Positions 1 through 64,000 are shown, counted from the stretch's first letter. The stretch: DNA of 64,000 nucleotides from Longimicrobiales bacterium (GCA_965249725.1 CBDFMQ010000002.1:2240001-2304000); one strand, 5' to 3'. Translations and numbers: made by a program. The notes: generated by a model not told the origin, from the sequence alone.

Positions 1-1041
1 GAATCCGTCTTGGTTGAGGTCCGTCACCGCGATTCCGGGATGACGATCGAAGGCTGGAATTTGGAAGAAGGGATGAGGCGGAGCGAAGCCCTCCACGCGC
101 AAGAGCATGTTGAGTACGTGCTCTTCGTGGATCGAGCGTCGCGCACGGACGAGGGCCTTCGGAGCCAATACCTGATCGAGAACATCAGAAAAGAGCGGTC
201 GACGCACCGACATGGTTTCTAGTCCCTCATTGTGCCAACCCACGATCTTCCAAGTCGGATCCGCTCCTTCTTCCAACGCCGGCTCCGGAGTCCAGGTGAC
301 CTTCTGATGGCCGCGGATCCAGGACCGGCCGCCCCCCATACGTGCCAGCGCCTCGAAACCGATGTCCGTCTCCAGGAGCCCCGATCCATCGTCCAGCAGG
401 GCGCCTCGAATCACATAGAACTTTGCGTGCTCAAAAAAGACGACGACGTCCAAGAGTGGCCGCCAAAGGGCGACGTCCTGACGAGCCACCGGTCCGGGAG
501 ATCGAGGGTTGGCGCGGAATCCCGCCTCGACCGCGCCGAACCGGAGGTCCTGGGGGCTCCCGACGACGCGGATGTCGCGAACGGTGACCGAGTCACCAAA
601 AGACTGACGGGCAGATGGATCTGGAAGCTGGAGATTCAAGACCGAGTGGGATAGGCGTCTTAGCTCCGGCCCCAACGCCACGATCGCTTCCTCCGCAGCT
701 TCCATCTCAGTCCAAGAGGCACTGGGGACTGCCAGGAGGCTTCCCCAAGCACCCCATACCACGACGAAGCCCACCGCGATCGATGCGGTGGCCTGGATGG
801 TGGAACCCGACCGGCGGGTGCTTCGCGTGGCGATGACCCAGAGGCCGGTAACGACGCACACCACCTGGAACGCCACGATCGCGGTCAAAAAGAGGATCGA
901 GTCGACGCTCTGATCGCGGGCCAGAAGGCGCCCGACAGACCACTTGTTTACGGCCACCGCAGCTAGGACAAGAAGGACGCCGAGGCGGAGTGTCCAAAAA
1001 TGGTGACCCTGCGGGACCTCGTTTGCCGGTTCGCTCTTCAT
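1..1041 (-). CDS. Membrane-anchored FG-GAP/CRTAC1-like protein, 3' part outside window
   Basis: Hand translation from ATG 1041: MKSEPANEVPQGHHFWTLRLGVLL..., hydrophobic segments, reaching RHPGIAVTDLNQDGF (FG-GAP-like DxNxDG) at position 1; absent from ORF track because it has no stop in the window. Confidence 0.7.
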   Translation of the reverse strand, partial: MKSEPANEVPQGHHFWTLRLGVLLVLAAVAVNKWSVGRLLARDQSVDSILFLTAIVAFQVVCVVTGLWVIATRSTRRSGSTIQATASIAVGFVVVWGAWGSLLAVPSASWTEMEAAEEAIVALGPELRRLSHSVLNLQLPDPSARQSFGDSVTVRDIRVVGSPQDLRFGAVEAGFRANPRSPGPVARQDVALWRPLLDVVVFFEHAKFYVIRGALLDDGSGLLETDIGFEALARMGGGRSWIRGHQKVTWTPEPALEEGADPTWKIVGWHNEGLETMSVRRPLFSDVLDQVLAPKALVRARRSIHEEHVLNMLLRVEGFAPPHPFFQIPAFDRHPGIAVTDLNQDGF

Positions 1042-1174
1042 CTGTTCAGCTTACGGGTTGGTCTACCCGGAGAGAAGTCGAATCAACTGCCTTCCCTGGC
1101 AAAGATCTGTCGGCGTCGCTCTGGCGCAAGGTCCGCGCCTGGTAGCCGGTTACAGCGCGAGCAGGGGAACGCCC

Positions 1175-1262
1175 CTGGACAGGTATATCGGACTGGACGT
1201 GCGTGCGTCAAGCTGCACGCTGGCGGTGGTAGGGCCGAGCGGCAAACGTCTGGGCACGCACG
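1175..1262 (+). pseudogene. IS110 transposase N-terminal remnant
   Basis: LDRYIGLDVRASSCTLAVVGPSGKRLGTH matches the GLDV start of the IS110 DEDD domain, then similarity stops. Confidence 0.65.
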
Positions 1263-1618
1263 GGTTACAGGGGAAAGCATCCATTGAAATGCTGGGCTGG
1301 GCGGTGTGGCCCGAGTCCCCAGGGATAGGCTATGCGCCCCTGGAGAGCCGAACGAAGCGATGGGCCACAGAGCCCCAGATAGAAGGATGGTTCCCGCTCC
1401 CGAGCGGAGAACGCCACGGCTGTGAAGGACTTTCGGACTGCGATGCGGAGCCGACCAGCGCACCCACCCCCGAGTCGTCGAACACTGGCAATTCAAAGCA
1501 AGCGGACGCCTGCGGCAAAAAGATGGACCGACGGCGTGTGGTGGGCGTGTGTATTGACCTCTGGCCCCGTGATGTCGGTCAGGGGGGGCCACACTTCACG
1601 GGAGGTCGCCCCTCTCCC

Positions 1619-2590
1619 TCACCCGTCACGCTCCGACAGGCGAGGAGCCCACTCGCCGGCCTTGAATGTCTCATGAACACTATTCCAATATTGGTCAATA
1701 TCAACATGTTTCCTTCCTGTTAGTATTAATTGCAGCCTCACATCTTTCTTGAAAATCAAAAATTCCCTGGTCACATCACATGATCGTGTCCAGTATCTTA
1801 TGATCTTTTTCGCAAATTCCCGCACCAACCTGACACGTGACGTTGTCTTAGCCCGATTCATCGTCCAATGATCCAACAATTCCAGTTTTAGTGAACGCAT
1901 TGTAGTAGAAAGTCCCTTTCTATTAAAAAATGCACATGAAGTTGGCTCATACGGGCTCTCTTCAACCGGGCAGTATAGAAAGTCCTTATTCTTGTAGGTT
2001 GGACCTACAAGCATTCCGCTTTCAATCAACAGAATACCCTTGTCGGATAAACAATCGGTCACCTTCTTCAATCCCCAGAAAGGATATCTAAGATGATATA
2101 ATACACCGAAACACAAGATTACGTCGAATAGTCCAAATTTGTCAGGAGTTAAGTCATATAGATTCAACTCATGCATTTGTACTTTAGATCCGAATAATGG
2201 AATCAAGAATTCGTCGGCTCCTTTAGATATATCATTATCAAGCCCAATGACTTCCGTCGCGCCTCTCCTTTCAGCCTCAAATGAAAAAAGACCATCACGA
2301 CACCCTATGTCGAGCACTTTCTTGTCTTGAAAATCTATGTTGTCCATAGATTTCAGGATAAAATCCCACATAACCTTAAATTGTGGAACACCAGATTTGG
2401 TGTATACACCATCCGCTACTTGTATGGTGTGATACCACGTATATTTGTCAGTGATACCTTGCAATGTTTCCGCTTGTTTGAGTGTGTCGCTATCTATGTC
2501 GTTGTCTTCTACCACGACAATGCCTCCTTCATGCGTTGCGGGGGGTATCATGGGTGCGCTCACGCGGAACAACATCGCGTCGGACACCAT
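1619..2590 (-). CDS. Class I SAM-dependent methyltransferase (CmoB/DUF1698-like)
   Basis: VLDIGCRDGLFSFEAERRGA and FDVILCFGVLYHLRYP motifs; visibly AT-rich. Confidence 0.85.
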   Translation of the reverse strand: MVSDAMLFRVSAPMIPPATHEGGIVVVEDNDIDSDTLKQAETLQGITDKYTWYHTIQVADGVYTKSGVPQFKVMWDFILKSMDNIDFQDKKVLDIGCRDGLFSFEAERRGATEVIGLDNDISKGADEFLIPLFGSKVQMHELNLYDLTPDKFGLFDVILCFGVLYHLRYPFWGLKKVTDCLSDKGILLIESGMLVGPTYKNKDFLYCPVEESPYEPTSCAFFNRKGLSTTMRSLKLELLDHWTMNRAKTTSRVRLVREFAKKIIRYWTRSCDVTREFLIFKKDVRLQLILTGRKHVDIDQYWNSVHETFKAGEWAPRLSERDG

Positions 2591-2683
2591 GAACGTGCCG
2601 GCAAATCAATGAACGCTAGTACGGAACACCCCTCGACCCCAACATAGACACGCCAACGACGCCCGAGTAACACCACGGTAACG

Positions 2684-5600
2684 TTGTCTGTGACCGTGAC
2701 TCTAGGGGCACTCGTCATGCCCCTCCTCCTTCCGCAGTCTGCTTCGGCCCAGCAGGTCTCAACCCGCCGAACGGGGTCGATCGAGGTCCGGCTCGCGACA
2801 GCCAGCCGACAGGCCCAGCAGGTGGCCAACGCCGGGGCGGCGAAGGGCGCGCGTGCGATCGAAACCCTCCGTGAGTTAGCCAAGTTGCGGCAGACTCAGC
2901 CACAACTGGCGGCGGCACTGAACGGCGCGGGGTATTCGCCAGAGGACGTGCTGACCGCCCTGAGGGCGGAGTTCCGACCCAGACTCACGGCGCTGGTCAC
3001 GTGGACTGCGGAAGGCGGATACCTGAGTGATCCTCATCGGGCCGAGACTCTGGGACAGCTCTACGGCATGGCGATTCAGGCGAATCAGGTCGAGGATATC
3101 CTCTCCGGACTCGTCGAAGTCGGTGGCGCCACGACCTTCGAGCTGACCACGGCGGACACTCGTCTGACTTCCAACGCCAGCAATGATCGACGGGAGAGCC
3201 TCCGGCAGTTGAGGGATGCGGTCAGAAACGACGAAGCGTTGGCGGTCGCCGTTACGAGCACCGCTCGGTGGACGGCCAACCGGACCGCTGAGACGTGGTT
3301 GGGCATCGGGGCGACGCTGGAGACTGTGGCGTCGACCACCTATCGGGCCGCCGGCCAGAACGCGTGGCGGACGTATTCGGCGATCGTACAAGAGAACGAC
3401 GATCCGACCGCTACGACCAACGCCATGAGTAGCGGCCTCTCGATCGACGCGGCGGTCGTTTTCGCTGAGGCGGTCGCTGCAAACGCCTCGAATCAGCAGC
3501 TCACTGATCTTCTCGGGCTGGCTGCTCTGTCTCCTGAAGACGGCGCCCACCTCGTGGCGCTCCAGGGGGCGGGACTCCGTGCACAGGTCCAGCTGCTGGA
3601 GTACGCTTATGCGAACTCTCAGGGGGCGTGGGAAACATGGGCGGACTGGTACGTCCTGGTGCGCAGCCTCGGGGCCGAAGCTGATGAGGCCATCGATGTC
3701 GTGAACGAGGAGATCGCCTCGGCTGACCCGGCCGAAATTCTTGCGGCGGTTCGTGACAGTGATGGGGTCCAGGTGGTGGCTGCTGTAGTCGCGAGGGTCG
3801 TCGCCATGCTCGATCCGGTGGCCGCGATCATGCCGGTGATCCTCGTGGTCTACAACGTTGTCGATTTTCCGTCGGAGTTTTTCCAGGTTTTGGCAGCGTC
3901 CGGCTGGGACGCCACTGACCTCGTCGACGCTAGTGCCCTGTTCCAGGGTCTGCTGGAAACGGAGAGTGCCTCAATGCTGACCCAGACTGCATCGGTGGCC
4001 GGCCTCAGCAACGCGACCCAGAACGCGGGGATGCCGGCTGGGGTCCTACTCGCAGCCGTGTATCTCGAGAGCGCTTCCGGAGATGCGAACACCGCGCTGG
4101 GTTTGTTCGCATCACACATCGAAGGAGCGATGGCACAAACGATTCCGGTCGTCATCGACTTTCTCGCGAACGTCATTGGTCTCGACCAGATCGTCGACGC
4201 CCTCAGGAACGGGGTCGGGCTAGACCCGGCGCAGACGGCCAGCGCGCTCTTGGCGTCGTCTGTCGACGTGGTGGATGGCTTCAATGCCCTCCTCGATGAA
4301 CAGGGGGTCGCCAACCTCGACGACATCCTCACGTTCGGCAGGACCGTCGACTATCCCCCGGTCCCGGTGCTGACCGCCGCTCATGCTCGTTTCGGCCTCG
4401 GCCCGGTCGAATATTCGTTCGGCATGAGGGACGCGTTCTGGCCAACGCCCGACATCATCGAGGCCGTCTCGGTTGTGTCCCAGATGCCCGAGAGCTGGGT
4501 GCAGGGGCTGTTCGAGGAGATCACCATGACCCCCGCGGCCCTCTACGATCAGGCCCGTCAACAGGGCCAGAACGCGTTGGCGGCCGTCGAGTGGATGCTG
4601 GGCCAGGTCGAGGCGACCGCGACCCAGGTCATCGAGATTGTCATAGTCTACGGCGATGGTGATGTGCCGGTACTGGCCGACATCGCTGTCGGGCCGCTGG
4701 GGCTGACGGCCGAGACCACGGTCGAGGCGATCCAGCACCGGATCGTGGACATGCAGGATCAATACACCCAGACTCTCGTCTTTGGCTTGGTCTATTCAGT
4801 CTCCAATAGGGTGTTGGGCATGATGCAAGCGTTGTTCGACACGCAGCAGAAGCTCATGGCTGCCGGTGGGGAACCAGTCCACGTGCTTGGTGGAGCACGT
4901 TCGAACGGCATCACGTCCACCCAAGCCGTCGCGGCGCTAGTACAGAACGGCCATGCCGTCGCCGAGGCTGTCCCGTGGATGATCGAAGCCTACGGGTGGA
5001 CCGACCCGATGGAGGCCATGGGGGATCTCGTCGGAGGAGGGTATGAGGCTGGGGCTGCGATTCCCCGGGTCGTGGGCAGTTTCTTGGCTCAGATGAGCCT
5101 GGATGTCGCGGAAGAGATGTTCAATGAATACACCGACAACTTCGAGATCTACCTCCAGGCCTACCTTTCCGCCGTAGGCGGGATGGACTATCCGACCCTG
5201 GCATCGGGCATGATCCAGTGGGGCGCTACGCCCCTCGACATTCTCAATGCGGCGTGGGCGTTCGGAATGTCTTCAGAGGACTGGATCGAGTGGGCCGTCC
5301 TCTCTCAATATGCTCAGTTCATCGCCGCCGCGGCCGGGAACAGGGAGGTGCTAGTGGAGTCGGCTGAGGGTGCCGAAGACACGATGGTGGCGCGCGCCCT
5401 GGTTGTCGGCGCTTCGGCACAACAGGCCTGGGACCTCGCGATGGCTCTAGGGGCGACCCCAATCGCGACACTCCGAGTCGCCCTCCAGACGGTTGGAGAC
5501 GGATTCTTCAGCTTCGTGGACAACGTCGAACAGCACGTCCTGCCGATCGGACTCGGTCCGGTGCTTGCGATGATGAACAGCGCCGGTGCATCGGACGACG

Positions 5601-5980
5601 ACTTGGTTCAAATGGCCACAACTGTGTTCAACCCAAGTCTCTCGAACATGGCGGTTGGACTGAATCCCTACCTGTCCGGCGTCGAGCTTGTCGAGACCCT
5701 GATGGCGTCGGCGCGGGGCGCGGGTAGTTCGACACAGCAGGTGTACACCCAGACCGTGGCGGCACTGCTCGCGACCGACCGGACGGTGGACCAGGCATCT
5801 CTCGACATTCAGACCTTGATGATCCAAGAGCAGATGGTCGAGTCGGAGTTAGACGAAGCCGCGAGGTCGCTCAGCGAAGCCGGAATGGTCTTCCAGTCTG
5901 TCGTGAACTTCGTGGTGGGGGCTTCATCGATGGCCGCGACGGAGGCGGTGGCATTCCTGGTGGGACTGGGGATCAGCTGA
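2684..5980 (+). CDS. Large secreted Ala-rich, probably helical protein of unknown function
   Basis: 1098-aa ORF with signal-like ...LLLPQSASA-QQ; start uncertain. Confidence 0.75.
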   Translation: MSVTVTLGALVMPLLLPQSASAQQVSTRRTGSIEVRLATASRQAQQVANAGAAKGARAIETLRELAKLRQTQPQLAAALNGAGYSPEDVLTALRAEFRPRLTALVTWTAEGGYLSDPHRAETLGQLYGMAIQANQVEDILSGLVEVGGATTFELTTADTRLTSNASNDRRESLRQLRDAVRNDEALAVAVTSTARWTANRTAETWLGIGATLETVASTTYRAAGQNAWRTYSAIVQENDDPTATTNAMSSGLSIDAAVVFAEAVAANASNQQLTDLLGLAALSPEDGAHLVALQGAGLRAQVQLLEYAYANSQGAWETWADWYVLVRSLGAEADEAIDVVNEEIASADPAEILAAVRDSDGVQVVAAVVARVVAMLDPVAAIMPVILVVYNVVDFPSEFFQVLAASGWDATDLVDASALFQGLLETESASMLTQTASVAGLSNATQNAGMPAGVLLAAVYLESASGDANTALGLFASHIEGAMAQTIPVVIDFLANVIGLDQIVDALRNGVGLDPAQTASALLASSVDVVDGFNALLDEQGVANLDDILTFGRTVDYPPVPVLTAAHARFGLGPVEYSFGMRDAFWPTPDIIEAVSVVSQMPESWVQGLFEEITMTPAALYDQARQQGQNALAAVEWMLGQVEATATQVIEIVIVYGDGDVPVLADIAVGPLGLTAETTVEAIQHRIVDMQDQYTQTLVFGLVYSVSNRVLGMMQALFDTQQKLMAAGGEPVHVLGGARSNGITSTQAVAALVQNGHAVAEAVPWMIEAYGWTDPMEAMGDLVGGGYEAGAAIPRVVGSFLAQMSLDVAEEMFNEYTDNFEIYLQAYLSAVGGMDYPTLASGMIQWGATPLDILNAAWAFGMSSEDWIEWAVLSQYAQFIAAAAGNREVLVESAEGAEDTMVARALVVGASAQQAWDLAMALGATPIATLRVALQTVGDGFFSFVDNVEQHVLPIGLGPVLAMMNSAGASDDDLVQMATTVFNPSLSNMAVGLNPYLSGVELVETLMASARGAGSSTQQVYTQTVAALLATDRTVDQASLDIQTLMIQEQMVESELDEAARSLSEAGMVFQSVVNFVVGASSMAATEAVAFLVGLGIS

Positions 5981-6029
5981 CGCACAGGGCTCTTCAGGGT
6001 CGCATGGCGTGGGAGAGGACCCTTCCGAT

Positions 6030-6158
6030 CCTCGCGAGCGCGATGACCTGATACCTAAACTTGGCATTGGGAGCCAGGACCCCGTGATAGCGGTGGCGGT
6101 GAATGCGTGGAGGGTGAATGAGTAGGGCGAGTCGCTCGAGGAATTCGAGGGGAGTGGT
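6030..6158 (-). pseudogene. IS91-family (Y2) transposase fragment
   Basis: TPLEFLERLALLIHPPRIHRHRYHGVLAPNAKFR, the characteristic IS91 RYHGVLAP segment. Confidence 0.75.
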
Positions 6159-6347
6159 GGAGTCGTTCTTCATTCCGTTCGCCTTTCCTTGAACCGCGTG
6201 GGGCAGCCTAATCACAGATTTCTCTTGCGTCCCGGAAGTGTGCCGAGCATGGTAGACGTTCCTGATAGACCCGCCTCTTCCCAGGAGCTTTCGATGGGAG
6301 TCTCCCAACTTCGGCATGGCCCACTGTCGGGTTAGACAGGTGGTCGG

Positions 6348-7799
6348 TTGGGGTTGCTGGGAGTCGTCCTTTCGCTCCTCGCGCCTGTGCCGCTTGCCGC
6401 GCAGACCGCGCCCGCAGTCAGCGAGGCTCGCGTGGTGCTCCAGGCATCGGGCGACGAGCATACGATCGGTCTCCGGGGCCAGGGGCTCGACGCCTTCACC
6501 GAGGTCCGGATCGTCCCCGTCGACGGGCGGACCCGGCCCGACGGGATCAAGGCGGCGCTCGGTGCGCTCCAGCGAGATACGCGATCCCTGAGCTTCTCCA
6601 CCAGTCCCGGAGCCCCAGCGGGCGACTTTACGGTCCAACTCGTGACCAGCCGAGGCGACGCGGTCAAGATCGATTTCACACTGACCGTAGACGCCGTGGA
6701 TGCGCCACCCGAGGTTGCAGACATCGCCGCTCCGCGGTCGGTAGAGGCTGGCCAGAGACTCCGACTCAGCGTGACCGCTCTCGACGATCAGGCGTTGTCC
6801 GAGTTGAGGGTGGAGTGGGTCGGCGGGAGCACGGTAGTGCGCCTTCGCGGTGAGACGAAGGAGATCGGAGAGGTGGTCGTCGAAGGCCTCGCATCGGGGT
6901 CGCAGAGTCTCGAGGTCGTAGCGGTGGACCGCGCGGGCAACCTGAGCGACCCGGTGGCGGTGACCGTGATGGTCATGGCCGATCAGCCGCCAACGGTGGT
7001 CTCCGTCGACTCCCCGTCTGAGGTGACCGTGGGCGAAGATCTCACCGTGAGCGTGAGCGCCGACGACGACCTGGGGCTGGCCACCGTCCAGTTGGTGTGG
7101 GTGGGGGGCAGTGCCACCGCACCGGCCGCCGGGACAAGCGACACGGCGACCCTGGCGATCTCGGGGCTGTCCGCCGGCGTGCACGAGATGGTCGTGACCG
7201 CTGTAGACGCGGCCGGGAACACCAGCGACCCCATCACGGTCACGGTCGAATCTCTCGAGGTCGTCGCCCCCACCCTCGCCGGTCTGTCACTCTCGGGGGC
7301 CACGGTGGAGAGGACCCAGGCCTTCAGCGGGACCGTCACGCTCGATGTCCCCGCTCCCACAGACGTGACTGTCGCTCTTTCAGCGACGCCCCTCGTCACG
7401 GTGCCGAGCTCCGTTACGGTCATGGCCGGGGCACGGTCGGCTACGTTCGACGGTGTCGCCGGACCGGACGCGGGCGGCGCGGCCGTCACCGCGTCCTACG
7501 GGGACGACCAGCAGCAGGCGATCGTGGAGGTGCTCGCCACGACGCCGGCGTACGACCCCGTGGTCGTGCCGGCCGGGCTGTTCCAGTTCACGCTCGATCC
7601 GATAGTCGAGGCGGCATCGTTTGACCCCGTGGTCGTGCCGGCTGGGGTCTTCCAGTTCACGCTCGATCCGATAGTCGAGGCGGCATCGTTCGACCCGATC
7701 GTGATCCCCGTGGGCACCTTTCAGTTCACGCTCGATCCCAACGTCCCCGGAGGTGGTGATAGGCCGGACCAGCCGGACTACGACGGAGCGAACCCATGA
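6348..7799 (+). CDS. Secreted Ig-like domain protein with C-terminal repeats
   Basis: Signal peptide; two Ig-like units ending AVDxAGNxSDP; three C-terminal (Y/F)DPxVxPxGxFQFTLDP repeats. Confidence 0.8.
   Translation: MGLLGVVLSLLAPVPLAAQTAPAVSEARVVLQASGDEHTIGLRGQGLDAFTEVRIVPVDGRTRPDGIKAALGALQRDTRSLSFSTSPGAPAGDFTVQLVTSRGDAVKIDFTLTVDAVDAPPEVADIAAPRSVEAGQRLRLSVTALDDQALSELRVEWVGGSTVVRLRGETKEIGEVVVEGLASGSQSLEVVAVDRAGNLSDPVAVTVMVMADQPPTVVSVDSPSEVTVGEDLTVSVSADDDLGLATVQLVWVGGSATAPAAGTSDTATLAISGLSAGVHEMVVTAVDAAGNTSDPITVTVESLEVVAPTLAGLSLSGATVERTQAFSGTVTLDVPAPTDVTVALSATPLVTVPSSVTVMAGARSATFDGVAGPDAGGAAVTASYGDDQQQAIVEVLATTPAYDPVVVPAGLFQFTLDPIVEAASFDPVVVPAGVFQFTLDPIVEAASFDPIVIPVGTFQFTLDPNVPGGGDRPDQPDYDGANP
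7551..7740 (+). repeat. In-frame 69-bp tandem repeat, about 2.7 copies
   Basis: cagttcacgctcgatcc recurs three times at 69-bp spacing. Confidence 0.9.
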
Positions 7800-7860
7800 G
7801 GAGGGCCCCTTGAGGCGGATTCAGCGCACGAGACGAAGCTATGAGCCGGGAGAGGCAGCC

Positions 7861-8454
7861 ATGAAATGGAACAAGAAGATGATCCGATCCACGGTTCTCA
7901 GCCCGTTGGCGGTCGCGGCACTGGTCGCCCTGCTTCCTGCGGGTGCGAGCGCGGTGCAGGGGTATTGCTTTGTGGATATGGGTGATTGTGACGAGGCTTA
8001 CGCGGTAATCACGCTGGCGGGTGGCCTCCAGTTGAACCTCTCCCCAATCGAGCACCCCCAAGACGGGCAGCAGACGCTGGAGGTGAGCGCGATAACGGTC
8101 CAGTGCTGGATCTGCCTTGCAGGCACGTGTGATTCGAACGGCGATGTCGGGCCGGCGGTTCAGACCATCGACCTCAACGAGGATGATCCCAGCCAATTTA
8201 CGGTATGGTTCGGCAATAGTAACTATGACAACGCTGCTCTTCCCGTGTCGCCCGGGAACTACAACAGCTACTACTGCGGGATGGCCGTATCCGGTACGGG
8301 GTCCTTGGGTGGGATCTTCCCGCTGGTCGAGCCGAGCTATGCCATTCCAATGGAGTGGGGCACCGAACGGCATGGGAGAGCCCTAGACGGAACACAACTC
8401 GTGACGGTCCTCGAGGGGTCCCTCGCGGTACCGGGGCGGCTCGAAGACGAGTGA
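7861..8454 (+). CDS. Secreted Cys-containing hypothetical protein
   Basis: ATG after GAGG; signal peptide ending AGASA; six Cys in the mature part. Confidence 0.65.
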   Translation: MKWNKKMIRSTVLSPLAVAALVALLPAGASAVQGYCFVDMGDCDEAYAVITLAGGLQLNLSPIEHPQDGQQTLEVSAITVQCWICLAGTCDSNGDVGPAVQTIDLNEDDPSQFTVWFGNSNYDNAALPVSPGNYNSYYCGMAVSGTGSLGGIFPLVEPSYAIPMEWGTERHGRALDGTQLVTVLEGSLAVPGRLEDE

Positions 8455-8470
8455 GGCCGCGGCGCAAGAT

Positions 8471-10597
8471 GTGGGCGCCGGCCCGAAGCACTCCGTGAAT
8501 CCGGTTTCGCACGGCCCCCTCCTCGTTGGCTCCGTCTCGAGGCTCACGGGTCGATTGGTCCCCGTCTGTTCCGTCCTTCTGATCTCGGCCTCGGCATTGT
8601 CCGCCCAAGACCTTACCGTCCGGACCAACCTCCCGTCCCAGGGTTTCCACGCGAGTGACGCTCCCATCGAGCTCACCTTCAGCCGCGTGCTCGATCCCGA
8701 AACCGAGAGCGTGGCAGTGTTCATAGGCGCGACCGACTTCACAGGGCTCTTCCGGCCGTCCGGCTCCGGCTTGCTCTTTACACCCAGGCTCGTCGAGCTA
8801 CCGTCTGGGAACAGCCCGTTCACCGTCTACCTCATCGACGCCACCGGCGTCTGGAACGAGATCGCGTCCGAGACGCTGAGGGTCGAAGGCGCTTTGGGCT
8901 TCCAGTCCCGGGACGTCACGCCCAAGGTGGACGTCTCGTTCAAGAGCCAGCCCTGGGAAGGGAAGGAACCCGATCCCGGTACCGATATTCCCGTGACAGG
9001 GGACGTGGAGACCAAGATCAGCTTCCAGGCCGAGCAGGTCCACTCAGGATTCACAGTTGGCTTCAACTCGCTCTTCCTGGGCTTCAACCACCAGGAGAAT
9101 GCGCTACGCTTCCGTGAAAAGAGCGGGGACGCCTCCAAGATCGACCTCTCGAGCTATGACCTGAAGTACGGATCCGAGAAACTCGACGTGTCGGTGGGTC
9201 ATGTCAGGACTGGCAATCAGCGCTACCTCATCAGCGGATTCGGCGCGCGTGGAGCCACCGCCACCCTGAAGCCCGTGTCCCGGGTCGAGGCGCAGGTGGC
9301 GGTGACGAACGGAAGCAGCATCGTGGGCTTCGACAACCTGGTCGGCCTGAACGACTCCGATCACCGCATGCTCAACGCGAGCTTGGGGGTGGAGGCACTC
9401 AAGACGCCGGGCCAGCTGCGGATGGAGTTCTCCTATCTCGACGCGTCGAAGCTGCCCCAGAACAACTTCAATCAGGGAGCGGTGAACGACGCCGAGAGGA
9501 GCGAAGGCTTCGGCTTCAATTTCAAGGCCAATGCGTTGGGGCGGCGCCTGCGCCTCGACGGGGGATTCTCGCGAAGCCGATTCGACAATCCCGACGATCC
9601 CACGCTGACTCAGGGCCAGGCCGTCGTAGCCGTGAGGGAGGAGACCAAGAACGCGCGCTACCTGAATGCCAACCTCGACGTCCTCAAGGGCGTGAAGCTG
9701 GGCGGGAGCAAGACGGCGCGGCTCTCGGTGGGGTACAAGCATCAGCGGGTCGATCCGCTCTACAAGAGCGTTGGGGCTTCGGCGCGGGCCGACCAGATCC
9801 AGAACCAGTACGACGTGAAGGCCGACGTGGCGGGGGTGGCGATCCAGGCCACGTTCTCCGACGCCAACGACAACCTGGACGAGCTCGCTTCCGTGTTGAA
9901 ATCGAATACCGAGCGGACGGGGCTCAACATCGGCGTGCCGCTCCCCAACATCTTCCGTGGCAAAGCCGGTGTGACGTGGCTACCCGCCCTGCAGTACCGC
10001 ATGCAGCGCACCCACCAGTTCGGCGAGGAGATTCCCGTCGACGGCGGGTTCAGCGCCGGGCACGTGCCCGATCAGCTGAGCACCAATCACACCGCCTCGG
10101 CCGGGTGGCGCTGGAGCAAGGTCAACTTCAGCTACCAGTTGAACTTCTCGAAGCAGGACAACCGTCAGGAGGGACGCGAAGACGCCGACCTCAACAACGC
10201 CAAGAGCGGGTTCTCCCTCGGCGTGAATCCCACGCGCAAGCTCTCGGTTACGCTCGACCTCGGCTTCGAGGAGGCGGAGAACCTCCAGCGCGACGAGATC
10301 GACAACACGCGCAGGTTCGGTGCCCGCGTCAACTGGAAGCCGATCCCGCGCTCGACCCTGGGAATCCAGTTCTCCGACACGTTCAAGGACGACCAGGCCG
10401 CCACGAAGGAACAGAGCGACAAACGTATCAACGTCAACTGGAGCGGCGCCGTACCCCGTACGGAGCGCTACAACGGTCAATACTTCATCCGTTACGCCCG
10501 CAACGTCTCGGAGCGTATGGACGTGACACGGAACACCGACGATCGCCGGGAGAACTGGACGATCAATACGGGCTTCAGCTTCAGCTTCGGGGGGTGA
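8471..10597 (+). CDS. Putative outer-membrane beta-barrel with N-terminal Ig-like domain
   Basis: Signal peptide, many amphipathic strands, C-terminal WTINTGFSFSF beta-signal. Confidence 0.75.
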   Translation: MGAGPKHSVNPVSHGPLLVGSVSRLTGRLVPVCSVLLISASALSAQDLTVRTNLPSQGFHASDAPIELTFSRVLDPETESVAVFIGATDFTGLFRPSGSGLLFTPRLVELPSGNSPFTVYLIDATGVWNEIASETLRVEGALGFQSRDVTPKVDVSFKSQPWEGKEPDPGTDIPVTGDVETKISFQAEQVHSGFTVGFNSLFLGFNHQENALRFREKSGDASKIDLSSYDLKYGSEKLDVSVGHVRTGNQRYLISGFGARGATATLKPVSRVEAQVAVTNGSSIVGFDNLVGLNDSDHRMLNASLGVEALKTPGQLRMEFSYLDASKLPQNNFNQGAVNDAERSEGFGFNFKANALGRRLRLDGGFSRSRFDNPDDPTLTQGQAVVAVREETKNARYLNANLDVLKGVKLGGSKTARLSVGYKHQRVDPLYKSVGASARADQIQNQYDVKADVAGVAIQATFSDANDNLDELASVLKSNTERTGLNIGVPLPNIFRGKAGVTWLPALQYRMQRTHQFGEEIPVDGGFSAGHVPDQLSTNHTASAGWRWSKVNFSYQLNFSKQDNRQEGREDADLNNAKSGFSLGVNPTRKLSVTLDLGFEEAENLQRDEIDNTRRFGARVNWKPIPRSTLGIQFSDTFKDDQAATKEQSDKRINVNWSGAVPRTERYNGQYFIRYARNVSERMDVTRNTDDRRENWTINTGFSFSFGG

Positions 10598-10602
10598 TAG
10601 AC

Positions 10603-11910
10603 ATGCTCTCGAGGCTGTTTTGGAATCAGACAATGCGAAACCGAGTCACGACAACCGCGCTCGCTCTGGCCGTTGCCTTCGGCACCGCGGTACAGCCGGT
10701 TCACGGCCAGGTCTCCCGCAACCCGACCGGAGTGAACGTGAACGCCCAGGGAGCCACCACCGTCTTCCTGACCTTCGGCAATCTCGACGGATATGTTCCC
10801 GACGAGGCCATCTGGTGCGGGGAGCTGATCTCGGCGGCGCCGGATATCGGGAATCGGTGCGACCCGACGACGATCTTCGGCAGCCTACCGCTTCGCTTCG
10901 ACCTCTCGACCACCAGTGGCGACGACGGGTTTACGGACATCATGTCGATCCCACCCTCGGTGGCCAGGCGCGCGTACCAGGCGGCTGTGGACGGCGCGTC
11001 GTCGGCGTTCTTCTACGTCCGCCGCTTCATCGATCCGACAGGGGCCGGGCCCGACCAGTACGTCACCGTGACGTGCCGCCTTTCAGGTGGCGGCGCACGC
11101 GTCCCGTTCTCGCTCCTCGACGTTCAGGTGGACTTCGCGAGCCAAGAGGAAGTGCTGGTGGTCGACGCGGAGGAGGAGCTCCCACCCCTTTCAGCCAAGA
11201 TCGTCTACAACGGGACCGGCCGTCTGGTCGGGCGCTGGGAAGTGGTGTTCCCCGGTGAAGATCCCCCCACGGCCAACGACCTCCTCACCGAGGCGACGCT
11301 GCCAGAGGAGCTTCGGGGGACCCAGAAGCTCCACACGGAGCTCTCAAGGTTCAACATCTTCCTGCCACCGGTAGGTGAGTACACTCTCGAGGGTCCGCCC
11401 ATCGAGTCGATTCCGAACGAGCTGGGGGGGTTCTACCAGATCCTCCTCCGTATAGAGGCGTCGGACGACAAGGAAGGCGACTCCGATCTGGCCTCCGCGG
11501 GAGCGGGTGACGGGCTGGTGCACAGCGGAGCGGTGGCCGGATTCCCCATGCCGATCCTCCGTTACTTCGTCGGGAACGCGCTGGCGATCACGCGCCCCGA
11601 CCCCGAGACAGGATTCGGGCTTCTCGAGCCCATGCTCAACACCCTCCTCGACCGGGATCTGGATCTGGAGTTCAGTTGGTTGGAGCACGTCACGGCGGTT
11701 CTCTATCGCCTCGAGGTGACCACGATGAGGGGCGCGGGGGTTTTGTCGGCCCTTACGGAGCGGGGGGCCACGAGCTACTCGGCACCGGGGTGGCTCGCCG
11801 ACCGGGCAGGAGACGGGGGCTTGCTCTGGAGGGTCGTGGCCCTGGATGGGACCGGGCAAGTGATCGGGCTCACGAGTTGGCGCGGCCATCGTTGGCAGGT
11901 GCCGAACTGA
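10603..11910 (+). CDS. Secreted hypothetical protein
   Basis: ATG 5 nt after the barrel stop; signal peptide ...AVQPVHG-Q; FN3-like WRVVALDG C-terminus. Confidence 0.75.
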   Translation: MLSRLFWNQTMRNRVTTTALALAVAFGTAVQPVHGQVSRNPTGVNVNAQGATTVFLTFGNLDGYVPDEAIWCGELISAAPDIGNRCDPTTIFGSLPLRFDLSTTSGDDGFTDIMSIPPSVARRAYQAAVDGASSAFFYVRRFIDPTGAGPDQYVTVTCRLSGGGARVPFSLLDVQVDFASQEEVLVVDAEEELPPLSAKIVYNGTGRLVGRWEVVFPGEDPPTANDLLTEATLPEELRGTQKLHTELSRFNIFLPPVGEYTLEGPPIESIPNELGGFYQILLRIEASDDKEGDSDLASAGAGDGLVHSGAVAGFPMPILRYFVGNALAITRPDPETGFGLLEPMLNTLLDRDLDLEFSWLEHVTAVLYRLEVTTMRGAGVLSALTERGATSYSAPGWLADRAGDGGLLWRVVALDGTGQVIGLTSWRGHRWQVPN

Positions 11911-12345
11911 CGTGGTGAGCAACCGCAGCACGCATAATCGAGGAGCAGTGCGCAGCACAGAATCCCACTCGTCGGTCGGGAGCGGCCACACACGCGAGGC
12001 GGGTTCTTCGTCGGCTTTGGGGGTGGCTGGCGCTCCGTCGGTTGCTCCCAACGTGATGAGCGAGCGGCATGCCAGAGTGGCTATCTCGCGCGATAAGGAA
12101 GGTCCAGTGGCTCATGTAATCTTCCATTGTCGGCAAGGTGATCCCCATGGGGGAGGCAGCGATCACTCCACCGCCACCCGCTCGACGTTCCCACGATGAA
12201 AACGGCTAGGATGGACGCCCCCTACGAGGGAGTTGAAGCATTTCCCGCTCATCGTCTTCTCGGGGCCACGGGAGGGAACGTGCTCTGCTTGGTACGGATA
12301 GGCGATCCAAACGCGGCAGCACGTCGGGAGGCAAGAGCAATCCCC

Positions 12346-13317
12346 TCAGCAGGCCACACGCCGCCTCCGCTGATCCGGCACCGCGAGGCGGCGTAGATAC
12401 CGGGCGACTTCTCGCATCCCGTCGACCCCCAGTCGAGCGCCCAGCGTCCGGTTGTAGTTCGTGGTACCGTTTACGTCATACGTGTAGCGATGTCCGTCGA
12501 CGTCCTCCACGAATTCGATCCCGGCGATCTCGATTCCCTCCTCGCTACACAGTTCGATGTACTTCCGAACCAGAGGATCATCTGCGGTAACCGGAGATGG
12601 GCTGAACAGGCCGCTCTCTCCCACCTCGATCCCATCTTGCTCTGAGGGCATAGGGTTGCAGGCATCCGAGGGGCACAGCTCGAAGCCTCCAGCCGTGGAA
12701 CTCCGCATGGCAAACAAGAACCGACCGGCGACAATCTCCACCCTCGTTATGAACGGCTCGGGGGCGCTGATGTACTGCTGGAGGATCATTCGAGCGCCGG
12801 GCCCGGCATCGAAGCCTTCGCCATCGAGGTGATCTTCGAGTTCACTCGCGTTCTGGAAGAGCTGAATGCCCAAGCCCTTCCCCCCTTGGTCGTGCTTGGT
12901 AATGAAGGGTCCGCCGAAAGTGCCTGCCGCCGCGAGGAGGTGATCCCTGCCCACAGCGAGCACCGTACGAGGCGTTCTGATCCCCTGCCGCCGCAGAGCG
13001 AGGTCCTGCCGTAGCTTGCTCATCTCGAGCTCGAAGGCACAGAGCCCGTTGACTACTCGACGTCCGTGCGACTCCAGCCAGTACAAGAGCTGACGGGCCA
13101 GGTCCACGGCGTGGATGTGGCCGCGCGTGTGTGAGGACGGGCTGATGCGATTGATCCAGATGCCGTCGGGCGGGGTCGAAGACGGGTCGATACTGCCCTC
13201 GTTGACATGAACGAGGCGGGTCCGAAAGCCCTCGCTCTCGAGTGCCTCTCGCAGAGGGGGAATCCAGGCGGGATTCTCGTACAGAACGTGGACCGTCGGT
13301 AGAAGGGAACTGACCAT
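12346..13317 (-). CDS. ATP-grasp ligase (RimK/glutathione synthetase-like)
   Basis: FITKHDQGGKGLGI, ILQQYI, AGIEF..., YDVNGTTNYN motifs. Confidence 0.85.
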   Translation of the reverse strand: MVSSLLPTVHVLYENPAWIPPLREALESEGFRTRLVHVNEGSIDPSSTPPDGIWINRISPSSHTRGHIHAVDLARQLLYWLESHGRRVVNGLCAFELEMSKLRQDLALRRQGIRTPRTVLAVGRDHLLAAAGTFGGPFITKHDQGGKGLGIQLFQNASELEDHLDGEGFDAGPGARMILQQYISAPEPFITRVEIVAGRFLFAMRSSTAGGFELCPSDACNPMPSEQDGIEVGESGLFSPSPVTADDPLVRKYIELCSEEGIEIAGIEFVEDVDGHRYTYDVNGTTNYNRTLGARLGVDGMREVARYLRRLAVPDQRRRRVAC

Positions 13318-13360
13318 GCTGTTCTCTCGGCTTGAAGGAAGGTCAGACCCGGCGGCGCCT

Positions 13361-13402
13361 AAACGACAACAAGCCACCCGGGTCGGCTGACCGGGGCGGC
13401 TC
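13361..13402 (-). terminator. Attenuator-like hairpin between leader peptide and ATP-grasp gene
   Basis: Minus strand GAGCCGCCCCGG-loop-CCCGGGTGGCTT followed by GTTGTCGTTT. Confidence 0.55.
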
Positions 13403-13433
13403 GGAAGCGGCTTCGAGTTTCGAACTCAGCGCA

Positions 13434-13532
13434 TCAACGCACCCAGGTCCACGCAGTACACGAACAACAACACATACAGGTGCATTGGGCTCGGCCAGCG
13501 TGGAGGGATTGGATGTCGATTGCGCGATTCAT
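13434..13532 (-). CDS. Cys-rich leader peptide MNRAIDIQSLHAGRAQCTCMCCCSCTAWTWVR
   Basis: 32-aa uORF with 6 Cys in 9 codons, followed by a hairpin. Confidence 0.65.
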   Translation of the reverse strand: MNRAIDIQSLHAGRAQCTCMCCCSCTAWTWVR

Positions 13533-13577
13533 GACGAAAACATGTACGAATCAGGGCTGGGGAGCAACGCTCAGCAT

Positions 13578-16076
13578 CTAGTCGTCGCGCAGCGCGGTCA
13601 CAGGATCCACGGCCATCGCCCGCCGGGCCGGCACATAGATAGCGACCAAGCTGACGGCCATCAGAATGGCCGGGATCCCCACAAACGTGACCGGGTCGGT
13701 CGCCGTGACACCGACCAGAAGGCTCGCCACCAACCGGGTCAGAACGAACGAGGCCGCGAGGCCTGCCGTGACGCCGAGCAGGGCAACGGCCATGCCCTGT
13801 TTCAGCACGAGCCTCACGACATCTCCCTCGCTCGCACCGAACGCGATGCGAACACCGATCTCCCGTGTGCGCTGACGTACCGAGTAGGAAATCACGCCGT
13901 AGAGGCCTAGGGACGCCAGGACGAGGGCCAGCACGGCGAACACGCCGATGAGCGTAAGAGTGAATCGCGTCTGCGCCATCGCATCATCCACGTAGTCGTC
14001 CATGAAGCGTACGTTCGCCACGGGCACGTCGGGGTCCATGGCGTTGATTTCCCTCCGGACGAGCGGAAGGATCTCCGTGGGATTTACGGATCCACGAAGC
14101 GTCACGGTCATTGGCAGGAATGGCTGAAACCGATAGGGGAAATAGACCGTCTCGCGTCCCTCGGCGGCTAGACTCTCCGCTCGCACGTTGCCGACCACAC
14201 CGACCACGCGCACCCTCGTCTGTTCCATGCCGAACACCTCGACGGAGAAACGGTCCAGGACGATCTGCTGGCCGATTGGATCCTCATCGGGCCAGAGACG
14301 GTTCGCGAGCTTCTGATCCACGACCGCCACTTCCAGAGCGTCCTGCTCGTTGTCGGCGACCAGCAGGGTTCGGCCAGCCAATAGCGGGATCTTCATGGCA
14401 TCGATATATCCCGGCATGACCGCTCGGTAGTCCGCCACGTTGCTGCTGTACTGCTCCGGGGTGACGTCGTCGCGACCATAGGGGCCTACCGAGTACTGGT
14501 CTCCGCCTGCCAATGGGAGCGGCGCGACACCACCCACCTCCTCCACCGCCGGTAGGCTCTCCAGCCTTAGCCTTAGCCGATTGACGAAATCCCCGCGCAC
14601 ATCGGGCATTGGATACTTGAACATCGGAATAGGGACCGAGAAGGTGACGACGTTCTCCGACTCGAATCCCGGTTCCACCCGCTGGAGCTCGGCGAAGCTG
14701 CGGAACATCAGCCCAGCCCCGATCAGCAACACCACCGAGATGCCCACCTCGGAAATCACCAGAGCCGTGCGAAGCTTGTTCCCGCGGATGCCGCCCGCCT
14801 CGCTGCCCCTCTCCTTGAGGGCATCAGCAAGGTTCGTACTGGCCGCGCGAAGAGCCGGTGCAGCGCCAAAGACGAGCGCCGAGAAGACCGTGGCCCCGGC
14901 GGTGAAAAGCAACACGGTTCCGTCGATCGTCACGCTCTCGATACGAGGCAGGTTTCCCGGCCGCATGGCCACCAGAACACGGATGCCCCACCACGCGAGG
15001 AGCAGGCCCAGCAGGGCCCCGGCCGTGGCGAGCACGCCACTCTCCGTCATCATCTGGCGAATGATCCTCCCGCGCCCGCCGCCCATCGCAGCACGCACGG
15101 CAATCTCGCGGCCCCGGGAGGCCGCACGCACCAGCAGGAGGTTCGCCACATTGCTGCACGCGATGAGCAACACGAAGCCCACGGCGCTCAGCAAGGCGAG
15201 CAGCACAGGCCGCGCGTGGTCCACCACGTCTCGATGCATCGAGTTCAACACGATCTGCATGTTCGCGTTGGCGTGCTCTTGATACTGTTCTCGCAACCTC
15301 AACGCCAGCGCGTCCATCTCCTCCTGCGCGCGCTCCAGGGTGACGCCCTTCTTCAGGCGCGTCACCACCGTGAGCCACTGGGTGTCGCGGGAAAAGTCCT
15401 CCGCCATGTTGCTGGGGATGACGCGCCACGTATCGATGTTCGTGGGCATGCCGGCATCCGCCGGCAGATAGATGCGGAAGTCGGGAGGAAGGACCCCAAC
15501 GACCACGGATCCAAGACCGTCCATCTGGATGGTTCTGCCAAGGACGCCCGGGTCGCTGCCGAAGCGTCTTTGCCAGAGCCCGTGGCTCAGGATGACGACC
15601 CCGGGCGGCGGGGTCGCGGTGGGATCCATGTAGTCCTCGAAGTTGACCGGGGCCTCATCCTTCACCTCGAAATCGCGGCCGAGCATCGGCGCCACCCCGA
15701 GGATCTGGAAGAGGTCGGGCGTCACCCATGCACTCATGACCTCTTCGGCAGGTCCCTCGCCCGTGAGGGAGCCGGCAAGCGCGATCGCACCCGCAAAGCC
15801 CACGAACGATGTCGTCTCCCTTCGGTAGTCATAGAAGTCGGGACCCGATACCAGAGCCCGTGGGACGTCGGTGGCGAGCAGGCGGTTCCAGACCAGCACC
15901 AGCTCCTCTGGCTGCGAATAAGGGAGCGGCCTGAAGAGCACGGCGTTGGCCACGCTGAAGATGGCCACGTTGGAGCCGATACCGAGCCCGAGAGTGAGCA
16001 AGATCGCCGCCGTGAATCCCGGTCGCTTATAGAAGGAGCGTAGTGCGTACCGAATGTCTTCGAGTAGCAGCGTCAT
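13578..16076 (-). CDS. ABC transporter permease (duplicated MacB/FtsX, ADOP-like)
   Basis: LLIACSNVANLLLVR, REIGVRIAFGA, VDPVTALR. Confidence 0.95.
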   Translation of the reverse strand: MTLLLEDIRYALRSFYKRPGFTAAILLTLGLGIGSNVAIFSVANAVLFRPLPYSQPEELVLVWNRLLATDVPRALVSGPDFYDYRRETTSFVGFAGAIALAGSLTGEGPAEEVMSAWVTPDLFQILGVAPMLGRDFEVKDEAPVNFEDYMDPTATPPPGVVILSHGLWQRRFGSDPGVLGRTIQMDGLGSVVVGVLPPDFRIYLPADAGMPTNIDTWRVIPSNMAEDFSRDTQWLTVVTRLKKGVTLERAQEEMDALALRLREQYQEHANANMQIVLNSMHRDVVDHARPVLLALLSAVGFVLLIACSNVANLLLVRAASRGREIAVRAAMGGGRGRIIRQMMTESGVLATAGALLGLLLAWWGIRVLVAMRPGNLPRIESVTIDGTVLLFTAGATVFSALVFGAAPALRAASTNLADALKERGSEAGGIRGNKLRTALVISEVGISVVLLIGAGLMFRSFAELQRVEPGFESENVVTFSVPIPMFKYPMPDVRGDFVNRLRLRLESLPAVEEVGGVAPLPLAGGDQYSVGPYGRDDVTPEQYSSNVADYRAVMPGYIDAMKIPLLAGRTLLVADNEQDALEVAVVDQKLANRLWPDEDPIGQQIVLDRFSVEVFGMEQTRVRVVGVVGNVRAESLAAEGRETVYFPYRFQPFLPMTVTLRGSVNPTEILPLVRREINAMDPDVPVANVRFMDDYVDDAMAQTRFTLTLIGVFAVLALVLASLGLYGVISYSVRQRTREIGVRIAFGASEGDVVRLVLKQGMAVALLGVTAGLAASFVLTRLVASLLVGVTATDPVTFVGIPAILMAVSLVAIYVPARRAMAVDPVTALRDD

Positions 16077-16204
16077 GACTTCCCATCCCCGGCCCTGGCG
16101 GGACCTTCAACGACAAAGGTGACAGCATCGGGAAGATGTACCGAACAAATCCCGAATCGACAATTGTACTGCGTGTGAACCCAAACCACAATATCATCCC
16201 CTGC

Positions 16205-16657
16205 ATGCTCCGACCCTCACACCCCTTCCCCAAGTACGCAGCCCTCGTCGTCGCCTCCGCCCTACTCCTGACGTCGTGCACCGAGGGGGACGGATCTGAC
16301 GATGAGGAGCTACCAGGATCTCGGGCGAGCGCTGCCAGCGGGCCCGTTGTCGGCCATGTGGATACGGTACGCGTGACCCTCGACGAGTATTCAATCGGAA
16401 TACCACAGGTGCTTCCCCCCGGGGAGACGGTGCTGCGACTGGAGAGTCAGGGCTTCGAGGAGCACAATCTCCTATTCGTACTGACCGACTCAGACTCCGT
16501 TGTGTGGCAGACCGAACGCCGACTGAGCCCGTACGAGAAGCGCACGGTGACCGTGGACTTGGTGCCTGGCGACTACACCGTGGTGTGTGACTTCTCCGGG
16601 CATGAGGGCCGCGGGATGTTCACGAAGCTGGTGGTGAAGCCCGACTCGCTTCCATAG
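16205..16657 (+). CDS. Cupredoxin-domain lipoprotein
   Basis: Lipobox LLTSC; EHNL and CDFSGHEGRGM copper ligands. Confidence 0.8.
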   Translation: MLRPSHPFPKYAALVVASALLLTSCTEGDGSDDEELPGSRASAASGPVVGHVDTVRVTLDEYSIGIPQVLPPGETVLRLESQGFEEHNLLFVLTDSDSVVWQTERRLSPYEKRTVTVDLVPGDYTVVCDFSGHEGRGMFTKLVVKPDSLP

Positions 16658-16730
16658 CATCCACCGTGGGTGGGTTTGGGGGGGGTGGGTGGCCTGTTTC
16701 GGCCGCGGGGCCAGCCCGGCGTGCGGACCT

Positions 16731-17774
16731 CTACCTTCGTACGAGCGTCGCGTCCCGTATGGCCTCCCGGACCTGGCTCGTCATTCCCGCCGCACCGATC
16801 GCCAGCCACAGGCCCTCGACGAGCTGCCCGTCGACCAGTCCCGCCGTGCGGGTGGACAGACCTTCGGCGGCCCGGAAAGCGTCCACCGCCTCCACCAGAT
16901 CGGCCGTATAGCTCTGCGCGGCGCCGTCCAGCGCGATTTCGTCCACCTCGGGCCGGTACTGGCCAATCGCATGGAGCATCACACGGAGTTGCCACACGTC
17001 GTTACCCGCGAATCGCCGGAGTTCTCGATAGCCCAAGGTCTGCGAGATGGAGTTCCACACCCTTCGGAGTTCGGCGACCGGCCTGGGGTGCTCACACACG
17101 TTGATGTCCGTCGTGACCTGGTCCGGTCGTCGCGAATTGCCGGGACGCGGATCCGCCACCACAACGGCCGCCGACTGCAGACGCCCGGATCGGCTGTCAC
17201 CACCCAGCGCCTGGCCGGCTGCCAAAGCCTCGATCAAGCGATCCGAAAGGTGTCGGCCTGAACCCTCGGTGGCCTCGAAGCTCCGAGCGACGACCTCGAC
17301 CACCTCCGGACCTACGAGGATGTTGCCTTGCGTCACGTAGTTCGGTCCGTCACGGTGTCCCGCCCAGTAGCTGGGACCCGTTCCGGTGTGTTGGGCTCGA
17401 GAGCCGTCCAGCGAGATGACTCCCACCTGCCGTCGGGCTGATCCTGTGTCGGCGGCCACCGCTCGGGCCAACGCGGCGTCGGCACTCATACCGTCCTCGA
17501 TCATGTCCAGGAGCTCGTTCCCGTACGCCACCCTCGTGCTGGCCTGAGTCGCCACGGCGCCGACACCGGCCCGCACCCAGGGGACTCCGTTCCCCACGCA
17601 CGGAACGCGGGTGGTGACCGCCACGCCAGACTCGCCCGTCTCAGGATCGATCGCGGCGATCGAGAACGTGGCGAAGTAGAGGTCGGGACCCCACTCGACC
17701 GGCTCCTGCGCGGCGGCAGAGCCTGCTGCAAGGAGTCCGAACAGCAGGATCGGGCAAGGCGAGCTACGGAACAT
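16731..17774 (-). CDS. DUF1028 Ntn-hydrolase-like protein with peptidoglycan-binding-like C-terminus
   Basis: TFSIAAIDPETGESGVAV, GVGAVATQA, GGDSRSGRLQSAA. Confidence 0.9.
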   Translation of the reverse strand: MFRSSPCPILLFGLLAAGSAAAQEPVEWGPDLYFATFSIAAIDPETGESGVAVTTRVPCVGNGVPWVRAGVGAVATQASTRVAYGNELLDMIEDGMSADAALARAVAADTGSARRQVGVISLDGSRAQHTGTGPSYWAGHRDGPNYVTQGNILVGPEVVEVVARSFEATEGSGRHLSDRLIEALAAGQALGGDSRSGRLQSAAVVVADPRPGNSRRPDQVTTDINVCEHPRPVAELRRVWNSISQTLGYRELRRFAGNDVWQLRVMLHAIGQYRPEVDEIALDGAAQSYTADLVEAVDAFRAAEGLSTRTAGLVDGQLVEGLWLAIGAAGMTSQVREAIRDATLVRR

Positions 17775-17975
17775 GGCATCCCCCTCAGTGGCTTCCGGCC
17801 GCCGATACGCAGAGACGACCGGCGTCGAGATCGTGGACAACTTCTCGGGACCGTGGGCGGAACGCCAGGGCCCCGCGGGCGTCCGACACGGGAGTGAGAA
17901 GACCGTTCAAAGCCCAGACGCAATGCGGGGTCCCACCTCCTGAGGAGGCAGGACCCTCTGAGTCGCTCCTCCCAG

Positions 17976-20654
17976 CTAGTCGACCTTGAGAACCTTGATC
18001 GGATCGACCCGCGTCGCTCGAATCGCGGGCACCATGCTCGCGGCCAGGGCTGCAGCTGCCATGACGCCGGCCGTCAGGAGGAACGTGACGGGGTCGGCGG
18101 CTCGAACACCGAACAACAGGCCCTCCATGAGTCGTGTCGCCGCCAGAGCCCCAATCGCCCCCAACACGATTCCTAAGATGGCTAGCCGCAGGCTCCAGCG
18201 CAGGACGAGGCCGTGGATCGAACTCCCGCCGGCCCCGAGAGCGATACGAATGCCCATTTCGCGGAGTCTGGTGCTAACGGTGTACGAGACCACCCCATAC
18301 AGCCCTACCACGGACAGCAGAAGCGCAACTACGGCGAAGCCGGTCAGGAGTGTGGTCGTGAAGCGATCCGTGGCGAGCGACTGCCCGACCCAGTCGTTCA
18401 TGGGCTGAAGCCGAGCCACGGCCATGGACGGGTCGATCGCCGCCACCTCACGCCGGACGGCACCCATGATCGAGGCGGGCTCGATCGCGGTTCGCACGAC
18501 GGTGAACATGCGGCCGGACGAGACCTGGTAGAACGGCACATACATGGCGTTCCGACTCTCGGCTCGGATCCCGAAGTTCTTAATGTCACCGACAACGCCC
18601 ACGATCTCCCGCCAGATGGGGTCCGCGGGGTTGCTCACGTTGATTCGCTTGCCTACCGCTTCTCCACCGTAGAAGTCGTCGGCCAGAGTCTGGTTGACGA
18701 TGACGATCTGTGGCTGATCGTCGGTATCGACGACGCTGAACTCACGCCCGGCCACGACCTCCAGACCCATGGCATCGAAATAGTCCGGCGTGATGCGTCG
18801 GAACCAGACGGCGTTCTCCTGCCCCGGCTCCGGTATGGGATCCCCCTCGACGTAAAACGTCACATCGCCGTCTTGTCCCGCCAGCGGCAGGTTCGTGATG
18901 GAGCCTACGGCCTCCACGCCCGGGATCGCTGCGAGCCGTTCCTCGAGGGGACGCATGAAGGTGTACCGCGACGCAGCGTCCGGATATCGGACCCCCGGCA
19001 TCTGGGTTTGCAGCGTCAGCACTCCGTCGGGCTCGAAGCCGAGGTCCACGTTCTGCAGATTCTGAAAGCTGCGGATGAGTAGACCGGCGCCCACCAGCAG
19101 AACTAGGGCAAGCGCGACCTGTCCCGTCACCAGGGAGTTCCTCATGCGACCCGACCGGAATCCAGACGCGCCCCTCCCTCCTTCGCGCAGCGTCGTGGCA
19201 GGATCAGCACGCGAAGCACGCAAGGCAGGAAATGCACCGAAGAACAGCCCCGCCAACGCCGTGGCCACTGCCGCAAACGCGAGGATTCTCCCATCGACCG
19301 CGACCTCGTCGATGCGAGGGGTCCCCGCCGGTGCCAGCCCGACGAGTGCGTCGGTGCCGACAAACGCGAGGCCGACGCCGATCACTCCGCCTAGAACCGC
19401 CATCAGGAGACTCTCGGTGAGGAGCTGGTTCAGGATGCGCCTGCGCCCAGCCCCGATGGCCACTCTCACCGCGAGTTCACTGCTTCGAGCGGCACCACGA
19501 GCCAGCAGCAGGTTGGCGACGTTCACGCAGGCGATCAGAAGCACGAGGCCGACCGCTCCCAACAGGACCCACAGCGCCGAGCTGGCCTGATGCACCAGAT
19601 CGAAACGCAGCGGATAGACGTTGTAGCCGACCCCGGTGTTCGCGTCGGGATACTCCTCCTCGAGCCGACTTCCGAGCTCGGTGGCTTGAGAGCGAGCGAG
19701 TTCCAGGGTCGCCGCTGATGCCAGACGTCCGACCGAGCGGAGGAACGCGGAACCACGCCCGCCCCCGTTGCTCCTGTCGAATTGCATCAAAGTCCAAACG
19801 TCGGTCCCGAGGAACGACGGTGGGCTGAAACTCGCAGGCATGACGCCGACGACCGTGAATGGGCGGCCGCCGAGCAGCACGTCCGACCCGACCACGGAGG
19901 GATCCCCTCCAAAGGCTCGCTTCCAGAATCCATCGCTCAGCAGTGCCACGGCCGGGCCATCCGGTTCATCCTCCTCCGGAAGGAAGCCTCGGCCCATGGC
20001 CGGAGCCACGGCAAACACCTCGGAGAACATCCCGTAGCTGAACATCGCGCCACTCAGCTGCTCGGCGTCGCCGGCGCCCGTCAGTGTGGGACCCCACCCC
20101 ATGAACGTCGACGCGGCGCCGACGGCGGTCACCTCGTCTCTGAAGTCAGCGAAGTTCGGCCATGACAGCCACTCGCGTCGCAGGTCGGGAAGGACTACGT
20201 CGCGTCGCGTGTAGTCCGCCCAGATCATCACGAGCTCATCAGGCTGCTCATACGCCAGGGGACGTAGCAAAATGCCGTCGACGACGCTGAAGATCGCCGT
20301 TGTGGAGCCGATACCCAACGCAATCGTGAGCATCGCGACTACACTGAACACCGGATTTCGGAGAAGTTGACGCGCCGCAAAGCCCACGTCTCTCCCGACG
20401 TTGTCGATCAGGTCACTCTTCCCCGCCGCTCTCGCCTTCTTCTTCATCATCTCCTCCACGTCTTCACGAACCTTCTCGATATCGCCGAACCGACGCTGCG
20501 CCGCCTCCCGTGCGTCCGGAGGTGGCATTCCTTCCGACTCGTACCGCTCGGAACGCATCTCCAGGTGGAACTGAAGCTCCTCATCGACCTCCTGGCGGAT
20601 GCCGTCCTTTTTGAACGGGAGTCGGAAGAAGCGGCGACGGGGGCGCTCGCTCAC
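17976..20654 (-). CDS. ABC transporter permease with prefix domain (ADOP-like)
   Basis: EVDEELQFHLEM prefix; LLIACVNVANLLLAR; GTG start overlaps PadR stop. Confidence 0.95.
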   Translation of the reverse strand: MSERPRRRFFRLPFKKDGIRQEVDEELQFHLEMRSERYESEGMPPPDAREAAQRRFGDIEKVREDVEEMMKKKARAAGKSDLIDNVGRDVGFAARQLLRNPVFSVVAMLTIALGIGSTTAIFSVVDGILLRPLAYEQPDELVMIWADYTRRDVVLPDLRREWLSWPNFADFRDEVTAVGAASTFMGWGPTLTGAGDAEQLSGAMFSYGMFSEVFAVAPAMGRGFLPEEDEPDGPAVALLSDGFWKRAFGGDPSVVGSDVLLGGRPFTVVGVMPASFSPPSFLGTDVWTLMQFDRSNGGGRGSAFLRSVGRLASAATLELARSQATELGSRLEEEYPDANTGVGYNVYPLRFDLVHQASSALWVLLGAVGLVLLIACVNVANLLLARGAARSSELAVRVAIGAGRRRILNQLLTESLLMAVLGGVIGVGLAFVGTDALVGLAPAGTPRIDEVAVDGRILAFAAVATALAGLFFGAFPALRASRADPATTLREGGRGASGFRSGRMRNSLVTGQVALALVLLVGAGLLIRSFQNLQNVDLGFEPDGVLTLQTQMPGVRYPDAASRYTFMRPLEERLAAIPGVEAVGSITNLPLAGQDGDVTFYVEGDPIPEPGQENAVWFRRITPDYFDAMGLEVVAGREFSVVDTDDQPQIVIVNQTLADDFYGGEAVGKRINVSNPADPIWREIVGVVGDIKNFGIRAESRNAMYVPFYQVSSGRMFTVVRTAIEPASIMGAVRREVAAIDPSMAVARLQPMNDWVGQSLATDRFTTTLLTGFAVVALLLSVVGLYGVVSYTVSTRLREMGIRIALGAGGSSIHGLVLRWSLRLAILGIVLGAIGALAATRLMEGLLFGVRAADPVTFLLTAGVMAAAALAASMVPAIRATRVDPIKVLKVD

Positions 20655-21010
20655 CGGGAGGGAGCCTCCATTGCCAGAGCCCTGCCCACGGCAGCCGTGA
20701 AGCGACTCCACGAATCGGCCTCGCGCTCGAGGTGCCGGGAGCCGTCACGGGTCCGCTCGTAGTACTTGGCCCGACGGTTGTTCTGGGACAGACCCCACTC
20801 CGACTCGATCCAGCCTTTCGCTTCGAGGCGGTGAAGAGCGGGATACAGAGTGCCCTCCTCCATGAGGAGCGTCTCGTCCGTGACGGTCTCGATCCACTCA
20901 CTGATCCCGTAACCGTGCTTCGGCTCCCAGGTCAGCGCTTTCAGGATGAGTAGGTCCAACGTTGCGCGTACCAGATTCGGGTTCTGTGTCATCTTCGGGC
21001 TCTCTGCCAT
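20651..21010 (-). CDS. PadR-family transcriptional regulator
   Basis: HGYGI, EEGTLYPALHRLE, NNRRAKYY. Confidence 0.95.
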   Translation of the reverse strand: MAESPKMTQNPNLVRATLDLLILKALTWEPKHGYGISEWIETVTDETLLMEEGTLYPALHRLEAKGWIESEWGLSQNNRRAKYYERTRDGSRHLEREADSWSRFTAAVGRALAMEAPSR

Positions 21011-21240
21011 CGGTCTCCCCTTGTGTGGCCAGGGAAGAAGGTAGGGCCCGACCCCTAGGGAGACAAGGGGGCTGCAGGCCCTCCCTCCCGAGCTCGCAGC
21101 GCGACCTCGGTTGCGTATCCCCCGACCGCGGAATAAGACAGAGGCTGTGATTCGTCCTGATGCCACGCCCTCCTCGTGGACCTCGTGATGCCGCCTCTAC
21201 AGGAAGCCGACGCGCCGGTCCTCAAATGGAACGCTTAGGG

Positions 21241-22956
21241 ATGCAGACTGCCGAGACTGAGGCAACGTTGGGTCGCTGGATGGATGCGTTCTTCGCGTCC
21301 TACTACAGCCGACGCCCGGTCAATGCCACGTTCATCGGGGTCCATGATTGGGATCACGAGCTCCCCGACTACTCCGAGGACGGTGCGGGGGACACCATGG
21401 CGGACCTCGAGAACCTCCTGGCCAGGTCGGTGCGGATCGACGTGGACACGCTCTCGACCCATGAGCGCCTCGACCTCCGTCTGGCCCGTGGCTTTCTCGA
21501 GACCCAGATCTGGGAAATGGGCTCGGCCCACTTCCATCGGGGGAATCCCAGTCTGTATACCGGCGAGGCCGTGTTCTCCGTGCTGTCTCTCTTCCTCACC
21601 GACTTCGCCCCTTTAGCAGACCGAGTCGAAGCCGCGACGGAGCGGATGCAGGCCATCGGAGGCCTGCTGGATCAGGCCAAGGAGAACGTACGATCGGCCC
21701 CCCTGGATTGGACCGAGCAGGCCCTTGCGGAGTGCACCGGAGCCATCGCTTTCCTGACCGGAGGCGTCGAGGCCCTATGCGCCATGGCACCGATCGAGAC
21801 TCCGAGCTTCATTGCGGCGGCGGAGACCGCGGCGAGCGCGTTTCGGAAGTATCAGTCTCACCTCGACGGCGAGCTGCGGCACAACCCCTCGGCCACATGT
21901 GCCTGTGGGGAAGAGGCCCTCGACCTGTACGTCCGCAAGGGGCACTTCCTCAACCTCGATGTCGATGCCTTCGTCGAGTACGCCGAGTCGGAGATCACCG
22001 CAGCACGGACCTACCTGGACGAGCATGCAGGGGACTTCGGCTCGCCCACCACCGATGGCGCGCTCGCGCAGTTGAGCGACGCGCATCCGACGACCGACGA
22101 GTATTACGGACGATATCAAGAGATCTGGGATGCGACCCGCATCAGGGCCGAGGAGCAATCGCTGGTGACCTGGCCCGACTTTCCGATTCGGTATGTGCCC
22201 CGTCCGATCTGGTCTCGCGAAGCGGCCCCTCACCTCTACTTCCTCCACTACCGATCTCCGGCGGCCTTCAACCGGCCCCTGATTCACGACTACCTCGTAC
22301 TCCCCATCGACGGGGCCATGTCTCCAGAGGAGCAGGAGAAGCGGCTTCGGGCGACCAACGACAGCGTGATCAAGTCGAACCACGTGATCCATCACGGCAG
22401 CATCGGACACCATATTCAGAATTGGCACGCGTACCGGGCGGAGTCACGCATCGGCCGCGTCGCATCAGTCGACTGTGCGACGCGCATCGCGATGTTCTGT
22501 GGCGGTACGATGGCCGAGGGGTGGGCGACCTACGCGACCGACCTGATGGCCGAGTTCGGCGGATTGACCCCACTCGAGGAGTACGCACAGCGCCCGGGAC
22601 GCGCCCGGATGTGTGCCCGGGCGGTGGTCGACATCCGGATGCACCAGGGTCGCTTCAGCCTCGATGAAGGAGCCGAGTATTACGAACGCCGTGCGCTGTT
22701 GAACTCGGGGGCGGCCAGGTCTGAGGCTGTGAAGAACAGCATGTTCCCGGGAGCCGCCATCATGTACCTGGCCGGCAACGACGCGATCCACCAGCTCCGC
22801 GCGGAGATGACCCGACTGAGGGGAGACGACTTCGACTTGCGGGCCTTCCACGACGAGTTCCTAATCTACGGCTCGATCCCGGTGTCGCTGATCAGCGCGG
22901 ACATGAAGGCGAAGGCCGGCTTCGAAGCGACCAGCCAGAGTGAGAAGCATGAGTGA
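21241..22956 (+). CDS. DUF885 family protein
   Basis: ATFIGVHDWD, GHHIQ, EGWATYA, FHDEFLIYGSIP. Confidence 0.9.
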   Translation: MQTAETEATLGRWMDAFFASYYSRRPVNATFIGVHDWDHELPDYSEDGAGDTMADLENLLARSVRIDVDTLSTHERLDLRLARGFLETQIWEMGSAHFHRGNPSLYTGEAVFSVLSLFLTDFAPLADRVEAATERMQAIGGLLDQAKENVRSAPLDWTEQALAECTGAIAFLTGGVEALCAMAPIETPSFIAAAETAASAFRKYQSHLDGELRHNPSATCACGEEALDLYVRKGHFLNLDVDAFVEYAESEITAARTYLDEHAGDFGSPTTDGALAQLSDAHPTTDEYYGRYQEIWDATRIRAEEQSLVTWPDFPIRYVPRPIWSREAAPHLYFLHYRSPAAFNRPLIHDYLVLPIDGAMSPEEQEKRLRATNDSVIKSNHVIHHGSIGHHIQNWHAYRAESRIGRVASVDCATRIAMFCGGTMAEGWATYATDLMAEFGGLTPLEEYAQRPGRARMCARAVVDIRMHQGRFSLDEGAEYYERRALLNSGAARSEAVKNSMFPGAAIMYLAGNDAIHQLRAEMTRLRGDDFDLRAFHDEFLIYGSIPVSLISADMKAKAGFEATSQSEKHE

Positions 22957-24124
22957 AAAACTACGTGTCGCAGTGATCGGCGCCGGCCGCTGGTCGACCA
23001 TGTCTCACCTTCCCGGGTTCCAACGCTCTCCCCTGTGTGACCTCGTGACGATTTGCGATCTCGACCGGGAACTCGCCGAGGCCAGAGCCGGCCAATTCGA
23101 GGCCCAGGAGGTCGAGACGGACTACCAAGAGGTCCTGGCCCGAAGCGACATCGACGTGGTGGACATCGTCACTCGTGGAGAGCACGAAGACCTGGTGTTC
23201 GAGGTGCTCGAGGCGGGAAAGCACTGCCTTGTGGAGAAACCCGTGTGCCACCGTTATCAAGACGTATGGCGGGCCCATGAGCTCGCCGAGTCGAAGGGGT
23301 TGAAGACCAAGGTCGGGCTCACCTTCAGGTTCGCTCCGTCAATGTTGTACATGTTCGACCTGATCCAGGAGGGGTTCATCGGTCGGCCGTTCATCTTCAA
23401 CGGCTACGAGCAGAACTCGCAGTGGCTCGATCCGGACAATCCGATCGACAAGCGCATCCACAAGACCAAGCCCGTCGATGAGCCTCCCAGTGGAGAGGAC
23501 CCGACGCGAGAGGGGATCACGGTCTCGTCTCTCGAGGGGTACGGCGCGCCGATCATCGACATCGGGCTGGAGTGTATCGACAGCGACCTGTCACGGGTGT
23601 CCGGCATTCTGTCGAACATGGTCCCTGAGCGCCGCCGCACGAACCTCGACACGGAGCGCGAGCCGATCAACGTCGACGACGCCGACATGTTCATGGCGGA
23701 GGCGGAGAGCGGAGCCATCTTCTCCATTCAGTCCAGCTACGTGACGGTCGGCAACTACCCAGGGATCGAGGCCCGGGTGTATGGGTCGGAGGGAGCCATT
23801 CATGTGCGGCTCGTCGAGGAGTTCGGTGTGATCGAAATCATCCACACGGCGAAGCCGGACGCTGTGGAATTCGTGCAGCAGGAGATTCCCGAGCGGTACT
23901 TCCCTCCCGGACGGCAGCCCGACGATTGGTGGGGGACGGCGTTCTACGGCAACCTCGTCCACAGCTTCCTCGAGGAGATCATCGACCCGAGCAAGAAGAA
24001 CACAGCCAACTTCGCTCAGAGCGCTCGGGTCCAGGAAATCATCAACGCCGTCACGCTCTCCCACCGGGGGCGACGATGGGTAGACCTGCCGCTGGAGAGC
24101 GAGACAGGTAGCGGTCGTCCATGA
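22949..24124 (+). CDS. Gfo/Idh/MocA oxidoreductase
   Basis: VAVIGAG Rossmann motif; AGKHCLVEKP. Confidence 0.9.
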   Translation: MSEKLRVAVIGAGRWSTMSHLPGFQRSPLCDLVTICDLDRELAEARAGQFEAQEVETDYQEVLARSDIDVVDIVTRGEHEDLVFEVLEAGKHCLVEKPVCHRYQDVWRAHELAESKGLKTKVGLTFRFAPSMLYMFDLIQEGFIGRPFIFNGYEQNSQWLDPDNPIDKRIHKTKPVDEPPSGEDPTREGITVSSLEGYGAPIIDIGLECIDSDLSRVSGILSNMVPERRRTNLDTEREPINVDDADMFMAEAESGAIFSIQSSYVTVGNYPGIEARVYGSEGAIHVRLVEEFGVIEIIHTAKPDAVEFVQQEIPERYFPPGRQPDDWWGTAFYGNLVHSFLEEIIDPSKKNTANFAQSARVQEIINAVTLSHRGRRWVDLPLESETGSGRP

Positions 24125-24148
24125 TCGTCCTCCGTTCTAGCTCACCAC

Positions 24149-24610
24149 CTACTCGAGTGCCTCCAACAATTGGGACCGCGCTTGCTCTTCGGTGAAAACG
24201 AAGGGCTCGAGAAAGGAGCGCAGGTCCTCGGGCAACGGCTTCGGCCTCATCGTCGAGCGATCCGTGGCACACAAGATCTCGTGGCCAATCGCCGCGAGTT
24301 GCTTCGCACCGAGGTGCAGGACGTCGAAGTTCAAGCGCAACGAAGTCGTTCCGAATTTCGCCACATAGGCCGCGACCCGGAGTTGGTCGTCCAGGCGCGC
24401 CGGATACTTGAAGTCGCACTCCAGATGAACCCGAGGCAGCCACACGTCGAAGCGGTCGAAAACCTCACCGTATGAAAGGCCCGCGGATCGAAACATCTCT
24501 GTCTCCGCGATCTCGAAGAAGCGCACGTAGGCGCCATAGAAGATGATGCCTGCGTGGTCCACATCGGACCACCGAACGTACTCGTCTATCGTGAAGAGTT
24601 TCGTAGTCAT
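24149..24610 (-). CDS. Acyl-CoA thioesterase (4HBT/YbgC-like)
   Basis: VRWSDVDHAGIIFYGAYVRFFE. Confidence 0.9.
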   Translation of the reverse strand: MTTKLFTIDEYVRWSDVDHAGIIFYGAYVRFFEIAETEMFRSAGLSYGEVFDRFDVWLPRVHLECDFKYPARLDDQLRVAAYVAKFGTTSLRLNFDVLHLGAKQLAAIGHEILCATDRSTMRPKPLPEDLRSFLEPFVFTEEQARSQLLEALE

Positions 24611-24668
24611 GCCGGAACGTAGAGGGCATGGAGCGGTACGACCACCGCCCGATACCTGGAGGCTCCAC

Positions 24669-25679
24669 TTGACGCACGACCCTTCCTCCGCGGTCCCCAT
24701 TGTCGACGTCGGTCCGCTGGTGACCGGGCTGGGCGATCCGTCGGCGGTCGCCGACGCGATCGGGCTGGCATGCCGGGAAAGCGGCTTCTTCTACGTGGTC
24801 GGACACGGGGTCGGCGAGGACCTCCAAGGTCGGCTCGAGACGCTCAGTCACGCCTTCTTCGCCCAAAGCCTCGACGCGAAGCTCGAGATTCGCATGGCCC
24901 TCGCGGGCAAAGCGGGGCGGGGGTACTTCCCGGTCGGTGACGAGTTGACGTCCGGCAGGCCCGACATCAAGGAGGGGCTGTACTTCGGATCGGAGCTGGG
25001 CGAAGACGACGCGAGGGTACGAGCGGGCCTCCCACTGCACGGACCGAACCTCTTCCCCGCCGAGATTCCGGGCTTCGGTGACACCATTCTGGAGTACATG
25101 GCGGCCCTCACGGATCTCGGGCACGCTCTCATGCGGGGTGTGGCCCTCAGCCTCGGACTGGAGCCCGGCTACTTCCGCGACCGCTACATGGCCGACCCCC
25201 TCACCCTGTTCCGCATCTTCCACTACCCACCCGTCACGCTGGACCCCGACGCCGAGGAACAGTGGGGGGTCGGTGAACACACCGACTATGGGGTCCTCAC
25301 CATCCTGCGGCAGGACAACGTGGGAGGGCTCCAGGTGAAGACCGAGGGACGGTGGATCGATGCTCCCCCAGTGCCCGACTCGTTCGTCTGCAACATCGGG
25401 GACATGCTGGACCGCCTGACCCGCGGCCTGTACCGATCGAATCCGCACCGTGTGCAAAACGTCTCCGGACGAAACCGGCTCTCGTTCCCCTTCTTCTTCG
25501 ATCCGGGGTTCGAGGCGCGGGTCGAACCCGTCGACCTCAGTGGGGTCGCAGTGCCCGCGGACGACAAGCAGGAGCGCTGGGACCAGGCCAGCGCACACGA
25601 GTTCGAAGGCACCTACGGGGATTATGTGCTGAGCAAGGTCTCGAAGGTGTTCCCGGAGCTGCGACGCGAGGTGATGTAG
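24669..25679 (+). CDS. 2OG-Fe(II) oxygenase, isopenicillin N synthase family
   Basis: GFFYVVGHG, HTDYG, HRV, RLSFPFF. Confidence 0.95.
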   Translation: MTHDPSSAVPIVDVGPLVTGLGDPSAVADAIGLACRESGFFYVVGHGVGEDLQGRLETLSHAFFAQSLDAKLEIRMALAGKAGRGYFPVGDELTSGRPDIKEGLYFGSELGEDDARVRAGLPLHGPNLFPAEIPGFGDTILEYMAALTDLGHALMRGVALSLGLEPGYFRDRYMADPLTLFRIFHYPPVTLDPDAEEQWGVGEHTDYGVLTILRQDNVGGLQVKTEGRWIDAPPVPDSFVCNIGDMLDRLTRGLYRSNPHRVQNVSGRNRLSFPFFFDPGFEARVEPVDLSGVAVPADDKQERWDQASAHEFEGTYGDYVLSKVSKVFPELRREVM

Positions 25680-25772
25680 AAAGAGCCGGCTCGCGCGCTT
25701 CGCTTGTTCTCCACATGTTTGTCGCGCAGAGGAATCCCGTTCCGTTGGATGGCACTGTGTGAGCCTGTCGCA

Positions 25773-28061
25773 ATGAGCCCCATACGCAAACTCCTTACCG
25801 AAGCGCACCGTCGGGGCCTGCTGCGTGTGTTGGGGATCTTCGTAGGCGGGGGCTGGGGTGTGCTCCAGGTCCTCGATCTCTTCATCGAGCGAGGTTTCGT
25901 GCCCGAGTGGGTCTTTGAGGGGGCGCTCCTCGCGCTGGTCCTTGGGCTGCCGGTCGTTCTGACGACGGCGTTCGTCCAAGGGGGCCGAAGAGCCGCCGAG
26001 GCGGCAGAGGGCGAGAGAGCAGAACCGTCGGACGCCGAGCACGGGCTCGACGTAGCGGACTTCTTCACATGGAATCGGGCGATCCTCGGTGGGGTGCTCT
26101 CGTTCGCCCTTCTCGGCGTCGCGGCGTCGGGCTACATGGTCATGCGCGTCACCGGGATCGGGGCACCTGCGACCCTAGCGGCGCAGGGCGTTTTTGAGGT
26201 CGGAAGTCGTGTCGTGCTCGCGGACTTCGAGAGCTCGGCCGGTGACGTCGCCCCCGGTGACCTCGTGACCGAGGCGCTTCGTATCGATCTGGAGCAGTCG
26301 ACGGCCCTCACGCTGGTTGAATCGAGCGAAATCTCCTCAACGTTAGAGCGCATGCTGCGTGAGTCGGGGGAGTCCATGACGGAGGAAGTCGCCCTCGAGG
26401 TCGCGATACGTACAGGCGCGGCTGCGGTCATCAGTGGAGAAATCGGCCGACTCGGCGCCGCCTTCGTCCTCACCGCCCGGATCCTGGAAGCGGAATCGGG
26501 TGACGGGTTGGCTTCCTTTCGCGTCACTGCAAGCGATGCCGACGACCTGATCGGCGCGATCGACGACCTCTCAGCGAAAGTGCGGAGCAAGGTCGGCGAG
26601 TCTTTGCGGTCGGTCGCGACGACCGAGCCTCTGACGCGGGTAACGACCACCTCACTCGAGGCGCTTCGAAAGCACACGGCTGCCGTTCACAACGTCGGAC
26701 GTGGAGCGATATCGCCCTCCACCGCCCAGCAGCTACTGTTGGATGCCGTCCGTCTCGACTCGACGTTCGCGGCCGCATACCGCCCACTCTCCGTGATCAT
26801 TCGCAACTACGGTGGTGACCGAGAACTGGCGCAGACCGCTGCCGAAGCCGCCTTCCGTCATCGGGAGCGTCTTCCTGAGCGGGAACGGCTCATCGTCGAG
26901 GCCAGCTATCACACGTTCAGCTCTGGAGATGAAGGCAGGGCGATCCGGGCCTATCGGGCGCTCTTGGCTCTCGATTCGACTGACGCAACGGCCGCCGGAA
27001 ACCTCTCGGACGCGCTCATGTACGCCGGGCAGTACGAGGAGTCGGTTCGCGTCCTACACCGGACCCCCAACTGGGAGAACCAGCCCTACACGTGGAATCT
27101 CACCACGTCGCTTGTCGCGTTGAACCGCCTGGATGAGGTGCTGGCCGCGCGCGATACGGCAGAGACCGCCCAACCGAACAACCCCTATAGTGCAGCGACC
27201 AGGACGCTGGCCCTCGCGATGTCGGGCGAGGTGGAGGCCGCTCGGACCGCGATCGAGGGTTCCCCGGAGGCGTCGGATCCGGGTGACCTCTGGCGCTCCT
27301 ACGTGAGGGGGGTGATCCATGTCCTCTCGGGCGAGTTGAGGAGCTGGGATCGGGGCGCCCAGCTCCGCGACGCGATCTACGTCGACGCTCAGGACTCCTC
27401 CGGTCGCCTGCACTACGGCTTGGCCGGGCCCTGGGTCACGGCTTGGGTGCGCGGAGACCCTACCCGAGCCGCACGTGAGTTGGAGGCTCATCTCGCGCGG
27501 ATGGACCTCCCCTCCCTGTCCCCGTTCAATCGCAACTACCCGCAGATCGGTCTGACGTACGCGATGCTGGCGGACGAGACCGCGGCGAGAGAGATGCTCG
27601 ACCTCTACCATGTGGAGGCCGCATCTATTGCCGATCCCGCCTCCAGGAGTCGCGTGCAGATCGCTGAGGCTCTCCTGAGTGTCCAAGCGCGCGGAGCCGC
27701 TGGTCTCGTCGATCTCGAGGCGGCGGTCCGATCAGACCGCTGCGCGCGCTGCCGAGATTTCTATCTCGGACACGGCTATGAGCTCACCGATCGAACCGAG
27801 CAGGCCATCGACGCCTACGAGCGCTACCTCGCCTTCCCGTTCTACGACGGGGACACCTACGTGACACACCTGTTCACGTCTGCCGTGCATGAGCGGCTTG
27901 GCCGCCTGTACGAAGAGGCCGGGAATGCTGAGCAGGCCAGTGAGCACTATCTGCGCTTCGCCGAGCTGTGGGCCAACGCGGACCCGGACCTCCAGCCACG
28001 CGTGCGTCAGGCTGCTGAGCGAGCTGCGGCCCTTCAGCCGCCCGCTCGGCGGACCAACTAG
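25773..28061 (+). CDS. Membrane-anchored TPR protein with TolB-N-like domain
   Basis: N-terminal TM helices; helical repeats ending WANADPDLQPRV. Confidence 0.8.
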   Translation: MSPIRKLLTEAHRRGLLRVLGIFVGGGWGVLQVLDLFIERGFVPEWVFEGALLALVLGLPVVLTTAFVQGGRRAAEAAEGERAEPSDAEHGLDVADFFTWNRAILGGVLSFALLGVAASGYMVMRVTGIGAPATLAAQGVFEVGSRVVLADFESSAGDVAPGDLVTEALRIDLEQSTALTLVESSEISSTLERMLRESGESMTEEVALEVAIRTGAAAVISGEIGRLGAAFVLTARILEAESGDGLASFRVTASDADDLIGAIDDLSAKVRSKVGESLRSVATTEPLTRVTTTSLEALRKHTAAVHNVGRGAISPSTAQQLLLDAVRLDSTFAAAYRPLSVIIRNYGGDRELAQTAAEAAFRHRERLPERERLIVEASYHTFSSGDEGRAIRAYRALLALDSTDATAAGNLSDALMYAGQYEESVRVLHRTPNWENQPYTWNLTTSLVALNRLDEVLAARDTAETAQPNNPYSAATRTLALAMSGEVEAARTAIEGSPEASDPGDLWRSYVRGVIHVLSGELRSWDRGAQLRDAIYVDAQDSSGRLHYGLAGPWVTAWVRGDPTRAARELEAHLARMDLPSLSPFNRNYPQIGLTYAMLADETAAREMLDLYHVEAASIADPASRSRVQIAEALLSVQARGAAGLVDLEAAVRSDRCARCRDFYLGHGYELTDRTEQAIDAYERYLAFPFYDGDTYVTHLFTSAVHERLGRLYEEAGNAEQASEHYLRFAELWANADPDLQPRVRQAAERAAALQPPARRTN

Positions 28062-29398
28062 AACGCCCACCAAAGACGGAGTCCGACGCGTCGCTCGTCC
28101 CCGTCGTCCGCCTCGGCCTGAACTTGCTGGTAGGCAGACAGCAACAGCCCGGCGTTCCGCACCACTCGATACCCCAACGACCCTTCGTAGCGGTATACGT
28201 CGTGGTCCCAATCAGCCGTGCCGCCCGGCAGGGGTGAGGCAGGACCCAGCCCGTCATCGATGGCCCGGAAGTCGATCAGGCCACCGCGCACGGCAGCGAA
28301 GAAGCCGGCCGCCAAGTCCCGCTGCACCTCCAGGTTGATGCTGACCTCCATGGGCCTGCCCACGACGTTCGGCACCTCCCAACGGTCGACAAGCGCCTCC
28401 ACGCGTACCACCGTCGGTCCGCGCTCGAGGCTGATATCCGCGGAGAACAACTCCTGATCGAACTCCCGGCGTCCTGGCGCTTCGGTACCGAGGGGGGAAC
28501 CTGGAGGCGGCCGGATCGTACCGTCGATGATGTCCTCCATCCACGGACCTCGATTGTACGCGATGCCGATTTCCAGCGACGCGGACGGTCTCATGCGCGC
28601 ACCCACGACCCATGAGGGGCGCTCGAACCGACTCCATTTAAACCTCCAGGACTTGGGCCCGCTCGACGGCGCACTGTTCATGGCGGCGGCACGGAGATCG
28701 AGGGGACCGAGCCTGCCGAACACCATCGCGCCCCACTGGTACGGTACCTCCCACACGGGCGGTGACCCGGGACGGTCGACATCCTCCGGTGCATCTTTCC
28801 AGTACAAGAAGTCCGGAGCGTCCATGGGCGCCCGCCAACGATTCATCACGGATCGGTATTCATAGGCGAGCGGCGGCCCGATGAAGTAGTCGACCGTCGA
28901 GAGGTGCCACGTCGGGTACGCACCAAAGGGTGTTGCGAAGCGGCCGGCCTGAATGCCCACGGCCGCTGAGCCGCTCACGAGCCTCACAAAGGCCTGCTTG
29001 ATTTCAGACCGCGGCGAGCCGTCCACCGCATCCGAACCACCGTCGCTCCGGAGCTCTAAGAGCGAATAGAGGTGATCGCCGAGGAACAGATCCGCGAAGA
29101 TCCGCAGCCGGTGTGTACCAAGCGCGTCCTCGGCTCGACGAAGCTGTCTCGCGACGTTGACATGACAGGTCTCACAATCCGTGTTTGAAGGCGTGGCCCC
29201 CCATGCGCGGGTGATGTGCATTGCCTCTAGATCAAGTTGGCCAGACACGGAGACCTGAAAGCCGCCAGAGCTCGAGATGTACTCGGCGCCGAGGGCGGGG
29301 AACTCGGGGAGCTGCGCGGTGGCCCCCGAGGAGAGCCCTGCGCCCGCGACCAGCCCCACACTAAGCGCCGAGGGAATGCGGGTCAGCCACCCCCTCAA
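28058..29398 (-). CDS. Putative outer-membrane beta-barrel (start uncertain)
   Basis: Signal-like N-terminus, GRFATPFG, C-terminal LWWAF; contains CETCH. Confidence 0.65.
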   Translation of the reverse strand: MRGWLTRIPSALSVGLVAGAGLSSGATAQLPEFPALGAEYISSSGGFQVSVSGQLDLEAMHITRAWGATPSNTDCETCHVNVARQLRRAEDALGTHRLRIFADLFLGDHLYSLLELRSDGGSDAVDGSPRSEIKQAFVRLVSGSAAVGIQAGRFATPFGAYPTWHLSTVDYFIGPPLAYEYRSVMNRWRAPMDAPDFLYWKDAPEDVDRPGSPPVWEVPYQWGAMVFGRLGPLDLRAAAMNSAPSSGPKSWRFKWSRFERPSWVVGARMRPSASLEIGIAYNRGPWMEDIIDGTIRPPPGSPLGTEAPGRREFDQELFSADISLERGPTVVRVEALVDRWEVPNVVGRPMEVSINLEVQRDLAAGFFAAVRGGLIDFRAIDDGLGPASPLPGGTADWDHDVYRYEGSLGYRVVRNAGLLLSAYQQVQAEADDGDERRVGLRLWWAF

Positions 29399-29556
29399 GG
29401 GAAGTTCGTCCCGGCCGCTCGTAGGCCGTCTGGACCGGTGTATTTCTGGGCTTGCGCTATAGACGGGAGCACGAACAACGCGATGAGAATAGAAACGACG
29501 GAACGTTGCATGATGACCTCTGGAGTCGAGATGGATCAGGTAACGGGGTCTTGGAG

Positions 29557-30297
29557 TCAGTGGCTGAGAATCTTGCCGACGAACTCCTGGCACCGCGCCG
29601 TCTGAGGGTTGTTGAAGATCCGGTCCGCGGAGCCTTCCTCGATCACCTTGCCTCGATCCATCATGACGACCTTCGTGGAGATCTCACGAACCAATCCCAT
29701 CTCGTGAGAGACGATCAGCATGGTCATCCCGTCGGCGGCCAAGATGCGGATCGCGTCGAGCACCTCACTGACCAGCTCAGGATCGAGCGCCGACGTCACC
29801 TCGTCCAGAAGTAGGATGTCCGGCTTGAGCGCCAGGGCCCGAGCGATCGCCACCCGTTGCTGCTGGCCGCCTGACAGCTCGTCAGGATACGCGTGCAGCT
29901 TGTCGCCGAGACCCACCTTCTGGAGAAGAGCGGTCGCTTCCTCCTCGACCTCGCGGGCATTGCGCTTGCGTATCTTGACCGGTGCGACTGTCACATTGCG
30001 CAGTGCGTCCATGTTCTGAAACAGGTTGTATTGCTGAAAGACGATGGCCAGCCGCTCCCGGAGCGCCTTCACGCTCTTCTTGTTCCCGTAATCGATCTTC
30101 TCTCCGTCCAGTATCACCGCGCCGGACTTCGGCACCAGGAGCCCCATGAGGCTCCTCAACAACGAGCTTTTCCCCGAGCCCGAAGGGCCGATCACGCTGA
30201 CGATCTCTCCCTTCCCGACCTGAATGCTGACTTCGTCGAGTACCAGATTCTTCCCGTCGTAGCTCGCAGTGAGGCGGTCGATTTCTAGGTGGTGCAT
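29557..30297 (-). CDS. Polar amino acid ABC transporter ATP-binding protein
   Basis: GPSGSGKS, LSGGQQQRVAIARAL, DEVTSALDPE. Confidence 0.95.
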   Translation of the reverse strand: MHHLEIDRLTASYDGKNLVLDEVSIQVGKGEIVSVIGPSGSGKSSLLRSLMGLLVPKSGAVILDGEKIDYGNKKSVKALRERLAIVFQQYNLFQNMDALRNVTVAPVKIRKRNAREVEEEATALLQKVGLGDKLHAYPDELSGGQQQRVAIARALALKPDILLLDEVTSALDPELVSEVLDAIRILAADGMTMLIVSHEMGLVREISTKVVMMDRGKVIEEGSADRIFNNPQTARCQEFVGKILSH

Positions 30298-31211
30298 GGG
30301 ACGGAGATCCGGAACAGCTCTCCGGGATTGGTCGAGTTCATCGTGCGGATCTCCCCTTCACTGAAACCGGCGCTCTCCAAGAGCAACATGTACTCCCGAA
30401 ACGCCTCGACCGGCGGCGGCAGCAGGAAGATACCCGCGTCGCTCGAGACAATGGCCCCTTCGGGGGTCGCGGCCCGAATCCTCGGAGCCATCTCGTCGAT
30501 GGTCATGCCCTTCGCTCGGTGCTTTTCCTTGTCCACGTGGGTCAAGCCCACCTGCGTCGCATGCGTCAGGACGAAGAACGAAAATTCGGCATACGCACCG
30601 GCGGCGACGATGGCCTTAATCTCATCTTCGGCGTAGCGTGCCGCATGGGTCCGCAGTCGCTTGAGTCCTCTCCGCTGCCCTTCCTCGACCAACGCGACGG
30701 CTTCGTGCCCGGCGACATGACCGCAGTCGAAGACCGCATCTGCCTCGGCGACCAGATCCATGATCTCCAGCACCACGTCCGGCACCTTGCCCGACTTCGG
30801 CACCGAGAAGGTCGTCTCGAGGAATCCAGGACTTCGGCCCTCACGCTCGGCGACATGCCGCGTGTGATGGGTTGGCAGCGAGACGAAGCGAGCGCCCGGT
30901 CCCGGTCCGTACCCGTATGCCAATGCCGTGCGTGCGGCCTCGACCGTGACCCCGCCAGCCATCGGCTGCATGATGATCCCCCCGAACACCTCGACGCCCA
31001 AGGACCCGAGTTCGGCCATGGCCAGCGCGGCAAGGCCTGAGCTGTTGCCGAAGTTGTCCATCAGGCCGATGGCACGAATGCCGGCGTCTGCCGCTTGTCG
31101 TGTCGCCTCGAACACGTTGATCGACCGGCCGTTGATGTGCGGGCAGACATGGGTATGGCAGTCGATCGCACCTCGTAGATACTGCATCCCGGGACTCGTC
31201 GATGTCGTCAT
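30285..31211 (-). CDS. Amidohydrolase-superfamily protein (DUF6282-like)
   Basis: GAIDCHTH, SSDAG, NPGEL. Confidence 0.8.
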   Translation of the reverse strand: MTTSTSPGMQYLRGAIDCHTHVCPHINGRSINVFEATRQAADAGIRAIGLMDNFGNSSGLAALAMAELGSLGVEVFGGIIMQPMAGGVTVEAARTALAYGYGPGPGARFVSLPTHHTRHVAEREGRSPGFLETTFSVPKSGKVPDVVLEIMDLVAEADAVFDCGHVAGHEAVALVEEGQRRGLKRLRTHAARYAEDEIKAIVAAGAYAEFSFFVLTHATQVGLTHVDKEKHRAKGMTIDEMAPRIRAATPEGAIVSSDAGIFLLPPPVEAFREYMLLLESAGFSEGEIRTMNSTNPGELFRISVPCTT

Positions 31212-31242
31212 TTTTCACGTCGGTTGGAGTGGTTGGTCGCTG

Positions 31243-31986
31243 TCATGCAGCACCGGCCTCGGGAAGCAGCGCGTGGGGCGGCGGTGGGTCGCCCGACTTC
31301 CAGCCACGAGGCCGCTCCAGCTTCTTCTCGAGCCTTCGTGCGTAGAGGTTGAGCGGGTAGCAGATGAGGAAATATAGAACGAGCAGTGACCCGAAGCTCA
31401 GGACGGGCGAGAACCCCTTCTGGTTCAGGACCTTCGCGGCGTAGGTCAACTCGAAAACGGAGATTTGCGAGGCGATCGACGTCGACTTGATGAGGCCGAC
31501 CGTGAAGCTCAGTGCTGGCGGCAGAATGACCTTCCACGACTGCGGCAACGCCCAGAGTCTGAGGCTCATGACGCCGCCCATGTTCATGGATTCCGACGCG
31601 TCCCACTGACTCTCGGGTAATGACTCGAGCCCAGCGCGTATGATCTCCGCTGAAAAGGCCGCTGCGGCCAGCGCAACCGTGGTCGCCGTGACGGTGAACA
31701 TGGAGACGCTGAGACCGACTACCTCAAAGGCGAAAAAGACCACCATCAGCTTTACCAGGAAGGGAACCCGCCGGAACGTCTCGCTAAACCCGACGGACAG
31801 GACGCGCGCGGGCAACAAGTCAACCACATGGCGGTTACGAATGAAGGCAAGCAGCGAGCCAACGGAGTACCCGATGACGCAGCCGACGATCGACAGGGCC
31901 ACGGTCGCGCCAAAGGCCTTGGCCAGAAACGCCATATTTGAATACGACAGGAAAAGTGGCAGCTGCTCCAGGAGGGACCCACCCAT
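31243..31986 (-). CDS. Amino acid ABC permease
   Basis: FRRVPFLV, AEIIRAGLES EAA loop. Confidence 0.9.
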   Translation of the reverse strand: MGGSLLEQLPLFLSYSNMAFLAKAFGATVALSIVGCVIGYSVGSLLAFIRNRHVVDLLPARVLSVGFSETFRRVPFLVKLMVVFFAFEVVGLSVSMFTVTATTVALAAAAFSAEIIRAGLESLPESQWDASESMNMGGVMSLRLWALPQSWKVILPPALSFTVGLIKSTSIASQISVFELTYAAKVLNQKGFSPVLSFGSLLVLYFLICYPLNLYARRLEKKLERPRGWKSGDPPPPHALLPEAGAA

Positions 31987-32663
31987 CAGACGAGCCTCGC
32001 CTTGACGCGGAACAGATAGCGTCCGATGAGCCACAGCACGGCGCTGGCGATGAAGGTCAACACCACGTAGAGGACCGCCGACATCGAGAAGACCTCGAAG
32101 GAGCGGAAGGTCTCGGCGCTGACGTTGTAGGCCCGGCCCGTGAGCTCCTCGAGGCCGAAGATCGACGCGATGGAGGTCGTCATCGTCAGCAGGATGTACT
32201 GGTTGCTCAGCGGCGGATATAGGACTCTGATGATATGGGGCAGAATGACGTACCACGTCATTTGTGTAACGCTCATGCCGAGCGTTTCCGCCGCTTCGAT
32301 CTCCGCCTTGCGAACGGACTGGAAACCGGCACGCAGGGTTTCCGTCAGGTACCCGCTGACATTGAGCGTCAATCCCAGCAGAACTGCCTGGTAGGAAGAC
32401 AGAAACACACCCATCTCCGGCAGCGCGAAGAACAAGAAAAATATCTGGACCAGGACCGGTGTGTTCATGAAGAAGGCGACGTAGCCGCTCACCACACCGC
32501 GCAACGCTCGGTTCTTGCTATAGGACAGAACGGTCGCATTGATGGTGGCGATGGTTACGCCACCAGCGAAGGCGAGAAACGCCATCTGGAGCGCGAGCCA
32601 AGCTCCCCCGATCAGGTAACCTGTGAAGCCTAGGACCTGCCCCCATTGCAGCGTGTAGGCCAC
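31986..32663 (-). CDS. Amino acid ABC permease
   Basis: NTPVLVQ, ETLRAGFQSV...EAA. Confidence 0.9.
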   Translation of the reverse strand: MAYTLQWGQVLGFTGYLIGGAWLALQMAFLAFAGGVTIATINATVLSYSKNRALRGVVSGYVAFFMNTPVLVQIFFLFFALPEMGVFLSSYQAVLLGLTLNVSGYLTETLRAGFQSVRKAEIEAAETLGMSVTQMTWYVILPHIIRVLYPPLSNQYILLTMTTSIASIFGLEELTGRAYNVSAETFRSFEVFSMSAVLYVVLTFIASAVLWLIGRYLFRVKARLV

Positions 32664-32672
32664 GTCAGTCCA

Positions 32673-33533
32673 CTAGAAGAACGGAGTGATCGGTACGGGG
32701 GTAGCCATCGGCGCGCCGAACCACTCCTGCCAGCGAGTCGTGATGAAGCCGGACTCGTGCATCTCGTAGACGGCGACGTTCAGCCAATCTCGGACCGTGT
32801 CGTTTCCCTTGGCGACCCCGAACCCCGAGTAGTCGGCAGGGCGGAAGTCGGGCGTGGCGAACCAATACCAGTCGACATTCGAGAACGCCCGAGAGAGCCG
32901 GAACTCCAGGGTGTCGATCCCGTCCACCGACGCGTCCGCGCGCCCCTGGGCCAGGGCCCGGTCCCGGTCCGTGTAGTTGTCGAGCAGCAGGAGATTGGCC
33001 TTGGGTAACAGTCGTCTGACGATTTCGACGGTGACCGTCCCCCGTACCTGAACGAGGGTGATACTCTCGTCGTTGAGCTGTTGCCACGTGGTGATGCCCG
33101 TCTCCTCGCGGGTGAGGACACCGTAGCTCGACGTGTGAATCGGAACGCTGAAGTCGATGACCTTGGCCCGTTTGGAGTCCCGCGTCATCGCTCCCATGAC
33201 GGCATCCACCTTTCCCAGGGCGACGAACGGAATGCGGTCCGGTGAGCCGAGGACAACGAGCTCGACCTCGACGCCGAGCATGCGACCGATCTCCGCCGCG
33301 ACGTCAACCTCGAATCCGACGATCTCGTTCTGGTCATCGTACAGGGCGCGCGGCGGGATCTGGGGATTCAAGCCGATCCTGATAGTACCCGCCTTGAGGA
33401 TGTCGTCGAGTGTGCGAGCCCCCGTGCTGTCCGCGGTGCGCTCCGACGCACATCCGCCCGCTCCCACAAGCACGAGAATGCCGAGGATGGACCCTCGGCA
33501 AATGCCTCGTGGGGCAGAATAGCGCGTCTTCAT
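32673..33533 (-). CDS. Amino acid ABC substrate-binding lipoprotein (family 3)
   Basis: Lipobox GGC; GFEVDVA; RAKVIDFS. Confidence 0.9.
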   Translation of the reverse strand: MKTRYSAPRGICRGSILGILVLVGAGGCASERTADSTGARTLDDILKAGTIRIGLNPQIPPRALYDDQNEIVGFEVDVAAEIGRMLGVEVELVVLGSPDRIPFVALGKVDAVMGAMTRDSKRAKVIDFSVPIHTSSYGVLTREETGITTWQQLNDESITLVQVRGTVTVEIVRRLLPKANLLLLDNYTDRDRALAQGRADASVDGIDTLEFRLSRAFSNVDWYWFATPDFRPADYSGFGVAKGNDTVRDWLNVAVYEMHESGFITTRWQEWFGAPMATPVPITPFF

Positions 33534-33778
33534 CCTAGGTCCCTCCGGGACTCGAGAAGTAGAGTCACGGCGATGGTCCCAGGGCCCCAACGTGCGGGGG
33601 GACGGGAGCGGCGCCGTGGGGCCGAACCGTATTGTACCGGTAGGCGCGACACCGGAACAGACGGGAAAACGCGGGTCGCAAGAGACACAAGAGCACGAAG
33701 GGATAGCCGAAACAGAAGCTCTGCTGGCTCGCGCGCTCCGTCCGCGGTCACCATCTTAGCGCATCTATAAGGCGAAGG

Positions 33779-34095
33779 AAGTCAATAGGGCGTAGCCCTC
33801 CCTTACCCGTCCGGGGTCCCGGAGGGGTGGCTCGGTCCACTGGGCTGTAGCTCAAGGCCTGCGTGATCATCTTCTAGTTTTCAAGTTCAGTACCGACGTC
33901 GCGTCCGATCTTGGGCGAGTCTCCTCTCACGAGGGCTCAGGCATCTATTCAGGTTTCGTCCCAGACGTGGGGACGTCCGAAGATCTGCTATGCGAGTGGG
34001 GGGCTCAGTCAGCAGAAGCGGGTCGTCTACTTCGAGCGACATGCGCGGCTTGGAGCTCACCCCTGTCGTGGTACGGTGCATCATGGTGTGTGATC
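33779..34095 (-). ncRNA. Putative bridge/seek RNA region of the IS1111-type element
   Basis: Non-coding region 3' of the transposase with segments matching both halves of the predicted circle junction. Confidence 0.65.
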
Positions 34096-35133
34096 TCAGT
34101 TTAGTTGTGTCACAGGCTCATCGTGCCAGACCTCACCGGTACGCAGCATCGCGTGCACGGCGCGAGCGAGACGACGAGCGGTGGCGACCCGGGCGACTTG
34201 CCAGCCGAGACGCCCTTTGATCTGTTCGTAGGACCGCGATAGCCAGCTGTCGGGCGCGTGCGTGACGTGGCTCACGACGGCCCGAACGAAGGTGCCCCTC
34301 AGCCAGCGGTTCGCACCGGCGGGGATCGATCCGTGGCGAATGGGCCGGAGCCCTGACTGTGAAGAGCGTGGAGCGAGACCGGCGTAGCTGACCAGGTGGC
34401 CCGGAGTCCGGAATCGTGTGATGGGCAGTGTCTCTGTCGCGATGAGCAATGCCCGGTAGGGACCGATGCCGGGCACCGTCTCGAGCAGCGCCACGGCCGG
34501 GATCTTTTGGCCCATGTGCCCGACCCTGCGATCGAGCGTTCGGATCATCGGTACGATCTGGTCAATGAGGGCCCACTGCATGTCGATGAACAGACGCCGC
34601 TCGGCTCCGAGCAGGGGCCACGCCACGTCGCGCACCCACTGGCGTCCGTTCTGGGTGAGCAAGCGCCCACGCTCCAGATGAAGCCCGACGTTGTGGATCT
34701 GGGCGTGGATGCGGTTCACCATCCGGGTACGTTCCCTCACGAGTCTTGCCCGGTTGCGCAGAAGCACCGCTTGCTCCCGCTGCTCGATGCACTTCGGATG
34801 GACCTCGGGGATGAGGCCTGCCAGCCGCATACGCGCCAACAACTCGGCGTCGATGTCGTCACTCTTGTAGTTGGACTCGGCGATGACGCGGAGCCGCTTG
34901 GCGTGGGCGAGCACGAAGCGGATTCCATTGCCCTGGAGTTGATCGAAGAGCCACGGCCAGGCCGGACTCGTCTCGACGACCACCTCGAGGGGGCGATACT
35001 GCTCGAACAGTTCATCGAGTCGATCCGCTTCCTTGTTATTGATGCGAGCGGGTCCGTGCACGAGCTGACCTTTGTTGCTTACGATAGCGATCACTGAATA
35101 CGTTGCGTGAGCATCAATCCCTGCGACAAACAT
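34096..35133 (-). CDS. IS110-family transposase (DEDD recombinase)
   Basis: MFVAGIDAH, VVVET, KSDDIDA, TVPGIG, YAGLAPRSSQSG; AGGAGG RBS. Confidence 0.95.
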   Translation of the reverse strand: MFVAGIDAHATYSVIAIVSNKGQLVHGPARINNKEADRLDELFEQYRPLEVVVETSPAWPWLFDQLQGNGIRFVLAHAKRLRVIAESNYKSDDIDAELLARMRLAGLIPEVHPKCIEQREQAVLLRNRARLVRERTRMVNRIHAQIHNVGLHLERGRLLTQNGRQWVRDVAWPLLGAERRLFIDMQWALIDQIVPMIRTLDRRVGHMGQKIPAVALLETVPGIGPYRALLIATETLPITRFRTPGHLVSYAGLAPRSSQSGLRPIRHGSIPAGANRWLRGTFVRAVVSHVTHAPDSWLSRSYEQIKGRLGWQVARVATARRLARAVHAMLRTGEVWHDEPVTQLN

Positions 35134-35346
35134 GGCTGGCCTCCTTGGGTTGGGTGCCGCAGGCCTTTGAGCAAGTTCAGCGTAACGCCCCGCTCGAGTG
35201 AGGTCAGCCTTCGCCTTATAAGATCGCGCAGAGCCGCGGCGCCGTACTGATTTCGAGGGGCGGTTTGCTCCACGCCGAGACCACCGAACGCAGCGAGGTG
35301 CATCGCGATCGGTTAAGTACCCTGTCACCGAGACTGAGGTTGTAGC

Positions 35347-36291
35347 GTGAGCCAGCCCAAAAGAGGCCACGACCCCATGTCTGCGCCGCGGTACATGGAC
35401 ATCGCCACGTTCATGCGGACACCGCTGATCGATGATCCGGCCGACTTTGACATCGCTTTGGTCGGAGTCCCTTACGATGGAGCCGTGACGAACCGAGCGG
35501 GTGCACGACACGGTCCCCGCGAGGTCCGAAACGCATCGAGCATGATGCGTTCCATTCATCCGACCACTCGTGAGAGTCCGTACGATGTGTGTCGAGTAGG
35601 CGACGGTGGAGACGTTCCGTTTACACGTCTGTACGACCCCGAGTTGGCACACGACGATATCGAGAAGTTCATCTCCGGCTTCAGTGCCGCTGGTGCCGCG
35701 ACGGTGGCCATCGGCGGCGACCACTCCGTCACACTCCCGATCCTCAGAGGACTGGGCTCCAGTGAGCCGGTGGGCCTGATCCACGTCGACGCACACACGG
35801 ACACGTGGGACGAGTTCATGGGGTCGCGATACAATCACGGCGCTCCCTTCCGTCGATCCGTCGAAGAGGGATTGATCGACCCATCGCGCACCATACAGAT
35901 CGGAATCCGCGGTGCCCAAAACTCTACGGAGGGGTGGGACTATTCGGCCGAGAGCGGGATGCGCGTGGTTTTCATGGATGAGGTGTCTCGGGTGGGGGTT
36001 GAAGAGGTCGCACGGGAGGCGATGGAAATCGTCGGCGACGGGCCCACCTACCTGTCGTTCGACATCGACAGCGTCGATCCTGCGTTTGCGCCAGGGACGG
36101 GCACACCGGAGGTGGGGGGACTCACTTCGGTCGAGAGTCTCACGCTTCTCCGTTCGCTTCGAGGCGTATCGTTGATTGGAGCGGACGTCGTTGAGGTGGC
36201 CCCCCCGTTCGACCCGACCGGGAACACCTCATTGTTGGCCGCTACGATCATGTACGAACTGCTTTGCCTCTTGGCGGACTCTCGTCGTTAG
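35347..36291 (+). CDS. speB: Agmatinase/ureohydrolase
   Basis: GGDHS, DAHTD, SFDIDSVDP, APGTGTPEVGG. Confidence 0.9.
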   Translation: MSQPKRGHDPMSAPRYMDIATFMRTPLIDDPADFDIALVGVPYDGAVTNRAGARHGPREVRNASSMMRSIHPTTRESPYDVCRVGDGGDVPFTRLYDPELAHDDIEKFISGFSAAGAATVAIGGDHSVTLPILRGLGSSEPVGLIHVDAHTDTWDEFMGSRYNHGAPFRRSVEEGLIDPSRTIQIGIRGAQNSTEGWDYSAESGMRVVFMDEVSRVGVEEVAREAMEIVGDGPTYLSFDIDSVDPAFAPGTGTPEVGGLTSVESLTLLRSLRGVSLIGADVVEVAPPFDPTGNTSLLAATIMYELLCLLADSRR

Positions 36292-36342
36292 CGGGCTTGG
36301 ACGTTCGGCTACAGAACAGGAACTATCGCTCGACCATCAGTC

Positions 36343-36600
36343 CTAGTCGTCCCTGATGAGAACATTGAGTGACGACGCGAAGAAGGGCGGCTTGGGGCGC
36401 TCGTCCAGGTGCAGTTCCAGTAGGCGGCCACCACCGGTCACTCGGCCTAGAACTCGAATGACCTCGGCCTCGCCCTCGGTGGTTTGGACCCGCTCACCGA
36501 CCTGCGGCACGTAGTCAGACCTCGCTTGAAATCCCGGGTAATCGGCTGAAGTGACGCGGAGGCTTTCCAACCGCACACGCGATGTATTCGGAGAAATCAT
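36343..36600 (-). CDS. Small hypothetical protein
   Basis: 85-aa ORF downstream of the csp gene. Confidence 0.55.
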   Translation of the reverse strand: MISPNTSRVRLESLRVTSADYPGFQARSDYVPQVGERVQTTEGEAEVIRVLGRVTGGGRLLELHLDERPKPPFFASSLNVLIRDD

Positions 36601-36664
36601 GGTTCCTCACTCTGATGTGGGGCGGGTCGCTCCGCCGTGTCGCCGCGGCGTGGGCTCCACACCG

Positions 36665-36703
36665 AAAAGAAGCGGGGCCGCCCCGACACTCGGAACGGCC
36701 CCA
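36665..36703 (-). terminator. Rho-independent terminator of the cold-shock gene
   Basis: GGGGCCG...CGGCCCC stem followed by GCTTCTTTT. Confidence 0.7.
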
Positions 36704-36733
36704 GATCTGGATCAGATCCAACTCATCGAGCGG

Positions 36734-36940
36734 TTAGCTTGCGACGACGTTCTCAGCTGCGGGGCCCTTGGCCCCCTCAACGATATCGAACTCAACCTGA
36801 GCTCCCTCGGCGAGGGTTTTGAAACCCTCCGCCTGGATCGCGCTGTGATGGACGAAGCAGTCCTTGCTGCCGTCCGCAGGTGTGATGAAGCCGAAGCCCT
36901 TTTGGTCGTTGAACCACTTCACAGTTCCGTTGGTACGCAT
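36734..36940 (-). CDS. cspA: Cold-shock protein (CspA family)
   Basis: [23 protein letters not shown]. Confidence 0.95.
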
Positions 36941-37393
36941 CGTTGCGCTCCTCGGTTTTTGCCTGTCGGGGGTCACGTGATACGCACTTGCCGACCTGCT
37001 GGTAGTTGCGCGGATCAGCCGCGCGTCATCGTGACCGAATGGGCCACAATAGAAAGAGGGCGGGTGTCTCCAAGAACGAGACCCTCGCCCTCATCAATCT
37101 TGGTACACTCCGACCGGGAGTGACTATGAAGCCTCGCGGCAATCAAACACGCCGTCAACAGTTCTCCACGAATCCGCCCGGTCGTCATGCACCTAAACAG
37201 CTTGGTTCTCCCCCTCCACCACTCCCTCGCCTCCAATGAAGTAACGGGCGGAGGTGGCCGCCAAACCGGACAACGTTCCGTTCGAGGTGTGGCTGCCTTG
37301 GGCGCGGATACTGTAATCCAAACTCGCGCGCCTCGCCCGCAGTCACCATCTTAGCCACGGGCAGAATCGCATCTCCGTTAGGACGCTAGGTGA

Positions 37394-38875
37394 ATGAAGT
37401 CCTTTGCCGCACTACTGTTGGCGACACCCGCCATCATCGTTTCACACTCCGGAGGCGCGGATAGCGGTGCCCCGCCGCCCCAGCTGCCCGAAGTCGTGGT
37501 CAACAGCGACTACTACGACGGAGGATCACCGTCCTCGGCACGAGTCGAGTTGGGACGTATGCTCTTCTTCGACAAAATCCTTAGCGGGAACCGCAACATC
37601 GCCTGCGCCACGTGCCACCACCCCGACCTGGGCACGACGGACGGGCTGGCCCTCGGACTGGGTGAAGGCCCACACGGGCTGGGACCCGAGCGCCGGGTGG
37701 GATCGACCAAGGCCGCAGGGGTCCACGGTCGGGTGCCGAGAAACGCTCCGGCCCTGTTCAACCTCGGTGCGAAGGAGTTCATCAGGGTGTTCCATGACGG
37801 ACGGGTCGAGACGGACCCGGACGGGCTCTACGAGGGTGGGTTCGTCACTCCTGCCAGGTGGAGGCTGCCCAAGGGGCTCGACAACGTCTTGGCGGCACAG
37901 GCCATGTTCCCCGTAGGTGCATCCGTCGAGATGGCAGGCCAGAAGGGTGAGAACTCCATCGCAGACGCCGTATCGCTGAAGAGCGTGGCGGGCCATGGCG
38001 GTGTTTGGGAGCTGCTCGGGGAGCGATTGCAGGGTATCCCGGAGTACGTCGAACTCTTCAAGAGTGCGTTTCCTGAGCGGGTAACCAGTGCCGCAGATGT
38101 CAATTACGTAATGGCTGCCAACGCTATCGCAGCTTTCGAGACCAGTGCGTTCCGAGCCGACCGCAGTCCGTTCGACCGCTACCAGAGGGGCCAAGCAGAC
38201 GCTCTGAGCGCGAAAGCGGAGCGCGGGGCCGACCTCTTCTACGGAAGTGCCGGCTGCAGCAGCTGCCACTCAGGCAAGTTCCAGACCGATCACGACTTTC
38301 ACGCCATCGGCATGCCCCAGATCGGACCCGGCAGGTCCGACAGTGGCGACACCGACTACTGGGCGGTGACGGGGGAGAAGGCGTTCCCAGAGGACCTGGG
38401 GAGGGGGGAAGTCACTGGGTGGCCAGAGGACGACTTCAAGTTTCGCACGCCGTCTCTGCGCAATGTCGCCGTCACCGGCCCTTGGGGTCACGACGGGGCG
38501 TACCAGACATTGGAGGACGTTGTGCGGCACCACGCCGATCCCCTAGCGGCGCTGGAGGACTACCGGCTCGACCCGAGTCTGCTCCCTCCGTTGGATGGGG
38601 TCCTCGAGCTCACGACAATGGCCTCGGGGCTGAGCGAAGACTGGCTCAATGAGCATCGACTCCGGGCGTTCTTGATGCGTGACGATTGGGTCCAGACCCG
38701 GACCGCGCTACGCGGACGTATCGCGGCCGCCAACGAACTGGTCCCACTCTCGCTTTCCGATCAGGACATCGACGATATCGTGGCCTTCCTCGAGAGCCTC
38801 ACTGACCCTTCTTCGCAGAGCCTCGCACACCTGATCCCCCAGCGCGTTCCCAGCGGTCTTCTGGTAGCCAACTGA
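37394..38875 (+). CDS. Di-haem cytochrome c peroxidase (MauG-like)
   Basis: CATCH and CSSCH; FRTPSLRNVAVTGPWGHDG. Confidence 0.9.
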   Translation: MKSFAALLLATPAIIVSHSGGADSGAPPPQLPEVVVNSDYYDGGSPSSARVELGRMLFFDKILSGNRNIACATCHHPDLGTTDGLALGLGEGPHGLGPERRVGSTKAAGVHGRVPRNAPALFNLGAKEFIRVFHDGRVETDPDGLYEGGFVTPARWRLPKGLDNVLAAQAMFPVGASVEMAGQKGENSIADAVSLKSVAGHGGVWELLGERLQGIPEYVELFKSAFPERVTSAADVNYVMAANAIAAFETSAFRADRSPFDRYQRGQADALSAKAERGADLFYGSAGCSSCHSGKFQTDHDFHAIGMPQIGPGRSDSGDTDYWAVTGEKAFPEDLGRGEVTGWPEDDFKFRTPSLRNVAVTGPWGHDGAYQTLEDVVRHHADPLAALEDYRLDPSLLPPLDGVLELTTMASGLSEDWLNEHRLRAFLMRDDWVQTRTALRGRIAAANELVPLSLSDQDIDDIVAFLESLTDPSSQSLAHLIPQRVPSGLLVAN

Positions 38876-38896
38876 GGCTCGCGGGTGATCCGGGCC

Positions 38897-38918
38897 AATG
38901 GGCACAAGAATGGGCACA
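38897..38918. repeat. Direct repeat AATGGGCACA x2, possible integrase arm-type sites
   Basis: Copies at 38897-38906 and 38909-38918. Confidence 0.45.
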
Positions 38919-38993
38919 CAAGGACCCCCGGATCATGTGTCAGGTGTGCACCAATTGAGCGCAGTCCGATGGCAGTGCCGCCGTCTGAGTCGT

Positions 38994-39407
38994 TTACGCA
39001 CGTGTTGACCCGATCTCCGCACTTATCCTGGCGATGATCTCGGTCGTGGAAATCCCCGGCGTGTAGCCCACCGAGCGGTAAATGCCCATCTCGATCGGAA
39101 TCTTGTAGCAGAGCTCTTCCATCTCACTGGAAAAGTCATCTCCGTGCACGATCAGGTCGATATTGTGCTGTTCGATCCAGGCACCGTCGATCGTGAGTGG
39201 TGCGTTGGATACTACTTCATCGACGTAGCGACAGCCCTCGACCGAAGCCACGCGCTCCGCCATGGACAATATCGGGCGGCTCTTGTAGCTCATCACCGTT
39301 TCATCGGCGTGAACACCCACCAACAGGTAGTCACCGTGTCTTCTGGCCTGTCGGAGGAAGTTCACGTGACCGTAATGGAACAGATCGGCCACCATATCGA
39401 CGTACAC
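38994..39407 (-). CDS. Cytidylyltransferase (TagD/CCT-like)
   Basis: DLFHYGH (HxGH), HGDD, YTPGISTT. Confidence 0.9.
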   Translation of the reverse strand: MYVDMVADLFHYGHVNFLRQARRHGDYLLVGVHADETVMSYKSRPILSMAERVASVEGCRYVDEVVSNAPLTIDGAWIEQHNIDLIVHGDDFSSEMEELCYKIPIEMGIYRSVGYTPGISTTEIIARISAEIGSTRA

Positions 39408-39464
39408 GCGTGTGATTTCAGGTTCTCCTGGTCTAGGTCTATGCGTTATTGATCGAAGCCATTG

Positions 39465-40361
39465 TCAGACCTGTTCAGCAATCAGGGCGTCCGCTCTGCC
39501 CGAGGGATTCTGGGGATCCGGTTTGTAGACGTAGTCAACACCAGGTGTGAGGTATTCGACATAGAGGATCTCCTTATGGTCTCCATATTGGACGGCGACC
39601 ACGTATCCAGCTTCCCCCGGCAGGCTGAAGTAGACATAGCCATGTGTATTGGTTCTTGACCTGTCCAGCCCTGTCAGAACAGTCGTGGCGGCTAACGAGA
39701 CCTCGGCCCCCTCAACCGGACGACCCTCGAGATCGAGGACCCTCAGACTGCCGTTGTGCCGTTGAGGTTCAAGTTTGTTAGCCAGGCCCATGATCCCATC
39801 GGAGGCAGTGGGAAGAGCGTTCTTGGCCATAAGATCTAGGACTTCCTGTTCGAACCCGCCCGCTCTCTTTGGGATCATCCATTCCGGACCGTACTTGAGC
39901 CGAAGGTATTCTTCGGGCGGATTCGGTACCAAGAATTTCTCGCCAAGGAAATCGATCTCTTTCAGGTCCGTGTGAAGGCTCACCGGGATTTGAACGACCG
40001 GCCACTGGTAGATGCTGTCGTCAATGATTCGATAGCAGGACCAGTCCATCTTGGTGCCGGATTTCTCCAGATCAACGCTCAGACTGAGTTCATTCTCTTG
40101 GATTTTCGCATCGAACCCGTGCTCCTTGAACACGTCCGCTGCACTACGTACAAGTTCTTCGGTGAGCCCGTGCAGGCCGATCACCGAACCGATGTCCAGG
40201 TCATCGTCCCATTCGATGAAGGCGCGATCCCTCACAGCGCCCAAACACGTGCCGTGGCGCAAGAAGAAGACCAGTCCGAGTCGATCCAGGATCTGTTTCG
40301 CTTCTTTCAGCAGCGCTTCGGCATTGGTCTTGTCCATTGGCTCGAGAACGGTGGGCTTCAT
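39465..40361 (-). CDS. LicD-family phosphotransferase
   Basis: GTCLGAVR...FIEWDDDLDIG; YLRLKYGPEW. Confidence 0.9.
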   Translation of the reverse strand: MKPTVLEPMDKTNAEALLKEAKQILDRLGLVFFLRHGTCLGAVRDRAFIEWDDDLDIGSVIGLHGLTEELVRSAADVFKEHGFDAKIQENELSLSVDLEKSGTKMDWSCYRIIDDSIYQWPVVQIPVSLHTDLKEIDFLGEKFLVPNPPEEYLRLKYGPEWMIPKRAGGFEQEVLDLMAKNALPTASDGIMGLANKLEPQRHNGSLRVLDLEGRPVEGAEVSLAATTVLTGLDRSRTNTHGYVYFSLPGEAGYVVAVQYGDHKEILYVEYLTPGVDYVYKPDPQNPSGRADALIAEQV

Positions 40362-40573
40362 GGTCGTGGATAAGCTCCTGTGTGGTTGTCTTGCGTGTAT
40401 ACACTGCAACTCATCCGGCGCTTCGGCGGCTGCCGACTCCTTCCTCCGACAGCGTTCTCCCCGTGGGAGGCACGCGAACCCCCCGATAGCGAACCGGCCC
40501 GCAAGGCCGGCGAACCTGAGTGGCATATCCAACGGATATGTCTACGAGGGTTCGATGTAGATCACAGGCGAGA

Positions 40574-40593
40574 GCTTGAGTCAGGCGTTACGT
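40574..40593 (-). repeat. Truncated attC-like half site (family A), array end
   Basis: gcttgagtcaggcgtta identical to the end of the 44727-44868 element. Confidence 0.75.
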
Positions 40594-40683
40594 GACGTGA
40601 GTGCGGTCAAGGTACCGCGTCGGGGGCTCAGAGAACCGCGAGCAATCCGTCCAGAGACTCCGCCAGACTGCAGCAATCGCTTC

Positions 40684-41655
40684 TTAGCCGGCCACCTCCC
40701 CTGCGGCGCGGGAATCAACCTCTATTAGGCCAGGTCGCGGATCTCGACGGACTCGCAACTCGAAGACGTCAGGGCGCGAATAGTGCCCCGCTATGTCCAA
40801 CTGCCAGCGAGGTCCGACAAGTTGATCCGGTTCTATATCCGCGTAGAGAATGCCTTCTTCCCCCTCCAGCGGTCCCGCAACGACCTTGCCGTCTGGATCG
40901 ACGATCAGACTGAGGCCTGGATTCAGCCAGCCCTCCAACTCAGCCAAGTACTCGTCCTTGAACGCCAGGTGATCCGGCACATCGTCTTTGTGGAAGGCCT
41001 GGCACGCCGCGATCACGAAGCAGCGCCCTTCTTTCGCCACGTGCCGCATGGTCGAGATCCACGGCTCTCCGCGGTCCCATGTTGGAGCCACGTGAACCTG
41101 CTCTCCCCACGCCGTGAGTGCGTAGCGAGCCAGCGGCATGTAGTTCTCCCAGCACAGGAGTCCGCTGAGGCGTCCGAATGGGAGATCGAACACTTCGAGG
41201 TCACTGCCTGCGGCCTGCCCCCACACTAGCCGCTCACCAGCGGTCGGGATCAGTTTCCGGTGCTTTCCGAGCACGCGTCCGTCCTGGCCCAGGTAGAGCA
41301 GCGTGTTGTAGAGCGTTGAGTCGCTGGCCTCTGAGTTCCTCTCGTTCACCCCAATCGCAACGGTGACACCGCAATCACCGGCGGCGTCAGCCAAAAGGCT
41401 CACCTCGGGCCCAGGAATGGAAACGGAATTGCCGTGGAGCTGAGCGTAGAGCTCCCGGAGGGGGTGCGTCTTTCCCGGCGGGATGAACCAGACCCACAGT
41501 GGATAACCGGGCACGAACGCCTCTGGGAACGCGACGAGCGTAGCCCCCGCGTTTGCGGCGGCCTCGATCAGTTGGCACGCCTTCGCAATCGTGGCGTCCA
41601 AGTCTAAGAACACAGGGGCGGCTTGGACCGCCGAGATTCTGAAGGGTTCCGACAC
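40684..41655 (-). CDS. Nitrilase (cassette)
   Basis: FPEAFVPGYP, HRKLIPT, CWENYMP (E-K-C triad). Confidence 0.95.
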   Translation of the reverse strand: MSEPFRISAVQAAPVFLDLDATIAKACQLIEAAANAGATLVAFPEAFVPGYPLWVWFIPPGKTHPLRELYAQLHGNSVSIPGPEVSLLADAAGDCGVTVAIGVNERNSEASDSTLYNTLLYLGQDGRVLGKHRKLIPTAGERLVWGQAAGSDLEVFDLPFGRLSGLLCWENYMPLARYALTAWGEQVHVAPTWDRGEPWISTMRHVAKEGRCFVIAACQAFHKDDVPDHLAFKDEYLAELEGWLNPGLSLIVDPDGKVVAGPLEGEEGILYADIEPDQLVGPRWQLDIAGHYSRPDVFELRVRRDPRPGLIEVDSRAAGEVAG

Positions 41656-41718
41656 CGTCCTGGGTCTCCTTCTTCAAGGGTCCGTCCAATCTGTGATTGT
41701 ACTTCGAAAACTCATGTC

Positions 41719-41861
41719 CGATAACGGGCTCACGGACTCAAGACGCGGAGGTGGCGAAGCCACCGGAGTGTCCGCGAAGCGGCCGGCCCGTTGCTCACGT
41801 TAGAGCTTCGCGCTCCAGAGCGACAGCGGACCCAGGGCCATGCGTGAGTCTGGCGTTATCG
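41719..41861 (-). repeat. attC-like element, family A
   Basis: CGATAACGGGCTCACGGACTCA...TGAGTCTGGCGTTATCG. Confidence 0.85.
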
Positions 41862-42004
41862 GGCGTGAGTGCGGTCGCACCATCACGATCGCGCCAGTGC
41901 GATGCACTCCACCTTGCGCCGACGCCGGTTGAGAGTAGCCCTTCCCCCAGGCCCTCTGATCCGTTATACGTACATTTGGATATCACTCATACGTAGGGGG
42001 ACCT

Positions 42005-42235
42005 GTGGCCAAGACCAAACTCACGTTGTCGGTCGATAAGGCTTTGGTGGTGAAGGCGAAGCAGTTCTCGCAGAGGAACGAGACAACGGTCTCGGAGTTG
42101 GTATCACAGTTTCTGGCGTCGTTGGACGATGACCGTGGGATAGCGGCACCCATTACCTCACGCCTTCGTGGCATATTGCCTTCTAGCGTCGAACGCGAGG
42201 GATACCGCGAACATCTCGAGGAGAAGCACGGGTGA
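42005..42235 (+). CDS. DUF6364-like antitoxin
   Basis: KTKLTLSVD...ITSRLRGIL; overlaps PIN gene. Confidence 0.85.
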   Translation: MAKTKLTLSVDKALVVKAKQFSQRNETTVSELVSQFLASLDDDRGIAAPITSRLRGILPSSVEREGYREHLEEKHG

Positions 42236-42648
42236 CGCGGGTGCTACTCGACGTCAACGTGGTGCTCGACGTCTTGGCTGACAGGAAGCCTTTCGCAGAG
42301 GAGGCTACCGCGCTATTCGGCGTGATCGAAGCCGGTGGACTGCACGGCTTCGTGGCGGCCCATACGATCACCACGCTTCACTATCTCCTGGCGAAGCACC
42401 TTGGGAAGGCGAAGACGCGCAGGGTGTTGATGGACCTACTTCAGCTACTCCGAGTGGTGGAGGTAGATGAGGATCGTCTGCGGCATGCGTTGGGACTGAA
42501 TTGGACCGACTTTGAGGATGCCGTGCAGGCAGCCTGCGCGGAGAAGGCGGAGACGGACTATCTCGTAACCCGGGACAAGAAGGGATTCACGCGGTCCGCG
42601 GTGAAGCCGGTAACGCCTGCCGAGTCGTTGGTCCTGATCCAAGAATAG
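42232..42648 (+). CDS. PIN-domain (VapC-like) toxin
   Basis: VLLDVNVVLD, DFEDAVQ, LVTRDKKGF. Confidence 0.9.
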   Translation: MTRVLLDVNVVLDVLADRKPFAEEATALFGVIEAGGLHGFVAAHTITTLHYLLAKHLGKAKTRRVLMDLLQLLRVVEVDEDRLRHALGLNWTDFEDAVQAACAEKAETDYLVTRDKKGFTRSAVKPVTPAESLVLIQE

Positions 42649-42691
42649 ACCGAGCTAGCTGATTAGCGTGAGCACCTCCAACATTCATGTC

Positions 42692-42835
42692 CGATAACGG
42701 GCTCACGGACTCACGACGCGGAGGTGGCGGAGCCACCGGAGTGTCCGCGAAGCGGCCGAGCCGCTGGTCATCGTAAGACCCGTCAGCCTACTCGCGAAAG
42801 CGAGCTGAGGCTCGAGCTTGAGTCCGGCGTTATGT
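42692..42835 (-). repeat. attC-like element, family A
   Basis: CGATAACGGGCTCAC...TGAGTCCGGCGTTATGT. Confidence 0.85.
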
Positions 42836-43014
42836 GGCGTGAGGGCGGTCACGGCGCCACATGAGCTCGAGTGCAATGCACCCCACTTGCTCTGTCAGAG
42901 TTAGGCGGCCTCCGGTTGAGCGAATCAACAGCCGGCCTCGGCTCACAAAGCACCTGTGATTGAGTCCTCCTCGTCCCACACAAGAACCCCCAAGGGTCGT
43001 CGTGGCGCCAACAC

Positions 43015-43764
43015 CTAGCTTATTAGCGAAAGCCCCCAGGACCTCATCGTGTCCGTGGTGCTAAGTCCTGCCGCCGCACCTACCAGTACGATCAGGCCGA
43101 CAAGACCTCCCAGGAGCACCCAAGGTGGTCGCCGCCGTATGATCCAGTCGCTCCCAATGACCGTGACGACCAAGGCGAGCATCGACAGGGGGAACCACAC
43201 GTCCATTGCGTTTTCGACGCCGGACCGCCGCCAGATGCGATCGATCGCCGGAAAGACGATAGTGATGGACGCCAACAGCATGAAATGCTTATGGATTTGA
43301 GGTGTCCGCCGGTAGTACGCCGCACTCCCCACAAAGATGGTGAATACCAACAGGAAGGCGATGTTCACGCAGAGGTCGAGCACGGCCTCCGCCATGAACG
43401 CCAGTGCCCGTTCAGGGCCCACCAGACCAACGAGGCGATGCGGGATGAACAGAAGTGTCGTAACTGCGCTTGCTACAACGACGGGGATGGCCAAAAGGAG
43501 CCCCGCAGCGCCGAGTCTTCGGTGCAGGTCTGGGCGACGCGACGCGATCAACAGCGTCTGCGTGAAGAACACGACAAACCAGGCCGTGAGAACCCCGCCG
43601 TGTACGTGTATGTAGAGGGGTAGCTCGGGTGTCTCGAAGAAGACCTTGAGAAAGAAGCTTGGTGAGAAGCCGACCAGGACGATCACGAGTAAGACACCGG
43701 CAGTCACCACAAAGAATCGATCGTACAGTTGTGCGCCACCCCACGAGCGTGTTCCGTTGCTCAA
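43015..43764 (-). CDS. Multi-TM membrane protein (cassette)
   Basis: About 7 TM helices; HVHG, LHRRLG, HKHFML. Confidence 0.8.
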   Translation of the reverse strand: MSNGTRSWGGAQLYDRFFVVTAGVLLVIVLVGFSPSFFLKVFFETPELPLYIHVHGGVLTAWFVVFFTQTLLIASRRPDLHRRLGAAGLLLAIPVVVASAVTTLLFIPHRLVGLVGPERALAFMAEAVLDLCVNIAFLLVFTIFVGSAAYYRRTPQIHKHFMLLASITIVFPAIDRIWRRSGVENAMDVWFPLSMLALVVTVIGSDWIIRRRPPWVLLGGLVGLIVLVGAAAGLSTTDTMRSWGLSLIS

Positions 43765-43861
43765 CCTTTGGAGTCCTGTGGCTTCGAGACTTCACACCAC
43801 GGTGTCAGAGTTATTAAGACCGTCTAGCTAAGTTAGTGATTGCACTTCAAAAACTCATGTC

Positions 43862-43980
43862 ATATAACGGGCTCACGGACTCACGACGCGGAGCAGAGCC
43901 ACCGGAGTGTCCGCGAAGCGGCCGAGCCGTTGGTCATCGTAAGACCCGAGCTGCCGGAGCGCGACAGCGCGGAGGCCCTG
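43862..43980 (-). repeat. attC-like element, family A, right end lost
   Basis: ATATAACGGGCTCACGGACTCA... with no closing GTTA. Confidence 0.75.
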
Positions 43981-44021
43981 CATCGAGACGGGATCAGGAC
44001 GGCATCGCTAGGCCATCGGTG

Positions 44022-44660
44022 TCAGTCTTCGCCGCCCGGGGTGGGACGGGCCTGGGATACAAACAACCCCGTCACGCCACCATGTACCAACACCGACAGC
44101 GCGACGTACATACCCGTCGGTCCGCTCTGGGTAATCGCGCCGACAGTGACTGAGGTGAGCAGTCCTGCGGCTACGCCGAGGGTGCTGCCAAGGAGCGCGC
44201 GGCCCGACGAAGGTGTGCCGTTGGCACGACGAGCGCCTGCGTGGGCGCCGATGGCGCCTCCGACCCACCCTCCGACTAGGTAGCCCAATGCTCCCCCAAC
44301 ATCGCAGTCATCGTAGCCGCAATCCGAGGTGAGTGACTGACCGATGAGGTAGCCCAGCGCCACGCCCGTTCCGGAGCCAATCACGCCTCCGAGCACCGCA
44401 GTGCTCCGCAAGCGACCTGAGACGGTGTCCTCCTGTGTCACCCGGGGCAGCCGACTCGGTAAGAGCGATTCACGACTACCCGCGCAGTTCGCCGAAGAGC
44501 CGGGCAGAGGTGTCACGAGCAGCGAGCCCGGTTCCGCCGAGCCCACGCGGGGGTTCGCTGGAGCGTTTCGGTCCAGTGAGCCAGTCGCGCATCCGGCTGC
44601 GAGGACGGCCGCCACAAGAGGTGGGAAACGGCAAGTCAGCATAGGCCCTCCAAGAACCAA
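44022..44660 (-). CDS. Hypothetical Gly-rich membrane lipoprotein (cassette)
   Basis: LAAGC lipobox; glycine-zipper-like helices. Confidence 0.6.
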   Translation of the reverse strand: MVLGGPMLTCRFPPLVAAVLAAGCATGSLDRNAPANPRVGSAEPGSLLVTPLPGSSANCAGSRESLLPSRLPRVTQEDTVSGRLRSTAVLGGVIGSGTGVALGYLIGQSLTSDCGYDDCDVGGALGYLVGGWVGGAIGAHAGARRANGTPSSGRALLGSTLGVAAGLLTSVTVGAITQSGPTGMYVALSVLVHGGVTGLFVSQARPTPGGED

Positions 44661-44726
44661 CGCGGTCGCTACGACCGATGGCGCTCGTCTTCAATAACTC
44701 GTGATGCTACTGCAAAAACTCATGTC

Positions 44727-44868
44727 ATGTAACGGGCTCACTGACTCACGACGCGGAGTGCCGAAGGCACGGAGTGTCCGCGAAGCGGCCGGCCTGCTGC
44801 TCACGTTAGAGCTTGTAGCCTACCAGCGACAGCGGCTCCGAGGGCCGTGCTTGAGTCAGGCGTTATAG
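44727..44868 (-). repeat. attC-like element, family A
   Basis: ATGTAACGGGCTCAC...TGAGTCAGGCGTTATAG. Confidence 0.85.
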
Positions 44869-44881
44869 GACGTGAGTGCGG

Positions 44882-45250
44882 TTACTCCTCGCTCGCTGGT
44901 GTAGCAGGCTCTCTCAGACGTGCGCCGAGAAACCCCCCGAGACACGCGGCTATAAGGCCAGAAGCGAGGAAGGGCAAGTCGTCCCCGAAGAAGGATGCGA
45001 ATTGTCCAGAGGAAATCAGGCCGATCGTGACGAGTAGCAAACCGGGGGCAACTACCCACAACCCCCATCTCCAGGCACCACCCGGCCAGAGGATGCCGGG
45101 AAGTAACCCCGCGGCACCGAAAATGGCCGTTGAAATGAGGATCGCTGTGGCGAAAGACGGCGACTCCAATGGCAGGTTGGCTGGCGCGGCTGCCGCGAGG
45201 AGACCGAGGAGGACGGCGATCACGTAGGCGTAGCGTGGCTGCCGGTTCAT
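44882..45250 (-). CDS. Small membrane protein (cassette)
   Basis: Four hydrophobic segments; fills the inter-site space. Confidence 0.7.
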   Translation of the reverse strand: MNRQPRYAYVIAVLLGLLAAAAPANLPLESPSFATAILISTAIFGAAGLLPGILWPGGAWRWGLWVVAPGLLLVTIGLISSGQFASFFGDDLPFLASGLIAACLGGFLGARLREPATPASEE

Positions 45251-45313
45251 TGGGACTTCCTCTGAGATGGTGATCGTCGTCCAACTAGTCGTTTAACTTC
45301 GAAAACTCATGTC

Positions 45314-45457
45314 CGATAACGGGCTCACTGACTCAAGACGCGGAGGTGGCGGAGCCACCGGAGTGTCCGCGAAGCGGCCGGCCCGCTGCTCACGTTAGAG
45401 CTTCCAGCTTCCCCGCGACAGCGGACCCGAGGGCCGTGCGTGAGTCTGGCGTTATGT
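45314..45457 (-). repeat. attC-like element, family A
   Basis: CGATAACGGGCTCAC...TGAGTCTGGCGTTATGT. Confidence 0.85.
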
Positions 45458-45622
45458 GGCGTGCGCTTGGTCTCGTGACGAAAACGCCACCAAAATGGTG
45501 CGTCCGCATGGACAAGACGGTGATGGGATCATTGAGACGAAATCAGTAGTAGGACGTCACAGGATACGATGAGCCGTCCAATCCACCTGGATGTCGGCAA
45601 GGTCCGGTAGAGTGAGGTCCCG

Positions 45623-46135
45623 ATGAAGAAGTGGTTGCGGCGCATCCGAGGTGCGGTCGGAATGGGATTGACGTGGGCGGCTGGGTGGGCACCCATAGGA
45701 GCTGTCGTCGGCCTGGTGCTGGGAGTCGTTATGCCCCCGGTTCTCGGCCTTGGTGCAGTCGTCGCACTCAACGCTAAGGCCTTCGCCGCACTGGGCTTCG
45801 TAGGTGGGACGCTCTTTTCGACGGTCCTCCGGCTAGCAGAAGGTCGTCGCAGGTTCGATGAGTTGGCGCTTCCACGATTCGCCGCCTTGGGCGCGCTGGG
45901 GGGCTTTCTGCTAGGAGGGCTCGCAGTCACGCTGGGGATGTGGGGTTCGGGTTTCCAGGCTTTGGGTGTCGCGATCACCGGCATAGCCACCCTACTGGGC
46001 GCGGGCTCTGCGGCCGGTTCGCTTGCGCTCGCGCGAAAGGCTGACCAACACGAGCTGCTCGAGGCCGGTGCCGACGTGGCGGACGTTGGATTGACGGAGG
46101 AGGAGAGGCACCAATTGCTTGAGGGCCCGGCTTAA
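45623..46135 (+). CDS. Membrane protein (cassette, opposite strand)
   Basis: GAGG RBS; four TM helices. Confidence 0.75.
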   Translation: MKKWLRRIRGAVGMGLTWAAGWAPIGAVVGLVLGVVMPPVLGLGAVVALNAKAFAALGFVGGTLFSTVLRLAEGRRRFDELALPRFAALGALGGFLLGGLAVTLGMWGSGFQALGVAITGIATLLGAGSAAGSLALARKADQHELLEAGADVADVGLTEEERHQLLEGPA

Positions 46136-46231
46136 CTCTCGCATGAACCGAGTTTCTCGATGGCTCGGGCCCGCAAGCGATGCGCGCGCGCCGGACAGCC
46201 ACTCTGAGTGATCTATGCGGGAGCGCATGTC

Positions 46232-46380
46232 ACATAACGGGCTCACGCGCTCCCGGCGCGGAGTGCGCGCCAGCGAACGGAGTGCCCCGAAGGGACGGGC
46301 CCGTTGGTCTCCACGATAGTGTCACAACAGGTAATGCGCGAAGGCGCACCGGAGGGTCCGGCGGGAGAGCGGCGTTATAC
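46232..46380 (-). repeat. attC-like element, family B
   Basis: ACATAACGGGCTCACGCGCTCCCG...CGGGAGAGCGGCGTTATAC. Confidence 0.85.
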
Positions 46381-46476
46381 GGCGTTCCCGCCCGCCCGCC
46401 TCGAGCAGTCACACGTTGGACGACGCGATCAAGATGCCGCACGCGGTTACGGCACCTGAGGGAAAGCAATCGCCTG

Positions 46477-47067
46477 CTAGACCTCTTCCTGGCCCGAATC
46501 TGCGGGAGTCGGCATCACCTTAAGCCGGGGATCCAAGATCTGTGCGGCGATCCAAAGGTACCAGACGAGAGTTGTCAGGCCATTGGCGATCTGTGCGTAA
46601 GAGCTCGACCTCGGTTGTGCGATACCGCTCTTCCAGTTCCGTAGTGTGGAGGGCTCCACTCCGAGCAGTCGAGCGAGATCACGTTGCGTCACGCACAGCG
46701 TCCGCACTGCATCGGACACGGTCTCCGGAGGAGCCAGACCGGATGTGGAGATCTCCTCGTCTTCGAAGAAGAGAGACCACAGCGGGTCGCCTGTGGTCAT
46801 GCGCTTGAAGCGAAGCCCGACGGCCCAGAAGTAAGCGACCTGACGTTGTCGTAGGCAGAGTTCGGCCAGCTTGCGGCGATAGAAACGACCCACGCTTCCG
46901 GACGAAGACCAGTTTCGGACTGTACCGCGCGAAAGCCCAAGGAACTCGGCGAGTCGAACTTGCGGTATGCAGAGGTCTTGGACGAAGCCCCCAGCCGTCA
47001 TCTCCTCGTAGACACGTTCCGCGTAGAACGTGAAATCAAGCAGCCCGAGGGACTCTAGTTCGGTCAT
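46477..47067 (-). CDS. Protein with two XRE-like HTH motifs (cassette)
   Basis: QVRLAEFLGLSRGTVRNW and QRDLARLLGVEPSTLRNW. Confidence 0.7.
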   Translation of the reverse strand: MTELESLGLLDFTFYAERVYEEMTAGGFVQDLCIPQVRLAEFLGLSRGTVRNWSSSGSVGRFYRRKLAELCLRQRQVAYFWAVGLRFKRMTTGDPLWSLFFEDEEISTSGLAPPETVSDAVRTLCVTQRDLARLLGVEPSTLRNWKSGIAQPRSSSYAQIANGLTTLVWYLWIAAQILDPRLKVMPTPADSGQEEV

Positions 47068-47451
47068 GCCTTGGGGTCATCGCCTGTACGTGGCGGACAA
47101 ATCATCATCCAGCCAGGACAGGCAGCTAGGACGGGCGAAATGCGTGGGTTGCCAGGCACCGTGTCCGCGGAAAAGCATGGAACGAAATGGACACATGGCA
47201 ATCTTTTTTTTCAAGAAGGCAAGCAGAATAAGCAACAGCGCTAGCAGCTTGCCAAACGGATCCGGAAGCAGGAGCTCAAGAAGGTCGATGAGCAACGACG
47301 GATCCAGGGCGTGATCCAGGATAAGGGCAGGCATGGCTAATGGACATTATAGCACGCATCAGCTGAGAGACCAAGCCAGAGAACGTGCATCCTGTTACGC
47401 TTCAGGGCCACCAGCTAATCCGCCGACGAACTGACCGCTATCAGGAATGCC

Positions 47452-47469
47452 GTATAACGGATTTTATAC
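47452..47469 (-). repeat. 18-bp mini junction site
   Basis: GTATAAC-GGAT-TTTATAC. Confidence 0.8.
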
Positions 47470-47498
47470 GGCGTCGTTTCGCCACGCCCTCCGGGACG

Positions 47499-47993
47499 CT
47501 AGCAGGGCGTAGCGAGTAGAGTATTGAATTCCGAACGGAATTCGGGCGAAAACGTGCCCCTCGTGGCGCACCAGCGCGGTTGGTATTGCGGGAAGGTCAT
47601 GAAGCCCCGCCACGCCTCCCGTTGGGCGGCGAACTCAGCCTCGTCGTACAGCCCCCGGCGGTACTGGTAGTGCACGTTCTCGAAGTACCGAAACATCGCC
47701 ATGGTGCGGTGGTTGAGCTGGACGGAATCCGTCGGCGTCAACGCTTCCGCCCTGTTCGCTCGCCTCACCAAGTCGGCCAGTTCAGGGTTTGTGGCGCCGT
47801 CACTCATCAGGTCGACAATCTGGACGGCTATCTCGTTCCTTGTCTGAGCCTCCATCATCTCTCGATTCTGTGCGAGTTCGAACGCCACGAGGAGGATCCC
47901 AGCCAACACACCGACCTCTGTAACGATAGTCAGCCATCGATTCAGTCGATCATGCTTCGGTCGTGACTGGTTCATCGCCGCCCTCGGATTCAA
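47499..47993 (-). CDS. Hypothetical protein with N-terminal TM (cassette)
   Basis: GVLAGILLVAFELAQN; YFENVHYQYRRG. Confidence 0.75.
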   Translation of the reverse strand: MNPRAAMNQSRPKHDRLNRWLTIVTEVGVLAGILLVAFELAQNREMMEAQTRNEIAVQIVDLMSDGATNPELADLVRRANRAEALTPTDSVQLNHRTMAMFRYFENVHYQYRRGLYDEAEFAAQREAWRGFMTFPQYQPRWCATRGTFSPEFRSEFNTLLATPC

Positions 47994-48021
47994 CCGTTGG
48001 TTCTTCCTGCCTGCCGATGCC

Positions 48022-48165
48022 GTATAACGGGCTCACGCGCTCCCGACCGGAGCCGCATCGCGGCGTAGGTCCCGAAGGGACGGGCCCGTTGCCCTTCACG
48101 ATAGTGCCTGTCCGTCCATCCCGCGAAGCGGGTCCGAAGGGCCCGGCGGGAGAGCGGCGTTATAC
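48022..48165 (-). repeat. attC-like element, family B variant
   Basis: GTATAACGGGCTCACGCGCTCCCG...CGGGAGAGCGGCGTTATAC. Confidence 0.85.
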
Positions 48166-48230
48166 GATGCGCCGGATCGGTGACTTTAGTCGTCACTCTC
48201 AGTGGCAACCCAACCGGCGCGGGGTTGTAG

Positions 48231-48248
48231 TATGTCGAAATTGACATA
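48231..48248 (+). promoter_or_regulatory. Palindromic operator of TA operon containing TTGACA
   Basis: TATGTC-GAAATT-GACATA just upstream of the toxin ATG. Confidence 0.6.
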
Positions 48249-48257
48249 GTTTCCACC

Positions 48258-48596
48258 ATGAGTCCTGACGACAAGCCGATCGTATGGATTGCCGGTGAGG
48301 TGAAGACGCCGCCTTTCTCCGCAGAGGCGAGGATTGAGGTGGGCATGCTGTTGCGACGACTCCAGAGGGGAGATCGTCTCTCGATGCCGCACTCGCGGCC
48401 GATGACTTCAATTGGACGAGGGTGTCATGAACTCCGGGTTGTGGATGAGGGCGCAACGTGGCGCATCGTGTACTTCGTGGACTCGGATGCAGTGGTGATC
48501 CTCGACGTGTTTTCGAAGAAGACGCGGGCGACACCGAAGCGAGTGATGTCGATCTGTCAGGGACGTTTGAGAGACTACAAAGAGGCTAGGCGGTAA
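48258..48596 (+). CDS. RelE/HigB (Gp49-like) toxin
   Basis: MPHSRPM, CHELRV, WRIVY, FSKKTRATP. Confidence 0.9.
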   Translation: MSPDDKPIVWIAGEVKTPPFSAEARIEVGMLLRRLQRGDRLSMPHSRPMTSIGRGCHELRVVDEGATWRIVYFVDSDAVVILDVFSKKTRATPKRVMSICQGRLRDYKEARR

Positions 48597-48617
48597 GCGC
48601 CCGAGGGAGACGCGAGA

Positions 48618-48950
48618 ATGGACAAGGCCACAAAGAAGAGACTTGAGCGGGCGGGGTGGAGCACCGGTGACGCCAAAGACTTCCTCGAACTCTCAGAGGC
48701 GGAGGCGGCGTTCATCGACATGAAGTTGGCTTTGGCAGAAGACGTCCGAGCTCTGCGCCTAAACAGACACCTGAACCAGACACAGGTAGCGCGAATCCTC
48801 GGATCCAGTCAATCACGGGTCGCGAAGATGGAGGCGGCGGACTCGAGCGTGTCGATCGATCTCCTCATCCGGTCCCTCTTGAAGCTCGGAGCGAAGCGGA
48901 AGGATGTCGCGAAGGCGGTAGCACGGAAGAGGGTTGAGGCAGCAACCTGA
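48618..48950 (+). CDS. XRE-HTH antitoxin (HigA-like)
   Basis: QTQVARILGSSQSRVAKME. Confidence 0.9.
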   Translation: MDKATKKRLERAGWSTGDAKDFLELSEAEAAFIDMKLALAEDVRALRLNRHLNQTQVARILGSSQSRVAKMEAADSSVSIDLLIRSLLKLGAKRKDVAKAVARKRVEAAT

Positions 48951-48980
48951 GCCCTAACGCCAGGTTGAAGTAGGCGTGTC

Positions 48981-48998
48981 GTATAACGGATTTTATGC
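48981..48998 (-). repeat. 18-bp mini junction site
   Basis: GTATAAC-GGAT-TTTATGC. Confidence 0.8.
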
Positions 48999-49021
48999 GA
49001 TGGAGGCCGGACACTACGCCA

Positions 49022-49050
49022 TTGACGTATGTGCGCCAATGGCGCATAGT
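49022..49050 (+). promoter_or_regulatory. Promoter/operator of the next TA operon
   Basis: TTGACG followed by palindrome TGCGCCAATGGCGCA (49032-49046). Confidence 0.6.
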
Positions 49051-49054
49051 TGTG

Positions 49055-49373
49055 ATGGTCATCAAGGAAACCTCCGTGTTCACGAGGCAAGTCGATAAGC
49101 TGCTCGACAAGGAGTCCTTTCGACTCCTTCAGCTTCGGCTCGTGGAGAACCCTGAGGCAGGAGATCTGATCAGAGGCACCTGGAGGGCTCCGCAAGATCC
49201 GTTGGCAGGGCTCGGGCCGCAGTAAGCGCGGGGGAGTCCGAGTGATCTACTATTGGGCCCGCGAGGATGAAGTCGTTCTCCTCCTTCTCATGTATGGGAA
49301 GAACGAGCCGGGCGACCTCTCTCCCCAACAACGGACGATTCTGAAGCGCTTGGTGGAGGAAGAATTCTCATGA
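49055..49373 (+). pseudogene. HigB-2/RelE toxin, frameshifted
   Basis: MVIKETSVF...GDLIRGT, one extra base near 49181, then GGLRKIRW...KRGGVRVIYY. Confidence 0.85.
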
Positions 49374-49657
49374 ATGACGATCTATTCAATGAACTCGTAG
49401 CGAGTGTTGAGGAGGGCGGAGCCATTCTTCGAGGGGAGAAGGAGGCCTCTCGGACTCACGTCGTCGAGGATCCCGACGTCGCCGCGATTCGAGAGGGGTA
49501 CGGTCTCTCTCAGGCGAAGTTCGCCGCTCTCCTCGGAATCAGCGTGAGGACGCTCCAGAACTGGGAGCAAGGACGTCGCCATCCCCATGGACCCGCGCGA
49601 GTGCTACTTCGAGTTGCCGCTCGCCATCCCCGGGCGGTTCTTGAGACTGTTAAGTAG
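49370..49657 (+). CDS. HTH antitoxin (HigA/NadS-like)
   Basis: SQAKFAALLGISVRTLQNWEQGRR. Confidence 0.9.
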   Translation: MNDDLFNELVASVEEGGAILRGEKEASRTHVVEDPDVAAIREGYGLSQAKFAALLGISVRTLQNWEQGRRHPHGPARVLLRVAARHPRAVLETVK

Positions 49658-49691
49658 CGACTCCCACTCGCCACTCGTTCGTACCTCCGTC

Positions 49692-49840
49692 GCATAACGG
49701 GCTCTCGCGCTCCCGGCGCGGGCTGAGCGCCAGCGAACGGAGTGCCCCGAAGGGACGGGCCCGTTGGTCTTCACGATAGTGCCGCACCCGCTAATGCGCG
49801 AAGGCGCGCCGAAGGGTCCGGCGGGAGAGCGGCGTTAGCA
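49692..49840 (-). repeat. attC-like element, family B
   Basis: GCATAACGGGCTCTCGCG...GAGAGCGGCGTTAGCA. Confidence 0.85.
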
Positions 49841-49856
49841 GACGTGCCGGTCCATC

Positions 49857-50657
49857 TCACCACCTGTCGGTGCGGAAGGATGATGCTGGAAGCCCAGCGT
49901 TGTTGAAGAGAGAACCGACAATCCAATTCGTCCAGGCGTATCGGACGGCGGTAGGATTCGGAACAGCTTCACTTGAGACACGCAGGTTTCCACCGCCAAC
50001 GATGACGGCTTCGGCGGGATGGAACACCTTGTCTTCACCCGCCACAGTGAAACTGGTCAACTCGCGGCCGAAACTGGATAGGCCGTCGGGTGCGTGGTCG
50101 AACTCCAGGACGGCTGCACCCTCTTCGACCGTGGAGGACGTGCTCGACGTGCCCTTCGGCGCCATTGACAGCTCTTGGGGCGGTACGCCGCATCGACTTC
50201 GGCCAACGCGTTGGACTTCAGCGCTATCGGGCATGCGTTCATCATCGTTGCTGCGCAGGACGGGTTGGCTGGGGTAGCCTCTGAAGGGCATTTGCATGTT
50301 GGACTGGCCAGACATGAGCCAAACTTCACCGACGACGACATCTTGGAATCGAACGGTCTCGGTCGCGTCACCCGTCCGGGCTTGGACGGAGAGCTCACGA
50401 GGCTCAGCGCTGGCCTCGGGAGAATCGAGGCGGATCATCCATCTCCCGTCGGCCGCGGAGGTAGTCGAGTAGGACTGCCCGGCGAAACGCACGGTGACCT
50501 GGGCGCCCGCAGCGGCCCATCCCCAAACAGGATCTGGAGCGCCGCGCTGCAGAACCATATGGTCGGAGAAGATCGATGGGAGACGAAGTTGAGCGGAAGC
50601 AGGGGCCGGAAACAGAAGCGCGGCAAGGACCGATAGATAGGCTACTCGTCGTGGCAT
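49857..50657 (-). pseudogene. Sialate O-acetylesterase, internally deleted (cassette)
   Basis: FSDHMVLQR, GEVWLMSGQSNM and C-terminal VRYAW...GLPASSFRTD present; central catalytic region appears missing. Confidence 0.8.
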
Positions 50658-50703
50658 AGGTGTGCTCCGTCCTAACTCGCCATTGTGAAGCTCAAAGCAT
50701 GTC

Positions 50704-50852
50704 TGCTAACGGGCTCTCGCGCTCCCGGCGCGGGCTGAGCGCCAGCGAACGGAGTGCCCCGAAGGGACGGGCCCGTTGGTCTTCACGATAGTGCCGCACC
50801 CGCTAATGCGCGAAGGCGCGCCGAAGGGTCCGGCGGGAGAGCGGCGTTACGC
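50704..50852 (-). repeat. attC-like element, family B
   Basis: Internally identical to 49692-49840. Confidence 0.85.
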
Positions 50853-50865
50853 GGAGTCGCGCACC

Positions 50866-51090
50866 CTAGTGGTGGGCCAGGTTCCGCACGTGGAGAATCT
50901 CGCGGGCCTCAATCGGACGCAGATCAGCGCTCGAAAGAGTGACGACCGCCACCGTTCCACCTTCCCCGGAGACGAATTCGACCTCATAGGAGTCGTCGGC
51001 GTGCCGATGCACAATCGCCCCGACGTCGCCCACCTCGAGTCCGGCATCTGGAAGGTCCCGGCGCAGAACGACCGTATCGAGCTCTTTCAT
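50866..51090 (-). CDS. DUF4926 protein
   Basis: MKELDTVVL...GDVGAIVH...YEVEFV. Confidence 0.85.
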   Translation of the reverse strand: MKELDTVVLRRDLPDAGLEVGDVGAIVHRHADDSYEVEFVSGEGGTVAVVTLSSADLRPIEAREILHVRNLAHH

Positions 51091-51094
51091 ACCT

Positions 51095-51172
51095 CTATCT
51101 CCGCGTCGGGTAAGCGGTTACCAGTACAGGGACATCCTCACCCGTGACCATCCATACGGTGCCGAGGGACAC
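51095..51172 (-). pseudogene. DUF6883-like C-terminal remnant
   Basis: GTVWMV...PVLVTAYP immediately upstream of DUF4926. Confidence 0.6.
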
Positions 51173-51296
51173 GAATCAACACGTCCTGCTGTTTCCAGTC
51201 GCTGGCCAAGTCCTCTTCAGAAATCTCGGACGTGAGCGACGAGACTCGCTCTAGCGCCTGAAGCATGTGGGCCAGAAAGGCCCGGTCACGATTCAT
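51171..51296 (-). pseudogene. HEPN/HepT (DUF86) toxin, truncated
   Basis: MNRDRAFLAHMLQALERV...QQDVLIR then similarity breaks. Confidence 0.7.
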
Positions 51297-51573
51297 CGAA
51301 GACGACGACGGCCGAGCCGAGAATGGACTCGCGCATGAAGGGGCTGATACCCGGCTCCGTCAGTAGGTCAACCGGGCGCCTGAAGAATCTGGCCAATTCG
51401 TCTTCGGCGCGGATCAACTCGAAATAGCCGATGCCGCTTCCGAAATCCGCGATCAAATCAACGTCGGAATCGGAATGCTCCTCGCCCTTGGCCGCGGACC
51501 CAAACATCCGAAGCCTGACAATGGCATGGCGACGACAACACTCGGCGAGCCGATCTTGATCAAACTGAACCAT
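51286..51573 (-). CDS. MNT minimal nucleotidyltransferase antitoxin
   Basis: FGSAAKGE..SDSDVDL; RPVDL. Confidence 0.9.
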   Translation of the reverse strand: MVQFDQDRLAECCRRHAIVRLRMFGSAAKGEEHSDSDVDLIADFGSGIGYFELIRAEDELARFFRRPVDLLTEPGISPFMRESILGSAVVVFDES

Positions 51574-51634
51574 GTCGAAAGGTCTCTCCTAACAACCTCC
51601 AACGTCAATCGGCACCCCTCACAAGTGCTTTGTC

Positions 51635-51652
51635 CGATAACGGATTTTATGT
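51635..51652 (-). repeat. 18-bp mini junction site
   Basis: CGATAAC-GGAT-TTTATGT. Confidence 0.8.
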
Positions 51653-51721
51653 GACGCGCCGTTGGTGGACCTCATCAATAGCTACGAAACCCCAAAGGAC
51701 CTAAGGCAAATCGCGGTCTGC

Positions 51722-52537
51722 TCAGTCCCAGGCGACCACCTCGACCTCGGTCGGCTCGTCGAACCCCTTGAGACTGATGGAGCCGAGCGAAGTGAACGAG
51801 AGGCCCTTGCCCATGCACAGATCCCGGACGACTCGGGCGGCCAGTATCTGACCTGGCTCGGCGTGATCGCAGATGCGGGATGTGAGGTTGATTGTCGATC
51901 CGAACAATGCGTCGCCGTCGAGAACGGGCTCTCCTGCCCCGATGCCGATCTTCGCCCGCACGGGGATGCCGTCCGCGCCGTCAGAGGCATCCGCAGTCAG
52001 CTTGGCCTGAATCGTCATGGCGCAAGAGACTGCGGCGAAGGCCGACTCGAAGCTCGTCAGGAATCCGTCGCCCGCGCGGTCAACCTCCCGTCCACCGTGC
52101 TCGACTAAAGCTGCTCTCACCGTGTTCCGATAACGTCGCACGACTTCGAGAGCTGCAGCATCACCCAGTGTTCGAGTGATGTCCGTCGAGCGGACCATGT
52201 CGACGAAGAGGATCGCTCGAAAGGCACTCTCTCGAATCGGCTCCGAGTCGACGCTTTCGGGATCGGCGACCCGACCGAGGAAATGCGCGACAGTGGTTGG
52301 GTCGACCTCGATGACTTGGTGGGGAATCAGCCCGTGAGCTTCTCGATGCATCTCCCGGACGGCCTCCGCTGAGGGAGCCTCGACGAGGCAGAAGGCGGCT
52401 CCCCGAGGCTCGTCGTACCAGTAGGTGAGGGCCTTACAGGAGTGTCTGCCCTGCACCTTGACGTCCTGGTGATGGGCCGCCGCCACTTCCTCTGAGGTCA
52501 CGTCCCGAATGTCGTGTCGATCCATGAATAGCGGCAT
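51722..52537 (-). CDS. DUF4242 domain plus class III nucleotide cyclase (first cassette)
   Basis: MPLFMDRH, FCLVEAPS..HREAHG; ILFVDMVRST, AGDGF, INLTSRIC. Confidence 0.9.
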   Translation of the reverse strand: MPLFMDRHDIRDVTSEEVAAAHHQDVKVQGRHSCKALTYWYDEPRGAAFCLVEAPSAEAVREMHREAHGLIPHQVIEVDPTTVAHFLGRVADPESVDSEPIRESAFRAILFVDMVRSTDITRTLGDAAALEVVRRYRNTVRAALVEHGGREVDRAGDGFLTSFESAFAAVSCAMTIQAKLTADASDGADGIPVRAKIGIGAGEPVLDGDALFGSTINLTSRICDHAEPGQILAARVVRDLCMGKGLSFTSLGSISLKGFDEPTEVEVVAWD

Positions 52538-52631
52538 GCGTACGTTTCCTTCCGTGGGGTCCGGCCCAATAGGACGAATCGAGGCTCGCTCTGCGCTTCA
52601 CCCGCCAATTGTACTACCCGACAGGCGTGTC

Positions 52632-52702
52632 ATGTAACGGGCTCTTCACGAACCATATCAAGTTATCCGCCAAACGGCGACGTCATAACGTCTGACGTCG
52701 CC
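52632..52702 (-). other. Candidate attI-like insertion site
   Basis: ATGTAACGGGCTC at the first cassette boundary with no full element behind it; neighbouring IR GGCGACGTCA/TGACGTCGCC. Confidence 0.55.
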
Positions 52703-52761
52703 AAGACGACCACGAGGCGACGCACGTCGCCGCCCCGGTCCCATAGCGATACGCCTACCCA

Positions 52762-53380
52762 CTACTCCTCCCGCAACAGCCTATCTAGCGGGCTCTCTAC
52801 ATCCGTGGCCTCCCGGCGTGCGACGTGCGTATACAGCACGGTCGTCTTGATCTGACTGTGGCCGAGCAACTTCTGGATGTAGCGAAGGTCGGTTCCGGCC
52901 TCGAGGAGATGGGTGGCGAAGGAGTGCCGGAGCACATGAGGGGTGACGGGTCGGTCGATCCCGGCACGTTTGGCGGCGGCCGCCACTTGCCGTTGTACGG
53001 TCCGGGTCGTCAGGTGACGGTCGCGGCGGTGACCGGCCGGGAAGAGCCAGTCGTGAGGCCGTTCTACCGCAGCGTACTCGCGGAGCACCGCCAGCAGCAC
53101 AGCCGAGAGCATCACGTAGCGGTCCTTGCCTCCCTTCCCGTCGCGTACATGGATCATCATCCGATCGGAGTCGATGTCCGAGACCTTGAGGCGTACGACC
53201 TCACCCACACGGAGACCGCTCGCGTAGAGGACGAACGCGATGGCTATCAGTCCGCGCTTCCAGAAAACGCCTGGTGTGGGCCAGATAGAGTCGCTTCGTG
53301 CCGCGGGCGAACCCGCGAAGCGCCATCTCTTCCTTCATCCGAGAGAGCAACTCCTCGGAGTGAGCCGAGCGCCTAGGGTC
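52762..53380 (-). pseudogene. Tyrosine recombinase with SAM-like N-terminus, internal deletion/frameshift
   Basis: LLSRMKEEMALRGFARGTKRLY in one frame; LYASGLRVGE, GKGGKDR, HVLRHSFATH, LLGH, TTVLYTH in another. Confidence 0.9.
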
Positions 53381-53709
53381 TTTTGGATGGGGCATTCCCA
53401 ACGCTGCACTGGCCAGTCGGGCAACTCCATAGCGCCTCGGGTCCGGGTGGGAAGTCGGGCACCACTCCCCGACCGGCGACTACATCATCAAGGTCGCCGG
53501 CGGAAAGGATCTGATGAGCACTCGCACGCACGGGACGGCGTCCCTGTGGTCGGATAGCGACGCCGATCTTCGTGAGGTCTTGGATGGTGTCGACGCGCTT
53601 CTCGCGGACCTACGCCCGTAGACGAGGACGAAGGCGGACCCCAGCCCGAGGTCGGTATGCGATAGATCGACTAGCGCTGGCCGATCGGGCCCGCCAGTAG
53701 CGATCAGAT

Positions 53710-53898
53710 CGCCGAGCCCCCTCCCCCGCCGTCCAGTTTGCGCCAAGTAACCGGAGTTATTGCGGCCCCACGTGGGGTCCCGAGGCCCCATTCCCACCCC
53801 TAACTCACCGACGCCAAAAAGCCGGAAGCCCAGATCCCTCCTAGACTCCCGGCGAGTGAGCCGGGTGGGTCTCGAACCCACGACCTACGGATTAAAAG
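53710..53898. repeat. ~190-bp direct repeat copy 1 with tRNA-Lys(TTT) 3' fragment (53857-53898, minus)
   Basis: Minus strand CTTTTAATCCGTAGGTCGTGGGTTCGAGACCCACCCGGCTCA; copy 2 at 61660-61850. Confidence 0.85.
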
Positions 53899-54387
53899 AA
53901 CCTGGATGGATGCTCGCCAACGCTGGTAGCCGCTTGACTGCTGGGTTTGACGCTCGTGGGCGATCACTGGGCTCGTGCCCTAGGGTCCAGGGCACGCTCC
54001 CCTGCCGCCCATCCACGCGTCCCGGCGTCTCATCCGCGTATCGGAGTCTCCACTGCCGCCCTTTCCATCCGATCACGCTTCGGTGTGCCCTTACCCAGAG
54101 TCTTCCCTCCAACTGGACCATCCATCACTGCACGCCATACCTCGGCCTTGGACCCAAAGGGCGGTTGGATCTCCTATCCATCAGCGCGGAGATCGTCGAG
54201 GAGAGCGTTTCGGAGCTGGGCAAGCCCTTCACGGTCGTCATGTATGGCAACGGCGATCGCGGCTTACGGGACGCCGACAGCGGACAGCCGATTCCCTATT
54301 GGAACGATTTACTCCCCTGGCTAGACGGCGTCATCGAGTAAGATCAGGCTGAGTACGGACCATCGCGTCGTGGGATTTCGTCGGGAC

Positions 54388-55719
54388 TCAGTCACGCGCG
54401 ACCTCGAGTCCCTGCTCCGCCCACTCGGTGGTTCCGCCATTGATGCTGCGCACATTTCGGTAGCCCAAGGAAGCGAGGAACAGGGCTCCGGATAGAGATC
54501 GTACACCCGTCGCGCAAACGACGAGAACGGGGGCCTCGCGATCCTCGGGCAGGAAGTCGACGTAACGAGTCATCTCCTGCAGTGGCATCAGAAGCCCACC
54601 GGGAATACGCACGGCCGCGTATTCATCGGGCTCGCGAACGTCGACCACCACAGCATTCGCGGTCTCGATGAGGTCGTGGGCAGGCCCGACCTCGATGGTG
54701 AGGCCTGGCGCGCCCGCCGCGTTCTCGAGGAGCACGTCCATCATGTGCTCACGTGGACTGGGGGCCGCGGTCGAGCCCAGCTTTGGGAGGTACTTGGGCA
54801 CGGACGAGGCGTACTTGAAGGCACTGTCCGGGAACAGAACTACAGCCAGCACCCCCGGCTCATCCGGCACCAGGTCGAAGGCACCCGCGAGCGCCATGCC
54901 TGAACTCGGACCGGCTATGATGCTCTCCTCACGGTTGAGCCGGAGGCAGAGGTCGAAGGCCGCCTGGTTGGTCACCTCAACCAGAGTGTCATACTCGTCG
55001 GGCCGGAACAGCTCGGTCTGCTGAAGCTGGCGAAGGCTCCGCACTCCCGGAATGTCGTGTCCCTCTTCCGGGTGCACACCATGAACCTTGATGACGGGGT
55101 CCTTCTCCTTCAGGAACCGGCCCGTCCCCGTAATCGTTCCGCAGGTGCCCAGGCCCGCCACGAAGTGCGTTACCCCGCCGTCCGTCTGAAGCCAGATCTC
55201 GGGGCCTGTGGTCTTGTAGTGCGCCTCGGGATTGGCTTCGTTCTGATACTGATTAAGCATGTGGAAGTCGGGAGCCTCGGCCAGGTCGTTGGCTCTGGCG
55301 ATCGCGCCCTCGGGAGCACCGGGAGCGGGGCAAAGCGTGTCCTCGAGCTCGATGACGTCCGCGCCGAAGAATCGCAGCATCGTGCGCTTCTCGAGTGGGA
55401 TCGCCGATGACAAAGGGGTGGTGAGCGAGTACCCCCTCGCATTGGACATCATGGCCAAGCCCATGCCGGTGTTCCCCGACGTAGGCTCGACGAGCTTCTG
55501 CTCCGGGTGCAGCCCCCCCCGCTCTTCGGCATCGGCGATCATGTTGGCGGCGATGCGATCCTTGACCGCACCGAACGGGTTGTACCACTCGAGCTTTGCA
55601 TACACTTGTGCGTGCTCGAACGGAACCACACGATTGAGCCGCACGAGAGGCGTGGGATTCTCGGCGTCGCAGAGGAGGCCGAGTACGGAGTCGTATACGC
55701 GTCGTCGGTGATCTCGCAT
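54388..55719 (-). CDS. Cysteine synthase (PLP) fused to a rhodanese domain
   Basis: KLEWYNPFGAVKDR, EPTSGNTG, GLGTCGT; VDVREPDEY, CATGVRS. Confidence 0.9.
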   Translation of the reverse strand: MRDHRRRVYDSVLGLLCDAENPTPLVRLNRVVPFEHAQVYAKLEWYNPFGAVKDRIAANMIADAEERGGLHPEQKLVEPTSGNTGMGLAMMSNARGYSLTTPLSSAIPLEKRTMLRFFGADVIELEDTLCPAPGAPEGAIARANDLAEAPDFHMLNQYQNEANPEAHYKTTGPEIWLQTDGGVTHFVAGLGTCGTITGTGRFLKEKDPVIKVHGVHPEEGHDIPGVRSLRQLQQTELFRPDEYDTLVEVTNQAAFDLCLRLNREESIIAGPSSGMALAGAFDLVPDEPGVLAVVLFPDSAFKYASSVPKYLPKLGSTAAPSPREHMMDVLLENAAGAPGLTIEVGPAHDLIETANAVVVDVREPDEYAAVRIPGGLLMPLQEMTRYVDFLPEDREAPVLVVCATGVRSLSGALFLASLGYRNVRSINGGTTEWAEQGLEVARD

Positions 55720-56086
55720 GAGCCGTTCTCCTTGATGTCGACGGTGGGACCCGCCGGGCCTTCAGTTCCCGAATTCGCACCCCCCCTTTCCTAGTCCTCC
55801 GGAAGCCAGCGAGGGTTCTCCCGTCTCGGCTGTGAAGGCCCTACGGGCAACCGACTGGGTGACGCTGTCTCACTTGGCCGCCCCTTCGCGGGCCGAGAGC
55901 TCGTCCCGCTCCGTCGTTACTCGGGCCATTTCACCTGACCTACACCACTGCAATAAGGACACAATATTGAACGGAAAGTGAGCGCTCGTCCTCCCCGACA
56001 ATGCTATCGATCCTAAACTACCTTGACGCACCGGTGTTGGACAGACAAGTTTGGTTTCGCTACTATCTTTCCCACGGTGTAAACGA

Positions 56087-56947
56087 ATGTTTTCTTCCCC
56101 CCATGGTCTGGATTCGTTCGATCAGTACCTGCAAGACGTAGAGAAATACCCACTTATTCAGGACCCGTGGGAGGAGCGTGAGCTCGCGCGACGGGCGCGC
56201 GCTGGGGACAAGGAGGCCGCCGAGCGGCTCGTGACCGCGAACCTCCGATTCGTGATCTCCTTCGTGAAGAAGTACCGGGGCCGAGGGCTCGAGCTCAGCG
56301 AACTCGTGTGCATCGGCAACGAGGGGCTCCTCAAGGCAGTCAAGAGGTTCGATCCGGACAGGGGAGTGAAGTTCATCTCGTACGCCGTGTGGTGGATCCG
56401 CCTGACCGTCTTCCGGGCGCTGGGTGAGCAGACCCGCTCGGTGCGCATCCCACTGTATCAGAACTCGAAGCTCGCGAAGCTCGCGCGCACCAACACACAG
56501 CTCACGCAGTCGCTCGGCCGCACGCCGACCGACGCCGAGATCGCCAGTGAGATGGAAGAGCCGGAGGGGACCATTCGGGCTCTTCGTCGTGGCGCGGCCT
56601 CAGAGCTCAGCCTGGACGCTCCCATCGGCCGGAGGGATCGTGACAGCGCGAGTTTCGGTGAGCGATTCTCGGGGGCCGAGGCGTCGGATATCGAGGAAAA
56701 CGTCGACGCGATCGCCTGCAGGGACTTCCTCGAGACGATGTTCGAGCAGTACCTGACGGAGCGCGAGCGGAAGATCCTCTACCTGTACTACGGCCTCGAC
56801 GACGGCGAGGAGAGGACCCTGGAGGTGATCGGATCGCTTCTCGGCGTCACACGCGAGCGCATCAGGCAGATCCGCAACCAAGCGTTCGAGAAGCTCCTCG
56901 AGAGCCCGCACGGCGAATCCCTCTCAGGATTCTGGAACGCCAACTGA
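56087..56947 (+). CDS. Sigma-70 family factor (RpoD/RpoS-like, no region 1.1)
   Basis: LVTANLRFVIS, KFISYAVWWIR, TLEVIG..GVTRERIRQI. Confidence 0.95.
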   Translation: MFSSPHGLDSFDQYLQDVEKYPLIQDPWEERELARRARAGDKEAAERLVTANLRFVISFVKKYRGRGLELSELVCIGNEGLLKAVKRFDPDRGVKFISYAVWWIRLTVFRALGEQTRSVRIPLYQNSKLAKLARTNTQLTQSLGRTPTDAEIASEMEEPEGTIRALRRGAASELSLDAPIGRRDRDSASFGERFSGAEASDIEENVDAIACRDFLETMFEQYLTERERKILYLYYGLDDGEERTLEVIGSLLGVTRERIRQIRNQAFEKLLESPHGESLSGFWNAN

Positions 56948-57294
56948 AGCAGCGCCGGCCAGGGCGGTGGCGCCCGCCAGTAACGCTCAAGAGAGTGCCA
57001 GACACCCGGAGGCGAAGACGACTCGGCCGTCGGCTGCATGTCACGATGATGGCATGGTCCCGCCGAGTCGACATGGGTTGGCCCAGGTCGAGTCCGATTA
57101 TGACAAATAGACAACGTAAGAAGATCGAATTCCCACGCGGGTCCCGATCTCAAAGATTCACCGTCCACGCGGCGGCCTCTGCGAGAGGCGGCATCTACGT
57201 GGTGTGCCTGCGACCGGCCAGACACGCCCAACGCGGCGAAAACGCCATCTGACGCGCCAGGGTAGACATTTCACCGATCCGATGGAGTTAGCGT

Positions 57295-57933
57295 TCACCT
57301 CCGCTCGTCAAGCGAGGCGGAGAAGAAGCCGAGCTCACAGCGCATCGCGTAACGGTAGGCCAGAGAGACGTTGTGCGTGCCCTCGGCTAGCTGGTCGAGC
57401 AGCGACTCGAGCTCGGCTGCCAGCGCCTCGAACTCCTCACTCGAGTAGGTCTCGATCCACTCCCGATAGGGGTTTTTGGAGTGATCCTCTCGGGCCAACT
57501 CCTGTCCTAAGTATGCATAGAGGCGCATGCAGGGGGTCATCGCCGCCATGATCTCACCCGCCTCGGCGGTCCAGGCCGTCCGACGGAGGAAGTTCGTGTA
57601 GGCGCTCGTAGTCGCGTACGGCCGGACGTTCACCAGCTCGATGCTCAGACTCTCCGCGTACCCCTCGTGAAGCTTGAGTTCGTCGAGCACACCCCCGATG
57701 AGCCCGTGGAGGCTTCGAACGATGTCGATCCGATCTACTGCTTTGGCCGCAGCAACAGCGTAGGCGCTAAGAAAAGCCCTCAGGAAGAATGCGTCTTGGG
57801 ACACATATCTCGTGAATACCTCTGCATCCAGAGTCCCGTCTCCCAGCCCGCGGACGAATGGATGTGCTAAGCAATCCTCGACCAGCGCACGATTCTCTCG
57901 CCACAGGGTCAGGTGCAACGGCTCCAGCGACAA
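57295..57933 (-). CDS. tenA: TenA (thiaminase II) family protein
   Basis: HPFV, YVSQDAFFL, PCMRLY catalytic Cys, WIETYS. Confidence 0.9.
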   Translation of the reverse strand: MSLEPLHLTLWRENRALVEDCLAHPFVRGLGDGTLDAEVFTRYVSQDAFFLRAFLSAYAVAAAKAVDRIDIVRSLHGLIGGVLDELKLHEGYAESLSIELVNVRPYATTSAYTNFLRRTAWTAEAGEIMAAMTPCMRLYAYLGQELAREDHSKNPYREWIETYSSEEFEALAAELESLLDQLAEGTHNVSLAYRYAMRCELGFFSASLDERR

Positions 57934-57940
57934 GCTCTGC

Positions 57941-58555
57941 TCAGCCTTCCAAGGTCATACGCCAGAAGTCCCGCTCGTGGCGCAACACCGCGTTGAACAT
58001 TTCCTGCTGCCGCGGATGGCGGTGCTGGTCCGCGAGTTCACCAAGAGAATGCACATATGCCTGAAAGTCCTCGCTGGTCCAGCGCTCAATGAACTCGGTG
58101 TAGGGCCCCCTGGGCTCGAGGGTACTCCAGGCGACCGTATAAGCCACCTCGACGCCATAGAAGATGGCCAGCAACACCTCGAAGGACTCGCTATAGGCCA
58201 TGGCGACGAGAAAGTCCACATAACGCCGGCACACGGGATGCAGTTCGGCCCCGAGATCCAACGACCGGGCTTTGGCTTGTTCTTCGAACCAGTCGAGCTC
58301 GGCGTCCAGGGCTGAAAGGCCCCAGATCAGGAGCCTCTGGGCCGGCCTAGGTGTCTTCGCGACCGTGAGAGCCACGAACTCAGTGAAGCCCCCGACGAAC
58401 AGGTAGTCCTGCACGAGCCACCGGTTGAATGCCTCCTCGGGCAGAGAGCCCTCGCCGACAGCGTCGAGGAAGTGGGCCCGGGTGCCGCTCTCCCAGAGTT
58501 GTCCGGCGCCCGAGGCGAGGCGTGATTCTGTGAACTCTTTCACGTCGGGCGGCAT
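57941..58555 (-). CDS. TenA family protein lacking the catalytic Cys (TenA_E-like)
   Basis: WLVQDYLF, ELDWF, ERDFW. Confidence 0.85.
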   Translation of the reverse strand: MPPDVKEFTESRLASGAGQLWESGTRAHFLDAVGEGSLPEEAFNRWLVQDYLFVGGFTEFVALTVAKTPRPAQRLLIWGLSALDAELDWFEEQAKARSLDLGAELHPVCRRYVDFLVAMAYSESFEVLLAIFYGVEVAYTVAWSTLEPRGPYTEFIERWTSEDFQAYVHSLGELADQHRHPRQQEMFNAVLRHERDFWRMTLEG

Positions 58556-58556
58556 C

Positions 58557-59627
58557 CTAACCCCCAACGTGGGACATCTCGACCTTGGGCCACGACGCGG
58601 TCTCGGAGGTACGTATCTCAGAGTAACGATCGCTGCGGCCGGACCAGATGGCTCGAACCGTCTCGGAAATCTCCTCGTCTGACCGACCATCACGAAGCAG
58701 GTGACGGAAATCGTGCCCGCGCGCGCCGAACAGACACGTGTATAGCACGCCTTCGGCCGTAAGTCGCGCCCGTGTGCAGTCTCCGCAGAAGGGCTGCGTG
58801 ACCGAGGCAATCACACCGATCTCTCCTTCACCGCCGCGGTACCTGTAGCGTCTCGCGACCTCACCCCGGTAGTTCGGTTCGGCCGGCTCGAGCGGAAGCT
58901 CGTCGTCTATACGGCGGACGATCTCGGCGGCGGGCACCACATCCTCCAGCCGCCAACCGTTTGTCGTTCCGACGTCCATGTATTCGATGAATCGGAGGAT
59001 GCAGTCCGTTCCTCGAAAGTAGCGCGCCATGGGGAGCAGCTGATCGTCGTTCACGCCCCGCTTGACGACCATGTTGATCTTGATTGGGGACAGACCCGCG
59101 GCCCGCGCAGCTTCGACACCCTCAAGTACGCGCTCAACCGGAAAATCCACGTCGTTCATGGCCTTGAAGACGGCATCGTCGAGGGCGTCGAGGCTAACGG
59201 TCACCCGCCGCAATCCGGCGTTCTTGAGCCCTGTAGCCTTCTTAGCCAACAGGGAGCCGTTCGTGGTAAGGCTCAGGTCCCGCAGGCCATCGAGCCCCAT
59301 TAGCATCTCAATCAGCCGCTCGAGGTCCCGGCGCAGCAGCGGTTCCCCACCCGTGACGCGGATCTTCTGCACGCCATGGTTAATGAATATCCGCGCGAGG
59401 CGGGCGATCTCTTCGAAGGTCAGCAACAGCTCCCGCGGAAGAAACCGGTACTCTCTTCCGAACACTTCTTTCGGCATACAATAGGTGCAGCGGAAGTTGC
59501 AGCGGTCAGTGACCGAAACGCGAAGATCGCGGAGCGACCTCCCGAGAGTATCAGTCACGCCGCCGGGGGTGTCCCCCATGACGAGGGCCCGCATCAGACG
59601 ACCACCGTGATCGGATAGCTTGGGCAT
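58557..59627 (-). CDS. moaA: GTP 3',8-cyclase
   Basis: [19 protein letters not shown]-terminal GG. Confidence 0.95.
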
Positions 59628-59649
59628 CGGTCCCTTGCGAATCCCTCAA

Positions 59650-59880
59650 TCAAAAGTGGGCCTTGTTCTTCTCGGTGTAGGAGTTCCACTCAGGCGGGAC
59701 GTCCGTGTCCAGGAAGATCGCCTGCACGGGGCATTCCGGCTCGCAAGCTCCGCAGTCGATGCACTCGTCCGGGTGGATATAGAATTGATCTTCACCCTCG
59801 TAGATGCAGTCCACGGGGCACACCTCCACACAGCTGGCGTCCTTCGTGCCGATGCAAGGTTGAGCGATGATGTAGGTCAT
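59650..59880 (-). CDS. Dicluster (FdxA-type) ferredoxin
   Basis: MTYIIAQPC...[10 protein letters not shown]...[12 protein letters not shown]. Confidence 0.95.
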
Positions 59881-59972
59881 CAGGTGCTCCTCACCGCGGC
59901 TTCGCACATCTTGATGGTCAAGGTGGTCGAGGGTGGTGGAGGGCAGCCTTGCGTGCACGAAAGTCCGGGACT

Positions 59973-60099
59973 AAATAGTAGCGATACCATACTAAAGCCT
60001 GGTGCCGGGCATGTCAATCTGGAGTTCGGCCCGCGGCTGAGTGGAAGCCAACGGTCACGGTACCGGCGTGGTCAGGGAGATCCGGCATCGCTACTATTT
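59973..60099. promoter_or_regulatory. Inverted pair of candidate operators in the fdx/marR divergent region
   Basis: AAATAGTAGCGATACC (59973-59988) and GGCATCGCTACTATTT (60084-60099). Confidence 0.6.
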
Positions 60100-60104
60100 C
60101 GGAG

Positions 60105-60671
60105 ATGGATCCAGATACTGATAGGCGTACCCTCGCTGAGTTGATCGTCTTGCTGGGCCGGCTCGCGTATAGCGGAGGCCGACTCGCTGCTCTGACCCCC
60201 GCCCAATGGGCCGTCCTCCGCTACTTCGCCAGAGCCAATCGCTTCTCACGGACGGTCTCGAGCTTCGCGGAGTTCCATGCGACCACCCGAGGGACGGCCT
60301 CGCAGACAGTCAAGGCACTCGTGGAGAGCGGGTATGTGACCCGCACCCGCTCCTCGTTGGACGGAAGAAGTACCCGCTTCGATCTGACGGATCAGGCGCA
60401 CGCCGCCCTGAGGGAAGACCCCTTCAACGACGTGGCCACGGCGGTTGGTCAGCTCCCAGCCAAGGCGCGGGCAGAAGCGGCGGGAAGCCTCCGCCGGATA
60501 CTGGCTGAGCTCGTCAAGGGCCGGGGAGGGAAGGAGTTCGGCACCTGCCCCTCCTGTGGCTACCTTAGGAGATTCGAGGATGGTGATACGTTCCGATGCC
60601 ATTACTTCGGTGTTGCCGTGGAACCCCTCGAGCTGGAGCTGCTCTGCTCGAACTTCGCGCGAAAGGCGTGA
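60105..60671 (+). CDS. MarR-family regulator with C-terminal 4-Cys domain
   Basis: LTPAQWAVL, winged HTH, DGRS; CPSC...C...C. Confidence 0.9.
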   Translation: MDPDTDRRTLAELIVLLGRLAYSGGRLAALTPAQWAVLRYFARANRFSRTVSSFAEFHATTRGTASQTVKALVESGYVTRTRSSLDGRSTRFDLTDQAHAALREDPFNDVATAVGQLPAKARAEAAGSLRRILAELVKGRGGKEFGTCPSCGYLRRFEDGDTFRCHYFGVAVEPLELELLCSNFARKA

Positions 60672-61050
60672 CCGACGGGCAGGGTTCCCCCTCCCTCGTA
60701 GCGCTCAAAATGAGGCTCAGAACGAACAGCCATTTAGTAGCCATACGACACCACTTTGTCTGTTCCAGTGATGGCAAACGGGACTGGTACCGCACAGGTA
60801 GAGAGATCCGATGGCGGTAGCTGGCGGCGGTGATGGGGCCACAGCCACAGGTGGCTCGAAGCACGGAGCGGACGCAGTTGCTCCTTGTCACCGGTGCCGG
60901 GGAACCGGTCCGTCATCACATGTCCAGTGAGTAACACAGGTCGCCCACGAAGAGCAGTGGCGGCACCTGAAAGATGCTCTTGACGAACGCGTACGCCTGC
61001 AGTTCTTTGATTTCCGCTCTTGACGATCACAACAACAATGAGGAACTATC

Positions 61051-61524
61051 TTGAAAACTCAGACCCAGGCCGCGATCGCCATGCTCTTCCTGGTTCCTGC
61101 GGTCTTGGGAGCTTCACCGGCAGATGCTCAACAGTCGCTGACGTTTGAGCAGGCCAGGATCGCCATGGATGCCGCCGAGGCGCAGGCGCGTGAGAACGGG
61201 TGGCACGTGGCGATCGTTGTCGCCGATACGGAAGGTGTGCCCATCTACGTCAGGCGACTCGACGGTGCGAGCACCCGCGCGTATGGAATTGCCATGGGAA
61301 AGGTTCAGACCGCATTGGCCGCAGGGATGCACACGGGCGATTACGGCGAGGCGCTGGCGGCGGGGCGCGCGGATACGATTCCAAATGGGATCACCTTCGA
61401 GGGCGGGTACCTGATCCGTCTCGGCGGCGAGGTTGTGGGTGCGATGAGCGCGAGTGGTGTGAGAGGCTCGGAGGACGCTCAGGTGGTGCGGGCCGGAATG
61501 GCCGCTATTGGGGCGCACCCGTAG
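61051..61524 (+). CDS. Secreted GlcG/HbpS haem-binding protein
   Basis: IVVADTEG...RLDGA...IAMGK; GAMSASG..EDAQV. Confidence 0.9.
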   Translation: MKTQTQAAIAMLFLVPAVLGASPADAQQSLTFEQARIAMDAAEAQARENGWHVAIVVADTEGVPIYVRRLDGASTRAYGIAMGKVQTALAAGMHTGDYGEALAAGRADTIPNGITFEGGYLIRLGGEVVGAMSASGVRGSEDAQVVRAGMAAIGAHP

Positions 61525-61659
61525 AGAAGGTGTCGAGGAGGTCGCTAGCTCGATGGCGGCTGCGTCGTGACATCTATAGAAGTGCAACGCCGCCCATCTC
61601 GAGACGCCGAATAAGCGTCGCCACCAACACTCGACCGTGCCCTACAGTAGTCATGAAGT

Positions 61660-61850
61660 CCCCCGAGTCCCCTCCCCCACCGACCAGTTCCAGACAGGTA
61701 ACCGGAGGTTTTGGGGCCCCATGTGGGGTCCCGTAGCCCCATTTCCGCCCCTAACTCACCAACACCAAAAAGCCGGAAGCCCAGATCCTTCCTAGACTTC
61801 CGGCGAATGAGCCGGGTGGGTCTCGAACCCACGACCTACGGATTAAAAGT
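61660..61850. repeat. ~190-bp direct repeat copy 2 with tRNA-Lys 3' fragment (61808-61850, minus)
   Basis: Aligns with 53710-53898; the 42-bp tRNA part is identical. Confidence 0.85.
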
Positions 61851-62013
61851 CGATCGCAGCTTATACGCAGAGTGCTCGTGAGGTAGCTTAAGTTGCTGCG
61901 AGTTAGGGTGTTAGGGAGTCTGCTGTTCTCTTGAGCGTTCCCCAGACTCGACCTGTTTCGGGGACTTGGGGTCCCGGTTGGGGTCCCATGCCGGGGTTGT
62001 TCACCACGCACAG

Positions 62014-62045
62014 GACTCGAACTACCGACCTCACGCTTATCAGGC
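62014..62045 (-). pseudogene. tRNA-Ile(GAT) fragment
   Basis: Minus strand GCCTGATAAGCGTGAGGTCGGTAGTTCGAGTC; no D arm or acceptor stem. Confidence 0.65.
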
Positions 62046-62165
62046 TCCTACGGAAGGAGACCCGCTGATAGCCGTTCACGTAGTTGTTACGATCCGCCCT
62101 CTTGGTTACGACGCAATAAATCAGCGTGAGTCATTCCCGAGCCTTCCGCGCTGCCCGTCGGTTCC

Positions 62166-63266
62166 TCAGCACCAGGGCGCCCCTCGAGAGACGATCTCGA
62201 TCACCACACCGTACTCTTCGTATGCACCTGGAGCACCCACCATACGCAGAATCTCCTCGACCTCGGCTCCGTTTCTGTCTCGGAGAATCCGGGGCGAGCC
62301 CATCCAGACCTGTCCATCAACGAAGAGGGTTGCTCGGAGTCCATCCCCATTCGTCCATTCCGGCCGCTCGAGGCGGATGATCTCGTATACGGAAAGGGTC
62401 TCGTCGAGCGCGGCGATGTCCTCCCGCACAATCAGCTCCATCATGACGATCGAGTTCTGGGGCGACGCCCCGGAGGGGACGACCCGACGGCGGCGGCCTC
62501 CTCCCCAAACACTCGGGTTGAGGCTGACACCGACCTGGAATGAGAGGGCAACGTGCTTCCGAGCATAGAGATCGTCGTAAGGCGCCTCGTCGAACTCCGT
62601 CACCATCCTCGTATAGCGGGCGTCGAGGGTAACCCGGGTGGGGCCGAGACCGAACAAGAAGTCCGCCCCGACAGTACCCCCATAGTCATTCCCCTTCGTG
62701 TTTAAGGTCAGCGGGTTGGAGTAGGGAATCGACCCGGGTGCGGGTTCCGTGCGACAACGCAACTCCCCTGTGTCAACTTGGCGAGCGCACATGGTCAAAT
62801 CGCCCCCCACCTTGCGACCTGTTGCCTTTGCTCCAACCCGGAACGAAACCACGGGTCCGGTGAAGAGGCTCAACGAAGGCAACGATTGTTTGGAGGTCAC
62901 GCGCAGCTTGAGGAGCACCGCGAAATCGAGATAATCATAGCGCCATGCGCCATCGATGACGTCACCATCAACGAAATTGGGAAGGTCGAACTCCTGTGCC
63001 CCTCGCTCCGTGTAATACGCCTCGGGCTGCAGCGAGAGCGGGCCTCCGAAATCGATCAGTACAAACGCTCCGAAGTTGTACCCCCGCGACGTCTCGGAAT
63101 CGCCTACATCTGTGCCGTAGAACTTCGACAGGTTGAGGCCACCCTTCAATCCCACTCTGATTGAGGAGTCCTGCGCAAATAAGGGGACACTGATCAGAAA
63201 GCTGCTCAGACTCAACACGATCAAGAGAGACGACCGCCCACTCGGGAATCCGCTAGGGTCGGTCAT
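62166..63266 (-). CDS. Outer-membrane beta-barrel (PorT-like) with C-terminal extension
   Basis: VGLKGGLNLS, LSLQPEAYYTERGA, LDARYT. Confidence 0.8.
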   Translation of the reverse strand: MTDPSGFPSGRSSLLIVLSLSSFLISVPLFAQDSSIRVGLKGGLNLSKFYGTDVGDSETSRGYNFGAFVLIDFGGPLSLQPEAYYTERGAQEFDLPNFVDGDVIDGAWRYDYLDFAVLLKLRVTSKQSLPSLSLFTGPVVSFRVGAKATGRKVGGDLTMCARQVDTGELRCRTEPAPGSIPYSNPLTLNTKGNDYGGTVGADFLFGLGPTRVTLDARYTRMVTEFDEAPYDDLYARKHVALSFQVGVSLNPSVWGGGRRRRVVPSGASPQNSIVMMELIVREDIAALDETLSVYEIIRLERPEWTNGDGLRATLFVDGQVWMGSPRILRDRNGAEVEEILRMVGAPGAYEEYGVVIEIVSRGAPWC

Positions 63267-64000
63267 CTCTGAGTGTAGTCCTTCGTCCAAATGAGGATCG
63301 CGCCGCACGGGCTAACGGGTCCAGCCACCCGTTCGGGCAACCCCGCCTGGCCGGCATATACTTCGATCGCTGCGACGTCCCTGACGTTGAGGCTTTCGTG
63401 CCACCCCGAGCTCTCCTGGCCGCCTCTTTGCTCGATCCGGTTATCGATTGTGACGCTGGGGCGACAAACCGCCTCCGATCGTCGGTTCGAGAGATTCCAT
63501 TCTCTTCCATTCTCTCTCACACTCGTTCGGTTCGAGAGCACATCGACGGCAAACGTGCCGCGCGGTTGAACCACTCTGACCCCACTCATGCCCCAGAGTA
63601 GGTCAGAGAGATCTCGAGGCCTCCTGGTCTCGAGTTCTTCTGGAGTCCGGAATTGACCGGCCCCCATCCGCTGTCGCCTGTAGAAGCCGACTCCAGCCAG
63701 GACGACATTCTGCCCTGCGACGATGGCGTCCAGTGGGTTCAGCTCAACCGGGTCGAGTTGCAGACGAAGCTCTGCCATGACACCCTGTCGCGGCGCGAGC
63801 GCGAAGGCGTCCGAGGTGGAAGGCTCGTAGCCGATCCGCGTAGCGCGGAGCCGGTACAATGCAGCATCAGGCATGCGAGCGACGAACCGCCCGTTCTCGT
63901 CGGTGACATACCAGCCGACGATGCTGTCATCCGTGCCCAGCAAAGCGACCTCGACCGTTCCCATGGGGACGCCGGATTCATCGTCTACCACGGTGCCCCG
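63263..64000 (-). CDS. Carboxypeptidase-regulatory-like plus TonB plug-like protein, 5' end outside window
   Basis: TDENGRF, RIGY, AAIEVYAG, CGAILIWTK. Confidence 0.8.
   Translation of the reverse strand, partial: RGTVVDDESGVPMGTVEVALLGTDDSIVGWYVTDENGRFVARMPDAALYRLRATRIGYEPSTSDAFALAPRQGVMAELRLQLDPVELNPLDAIVAGQNVVLAGVGFYRRQRMGAGQFRTPEELETRRPRDLSDLLWGMSGVRVVQPRGTFAVDVLSNRTSVRENGREWNLSNRRSEAVCRPSVTIDNRIEQRGGQESSGWHESLNVRDVAAIEVYAGQAGLPERVAGPVSPCGAILIWTKDYTQR

Follow-up and report, generated by a model that had tools for sequence, protein, structure and literature searches.

The window, a stretch of 64,000 nucleotides from a Longimicrobiales genome (G000), contains an array of 13 gene units at 40566–52665, which are set between eight complete TAAC...GTTA sites, two truncated sites, three mini sites and one short terminal site (Table 1). 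Array elements were mapped by repeat search, by regular expressions (regex) combined with folding and with an nhmmer profile, and gene-bearing intervals were delimited with Pfam. The complete sites (n = 8) span 137–143 nt from TAAC to GTTA, or 143–149 nt counting the flanking 3 nt; repeat search, folding and nhmmer recover the same set that an earlier reading of the sequence alone had described (13 segments, 8 complete elements of 142–149 bp, 2 truncated elements and 3 mini sites). Genes lie on the minus strand in 9 of the 13 cassettes; for cassettes e, h and k, the stop is 16–30 nt away from the following site. The three mini sites have the core TAACGGATTTTAT. On the minus strand, the short recombinase-proximal site ends in ...GAGCCCGTTACATGACA, which is the R' end of the window-type sites, ~100–125 nt past the recombinase stop. 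The array thus comprises at least two attC-type sites (AAC...GTT cores in foldable imperfect palindromes) with cassettes between them, as integron arrays do.

Table 1. Features of the array and adjoining recombinase pseudogene (positions counted from the first letter of the window).
Feature	Position	Strand	Evidence
E0, distal truncated site at the far end of the array; R''-L'' arm only	40566..40612	-	repeat search, nhmmer
Cassette a, carbon-nitrogen hydrolase gene	40684..41655	-	Pfam CN_hydrolase, 167 bits
E1, complete site, subfamily A	41722..41858	-	regex, folding, nhmmer
Cassette b, DUF6364 + PIN toxin-antitoxin pair	42005..42648	+	Pfam
E2, complete site, subfamily A	42695..42832	-	regex, folding, nhmmer
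Cassette c, 249-aa ORF without Pfam family	43015..43764	-	
E3, truncated site; centre and R' arm only	43865..43975	-	nhmmer
Cassette d, 212-aa ORF without Pfam family	44022..44660	-	
E4, complete site, subfamily A	44730..44866	-	regex, folding, nhmmer
Cassette e, 122-aa ORF; stop 16 nt from E4	44882..45250	-	
E5, complete site, subfamily A	45317..45455	-	regex, folding, nhmmer
Cassette f, 170-aa ORF	45623..46135	+	
E6, complete site, subfamily B	46235..46377	-	regex, folding, nhmmer
Cassette g, helix-turn-helix protein	46477..47067	-	Pfam
Mini site 1, CGTATAA-CGGATT-TTATACG (7-bp inverted repeat, 6-bp spacer)	47443..47470	.	repeat search, folding
Cassette h, 164-aa ORF	47499..47993	-	
E7, complete site, subfamily B	48025..48162	-	regex, folding, nhmmer
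Cassette i, Gp49 (HigB-like) + HTH toxin-antitoxin pair	48258..48950	+	Pfam
Mini site 2	48972..48999	.	repeat search, folding
Cassette j, HTH (Xre/MqsA-like) gene	49370..49657	+	Pfam
E8, complete site, subfamily B	49695..49837	-	regex, folding, nhmmer
Cassette k, 266-aa ORF; stop 20 nt from E8	49857..50657	-	
E9, complete site, subfamily B	50707..50849	-	regex, folding, nhmmer
Cassette l, DUF4926 gene + nucleotidyltransferase (MNT-like) gene	50866..51573	-	Pfam
Mini site 3	51626..51653	.	repeat search, folding
Cassette m, SCO4226-like + adenylate/guanylate cyclase domain protein	51722..52537	-	Pfam
Short recombinase-proximal site, candidate attI / first junction	52635..52665	-	
10-bp inverted repeat between recombinase stop and first site	52676..52702	.	
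C-terminal catalytic part of the recombinase pseudogene, 190 codons from stop to stop	52762..53334	-	PF00589, 143.6 bits
Recombinase pseudogene, N-terminal ~56 residues, different frame	53204..53395	-	

The array is adjoined by a tyrosine recombinase gene (52762–53395, minus strand) that is directed into it, as the sequence-only reading had claimed. That reading had also contrasted this arrangement with canonical, usually divergent IntI; the orientation holds, but within this order it does not tell the two apart, since in G000 and in a further genome, G069, the true IntI is likewise co-oriented with its array. A frameshift and a deletion have made the gene a pseudogene, and ~75 residues of the core-binding domain are gone between its two parts. 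The same broken gene is present in contigs of all four public runs compared, which come from four studies. Nothing is therefore active here through this gene, and its inactivation has probably frozen the array, unless the genome's true IntI can act on it. The C-terminal part keeps the R, K, HxxR, H and Y residues and lacks the IntI insertion. This ~40-residue insertion (I2 region near patch III) is present in true IntIs and absent from the window protein and its relatives (alignment A4). The TIGR02249 profile aligns to the window recombinase at model positions 121–178 and 231–315 only; against a cut-off of 265 bits, the C-terminal part scores 163.7, its intact homologue in another Longimicrobiales genome (G002) 206.3, 20 other insertion-less and IS91-linked recombinases 123–230, and the true IntI of the window's genome 334–335.

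Xer recombinases are the other obvious comparison. The closest solved structure by sequence is XerA (4a8e, E 3.6e-44), NF040815 scores of 168–229 bits lie near its cut-off of 220, and domain layout and length equal those of XerA and XerC/XerD. The window fragment is nevertheless below the Xer cut-offs (XerA 168.5 vs 220, XerD 149.6 vs 329.6, XerC 147.1 vs 335); the intact G002 protein reaches 219.4 on the XerA profile, with its cut-off of 220. Unlike Xer, the recombinase is neither at a dif-type site nor in a housekeeping context, and it misses the XerC and XerD cut-offs widely. Other Xer-like genes occur in the same genome at C3:421954-422619 and C3:888424-889221. In two trees (105 and 73 rows, SH-aLRT support), one clade with support of 100 unites the eight IntIs, IntI1 among them, and leaves out the window protein, which falls instead within a Gemmatimonadota clade of 10–11 rows with array-linked members (support 95–96). 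The missing insertion, the TIGR02249 score and the position outside the IntI clade in both trees bear out the earlier claim of a non-IntI recombinase. The further claim that it has its own recombinase clade is borne out for separation from IntI; the insertion-less recombinases as a whole come out in both trees as a grade with weak deep branches and do not resolve as one clade.

The window-type sites are conserved branched hairpins with compensatory changes. A common structure of 26 pairs was obtained from 16 window-type sites in three genomes, with compensatory changes in eight pairs; 92.8% of paired cells are complementary, vs 84.2% after shuffling (none of 500 shuffles is as high) and 25–46% with partners slid. 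In a typical site the R box is TAAC/GTTA, the L stem covaries, there are two inner helices, and the 3' arm bears a conserved spacer, GTGAGCC, that stays unpaired. The motif TAACGGGCTC has 13 copies in the 4.16-Mb genome, of which ten are in the window array, two in a satellite 21–25 kb away and one on another contig; the array is thus not a chance assembly, and the site motif is confined almost wholly to such arrays.

The link between recombinase family and array is drawn from comparative evidence. Two further Longimicrobiales genomes, G002 and G066, have window-type arrays. G002 carries an intact recombinase, 63% identical to that of the window, at a non-syntenic locus with three window-type sites downstream, so that the same elements do stand next to an intact homologue; in G066, six such sites lie downstream of the recombinase gene. 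Across G000, G002 and G066, no window-type site was found beside a true IntI, and in all three such sites directly follow an insertion-less recombinase, so routine linkage of these arrays to a true intI is not observed. Beside the true IntIs of these order members, in G000 and G069, the attC sites are of another type, 90–110 nt long. An attI-like position, consisting of a GTTA-ending site and a cassette-start motif, recurs 100–190 nt past the recombinase stop in the window, G002, G066, G009 and G062, with weak conservation upstream of GTTA.

Related intact recombinases head similar arrays in several phyla, with cases in Gemmatimonadales, Paenibacillus and others. Two of the hosts with intact systems, Paenibacillus sp. 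FA6 and P. lautus NRS-1281, are isolates in culture. A strict hairpin scan of 53 insertion-less loci gave 34 matches in 190 kb downstream vs 5 in 324 kb upstream; the figures are 3 in 224 kb and 2 in 228 kb for IS91-linked loci, and 6 in 32 kb and 0 in 30 kb for IntI loci. The strict scan had no match at 4 of the 17 insertion-less loci with at least 3 kb downstream, including L034, where sites were found with nhmmer. No match over the IntI cut-off was found in six of the ten array-bearing genomes checked (G061, G062, G063, G064, G067 and G068). The G062 chromosome has 23 site motifs, 22 of them in one co-oriented array that begins 504 nt past the recombinase gene. Identical cassettes occupy different positions in this array (c1 = c2 and c4 = c20 at 100%, c3 vs c15 at 99.9%); each is bounded at G|TTA and neighbours differ between copies. 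These repeated cassettes are indirect evidence of excision and insertion at G|TT, for which half-site joints seen in metagenome contigs count as weak evidence. Additional site clusters occur elsewhere in G063 and G064.

Together with what the sequence itself displays, these comparisons indicate that the window array is probably a decayed member of a parallel, integron-like capture system. The parallel cassette-capture platform proposed by the sequence-only reading is therefore supported, in that the recombinase is not an IntI and window-type arrays show no linkage to a true intI. It would be a sedentary cassette array with the window's minus strand as its top strand, headed by a co-oriented tyrosine recombinase of an IntI/Xer-like family without the IntI-specific insertion; a short attI-like site would follow ~100–125 nt after the recombinase stop, and then the thirteen cassettes, most of which would terminate in a 137–143-nt site. 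By analogy with integrons, the substrate of the recombinase would be a site folded as a single strand, with strand exchange at G|TTA; cassettes would leave as circles and enter at the attI-like site. The I2 helix is credited with having made single-strand recombination by IntI possible (PMC7790495); an I2-less family would need a different way of reading the hairpin. Whether there is a widespread I2-less integron integrase family that runs its own arrays with its own site grammar is, in our judgement, evenly balanced; that grammar would combine a short 5' spacer with a long 3' one, conserved and unpaired, and an often branched centre. A literature search found no description of such a system.

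The nearest known counterparts are sedentary chromosomal integrons with co-oriented ('inverted') intI, as described for Spirochaetota (10.1101/2022.02.06.479319) and seen here in G000 and G069. Shared features are a head recombinase that points into the array with an attI-like site just after the gene, single-gene cassettes that include toxin-antitoxin pairs, a cassette-end imperfect palindrome with AAC/GTT cores, complementary 7-mers and an L stem, an unpaired spacer that is asymmetric, the 3' arm having the longer side, and sites that are more alike within than between arrays. In contrast to those integrons, the recombinase lacks the I2 region, falls below the TIGR02249 cut-off and outside the IntI clade, and is dead in the window. 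Window-type and related sites also differ from local IntI-type attC sites (90–110 nt) in being 137–180 nt long and branched, with a conserved 7–9-nt unpaired 3' spacer (GTGAGCC).

An integron tool for which the intI_Cterm profile is mandatory would list the window array as a CALIN. An ordinary CALIN, built and serviced in trans by the true IntI 1.26 Mb away (C3:1028977-1029906) and unrelated to the adjoining recombinase, is an unlikely explanation, though the best placed of the alternatives. That IntI has its own 90–110-nt attC type, and the genome contains several scattered IntI-type attC clusters without an integrase, for which action in trans must therefore occur. True IntI is present in all three Longimicrobiales genomes with window-type arrays, the mini sites have 9 nt (TAACGGATT) in common with the IntI-type attC end, and some window-type sites lie far from any recombinase (G000 C3:2314279-2318628 and C1:101196-101269; G002 C8:57-64 kb). 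IntIs are known to accept diverse attC sites, so a true IntI could be acting in trans. Against this, window-type sites follow the insertion-less recombinase and never a true IntI in G000, G002 and G066, and the family heads related arrays in the six genomes without an IntI over cut-off, one of which has exact cassette duplication. Cury et al. 2016 (PMC4889954) record 50 tyrosine recombinases without the intI_Cterm domain beside attC sites, judged not to be IntI, with fewer than three attC sites beside four intermediate ones. Unlike the cases as recorded there, the present family is found repeatedly at the head of arrays, which have up to 22 sites, and also in IntI-less genomes.

It is improbable that the recombinase is a leftover mobile-element integrase beside the array, either an attC-targeting IS91-type accessory integrase or the integrase of a tRNA-Lys island. 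An IS91-type transposase comes straight after the integrase at 42 of 79 related loci, and G011 has seven identical integrase-IS91 units, one of which adjoins attC sites and ends in ...CGTTAGGC; this integrase is 54% identical to the window C-terminal domain and likewise lacks the IntI insertion. IS91-linked integrases are, however, always followed by a Y2/Zn-ribbon transposase and form their own clade (support 95–100) with the window protein outside, and tblastn with the G011 transposase found no Y2_Tnp/Zn_Tnp_IS91 trace in G000, where the array starts ~100 nt past the recombinase stop. A tRNA-derived fragment upstream of the gene is the usual setting of an island integrase, and the decayed window gene has a 3' fragment of tRNA-Lys ~460 nt upstream. 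The fragment belongs to 187-nt repeats of the tRNA-Lys 3' part and flank (53712–53898 and 61663–61849), with an intact tRNA-Lys 26 kb away; tRNA 3'-part repeats with the intact tRNA further off are the pattern of tandem islands. Yet a tRNA is present at just 1 of the 21 further insertion-less loci examined, the recombinase leads into an array in the same way in G002 and G066 with no transposase or tRNA within 10 kb, and the sites are confined to the 3' side of the gene. Least credible is that the repeats are clustered structured intergenic repeats (REP-like elements, transcription terminators or small RNAs): the sites fold stably, their covariation fits DNA or RNA structure alike, and they have no Rfam match, so no named RNA family is excluded, but they have attC AAC/GTT cores and complementary 7-mers, delimit single-gene units of mixed content including toxin-antitoxin pairs, and end identical G062 units exactly at G|TTA, and 12 of the 13 motif copies are in two neighbouring clusters rather than spread over intergenic regions.

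Integrons are defined and searched for via an IntI-specific domain, and the I2 helix is regarded as the innovation that permits recombination of folded single-stranded attC sites. If an I2-less recombinase family does build and shuffle cassette arrays, single-strand hairpin recombination would be independent of the I2 helix, and the accepted requirement would be wrong or incomplete. Many CALINs would then be complete systems of a second kind, gene-capture platforms would be under-counted by current tools, and many integrase-less arrays and some phyla reported without integrons would need re-examination. To our knowledge, Paenibacillus is among the lineages said to lack integrons. The second system would share a genome with classical IntI integrons and operate beside them, as in Longimicrobiales, and would be the sole integron-type system in lineages such as Paenibacillus.

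The anatomy of the window array is established. The source genome G000 (4.16 Mb, 64% G+C, three contigs, C1–C3) carries long TAAC...GTTA elements here, which we term window-type sites, and the eight complete, two truncated and three mini elements described in the sequence-only reading were all recovered, together with one short terminal site. The 13 intervals between sites are occupied by small, mutually unrelated genes: a nitrilase-type hydrolase, the pairs DUF6364 with PIN, Gp49/HigB-like with HTH, and DUF4926 with nucleotidyltransferase, additional HTH proteins, an SCO4226-cyclase fusion and five open reading frames (ORFs) without a family. These calls rely on Pfam and ORF length because GC3 frame analysis separated genes poorly. 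A minus-strand gene is present in nine of the 13 intervals, and in three of these its stop lies 16–30 nt from the next site. Genome-wide, the 10-mer TAACGGGCTC has 13 copies, of which 10 are in the window array, two in a satellite and one on contig C1; this concentration indicates that the arrangement is not due to chance. The mini sites consist of a 7-bp inverted repeat with a 6-bp spacer and are positioned as cassette boundaries; none was found elsewhere in G000 or in any other locus examined. They have 9 nt in common with the end of IntI-type attC sites (the 90–110-nt type) and may either derive from that type by collapse or be simple double-strand core sites. Of the two truncated sites, each supplies the half of a single site that the other lacks. 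Contig depth over the DUF4926 cassette is 2–3 times that of its neighbours in all four public runs, which also contain a variant diverged by ~10%, so this cassette gene must occur in other contexts or strains as well.

Coordinates of the window array, its recombinase gene and related features (bare numbers are window positions)
Feature	Coordinates	Strand	Description
Window-type array	40566-52665		
Complete repeats (n = 8)	subfamily one: 41722, 42695, 44730, 45317; subfamily two: 46235, 48025, 49695, 50707		137-143 nt, TAAC to GTTA
Truncated repeats (n = 2)	40566-40612; 43865-43975		
Mini sites (n = 3)	47443-47470; 48972-48999; 51626-51653		28 nt; core TAACGGATTTTAT common to all
Short terminal site	52635-52665		
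DUF4926 cassette	50840-51406		
Recombinase, catalytic part	52762-53334	minus	190 residues; PF00589, 143.6 bits
Recombinase, N-terminal part	53204-53395	minus	first ~56 residues; different frame
~187-nt unit, three copies	53712-53898; 61663-61849; L008 15570-15751 (C3:2319570-2319751)		
tRNA-like stretch	53856-53898		3' fragment only
Whole tRNA-Lys	L008 15679-15751		in last copy only
Satellite copies of TAACGGGCTC	C3:2314286; C3:2318481		
True IntI of G000	C3:1028977-1029906		335 bits, over TIGR02249 cut-off
True IntI with its attC sites	L009, C3:1022199-1029906		at least four attC sites, 90-94 nt
IntI-type attC clusters without integrase	C3 824-829, 972, 1530-1533 and 2820 kb; C2 304 kb		
Third site type	C3:2827911-2834180 (L136 1911-8180)		six consecutive 147-150-nt TAACGTTCAGGGCC...GTTA elements
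Fragment of another insertion-less recombinase	C3:2837322-2837951 (L136 11322-11951)		N-terminal
Membrane-protein cassette of G002	L034 5826-6383		173 aa
Related gene of G000	C3:973598-974142		
Integrase-IS91 unit of G011 (example)	L031 5982-8502		2.5 kb

A conserved fold of the window-type sites is equally well established. Alignment A3 contains sixteen such sites from G000 and two other Longimicrobiales genomes (G002 and G066) in minus-strand orientation, and its consensus has 26 pairs, comprising a 5-bp R box (TAACG/CGTTA), an 8-pair L stem and two inner helices. Standard pairs occupy 92.8% of cells compared to 84.2% in column shuffles (0 of 500 shuffles reached the observed value), and 25–46% of cells are paired in a partner-sliding control. 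Eight pairs in this alignment have changes on both sides, and among them are L-stem pairs that switch from G-C to C-G or from C-G to A-T between subfamilies; DNA folding and RNA folding are indistinguishable by such pair changes, and no Rfam family matched anywhere in the 64-kb window. As in attC sites, complementary 7-mers surround the TAAC and GTTA within each site. Read on the minus strand, a site has a 2–4-nt spacer in its 5' arm and a conserved, unpaired GTGAGCC(C) in its 3' arm, and this asymmetry has the same polarity in attC sites beside the true IntI of G000 and in arrays from other phyla. Spacer polarity and gene orientation together identify the minus strand as the top strand and the right end as the array head. 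A CGTCG (or GTCG) motif directly 5' of the L' box, with a 7–9-nt spacer before GTTA, is common to arrays in different phyla that are headed by insertion-less recombinases, that is, tyrosine recombinases without the IntI-specific I2 segment (loci L055 with L130, L068 with L131, L074 with L129, L087, L051, L067 and L083). The motif is absent from IntI-type attC sites of the order; motif and spacer may represent a signature of site grammar.

The recombinase gene at the array head is a pseudogene. Its catalytic part keeps the Arg, Lys, His-x-x-Arg, His and Tyr positions, and ~75 core-binding-domain residues are missing between this part and the N-terminal part (alignment A1). Contigs of four out of four public runs, from four studies, have the same broken state with 0–1 differing letters, which excludes an assembly error. 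The proposal that this recombinase is not an IntI is borne out in several ways. The IntI profile TIGR02249 covers the window protein at model positions 121–178 and 231–315 only; the intact G002 homologue (63% identical) scores 206 bits on it against a cut-off of 265, compared to 334 for the true IntI of G000; and three true IntIs, including IntI1, have ~40 residues that are absent from the window protein and its relatives (alignment A4). In two quick maximum-likelihood trees (105 and 73 rows) with SH-aLRT support, IntIs form a separate clade (support 100 in both), and the window protein lies inside a Gemmatimonadota clade of 10–11 sequences (support 95–96), with a nearest relative that is 83% identical. 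The suggestion of a recombinase clade of its own thus holds for the window protein, which belongs to a supported clade outside IntI, but the remaining insertion-less sequences amount only to a poorly resolved grade in both trees. Among solved structures, archaeal XerA (4a8e) is closest in sequence, ahead of Vibrio IntI4 (2a3v), which is matched in two stretches.

Every one of the 61 related genomes searched (G000 is one of them) has some match to the recombinase, and close matches (50–74% identity) are often on short contigs; the 61-genome tallies take in the unpublished genomes G037 and G056 (the latter for recombinase matches only), and no specific claim rests on either. For the locus search, the initial alignment was too diverse and the profile was narrowed to three intact proteins. 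The collection scan returned 79 related loci, and in 42 an IS91-type transposase (Y2_Tnp and Zn_Tnp_IS91) directly follows the integrase; these IS91-linked integrases form a single clade (support 95 and 100 in the two trees). The window protein falls outside this clade, and the tests made here argue against reading its gene as a decayed IS91-type integrase. Contig C1 of comparison genome G011 carries a 2.5-kb unit in seven identical copies, each with an insertion-less integrase followed by an IS91-type transposase. One copy ends ...AATCGTTAGGC, followed by a cassette and then an IntI-type attC site. The evidence suggests that IS91 elements of the G011 type insert at attC sites.

Recurrent linkage of arrays to insertion-less recombinase genes is established across genomes. 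A search for the same elements beside an intact homologue found them in G002, where the 3' end of the gene is followed downstream by three window-type sites; this locus is non-syntenic, with flanks that map to 1.35 Mb of G000. Six window-type sites lie downstream of the recombinase gene in G066. Within the window's genus, the three genomes have 10, 8 and 3 copies of the 11-mer TGAGCCCGTTA; the other 58 relatives have 0–2. The upstream and downstream counts derive from a strict scan for TAAC...GTTA hairpins, which overlooks real sites (e.g., all three in L034, the G002 locus); a relaxed AAC...GTT scan was dropped as too noisy in GC-rich DNA. Strict matches number 5 in 324 kb upstream and 34 in 190 kb downstream for the 53 loci of the insertion-less grade, 2 in 228 kb and 3 in 224 kb for IS91-linked loci, and 0 in 30 kb and 6 in 32 kb for IntI loci. 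Seventeen insertion-less loci have 3 kb or more of sequence downstream of the gene; 13 of the 17 contain at least one strict match, and a fourteenth, L034, has sites detected by nhmmer only. Many other insertion-less loci end <300 nt after the gene, which is compatible with an assembly break at a repeat and proves nothing. G000 also has a third site type, ~3 kb from a fragment of another insertion-less recombinase; this fragment is on the strand opposite to that predicted from the polarity of the neighbouring array, and a HARP domain considered for it was rejected (Pfam 19.1 bits against a cut-off of 25).

The window array could instead be a CALIN (an attC cluster without integrase) served only by the true IntI, which we regard as unlikely. 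G000 has a true IntI, co-oriented with the attC sites that follow its 3' end, and IntI-type attC clusters without integrase were found in a whole-genome scan; no window-type sites occur near this IntI. A tRNA-Pro lies ~600 nt upstream of its gene. Since this true IntI is co-oriented with its attC sites, a recombinase that points into an array is normal for the order; the orientation stressed in the sequence-only reading is real but does not set the window apart from true IntIs, and that of G069 has the same arrangement and attC type. Ten array-bearing genomes were checked for a TIGR02249 match over the cut-off. Four have one (G002, G065, G066 and G069) and six have none: G061 (a metagenome chromosome), G062 (a Gemmatimonadales chromosome), G063 (P. 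lautus), G064 (Paenibacillus sp. FA6, complete genome), and G067 and G068 (two Bacillota metagenome-assembled genomes). Site-motif matches in G064 number 24, in three clusters with one at the recombinase, and 15 of 26 follow the recombinase in G063. The membrane-protein cassette of the G002 window-type array has 81% DNA identity to a G000 gene that has an IntI-type attC site at a distance of 1.6 kb. Sequence comparison hints that cassette genes may have been exchanged between window-type and IntI-type arrays.

Cury et al. 2016 (PMC4889954) reported 50 tyrosine recombinases that adjoin attC sites but do not have the IntI domain; for 29 of the 50, an IntI is present elsewhere in the genome. Their conclusion was that these neighbours do not qualify as IntI. 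Four occupied a position between IntI and Xer and had <3 attC sites apiece. For Firmicutes, the IntegronFinder 2.0 paper lists only a few CALINs and one complete integron (10.1101/2022.02.28.482270). Archaeal IntIs are described as possessing the additional domain (10.1101/2022.02.06.479319), and acquisition of the I2 helix as having moved IntI to single-strand recombination (PMC7790495). Literature searches, supplements aside, returned no account of cassette arrays with an insertion-less recombinase family at their head.

A ~187-nt unit, in which the 3' portion of tRNA-Lys(ttt) is joined to ~145 nt of its flank, is present in three copies; ARAGORN detected no tRNA within the 64-kb window. The layout looks like two islands, of ~8 kb and ~18 kb, in tandem at tRNA-Lys next to the array head, and the satellite window-type sites fall within the 18-kb island. 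The repeats match the pattern that tandem island integration leaves, as would suit a stray mobile-element integrase, but a tRNA is near just one of 21 other loci of the family and transposase traces are absent from G000, which makes that origin for the recombinase highly improbable.

Logan contigs break inside the sites. Half-site joints connect 43975 to 40565 and 43975 to 44839 in four of four public runs, and 46271 to 50833 in three of four, where the shorter side is only 20–40 nt and contigs were placed at 90% likeness. The joint from 43975 to 40565 passes through 9 extra letters, with a shorter side of only 26–33 nt; a circle or tandem copy of cassettes a–c would give such a joint, as would a reordered array in related strains. 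With short sides, 90% likeness and a possible origin in related strains or other arrays, the half-site joints are not counted as evidence of excision.

Cassette-exact duplications are established in G062, where the insertion-less gene is the only IntI-like gene on the chromosome. There, 22 of 23 site-motif matches form one co-oriented array (0 in a reversed-pattern control), and the first array site ends 504 nt past the recombinase gene. Cassettes c1 and c2 are 100% identical, as are c4 and c20, which lie 14 kb apart; c5 and c13 are 99.2% identical, and c3 and c15 99.9%. The boundaries of each duplicated cassette fall precisely at TTA... and ...G, and neighbours differ from copy to copy. The gene-proximal copy abuts the site AACTGAAC|GTTATCTGG, ~125 nt after the recombinase stop; in the window, G002, G066 and G009, a similar GTTA site follows the stop at a distance of 100–190 nt. 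Such duplications are the footprint that would be expected of cassette-wise recombination at G|TTA with insertion at attI. The window array probably preserves, in frozen form, a parallel integron-like capture system run by a family of insertion-less recombinases. By analogy with IntI, the recombinase would bind the folded strand of a site, and strand exchange at G|TTA would excise cassettes and insert them at an attI-like site. The conserved unpaired 3' spacer may replace the extrahelical bases that are read by the I2 helix in IntI. With its recombinase broken, the window system would be frozen, unless the true IntI cross-acts on its sites.

Follow-up and report, generated by a model that had tools for sequence, protein, structure and literature searches.

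A stretch of 64,000 nucleotides from a Longimicrobiales (Gemmatimonadota) chromosome, hereafter the window, probably carries an array of the integron type, with about 13 gene cassettes and with attC-like sites that fold as single-stranded DNA on the plus (bottom) strand. In the subclass to which it would belong, a short tyrosine recombinase gene lies upstream of the array in the same orientation. The analysis directly documents pairing between cassette ends, its cassette specificity, a fixed G·T wobble, a strand asymmetry, the inner structure of the sites and a link with the recombinase type; no recombination was observed, and all mechanistic statements are inferred from sequence.

A motif search of the plus strand between 40584 and 52638 returned 13 left (TAAC|GG) and nine right (GGC|GTTA) junctions, which delimit 13 segments. 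Twelve carry two arms, while truncation of the site at 43865 leaves segment 3 without a start arm. Eight full site cores are present, all with TAAC/GTTA, and the attC-like sites between cassettes are 137–143 nt long. The features are:

40566–40590 (+): orphan right half of a type A core (repeat family D8), ending GGC|GTTA (right motif at 40584); distal array end
40587–41725 (−): segment 0, nitrilase-family gene at 40684–41655 on minus (CN_hydrolase match); own arms mismatched, run 4
41722–41858 (+): type A attC-like site, 137 nt from TAAC to GTTA (motifs and structure)
41855–42698 (+): segment 1, DUF6364/PIN toxin–antitoxin pair on plus; arms 41855–41871 and 42682–42698, 17 nt paired, 3 G·T
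42695–42832 (+): type A site (motifs)
42829–43868 (−): segment 2, 249-aa ORF on minus; arms 15 nt paired, 3 G·T
43846–43980 (+): type A site, right side truncated, GTTA absent; followed by segment 3 (to 44733) (motifs)
44730–44865 (+): type A site (motifs)
44862–45320 (−): segment 4; arms paired at 11/12 scored positions, A·G mismatch at position 6
45317–45454 (+): type A site (motifs)
45451–46238 (+): segment 5; arms 45451–45468 and 46221–46238, 18 nt paired, 3 G·T
46235–46377 (+): type B site, 143 nt (motifs)
46374–47458 (−): segment 6, HTH protein gene on minus; arms 15 nt paired
47455–47467 (+): mini-site TAACGGATTTTAT, a junction without core (repeat family D14); identical 13 nt at 48984–48996 and 51638–51650
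47463–48028 (−): segment 7; arms 14 nt paired
48025–48162 (+): type B site (motifs)
48159–48987 (+): segment 8, Gp49 (HigB-like)/HTH pair on plus; arms 15 nt paired, 2 wobbles
48992–49698 (+): segment 9, split small ORF and HTH antitoxin-like gene on plus; arms 15 nt paired
49695–49837 (+): type B site (motifs)
49834–50710 (−): segment 10, 266-aa ORF on minus; arms 14 nt paired
50707–50849 (+): type B site (motifs)
50846–51641 (−): segment 11, DUF4926 and nucleotidyltransferase genes on minus; arms mismatched, run 4
51646–52638 (−): segment 12, SCO4226-like/cyclase gene on minus, cassette nearest the recombinase; arms 15 nt paired, 3 wobbles
52635–52761 (+): recombinase-proximal junction, TAAC|GGGCTC then unique sequence; candidate attI-like site, its motif TCACGAACCATATC common to the same place in related locus L141
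52762–53479 (−): decayed tyrosine recombinase gene, N-terminal piece at 53201–53479 and catalytic part at 52762–53334 in another frame

The sequence-only reading had proposed that the two ends of a cassette pair over 14–18 nt and covary cassette by cassette in 10 of 13 segments, and this was borne out. With runs anchored at GTT/AAC and G·T counted as paired, nine of the 12 testable segments gave unbroken plus-strand runs of at least 14 nt, and a tenth (44862/45320) was interrupted by its single A·G. The individual runs were 4, 17, 15, 5, 18, 15, 14, 15, 15, 14, 4 and 15 nt on the plus strand and 5, 8, 5, 5, 8, 10, 10, 9, 9, 10, 5 and 4 nt on the minus strand of the same segments. Two of the 12 (40587/41725 and 50846/51641) failed to pair; the start arm of the former finds its best partner in the end arm of segment 3 at 44733 (score 12/12). 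Over positions 5–16, arms of the same segment paired at a mean of 10.5 of 12 positions, against 7.85 for arms of different segments and 8.0 for the two arms flanking one site, and the observed sum was reached in none of 100,000 permutations.

If strands are exchanged at TAA|C, as is most likely, each site is flanked on its outside by parts of two cassettes, and both ends of a given cassette would meet only after its excision as a circle. In that free circle the R stem would lengthen to 15–18 bp, with positions 1–4 conserved, 5–10 variable among cassettes, 11 a fixed G·T, and 12 to 15–18 cassette-specific. Such a stem would be expected to keep the free cassette's hairpin stable for re-insertion, and the mismatched flanks within the array would restrain excision there.

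Mispairing within the stems is strongly strand-biased. At position 11, 11 of the 12 window cassettes have G·T on the plus strand and 27 of 33 cassettes from eight related loci have it on the strand that does not encode the recombinase, with no A·C at this position in either set. At positions 5–15 of the window, position 11 excluded, the plus strand showed 10 G·T versus 3 A·C; at other stem positions the counts were 27 and 7 (p = 8e-4). A second fixed G·T on plus lies inside the site core (13/15 sequences). The earlier statement that nearly all mismatches are G·T on plus thus holds for the direction of the bias, which consists mostly of one fixed G·T at position 11 plus a milder scattered component. 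The c-GAA-g loops were likewise confirmed on plus, CGAAG occurring 17 times there and once on minus in the eight full cores.

That the plus strand is the one that folds as single-stranded DNA, as the same reading held, is supported by fold stability as well as by the wobble asymmetry. Folding both strands in circle form, the check it had suggested, gave a more stable plus strand in all eight sites; with DNA parameters, plus was also favored at 7 of 8 sites folded as in the array and in 8 of 8 cases for the arms alone. The strands differed modestly in energy, by a mean of 1.8 kcal/mol for the array and 3.4 kcal/mol for the circle. Because the mispairs are G·T on the bottom strand and C·A on the top, only the bottom strand would form the full stem. 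The wobble would help strand choice, partly replacing the extrahelical bases that are read by the extra domain of IntI.

In canonical attC sites the L″ (3′) arm of the bottom strand bears an extrahelical G and an extrahelical T; no such bases were seen in the covariation-supported consensus of the window family, and inspection by eye suggested an additional 3′-arm T in one related family (L143). From outside to inside, the predicted site fold comprises the R stem (TAAC/GTTA), a one-sided internal loop, an 8-bp inner stem and a branched tip. Across the inner structure 95.6% of cells were paired, against 31–45% in slid controls, and 10 of 20 pairs showed compensatory changes. In the window family consensus the 5′ side of the internal loop has 7 nt and its 3′ side 2 nt, unlike the unpaired central spacer of 5–6 nt on each arm described for canonical attC (Nivina 2016, PMC5027507); some related families look two-sided by eye. 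Long attC sites with branched tips, as in the window, have been described (Nivina 2016, PMC5027507; Loot 2017, PMC5371416). Shared with canonical sites are the conserved AAC/GTT in all eight full sites and a purine-rich, more stable bottom strand. An Rfam search of the window gave no match.

In canonical attC, the folded bottom strand is recombined between the A and C of AAC. The plus strand here most likely corresponds to that bottom strand, with the cut at TAA|C on the left of each site. The sequence-only reading had instead placed the crossover at G|TT read on plus; this is probably not correct, five lines of evidence favoring minus as the top (coding) strand and a TAA|C cut at the opposite site end. 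Pfam-supported genes of the window outside toxin–antitoxin modules lie on minus, the plus-strand ORFs being three toxin–antitoxin-like pairs, and 9 of 11 Pfam-supported ORFs in relatives (53 scanned) lie on the recombinase strand, with PIN and HTH as the two exceptions. The position and strand of the recombinase support the same assignment in the window and in 9 of 10 related array-bearing loci. Recombinase-adjacent junctions retain the AAC-side arm only, and the three mini-sites retain TAACGG and have lost GTT. All eight cores are purine-rich on plus, with positive GC and AT skew, and a purine-rich bottom strand that folds more stably than the top is an attC criterion (Loot 2017, PMC5371416). 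Moving the cut from G|TT to TAA|C changes which site is assigned to which gene and leaves the arm partners unchanged. Among the loci compared, no cassette common to two arrays with different neighbors was found. Between arrays only a 55-nt leader homology, ending at TAAC, was seen; the recombinase-proximal junction of the window holds a 10-bp perfect palindrome at about 52676–52702.

The neighboring recombinase, a pseudogene here and intact in sister genome G002 (278 aa), is by sequence comparison related to IntI and XerA and lacks the extra domain of IntI. About 41 residues of the IntI-specific insertion are missing from both the window remnant, itself about 52 codons shorter, and the intact ortholog. 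Scores fell below the cut-offs of TIGR02249 (204 bits versus 265) and NF040815 (219.6 versus 220), and among relatives of solved structure XerA scored best (4a8e, 153 bits), with VchIntIA lower (2a3v, 134.7 bits, split over two stretches). In each of the 15 fetched homologs the alignment to IntI falls into two blocks and skips IntI residues of about 208–259, and none of their 15 loci contains a true IntI. A quick tree did not resolve the insertion-less recombinases as one clade (backbone support 60), and it placed the genome's two Xer-like clades apart from the array recombinase. No intact copy of the array recombinase type was found in the 95.8%-complete genome; a true IntI (335 bits) lies 1.26 Mb away and might use these sites.

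Of the 15 homologs, 10 have an adjacent array, which in 9 of the 10 is on the 3′ side and co-oriented; at locus L152 the recombinase is divergent from the array. The cassette detector, a heuristic that needs pairing at positions 4–7 and may miss or mis-call sites, by itself found arrays in 9 of the 15. In eight related loci from other genera (33 cassettes) the median run was 16 and 24 of 33 runs reached at least 14, compared with a median of 9 and 4 of 96 runs reaching 14 in a control set of cassettes beside true IntI (Mann–Whitney p = 5e-10). Moreover, positions 12–18 in the other genera are unrelated among cassettes and complementary within each. In the 96 control cassettes, which include Gemmatimonadota loci L026 and L030, Watson–Crick pairing was 79, 68, 57 and 55% at positions 8, 9, 10 and 11 and dropped to background at position 12 (29%), and the fixed wobble was absent. 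Long outer pairing is therefore not normal for canonical cassettes, but the earlier figure of about 4 nt for canonical pairing beyond the core, which follows the textbook R box, was too low, since such pairing often reaches position 11. The textbook R box is 7 bp (Nivina 2016, PMC5027507; Loot 2017, PMC5371416); because the control is graded to position 11, the window extends a graded rule rather than jumping from 7 to 18.

Sedentary chromosomal integrons consist of IntI, attI and attC cassettes, and in their 'inverted' arrangement intI is co-oriented with the cassettes. The array resembles them in its short, mostly promoterless cassettes with toxin–antitoxin modules in either orientation, its imperfect palindromes bounded by AAC...GTT, its complementary cassette ends and its one purine-rich, better-folding strand (Nivina 2016, PMC5027507; Loot 2017, PMC5371416). 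Unlike in integrons, the recombinase beside these AAC...GTT cassettes is without the defining domain specific to IntI. In the free cassette the R stem would measure 15–18 bp with a fixed G·T at 11, versus 7 bp in the textbook case and about 11 bp in the true-IntI control. The sites of the window family differ from canonical attC in their one-sided spacer, and no 3′-arm extrahelical bases were seen in them. The Xer/dif systems (XerC/D and archaeal XerA) include XerA, the best-scoring solved relative of the array recombinase, and the Xer binding arm, at 11 bp, matches the 11-position pairing limit; however, they use one double-stranded chromosomal site of 28 bp for dimer resolution and are not known to have cassette arrays or hairpin sites, whereas the window has many 137–143-nt sites in array. 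The term CALIN denotes clustered attC sites from which an integron integrase is missing (Cury et al. 2016, PMC4889954). An annotation pipeline would give the region this label for its several attC-like sites, with IntI out of reach but present elsewhere in the genome; the label is operational, whereas the array has a specific recombinase of another type in a position conserved across genera. Finally, rAID-1 clusters of Bacteroidales comprise a 5′ XerD-family tyrosine recombinase followed by co-directional genes with repetitive intergenic sequences, 'reminiscent of integrons' (Ross et al., bioRxiv 10.1101/471110); the type is recognized by >44% identity of the recombinase to one from Bacteroides fragilis and by the low GC of the co-directional genes after it. 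The architecture resembles that of the window array, but phylum and gene content differ, the window has no recognized immunity-gene array, and the rAID-1 description in the available text of that preprint gives no hairpin structure, arm pairing or wobble.

The array could instead be an ordinary chromosomal integron remnant (CALIN) moved by the true IntI of the genome, its long arms the upper tail of the normal R-box complementarity within cassettes and its short recombinase irrelevant or a degenerate IntI. The genome does encode a bona fide IntI (335 bits), whose own array shows perfect arm pairing of 13 and 11 nt in 2 of 4 segments; true-IntI arrays elsewhere reach 12–15 nt in 19 of 96 cassettes, and IntI enzymes accept diverse attC sites (Cury 2016, PMC4889954). 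We nevertheless consider this explanation unlikely, given that the short recombinase occupies the same place and orientation in 9 of 10 array-bearing loci (15 fetched, several genera) with IntI absent nearby, that the position 11 G·T and pairing beyond 12 are absent from the 96 true-IntI cassettes, and that the window sites have neither a two-sided 5–6 nt spacer nor visible 3′-arm extrahelical bases.

Two further explanations appear far less probable. Pairing might act in RNA, plus-strand transcripts folding with G·U and the sites or arms serving as terminators, insulators or processing signals; structured RNA, too, typically shows fixed wobbles and compensatory changes, and three toxin–antitoxin modules are transcribed on plus. 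Against so improbable a role stand the location of most cassette genes on the opposite strand, where the same positions become C·A, the lack of an Rfam match in the window, and a junction logic that fits site-specific recombination, in which arms travel with the cassette, the last junction is single-armed and the recombinase is co-located. Equally implausible is an absence of selection for pairing, with the arms as the conserved edges of a longer repeat and the G·T excess as a product of C-to-T deamination on the more often single-stranded strand. Arm parts are indeed conserved across window cassettes (CGTGAGTGCGGT on the right, AAAACTCATGTC on the left), but arms from different cassettes pair much worse than arms within one, positions 12–18 in other genera are complementary within cassettes despite being unrelated among them, and deamination would scatter mispairs, whereas at position 11 both partners, G and T, are fixed (38 of 45 cassettes).

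An integron-type array of the subclass found beside a short recombinase is the reading we prefer, and we found no published description of such long-stem, wobble-marked arrays in the literature. Tentatively, a second gene-capture system, independent of IntI, may exist in Gemmatimonadota. In it a short IntI/XerA-like recombinase lacking the domain that reads extrahelical bases would move the cassettes, strand choice would be encoded in fixed G·T pairs at R-stem position 11 and in the core, and each cassette's own 4–10 bp stem extension would hold the free-circle hairpin shut. A smaller point from the control is that the ends of ordinary chromosomal integron cassettes often pair to position 11, not 7. 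Current integron finders would label arrays of the present kind as integrase-less clusters; pairing beyond position 11, G·T at 11 and a co-oriented short recombinase provide a signature by which to search for them. Use of folded single strands by integrases, and their strand choice, have so far been explained through the extra domain of IntI and the extrahelical bases it reads. Attachment sites with attC-like hairpins beside a recombinase without that domain offer a natural and direct test of the minimal requirements, and their design, with strand asymmetry written as fixed G·T wobbles and cassette-specific long stems, may show how a strand is chosen for folding without the classical integron enzyme.

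On the + strand, the region between 40584 and 52638 contains 13 TAAC|GG junctions and nine GGC|GTTA junctions, which together bound eight full sites of two types. We call the cassette between sites a segment and its two ends arms, anchored at GTT (start) and AAC (end), with stem positions counted from the anchors.

40566-40590, + strand: orphan right half of a site
starts 41722, 42695, 44730 and 45317, + strand: four type A full sites, 136-138 nt from TAAC to GTTA
43865, + strand: type A site with a truncated right side
starts 46235, 48025, 49695 and 50707, + strand: four type B full sites, 138-143 nt
47455-47467, 48984-48996 and 51638-51650, + strand: three 13-nt mini-sites, TAACGGATTTTAT
52635, + strand: last junction
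array right end, - strand: tyrosine recombinase gene, with 124 nt between its 3' end and the last junction
cargo on the + strand (Pfam): DUF6364/PIN; Gp49/HTH pair; small split ORF 5' of an HTH antitoxin-like gene
cargo on the - strand (Pfam): nitrilase-family gene; HTH protein; DUF4926 and nucleotidyltransferase; SCO4226-like/cyclase protein

Each segment carries one or two small genes, and on sequence grounds the region has the composition of a chromosomal integron cassette array. The small ORF 5' of the HTH antitoxin-like gene (48995-49372) looks split, with one frame stopping at 49225 and another running to about 49372, and probably represents an addiction-module toxin gene with a frameshift.

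The sequence-only reading had proposed that the two ends of each cassette pair over a long stretch and covary per cassette. Anchoring start arms at GTT and end arms at AAC, and counting G.T as paired, we observed unbroken + strand pairing of 14-18 nt in nine of 12 testable segments; pairing in a tenth is broken by a single A.G mismatch, two have unpaired arms, and one further segment lacks a start arm. Runs at the same positions of the - strand reach only 4-10 nt. Of the 12 positions from 5 to 16, an average of 10.5 are paired between the two arms of one segment, compared to 7.85 between arms of different segments and 8.0 between the two arms flanking one array site, and the same-segment sum was matched in 0 of 100000 permutations. 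Arm pairing is thus cassette-specific, as proposed.

Several irregularities accompany this pattern. The start arm of the nitrilase segment (40587-40606) does not match its own end arm; it pairs at 12/12 of the positions scored with the arm that ends segment 3 (44714-44733), a segment that has itself lost its start arm. This swapped match suggests a past rearrangement or deletion that fused parts of two cassettes. At the mini-sites, the 13-nt sequence alone joins two cassettes, the site core being absent, and a mini-site with its neighboring arms is predicted to fold into a simple hairpin whose loop has 6 nt. The five bases 3' of TAAC in the mini-sites, GGATT, are also the start of the site family beside the genome's bona fide integron integrase (true IntI). 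A second, more degraded cluster of the window's site family lies 10-14 kb past the window end (G000, the window's own genome, C3:2314268-2318632), where some right ends read GTCAG in place of GTTA. In a BLAST search of 60 relatives, this family turned up only in the other two genomes belonging to the genus, with weak matches in two more; metagenome pattern scans for it returned no match, nor did an Rfam gathering scan of the whole window.

The recombinase gene beside the array is broken, its N-terminal piece and catalytic part lying in different frames, and is ~52 codons short. The sister genome G002 encodes an intact ortholog (63% identity), identically placed and oriented, next to a small array built from the window's site family. 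Aligned with true IntI proteins, this ortholog is missing ~41 residues of the IntI-specific insertion; it scores 204 bits against TIGR02249 (cut-off 265) and 219.6 against NF040815 (cut-off 220), and its closest solved relative is XerA (4a8e), followed by VchIntIA (2a3v). In a quick tree, IntI proteins formed one clade (support 100), and the insertion-less, or short, recombinases fell outside both this clade and the genome's two Xer-like clades, without resolving as a single clade. The array-adjacent recombinase is not an integron integrase. The genome's true IntI (335 bits) is encoded at C3:1028959-1030008 and is accompanied by a site family distinct from that of the window: the locus (C3:1022199-1030008) contains an array of ~100-nt sites of the form TAAC GGATTGCGATT ... 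AATCGCTT GTTAG 3' of the gene and a tRNA gene 5' of it. Because the recombinase at the array is no longer functional and the window's genome yielded no intact gene of the short type, the array is probably a relic, unless it is a target of the true IntI.

Of 301 genomes sampled across the class, 41 contained short recombinase homologs (45-60% identity), and we fetched 15 of these loci. All 15 proteins align to IntI as two blocks with the insertion skipped, and none of the 15 loci contains a true IntI. A heuristic cassette detector, demanding pairing only at positions 4-7 plus a chain of sites, revealed arrays in nine of the 15, or ten loci with G002, whose sites came from a profile search. The array lies 3' of the short recombinase and co-oriented with it in nine of the ten; locus L152 (G025:C3:1-15000) is the only one in which the recombinase is divergent from the array, as in classical integrons, and its recombinase frame contains one TGA. 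Eight counted loci yielded 33 distinct cassettes with a median run of 16 and runs of at least 14 in 24/33, a sample of related genomes rather than independent observations.

Locus L143 (13338-17988; genome G139) contains about eight near-identical 200-nt units. The 18-nt arms are identical in all of them, and every unit has a full site; the units look like empty or minimal cassettes, tandemly amplified. On a Longimicrobiales chromosome (OZ252253; locus L021, 9734-11866), a true IntI gene whose match to the query begins only at residue 121 is directly followed on the same strand by an insertion-less recombinase gene. In two genomes (seven places in G011, four in G283), identical multi-copy genes encode proteins of 297-308 aa related to the short recombinase at 40-45% identity, which suggests a mobile element carrying such a recombinase.

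With all arrays oriented by the recombinase, tabulating pair types by position revealed a consistent stem profile. Watson-Crick pairs fill positions 1-9, and imperfections are frequent at position 10. Read on the strand that does not carry the recombinase gene, position 11 is a G.T pair in 11 of 12 window cassettes and in 27 of 33 cassettes from relatives, and A.C in none; the GTT-side arm supplies the G and the AAC-side arm the T. Among the relatives, Watson-Crick pairs occupy positions 12-15 in 29, 29, 30 and 29 of 33 cassettes and positions 16-18 in 21, 20 and 14, with background reached from position 19, and the sequences at positions 12-18 are wholly unlike between cassettes. Mispairs other than position 11 are also skewed (27 G.T versus 7 A.C, p = 8e-4). 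The earlier description of mismatches as nearly all G-T on the + strand therefore holds as a bias toward that strand, but its largest share is the fixed position-11 pair rather than scattered wobbles. Membership of the conserved A/T at position 11 in a start codon was considered and rejected: the ATG occurs in the window's family and is absent in locus L142.

To place these stems against ordinary integrons, the same detector was applied to 80 control loci around diverse true IntI genes, where it found chains in 17 loci, comprising 96 cassettes. The available text of Nivina et al. 2016 (PMC5027507) and Loot et al. 2017 (PMC5371416) describes a 7-bp R box in which the 4 variable bp may stay unpaired within an array. 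In the controls, Watson-Crick pairing at positions 8-11 was 79, 68, 57 and 55%, falling at position 12 to 29%, which is background; ordinary chromosomal integron cassettes from many phyla are thus often paired to position 11, beyond the textbook 7, and then no further. This corrects the sequence-only reading, which had put canonical pairing past the core at only about 4 nt. Equally long outer pairing is nonetheless not normal in canonical cassettes: the control median run was 9, with runs of at least 14 in 4 of 96. The controls showed no fixed wobble, with a weak G.T excess (36 versus 25, p = 0.2), and no position-11 wobble; both this absence and the pairing limit extend to the Gemmatimonadota loci L026 and L030. 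Four segments in the array of the genome's own IntI gave runs of 13, 11, 4 and 4, the 13 and 11 being perfect and without the position-11 wobble. Other detectors were set aside: a local-alignment hairpin finder recovered zero sites, known ones included, because the sites are branched, and an energy-only finder (5 loci, 16 segments) was too strict and was superseded by the chain rule. A blind scan for GTT...AAC inverted repeats of at least 14 nt gave 53 matches in the 80 integron loci (973 kb) versus 55.6 with decoy anchors, and 6 versus 0.6 in the window's array; it is too noisy for a survey.

Five lines of evidence point to the - strand as the probable top strand and to the + strand as the bottom strand. 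All Pfam-supported genes of the window outside the toxin-antitoxin class lie on the - strand, and the + strand ORFs are three toxin-antitoxin-like pairs; such pairs in known arrays have their own promoters. Pfam matches in related arrays (11 of 53 ORFs) follow the same orientation, with nine on the recombinase strand and two exceptions, PIN and HTH. Added to gene orientation are the place and strand of the recombinase; the last junction, which here and in related loci retains the AAC-side arm alone and is followed by unique sequence (with TCACGAACCRTATC common to the window and locus L141); the mini-sites, which retain TAACGG and lack GTT; and the purine skew, all eight cores being purine-rich on +, as the available text of Loot et al. 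2017 (PMC5371416) describes for bottom strands of non-Vibrio attC sites. The opposite assignment, with - as bottom strand, draws on extra spacer bases on the 5' arm of + and was rejected because of the gene orientation, the position of the recombinase, the junctions and the purine skew. With + as bottom strand, the cut would fall at TAA|C by analogy with integrons (Nivina et al. 2016, PMC5027507, available text), in place of the G|TT crossover on + that had been proposed. This reassignment alters which site belongs to which gene and leaves the arm partners as they were, since the same cargo is flanked by both arms either way. A search for a cassette common to two arrays, which would map the crossover, returned only site-to-site matches and one 55-nt leader. 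At 52676-52702, flanked by the last junction and by the stop codon of the recombinase gene, an exact 10-bp palindrome (GGCGACGTCA ... TGACGTCGCC) with a 7-nt loop containing TAAC could be a terminator or part of an entry site.

Folding with DNA parameters favored the + strand in 7/8 sites in array context, in 8/8 when the core was folded with both arms of one cassette (means -47.2 versus -43.8 kcal/mol) and in 8/8 for arms alone, although the energy gaps are modest. The eight cores contain 17 copies of CGAAG on + and a single copy on -. The proposal that the + strand folds as single-stranded DNA, with GAA loops on that strand, is supported by these comparisons and accords with the canonical bottom-strand rule. 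The inner fold, which covariation supports, comprises a one-sided loop (7 nt versus 2 nt), an 8-bp stem and a three-way tip. Across 15 sequences from four genomes, 95.6% of cells were paired (slid controls, 31-45%), and 10 of 20 pairs had changed on both sides. Inside the core, 13 of 15 sequences carry a second fixed G.T on + (alignment A3 columns 24 and 55, ~20 and ~50 nt after TAAC), within a helix otherwise backed by compensatory changes.

Sedentary chromosomal integrons are the closest described system, and CALIN, as defined in the available text of Cury 2016 (PMC4889954), is the label an annotation pipeline would assign to the region. The rAID-1 clusters of Bacteroidales, in the available text of Ross et al. 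(10.1101/471110), have a 5' XerD-like recombinase, co-directional genes and integron-like intergenic repeats. In the published literature that we searched, including the available text on rAID-1, we found neither long stems specific to a cassette nor fixed wobbles at its ends described.

Within the array, the flanks of each site are arms of two different cassettes and pair poorly. The full stem would form only in a free cassette circle, or when the ends otherwise meet in single-stranded DNA. An Xer-type binding arm is 11 bp, and by analogy the outer edge of such an arm would coincide with position 11, where pairing ends in true integrons and where the wobble sits in these cassettes. In the circle, a 15-18 bp stem may keep the recombinase-binding part of the hairpin closed against a kilobase of single-stranded cargo, with the G.T pairs allowing the full stem on the bottom strand only. 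Such asymmetry, encoded in the DNA, may be what a recombinase relies on when it lacks the domain for reading extrahelical bases.

Follow-up and report, generated by a model that had tools for sequence, protein, structure and literature searches.

The window analysed here is a 64,000 nt stretch of the genome of a Longimicrobiales bacterium (GCA_965249725.1, CBDFMQ010000002.1:2240001-2304000). It contains a cassette array, read on the minus strand, with nine attC-like elements (eight complete and one truncated) and two end fragments (Table 1). These type-1 sites have the minus-strand form ..TAAC GCC...GAGCCC GTTA.., and the hairpin energy of one of them was -42.8 / -42.4 kcal/mol (z about -2.7). 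At three positions where a full attC-like element of ~136-143 nt would be expected, the whole site is 14-22 nt long, and these are referred to below as mini sites. A scan of 39000-64000 against Rfam (E up to 1) gave no matches, and a tRNA scan of the window found no tRNAs.

Table 1. Features of the cassette array and its surroundings (window positions; arrow, end point or crossover position).
Feature	Position	Strand	Description
Cassette array	40566-52645	-	
Left-end fragment of type-1 site	40566..40612	-	adjoins LicD-family gene
Full type-1 attC-like sites	~41719-41861, 42692-42835, 44727-44868, 45314-45457	-	TAAC to GTTA 136-143 nt
Full type-1 attC-like sites	~46232-46380, 48022-48165, 49692-49840, 50704-50852	-	TAAC to GTTA 136-143 nt
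Truncated type-1 site	starts 43862	-	array 41719..50852
Mini site 1	47452..47469	-	CCGTATAA↓AATCCG↓TTATACGG; 3' end of cassette F, joined to cassette G; ATAACGGATTTTAT at 47454-47467 (+)
Cassette F (mini site 1)	47458..48027	-	164-aa ORF 47499-47993
Mini site 2	48981..48998	-	TCGCATAA↓AATCCG↓TTATACGA; 3' end of cassette D, joined to cassette E; ATAACGGATTTTAT at 48983-48996 (+)
Cassette D (mini site 2)	48987..49697	-	toxin-antitoxin pair, reverse-oriented, on + strand: frameshifted toxin-like ORF 48995-49225, HTH antitoxin 49370-49657
Mini site 3	51635..51652	-	TCACATAA↓AATCCG↓TTATCGGA; 3' end of cassette A, joined to cassette B; ATAACGGATTTTAT at 51637-51650 (+)
Cassette A (mini site 3)	51641..52637	-	271-aa ORF 51722-52537, SCO4226-like and adenylate/guanylate cyclase domains
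Right-end fragment	52628..52645	-	GAAGAGCCCG↓TTACATGAC; then decayed copy of attI-like region seen in relatives
Xer-like tyrosine recombinase, frameshifted	52762..53480	-	two frames, 52762-53334 and 53201-53479; 3' end toward array

The Xer-like recombinase gene beside the array specifies a protein that is 32% identical to the IntI of the same genome, lacks the IntI-specific insert (~41 aligned residues) and scores 163.7 bits on TIGR02249 (cut-off 265). Only one IntI in the genome exceeds this cut-off (335 bits), and it lies 1.26 Mb from the array. A complete integron has an insert-bearing integrase beside its array, whereas the neighbouring gene here is insert-less and frameshifted. The recombinase family without the IntI insert is widespread and regularly precedes arrays of attC-like repeats, an association judged by repeat clustering and not by hairpin detection. 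Our two self-made, hairpin-based attC detectors were insensitive (of the known sites in loci L057 and L060, the first found 0 and the second one each), and with them the attC-like sites downstream versus upstream of the family numbered 14 vs 2 and 7 vs 1.

Anatomy of the mini sites

On the minus strand, each mini site consists of a 7 nt box ending in TAA, then AATCCG, then a TTA arm, and the end points (TAA↓ and G↓TT) are the same in all three. The ↓TT is preceded by ten bases, ATAAAATCCG, which lie 3' of the ORFs in cassettes A, D and F. The core site GTTRRRY is present at the cassette boundary (GTTATAC, GTTATAC and GTTATCG on the minus strand), with TTTAT as its plus-strand partner. A preliminary description of this DNA had read 18 bp frames of the form ATAAC-GGAT-TTTAT (ATAAA-ATCC-GTTAT on the minus strand) at the positions given in Table 1, with an identical 14 nt core at the three junctions. 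Both readings were correct, as ATAACGGATTTTAT is found three times, each at a cassette junction. The window holds no further match to ATAACGGATTTTAT at up to 2 mismatches, for which 0.06 would be expected by chance and at least 3 copies were seen in 0 of 100 shuffles, and in the whole genome (4,162,794 bases, up to 1 mismatch) the motif is confined to these three copies.

The arms of the mini sites belong to, and co-vary with, the adjoining cassettes, as the pairing of cassette ends supports. The inner 14 nt ends of the six cassettes beside mini sites are complementary at 13, 12, 12, 13, 6 and 11 of 14 positions, which bears out the earlier observation of matched terminal repeats in five of the six (11-13 of 14 bases), while the two arms within each mini site pair less well (10 of 14 in mini site 1; 7 and 8 in the others). 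The left arm of mini site 2 matches the start of cassette D at 13/14 positions. Across the array, inner-end complementarity is 6-13 of 14 (mean 11.3, 12 cassettes) and the arm match within the same site is 5-12 of 14 (mean 8.5, 11 sites). The co-variation of the arms with the neighbouring cassettes, together with the three-fold repetition of the end points, supports the proposal in the preliminary description that random deletion is not the cause. Four of the six mini-site arms are type-1-like (+6.1 to +10.8 bits) and two are ambiguous (-1.9 and +1.0), with 0.1 as the best score of any type-2 arm (see below), in a scoring that was done in-sample and with a type-1 set polluted by about six chance matches.

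In situ, the mini sites can fold only into an R-box stem capped by a 6 nt loop (-7.8 kcal/mol in mini site 1 and -5.2 in mini site 2), and in mini site 3 this hairpin is absent from the minimum-energy fold. In the circular-cassette form, the arms make stems of 13-14 bp with energies of -11.3, -13.4 and -9.8 kcal/mol; the corresponding in situ values are -7.8, -5.2 and -4.2 kcal/mol. Owing to a T.G pair conserved in the arms, the plus strand folds better than the minus strand.

The central AATCCG is foreign to the local type-1 sites, and is identical to the six bases immediately preceding the crossover in another family (type-2 attC), which serves the only true IntI of the genome, 1.26 Mb away. 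The sequence AATCCGTTA occurs 28 times in the genome: 21 are type-2 attC ends, three are the mini sites, one is ambiguous and three lie elsewhere. Arrays in which type-1 and type-2 sites are mixed were found 13 kb past the end of the window. The edge of the L' box in type-2 sites was placed by eye, and in the one type-2 site that was folded, the minimum-energy structure departs from the simple hairpin drawn by eye, with the same energy as shuffled sequences (z 0.0 and -0.6).

Contigs from four sequencing runs (four studies) span mini sites 1 and 2 unchanged, in one piece in three of the four runs, and mini site 3 unchanged in all four. No joints at mini sites occur in these contigs, in which rare variants would be invisible, and they give no sign of present-day use. 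All contig joints fall between full sites (75-88% alike), and assembly ambiguity may explain them.

Possible hybrid origin of the mini sites

The closest parallel is provided by delta-attI sites, which are remnants of 14-18 nt that stand in the place of attC in 96/1,685 class 1 and 14/57 class 2 integrons, according to a 2026 study (PMC12901181). The study gives their consensus sequences in the 'unusual' class 1 and 2 cassettes as AAACAAAGTTRRRY and AATAAAATGTTRRRY, reports that some of these cassettes are excised and inserted by IntI1, and still calls the origin of attC-replacing simple sites unknown (PMC12901181). For delta-attI cassettes, Partridge proposed a route in which the attI L box recombines with the R'' of attC. 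Delta-attI sites and mini sites share a remnant of ~14-18 nt at the 3' end of a cassette within an array, a box ending in AA followed by ~6 nt ending in G and then TTRRRY, and a proposed origin by crossover between the R'' of attC and a double-strand simple site, used on its L side. The remnant before G↓TT is 8-12 nt in delta-attI sites and ten bases in the mini sites. They differ in that the six central bases of the mini sites match another attC family present in the genome and none of the attI sites that were read, in that the arms reach ~14 nt, and in setting: three copies in one chromosomal array of an environmental bacterium, with no IntI nearby.

In the attI1 simple site, inverse boxes (CCCTAAA, the L box, and GTTRRRY, the R box, with a spacer between them) likewise lie around 6 nt ending at G↓TT. 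The mini sites have neither an adjacent integrase gene nor DR1/DR2 repeats, and their two arms, both of the R type, are close to symmetrical. PMC4792948 describes IntI1 as able to exchange both strands at the attI1 simple site, with a second exchange, of the top strand, at the L box of attI1, and reports L-box recombination of attC sites as very rare in one assay (1/607 and 3/642 recombinants). By our own derivation from the attI1 sequence, that top-strand exchange falls 6 nt from G↓TT. Canonical attC sites, with a whole-site range of 57-141 bp (PMC12901181), share with the mini sites the R''-like and R'-like end boxes at cassette boundaries and the minus-strand G↓TT. The mini sites, however, have 4-6 nt between the boxes and lack L boxes, extrahelical bases and a variable stem, and they do not fold as an R''-L''...L'-R' imperfect palindrome.

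Because of the delta-attI-like geometry, we prefer to read the mini sites as hybrid 'simple sites' produced by an off-register integrase crossover, in which R'' was used on one side and the left edge of the 6 bp overlap on the other; the probability of this reading is put at about one half. It is favoured by the three exact copies with common end points, their placement at cassette junctions, the type-2 identity of the centre, the mostly type-1-like arms and the mixed arrays beyond the window, and by the finding that a type-2 site yields a mini site by loss of one block without added bases, which a type-1 site does not. The mini sites would have taken the place of attC in cassettes A, D and F when a tyrosine recombinase, rather than crossing over at G↓TT alone, used two positions separated by 6 bp. 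One would lie in the R'' box of the type-1 site belonging to the cassette itself (TAA↓C) and the other at the left edge of the 6 bp that precede G↓TT in a type-2 attC (..AATCGC↓AATCCG↓TTA..), presumably sited just upstream or downstream of the cassette. Read on the minus strand, the product of such an exchange would begin with the cassette's own R''-side arm as far as TAA, continue with AATCCG and end in the TTA... arm contributed by the following cassette. We infer the order of these events and the enzyme, probably the IntI of this genome working on type-1 cassettes that are not its cognate ones. The hairpin-forming centre would be lost entirely, leaving a 14-6-14 palindrome, and the cassette pairs A+B, D+E and F+G would become units bounded by full sites. 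Lacking an L box and extrahelical bases, a mini site is expected to be poor or inert in the folded single-strand pathway, but if active today it could still serve as an attI-like double-strand site.

Against the hybrid crossover, the reciprocal product (type-2 left half and type-1 body) has 0 matches to a specific pattern genome-wide, and the 8 matches in the genome to a looser pattern lie outside attC context. Three events in one array, with none in 405,067 bases of related loci, would also call for a special circumstance or a chain reaction. Further points against it are the rarity of L-box recombination of attC sites in the assay cited above, the by-eye placement of the L' box edge, the in-sample scoring of the arms and the lack of any sign of present-day use in the contigs.

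Alternative origins

An unlikely alternative is that a type-2 attC lost its hairpin-forming centre without an integrase, by hairpin cleavage and rejoining or by replication slippage, either once with subsequent spread or three times. A type-2 site without the continuous block from after TAA to before AATCC is exactly a mini site, with no filler base, while a type-1 site gives one only with three extra bases. A paralogue of the cassette F protein (27% identical) lies in the true integron, in a cassette with a full type-2 attC. Natural shortening is known from a congener, where a ~45 nt type-1 site keeps R and L parts, and the array itself has truncated sites with other end points (43862, 40566 and 52628). 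However, the end points are the same in all three mini sites, even though the arms differ and are mostly type-1-like. The joint also lacks microhomology, and slippage on the AA repeat at the base of the stem would yield ATAACAATCCGTTAT, which differs from the observed mini site. A single origin would still require an R''-side crossover to place one centre on three unrelated cassettes.

It is similarly unlikely that the mini sites are working double-strand core sites, subject to two-strand exchange, either through host XerCD or through the Xer-like recombinases at the head of type-1 arrays, and forming a site type of their own akin to dif/pdif modules. The geometry fits that of a classical site, the three overlaps are identical, as exchange between partners requires, and the circular-cassette stems described above and the family's lack of the insert that IntI uses for folded attC would also fit. 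Toxin-antitoxin genes are often found alongside pdif modules. Like dif and pdif sites, the mini sites have inverted arms ending in ATAA / TTAT around 6 bp. Unlike them, they lie in an attC-type array, all in one orientation, and their outer arms are cassette-specific. Set against a dif/Xer core, in which two inverted arms of ~11 bp around a 6 bp centre are conserved from site to site, the mini sites have an exact 7-6-7 core, with outer arm bases that differ among the three. A dif-like site at 914794 of contig 3 has a XerC-side arm similar to those of the mini sites, but the likeness is confined to ..CGTATAA / TTATG... Against such a core, the neighbouring recombinase gene is frameshifted, the overlap comes from the IntI-linked type-2 family and not from type-1, the T.G pair that favours the plus-strand fold points to single-strand folding in the system, and the contigs show no joints at mini sites. 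In 24 related loci (405,067 bases), including the arrays behind intact family members, no mini-like sites were found. Three candidates in relatives (L059, 3780/3795; L063, 1057) were rejected, as they sit in promoter-like regions and not at junctions.

The preliminary description had likened the minus-strand sequence to the attI1 simple site, and suggested either an attI-derived footprint or a defined site class. The layout does fit the attI1 simple site and delta-attI, but an attI origin lacks support, as no attI that was read carries AATCCG. In the integron of this genome, the attI region is ..AAGTTATTAG↓TTAGG.., in that of a congener it is ..CAATTAGTAG↓TTAGG.., and the attI-like junctions of the neighbouring recombinase family (two intact type-1 platforms) are ..GGGG(CC/AA)G↓TTA.., so that all four have other spacers before the crossover. 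A true delta-attI footprint, with six bases taken from an unsampled attI of a type-1 or other platform, is accordingly rather doubtful. It would match the unusual class 1 and 2 cassettes exactly, and the right-end platform of the array is decayed, so the original attI cannot be read. If an attI of the form ..TAAAATCCG↓TTA.. occurred in a close relative, the mini sites would be ordinary delta-attI footprints. Searches of relatives weigh against this origin: the 12-mer TAAAATCCGTTA matched in 2/120 other family genomes versus 1 control match, and neither match (one in an AT-rich stretch, one in ordinary sequence) is at a cassette junction.

Nor did a defined site class find support, since the motif and mini-like sites are missing from all relatives and collections searched. 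The comparison with related genomes that the preliminary description had proposed gave 0 exact matches to the 14-mer ATAACGGATTTTAT among 200 other genomes of the family. A degenerate 20-mer matched 8 genome-collection and 10 metagenome loci, once in each and in none with attC context; type-2 marks were absent from these loci, and one had a single type-1-like 8-mer 1.4 kb away. In four related genomes, cassette F had homologues at 25% identity only and cassette A had none at the thresholds used. Homologues in the related loci retrieved were limited to cassettes B and H, and aligning cassette B with them was uninformative on mini site 3.

A broader reading, also rather doubtful, is that the array is an integron-like system and not a decayed classical integron, with its own integrase lacking the IntI insert and with the mini sites as footprints, possibly substrates, of its two-strand exchange. 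The 14-6-14 mini site would then be a bare double-strand core, and the 140 nt sites a core with an inserted hairpin.

It is highly improbable that the mini sites are an operator, a terminator or a chance palindrome: ATAA-N6-TTAT palindromes number nine in the genome (4.5 expected), some in promoter-like regions, but the three exact copies occur at cassette junctions only, the other six have different centres and sit outside arrays, the mini-site hairpins are weak with no T run, and the toxin-antitoxin pair of cassette D has its own internal promoter-like region.

Implications for cassette recombination

The simple sites in the place of attC that are catalogued so far come from class 1 and 2 (clinical) resistance integrons, and the mini sites provide a natural, chromosomal example in three instances. 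As the two parental families of sites are distinguishable, both crossover positions (TAA↓ and G↓TT, 6 bp apart) can be read from the sequence. The mini sites would thus be field evidence for exchange of the second strand (L-side/R''-side), of which the only other mapping comes from attI1 x attI1 reactions in the laboratory, and they suggest how cassettes may become welded into pairs that move only together. If the array is instead an integron-like system with its own insert-less integrase, it would represent a living intermediate, with Xer/dif recombination on one side and the capture of cassettes by integrons on the other. An insert-less recombinase family at the head of attC-like arrays bears on the evolution of integron integrases from Xer-type enzymes, and this observation may outweigh the mini sites in importance.

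The type-1 array and its mini sites

An array of repeated elements, read on the minus strand, holds eight complete attC-like sites of 136–143 nt (measured from TAAC to GTTA; here called type-1), some of subtype 1a and the others of subtype 1b. The fold computed for one of these sites has −42.8/−42.4 kcal/mol (z about −2.7). The reading direction, with the plus strand as the folding "bottom" strand, follows from a T opposite G in the 14-nt arms of 11 of 12 cassettes, which can form a wobble pair on the plus strand only, and from hairpins that are 1.3–3.6 kcal/mol more stable on that strand. Cassette ORFs lie on the minus strand in 11 of the 18 cases scanned; the plus strand carries three toxin-antitoxin pairs and a single further ORF.

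Features of the window and of related loci.
Feature	Location	Strand	Remarks
Repeated-element array	40566–52645		
Complete type-1 sites	starts ~41719, 42692, 44727, 45314, 46232, 48022, 49692, 50704		
Shortened type-1 site	43862		
Type-1 end fragments	40566, 52628		
Mini sites 1, 2, 3	47452, 48981, 51635		18-bp frames; 3' ends of cassettes F, D, A
Mini site		minus	..GCCGTATAA AATCCG TTATACGGCAT..
Mini site		minus	..CATCGCATAA AATCCG TTATACGACAC..
Mini site		minus	..CGTCACATAA AATCCG TTATCGGACAA..
Xer-like recombinase gene, frameshifted	52762–53480	minus	32% identical to the genome's IntI
Recombinase homologues	L060 9615–10451; L057 12995–13780; L067 4502–5275		loci of other genomes; further loci L068–L087
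True IntI	contig 3, 1028977–1029906		TIGR02249 335 bits, cut-off 265; 1.26 Mb from the window

Three of the 13 array junctions are mini sites, and the junctions neighbouring each of them, on both sides, are full sites or end fragments, never another mini site. Their 14-mer ATAACGGATTTTAT occurs on the plus strand at 47454, 48983 and 51637, with no further match in the window at up to two mismatches and no other copy in the 4.16 Mb genome at up to one. The chance expectation is 0.06, and at least three matches were seen in 0 of 100 shuffles. The observation stands as real and not random; the bases reported around the three copies in the preliminary description agree with the sequence at all three sites.

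Mini-site junctions are true cassette boundaries. The inner 14-nt ends of the same cassette are complementary at 6–13 of 14 positions (mean 11.3, n = 12 cassettes), and the two arms within one site at 5–12 of 14 (mean 8.5, n = 11 sites), indicating that arms move with their cassettes, at mini and full sites alike. For the six cassettes adjoining mini sites the inner-end values are 13, 12, 12, 13, 6 and 11 of 14, which confirms the earlier statement that five of the six carry matched terminal repeats.

Several other details of the array can be recorded. At four type-1a junctions (41693–41750, 43836–43893, 44701–44758 and 45288–45345) about 25 bases past the R' box are conserved (minus strand, GTTATCGGACATGAGTTTTCGAAGT...) where cassettes that are otherwise unrelated begin; they may be a leader or promoter common to these cassettes, or belong to the outer part of the site. 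The shortened site (43862–43990) lacks the R'' half in the minus-strand reading, so that the cassettes with ORFs 44022–44660 and 43015–43764 are fused. In the congener G035 (locus L060, ~8820–8870) a type-1 site of about 45 nt keeps R and L parts, GTAAC GCCGCTCTCC GCGC GGGAGCGCGTGAGCCC GTTAG, which means that the type-1 centre can be lost in nature with the boxes retained. An extra A after position 49193, present in contigs of three of four sequencing runs, would restore the frame of the toxin-like ORF in cassette D (48995–49225 and onward), which a frameshift splits in this genome. Elsewhere in the window, a 69-nt tandem repeat occurs three times within a long ORF (7549–7755; 93% and 62% identity to the first copy).

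Origin of the six-base centre

The arms on both sides of the mini sites resemble those of type-1 sites, such as ACGCCGTATAA (full site 46235) and TTATCGGACA (full site 41722). On log-odds of type-1 versus type-2, the second attC family of this genome, four of the six arms scored +6.1 to +10.8 bits and two were ambiguous (−1.9 and +1.0), the top score among type-2 arms being 0.1; scoring was in-sample, and the type-1 set includes about six chance matches.

The centre is different. Type-1 sites read TAAC GCC ... GAGCCC GTTA, and TAA-AATCC-GTTA would need three extra bases from such a sequence, so the centre is not type-1. Type-2 sites are about 95 nt long, read ..CTAAC AAGCGATTGC ... GAATCGC AATCC GTTAG.., and form many small clusters in the genome, one of which is the array behind its only true IntI. 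The 28 genomic copies of AATCCGTTA comprise 21 type-2 ends, the three mini sites, one ambiguous case and three elsewhere; as most are type-2 ends, a mini site corresponds to a type-2 site minus one block, which starts after TAA and stops before AATCC. Equally, it can be described as a type-1 R'' arm joined to the final six bases of a type-2 site. The two families adjoin each other 13 kb past the window's end. A junction at that distance (flanking locus L012, 13090–13265), which keeps only the final bases of a type-1 site beside an oppositely directed type-2 attC, resembles the scar of a rearrangement in the array. The same locus carries a tandem duplication of a 77-nt element (5529–5682), and in the true integron (locus L011) transposase-like ORFs, read by eye, break the cassette array at 2440–3900 and 5330–6560. 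Contig 3, which encodes the true IntI, has two dif-like sites, ACTTAACATAA TATATA TTATACGAACT at 914794, a candidate chromosomal dif, and GTGCGTATAA CCAGTA TTATGTAAAG at 78464.

Proposed hybrid simple sites and rival explanations

The favoured reading is that the mini sites are hybrid simple sites of delta-attI type whose centre derives from an attC. PMC12901181 describes "unusual delta-attI-type" cassettes with 14–18 nt in place of attC (consensus sequences AAACAAAGTTRRRY and AATAAAATGTTRRRY) in 96 of 1,685 class 1 and 14 of 57 class 2 integrons. According to that paper, IntI1 excises such cassettes at 4–28% (20/80% for one construct) and inserts them at rates similar to those of canonical cassettes, and Partridge's proposal of a one-step origin by crossover between the attI1 L box and attC R'' is restated. 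PMC4792948 reports that a second, top-strand exchange by IntI1 is possible in attI1 x attI1 reactions, with the crossover between the two adenines of the L-box AAC triplet, and that L-box events with attC sites made up very few of the recombinants, 1 of 607 and 3 of 642. Placed, by our own derivation, on the attI1 sequence given in PMC12901181, the top-strand crossover delimits a 7-nt box CCCTAAA, six bases ACAAAG, and TT; the mini site is built likewise, with TAA closing a 7-nt box, G closing the next six bases, and TTA following.

Such a hybrid would arise from an integrase crossover that joined R'' of a type-1 cassette (TAA|C) to an adjacent type-2 site, at the left border of the six bases preceding G|TT. 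The cassette might be excised as a circle and later re-inserted via the normal G|TT crossover, or the intervening DNA might be deleted in place; both routes would predict the exact structure observed, including the matched cassette ends. That three events occurred here, and none was seen in relatives, may mean that IntI acted on type-1 cassettes, non-cognate for it, once their own recombinase had decayed. Conjecturally, the events may also form a chain, the first mini site having been donor for the next.

Plain deletion is not favoured. The same end points recur three times, though the cassettes are unrelated and the arms differ; microhomology is absent at the joint; and AA-repeat slippage at the type-2 stem predicts ATAACAATCCGTTAT, which differs from the observed sequence by one base. 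The end point is a different one in each of the other damaged sites of the array (43862, 40566, 52628). The argument of the preliminary description against random deletion is supported. Its suggestion of a defined site class is not supported by the search of related genomes that it had proposed: the motif was found in none of 200 other family genomes (two of the same genus included). A 12-mer gave two matches in 120 other family genomes against one control match, both off arrays, and collection scans gave eight and ten single matches, none surrounded by attC marks. TAA-N4-9-TTA junctions with at least 6 of 8 arm bases paired numbered zero across 24 related loci (405,067 bases), a test that mini sites 1 and 2 pass in the window. 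Nor is an attI-derived footprint supported: the attI regions read have spacers that differ from the AATCCG centre. The mini sites are a variant specific to this lineage.

In contigs assembled from four sequencing runs, each of a different study, the mini-site junctions are unchanged and no joint was found at any of them; rare variants are hidden in contigs, so present-day activity is neither shown nor excluded by this result. In-situ hairpins are weak (−7.8 and −5.2 kcal/mol; mini site 3 has no R-box stem). In the computed circular-cassette form, plus-strand arms would make stems of 13–14 bp (−11.3, −13.4 and −9.8 kcal/mol).

The neighbouring recombinase family

The frameshifted recombinase gene beside the array lacks about 41 aligned residues at the position of the IntI-specific insert, and its best family scores are all below cut-off (XerA_Arch 168.5 versus 220, IntI 163.7 versus 265). 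To its right lies a 187-nt direct repeat (53712–53898 and 61663–61849; 89% identical, 7,951 bases apart) that may delimit an inserted element; no tRNA gene was detected with ARAGORN.

Intact homologues with the same layout occur in three further genomes, each of a different genus (mutual identity 53–100%), the 3' end of the gene facing a co-directional array, of type-1 sites in two genomes and of a third site family in one. At E ≤1e-70, 33 of 100 other family genomes gave 36 matches. Downstream DNA was surveyed for 20 of the 33 matches not yet studied, the 13 omitted lying mostly at contig ends without downstream sequence. By repeat clustering, eight of the ten surveyed loci that extend 4.7 kb or more past the gene carry 6–10 repeated blocks there, mostly ~120–250 nt with a few longer, spaced ~0.4–1.5 kb apart; upstream there are at most two repeat clusters in every locus. 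Nine of the other ten loci end 335–1,390 bases past the gene, which is what repeat arrays would cause, and the tenth has 2.6 kb downstream, free of repeats.

Cury et al. found very few sites close to genes of this sort, under three for the four proteins placed between IntI and Xer. The association here looks stronger, and none of the papers listed in a literature search describes such recombinases associated with arrays. Members of the family are Xer-like proteins of ~290 aa without the IntI-specific insert, regularly followed by a co-directional attC-like repeat array, and may represent an integron-like platform whose integrase is not an IntI.
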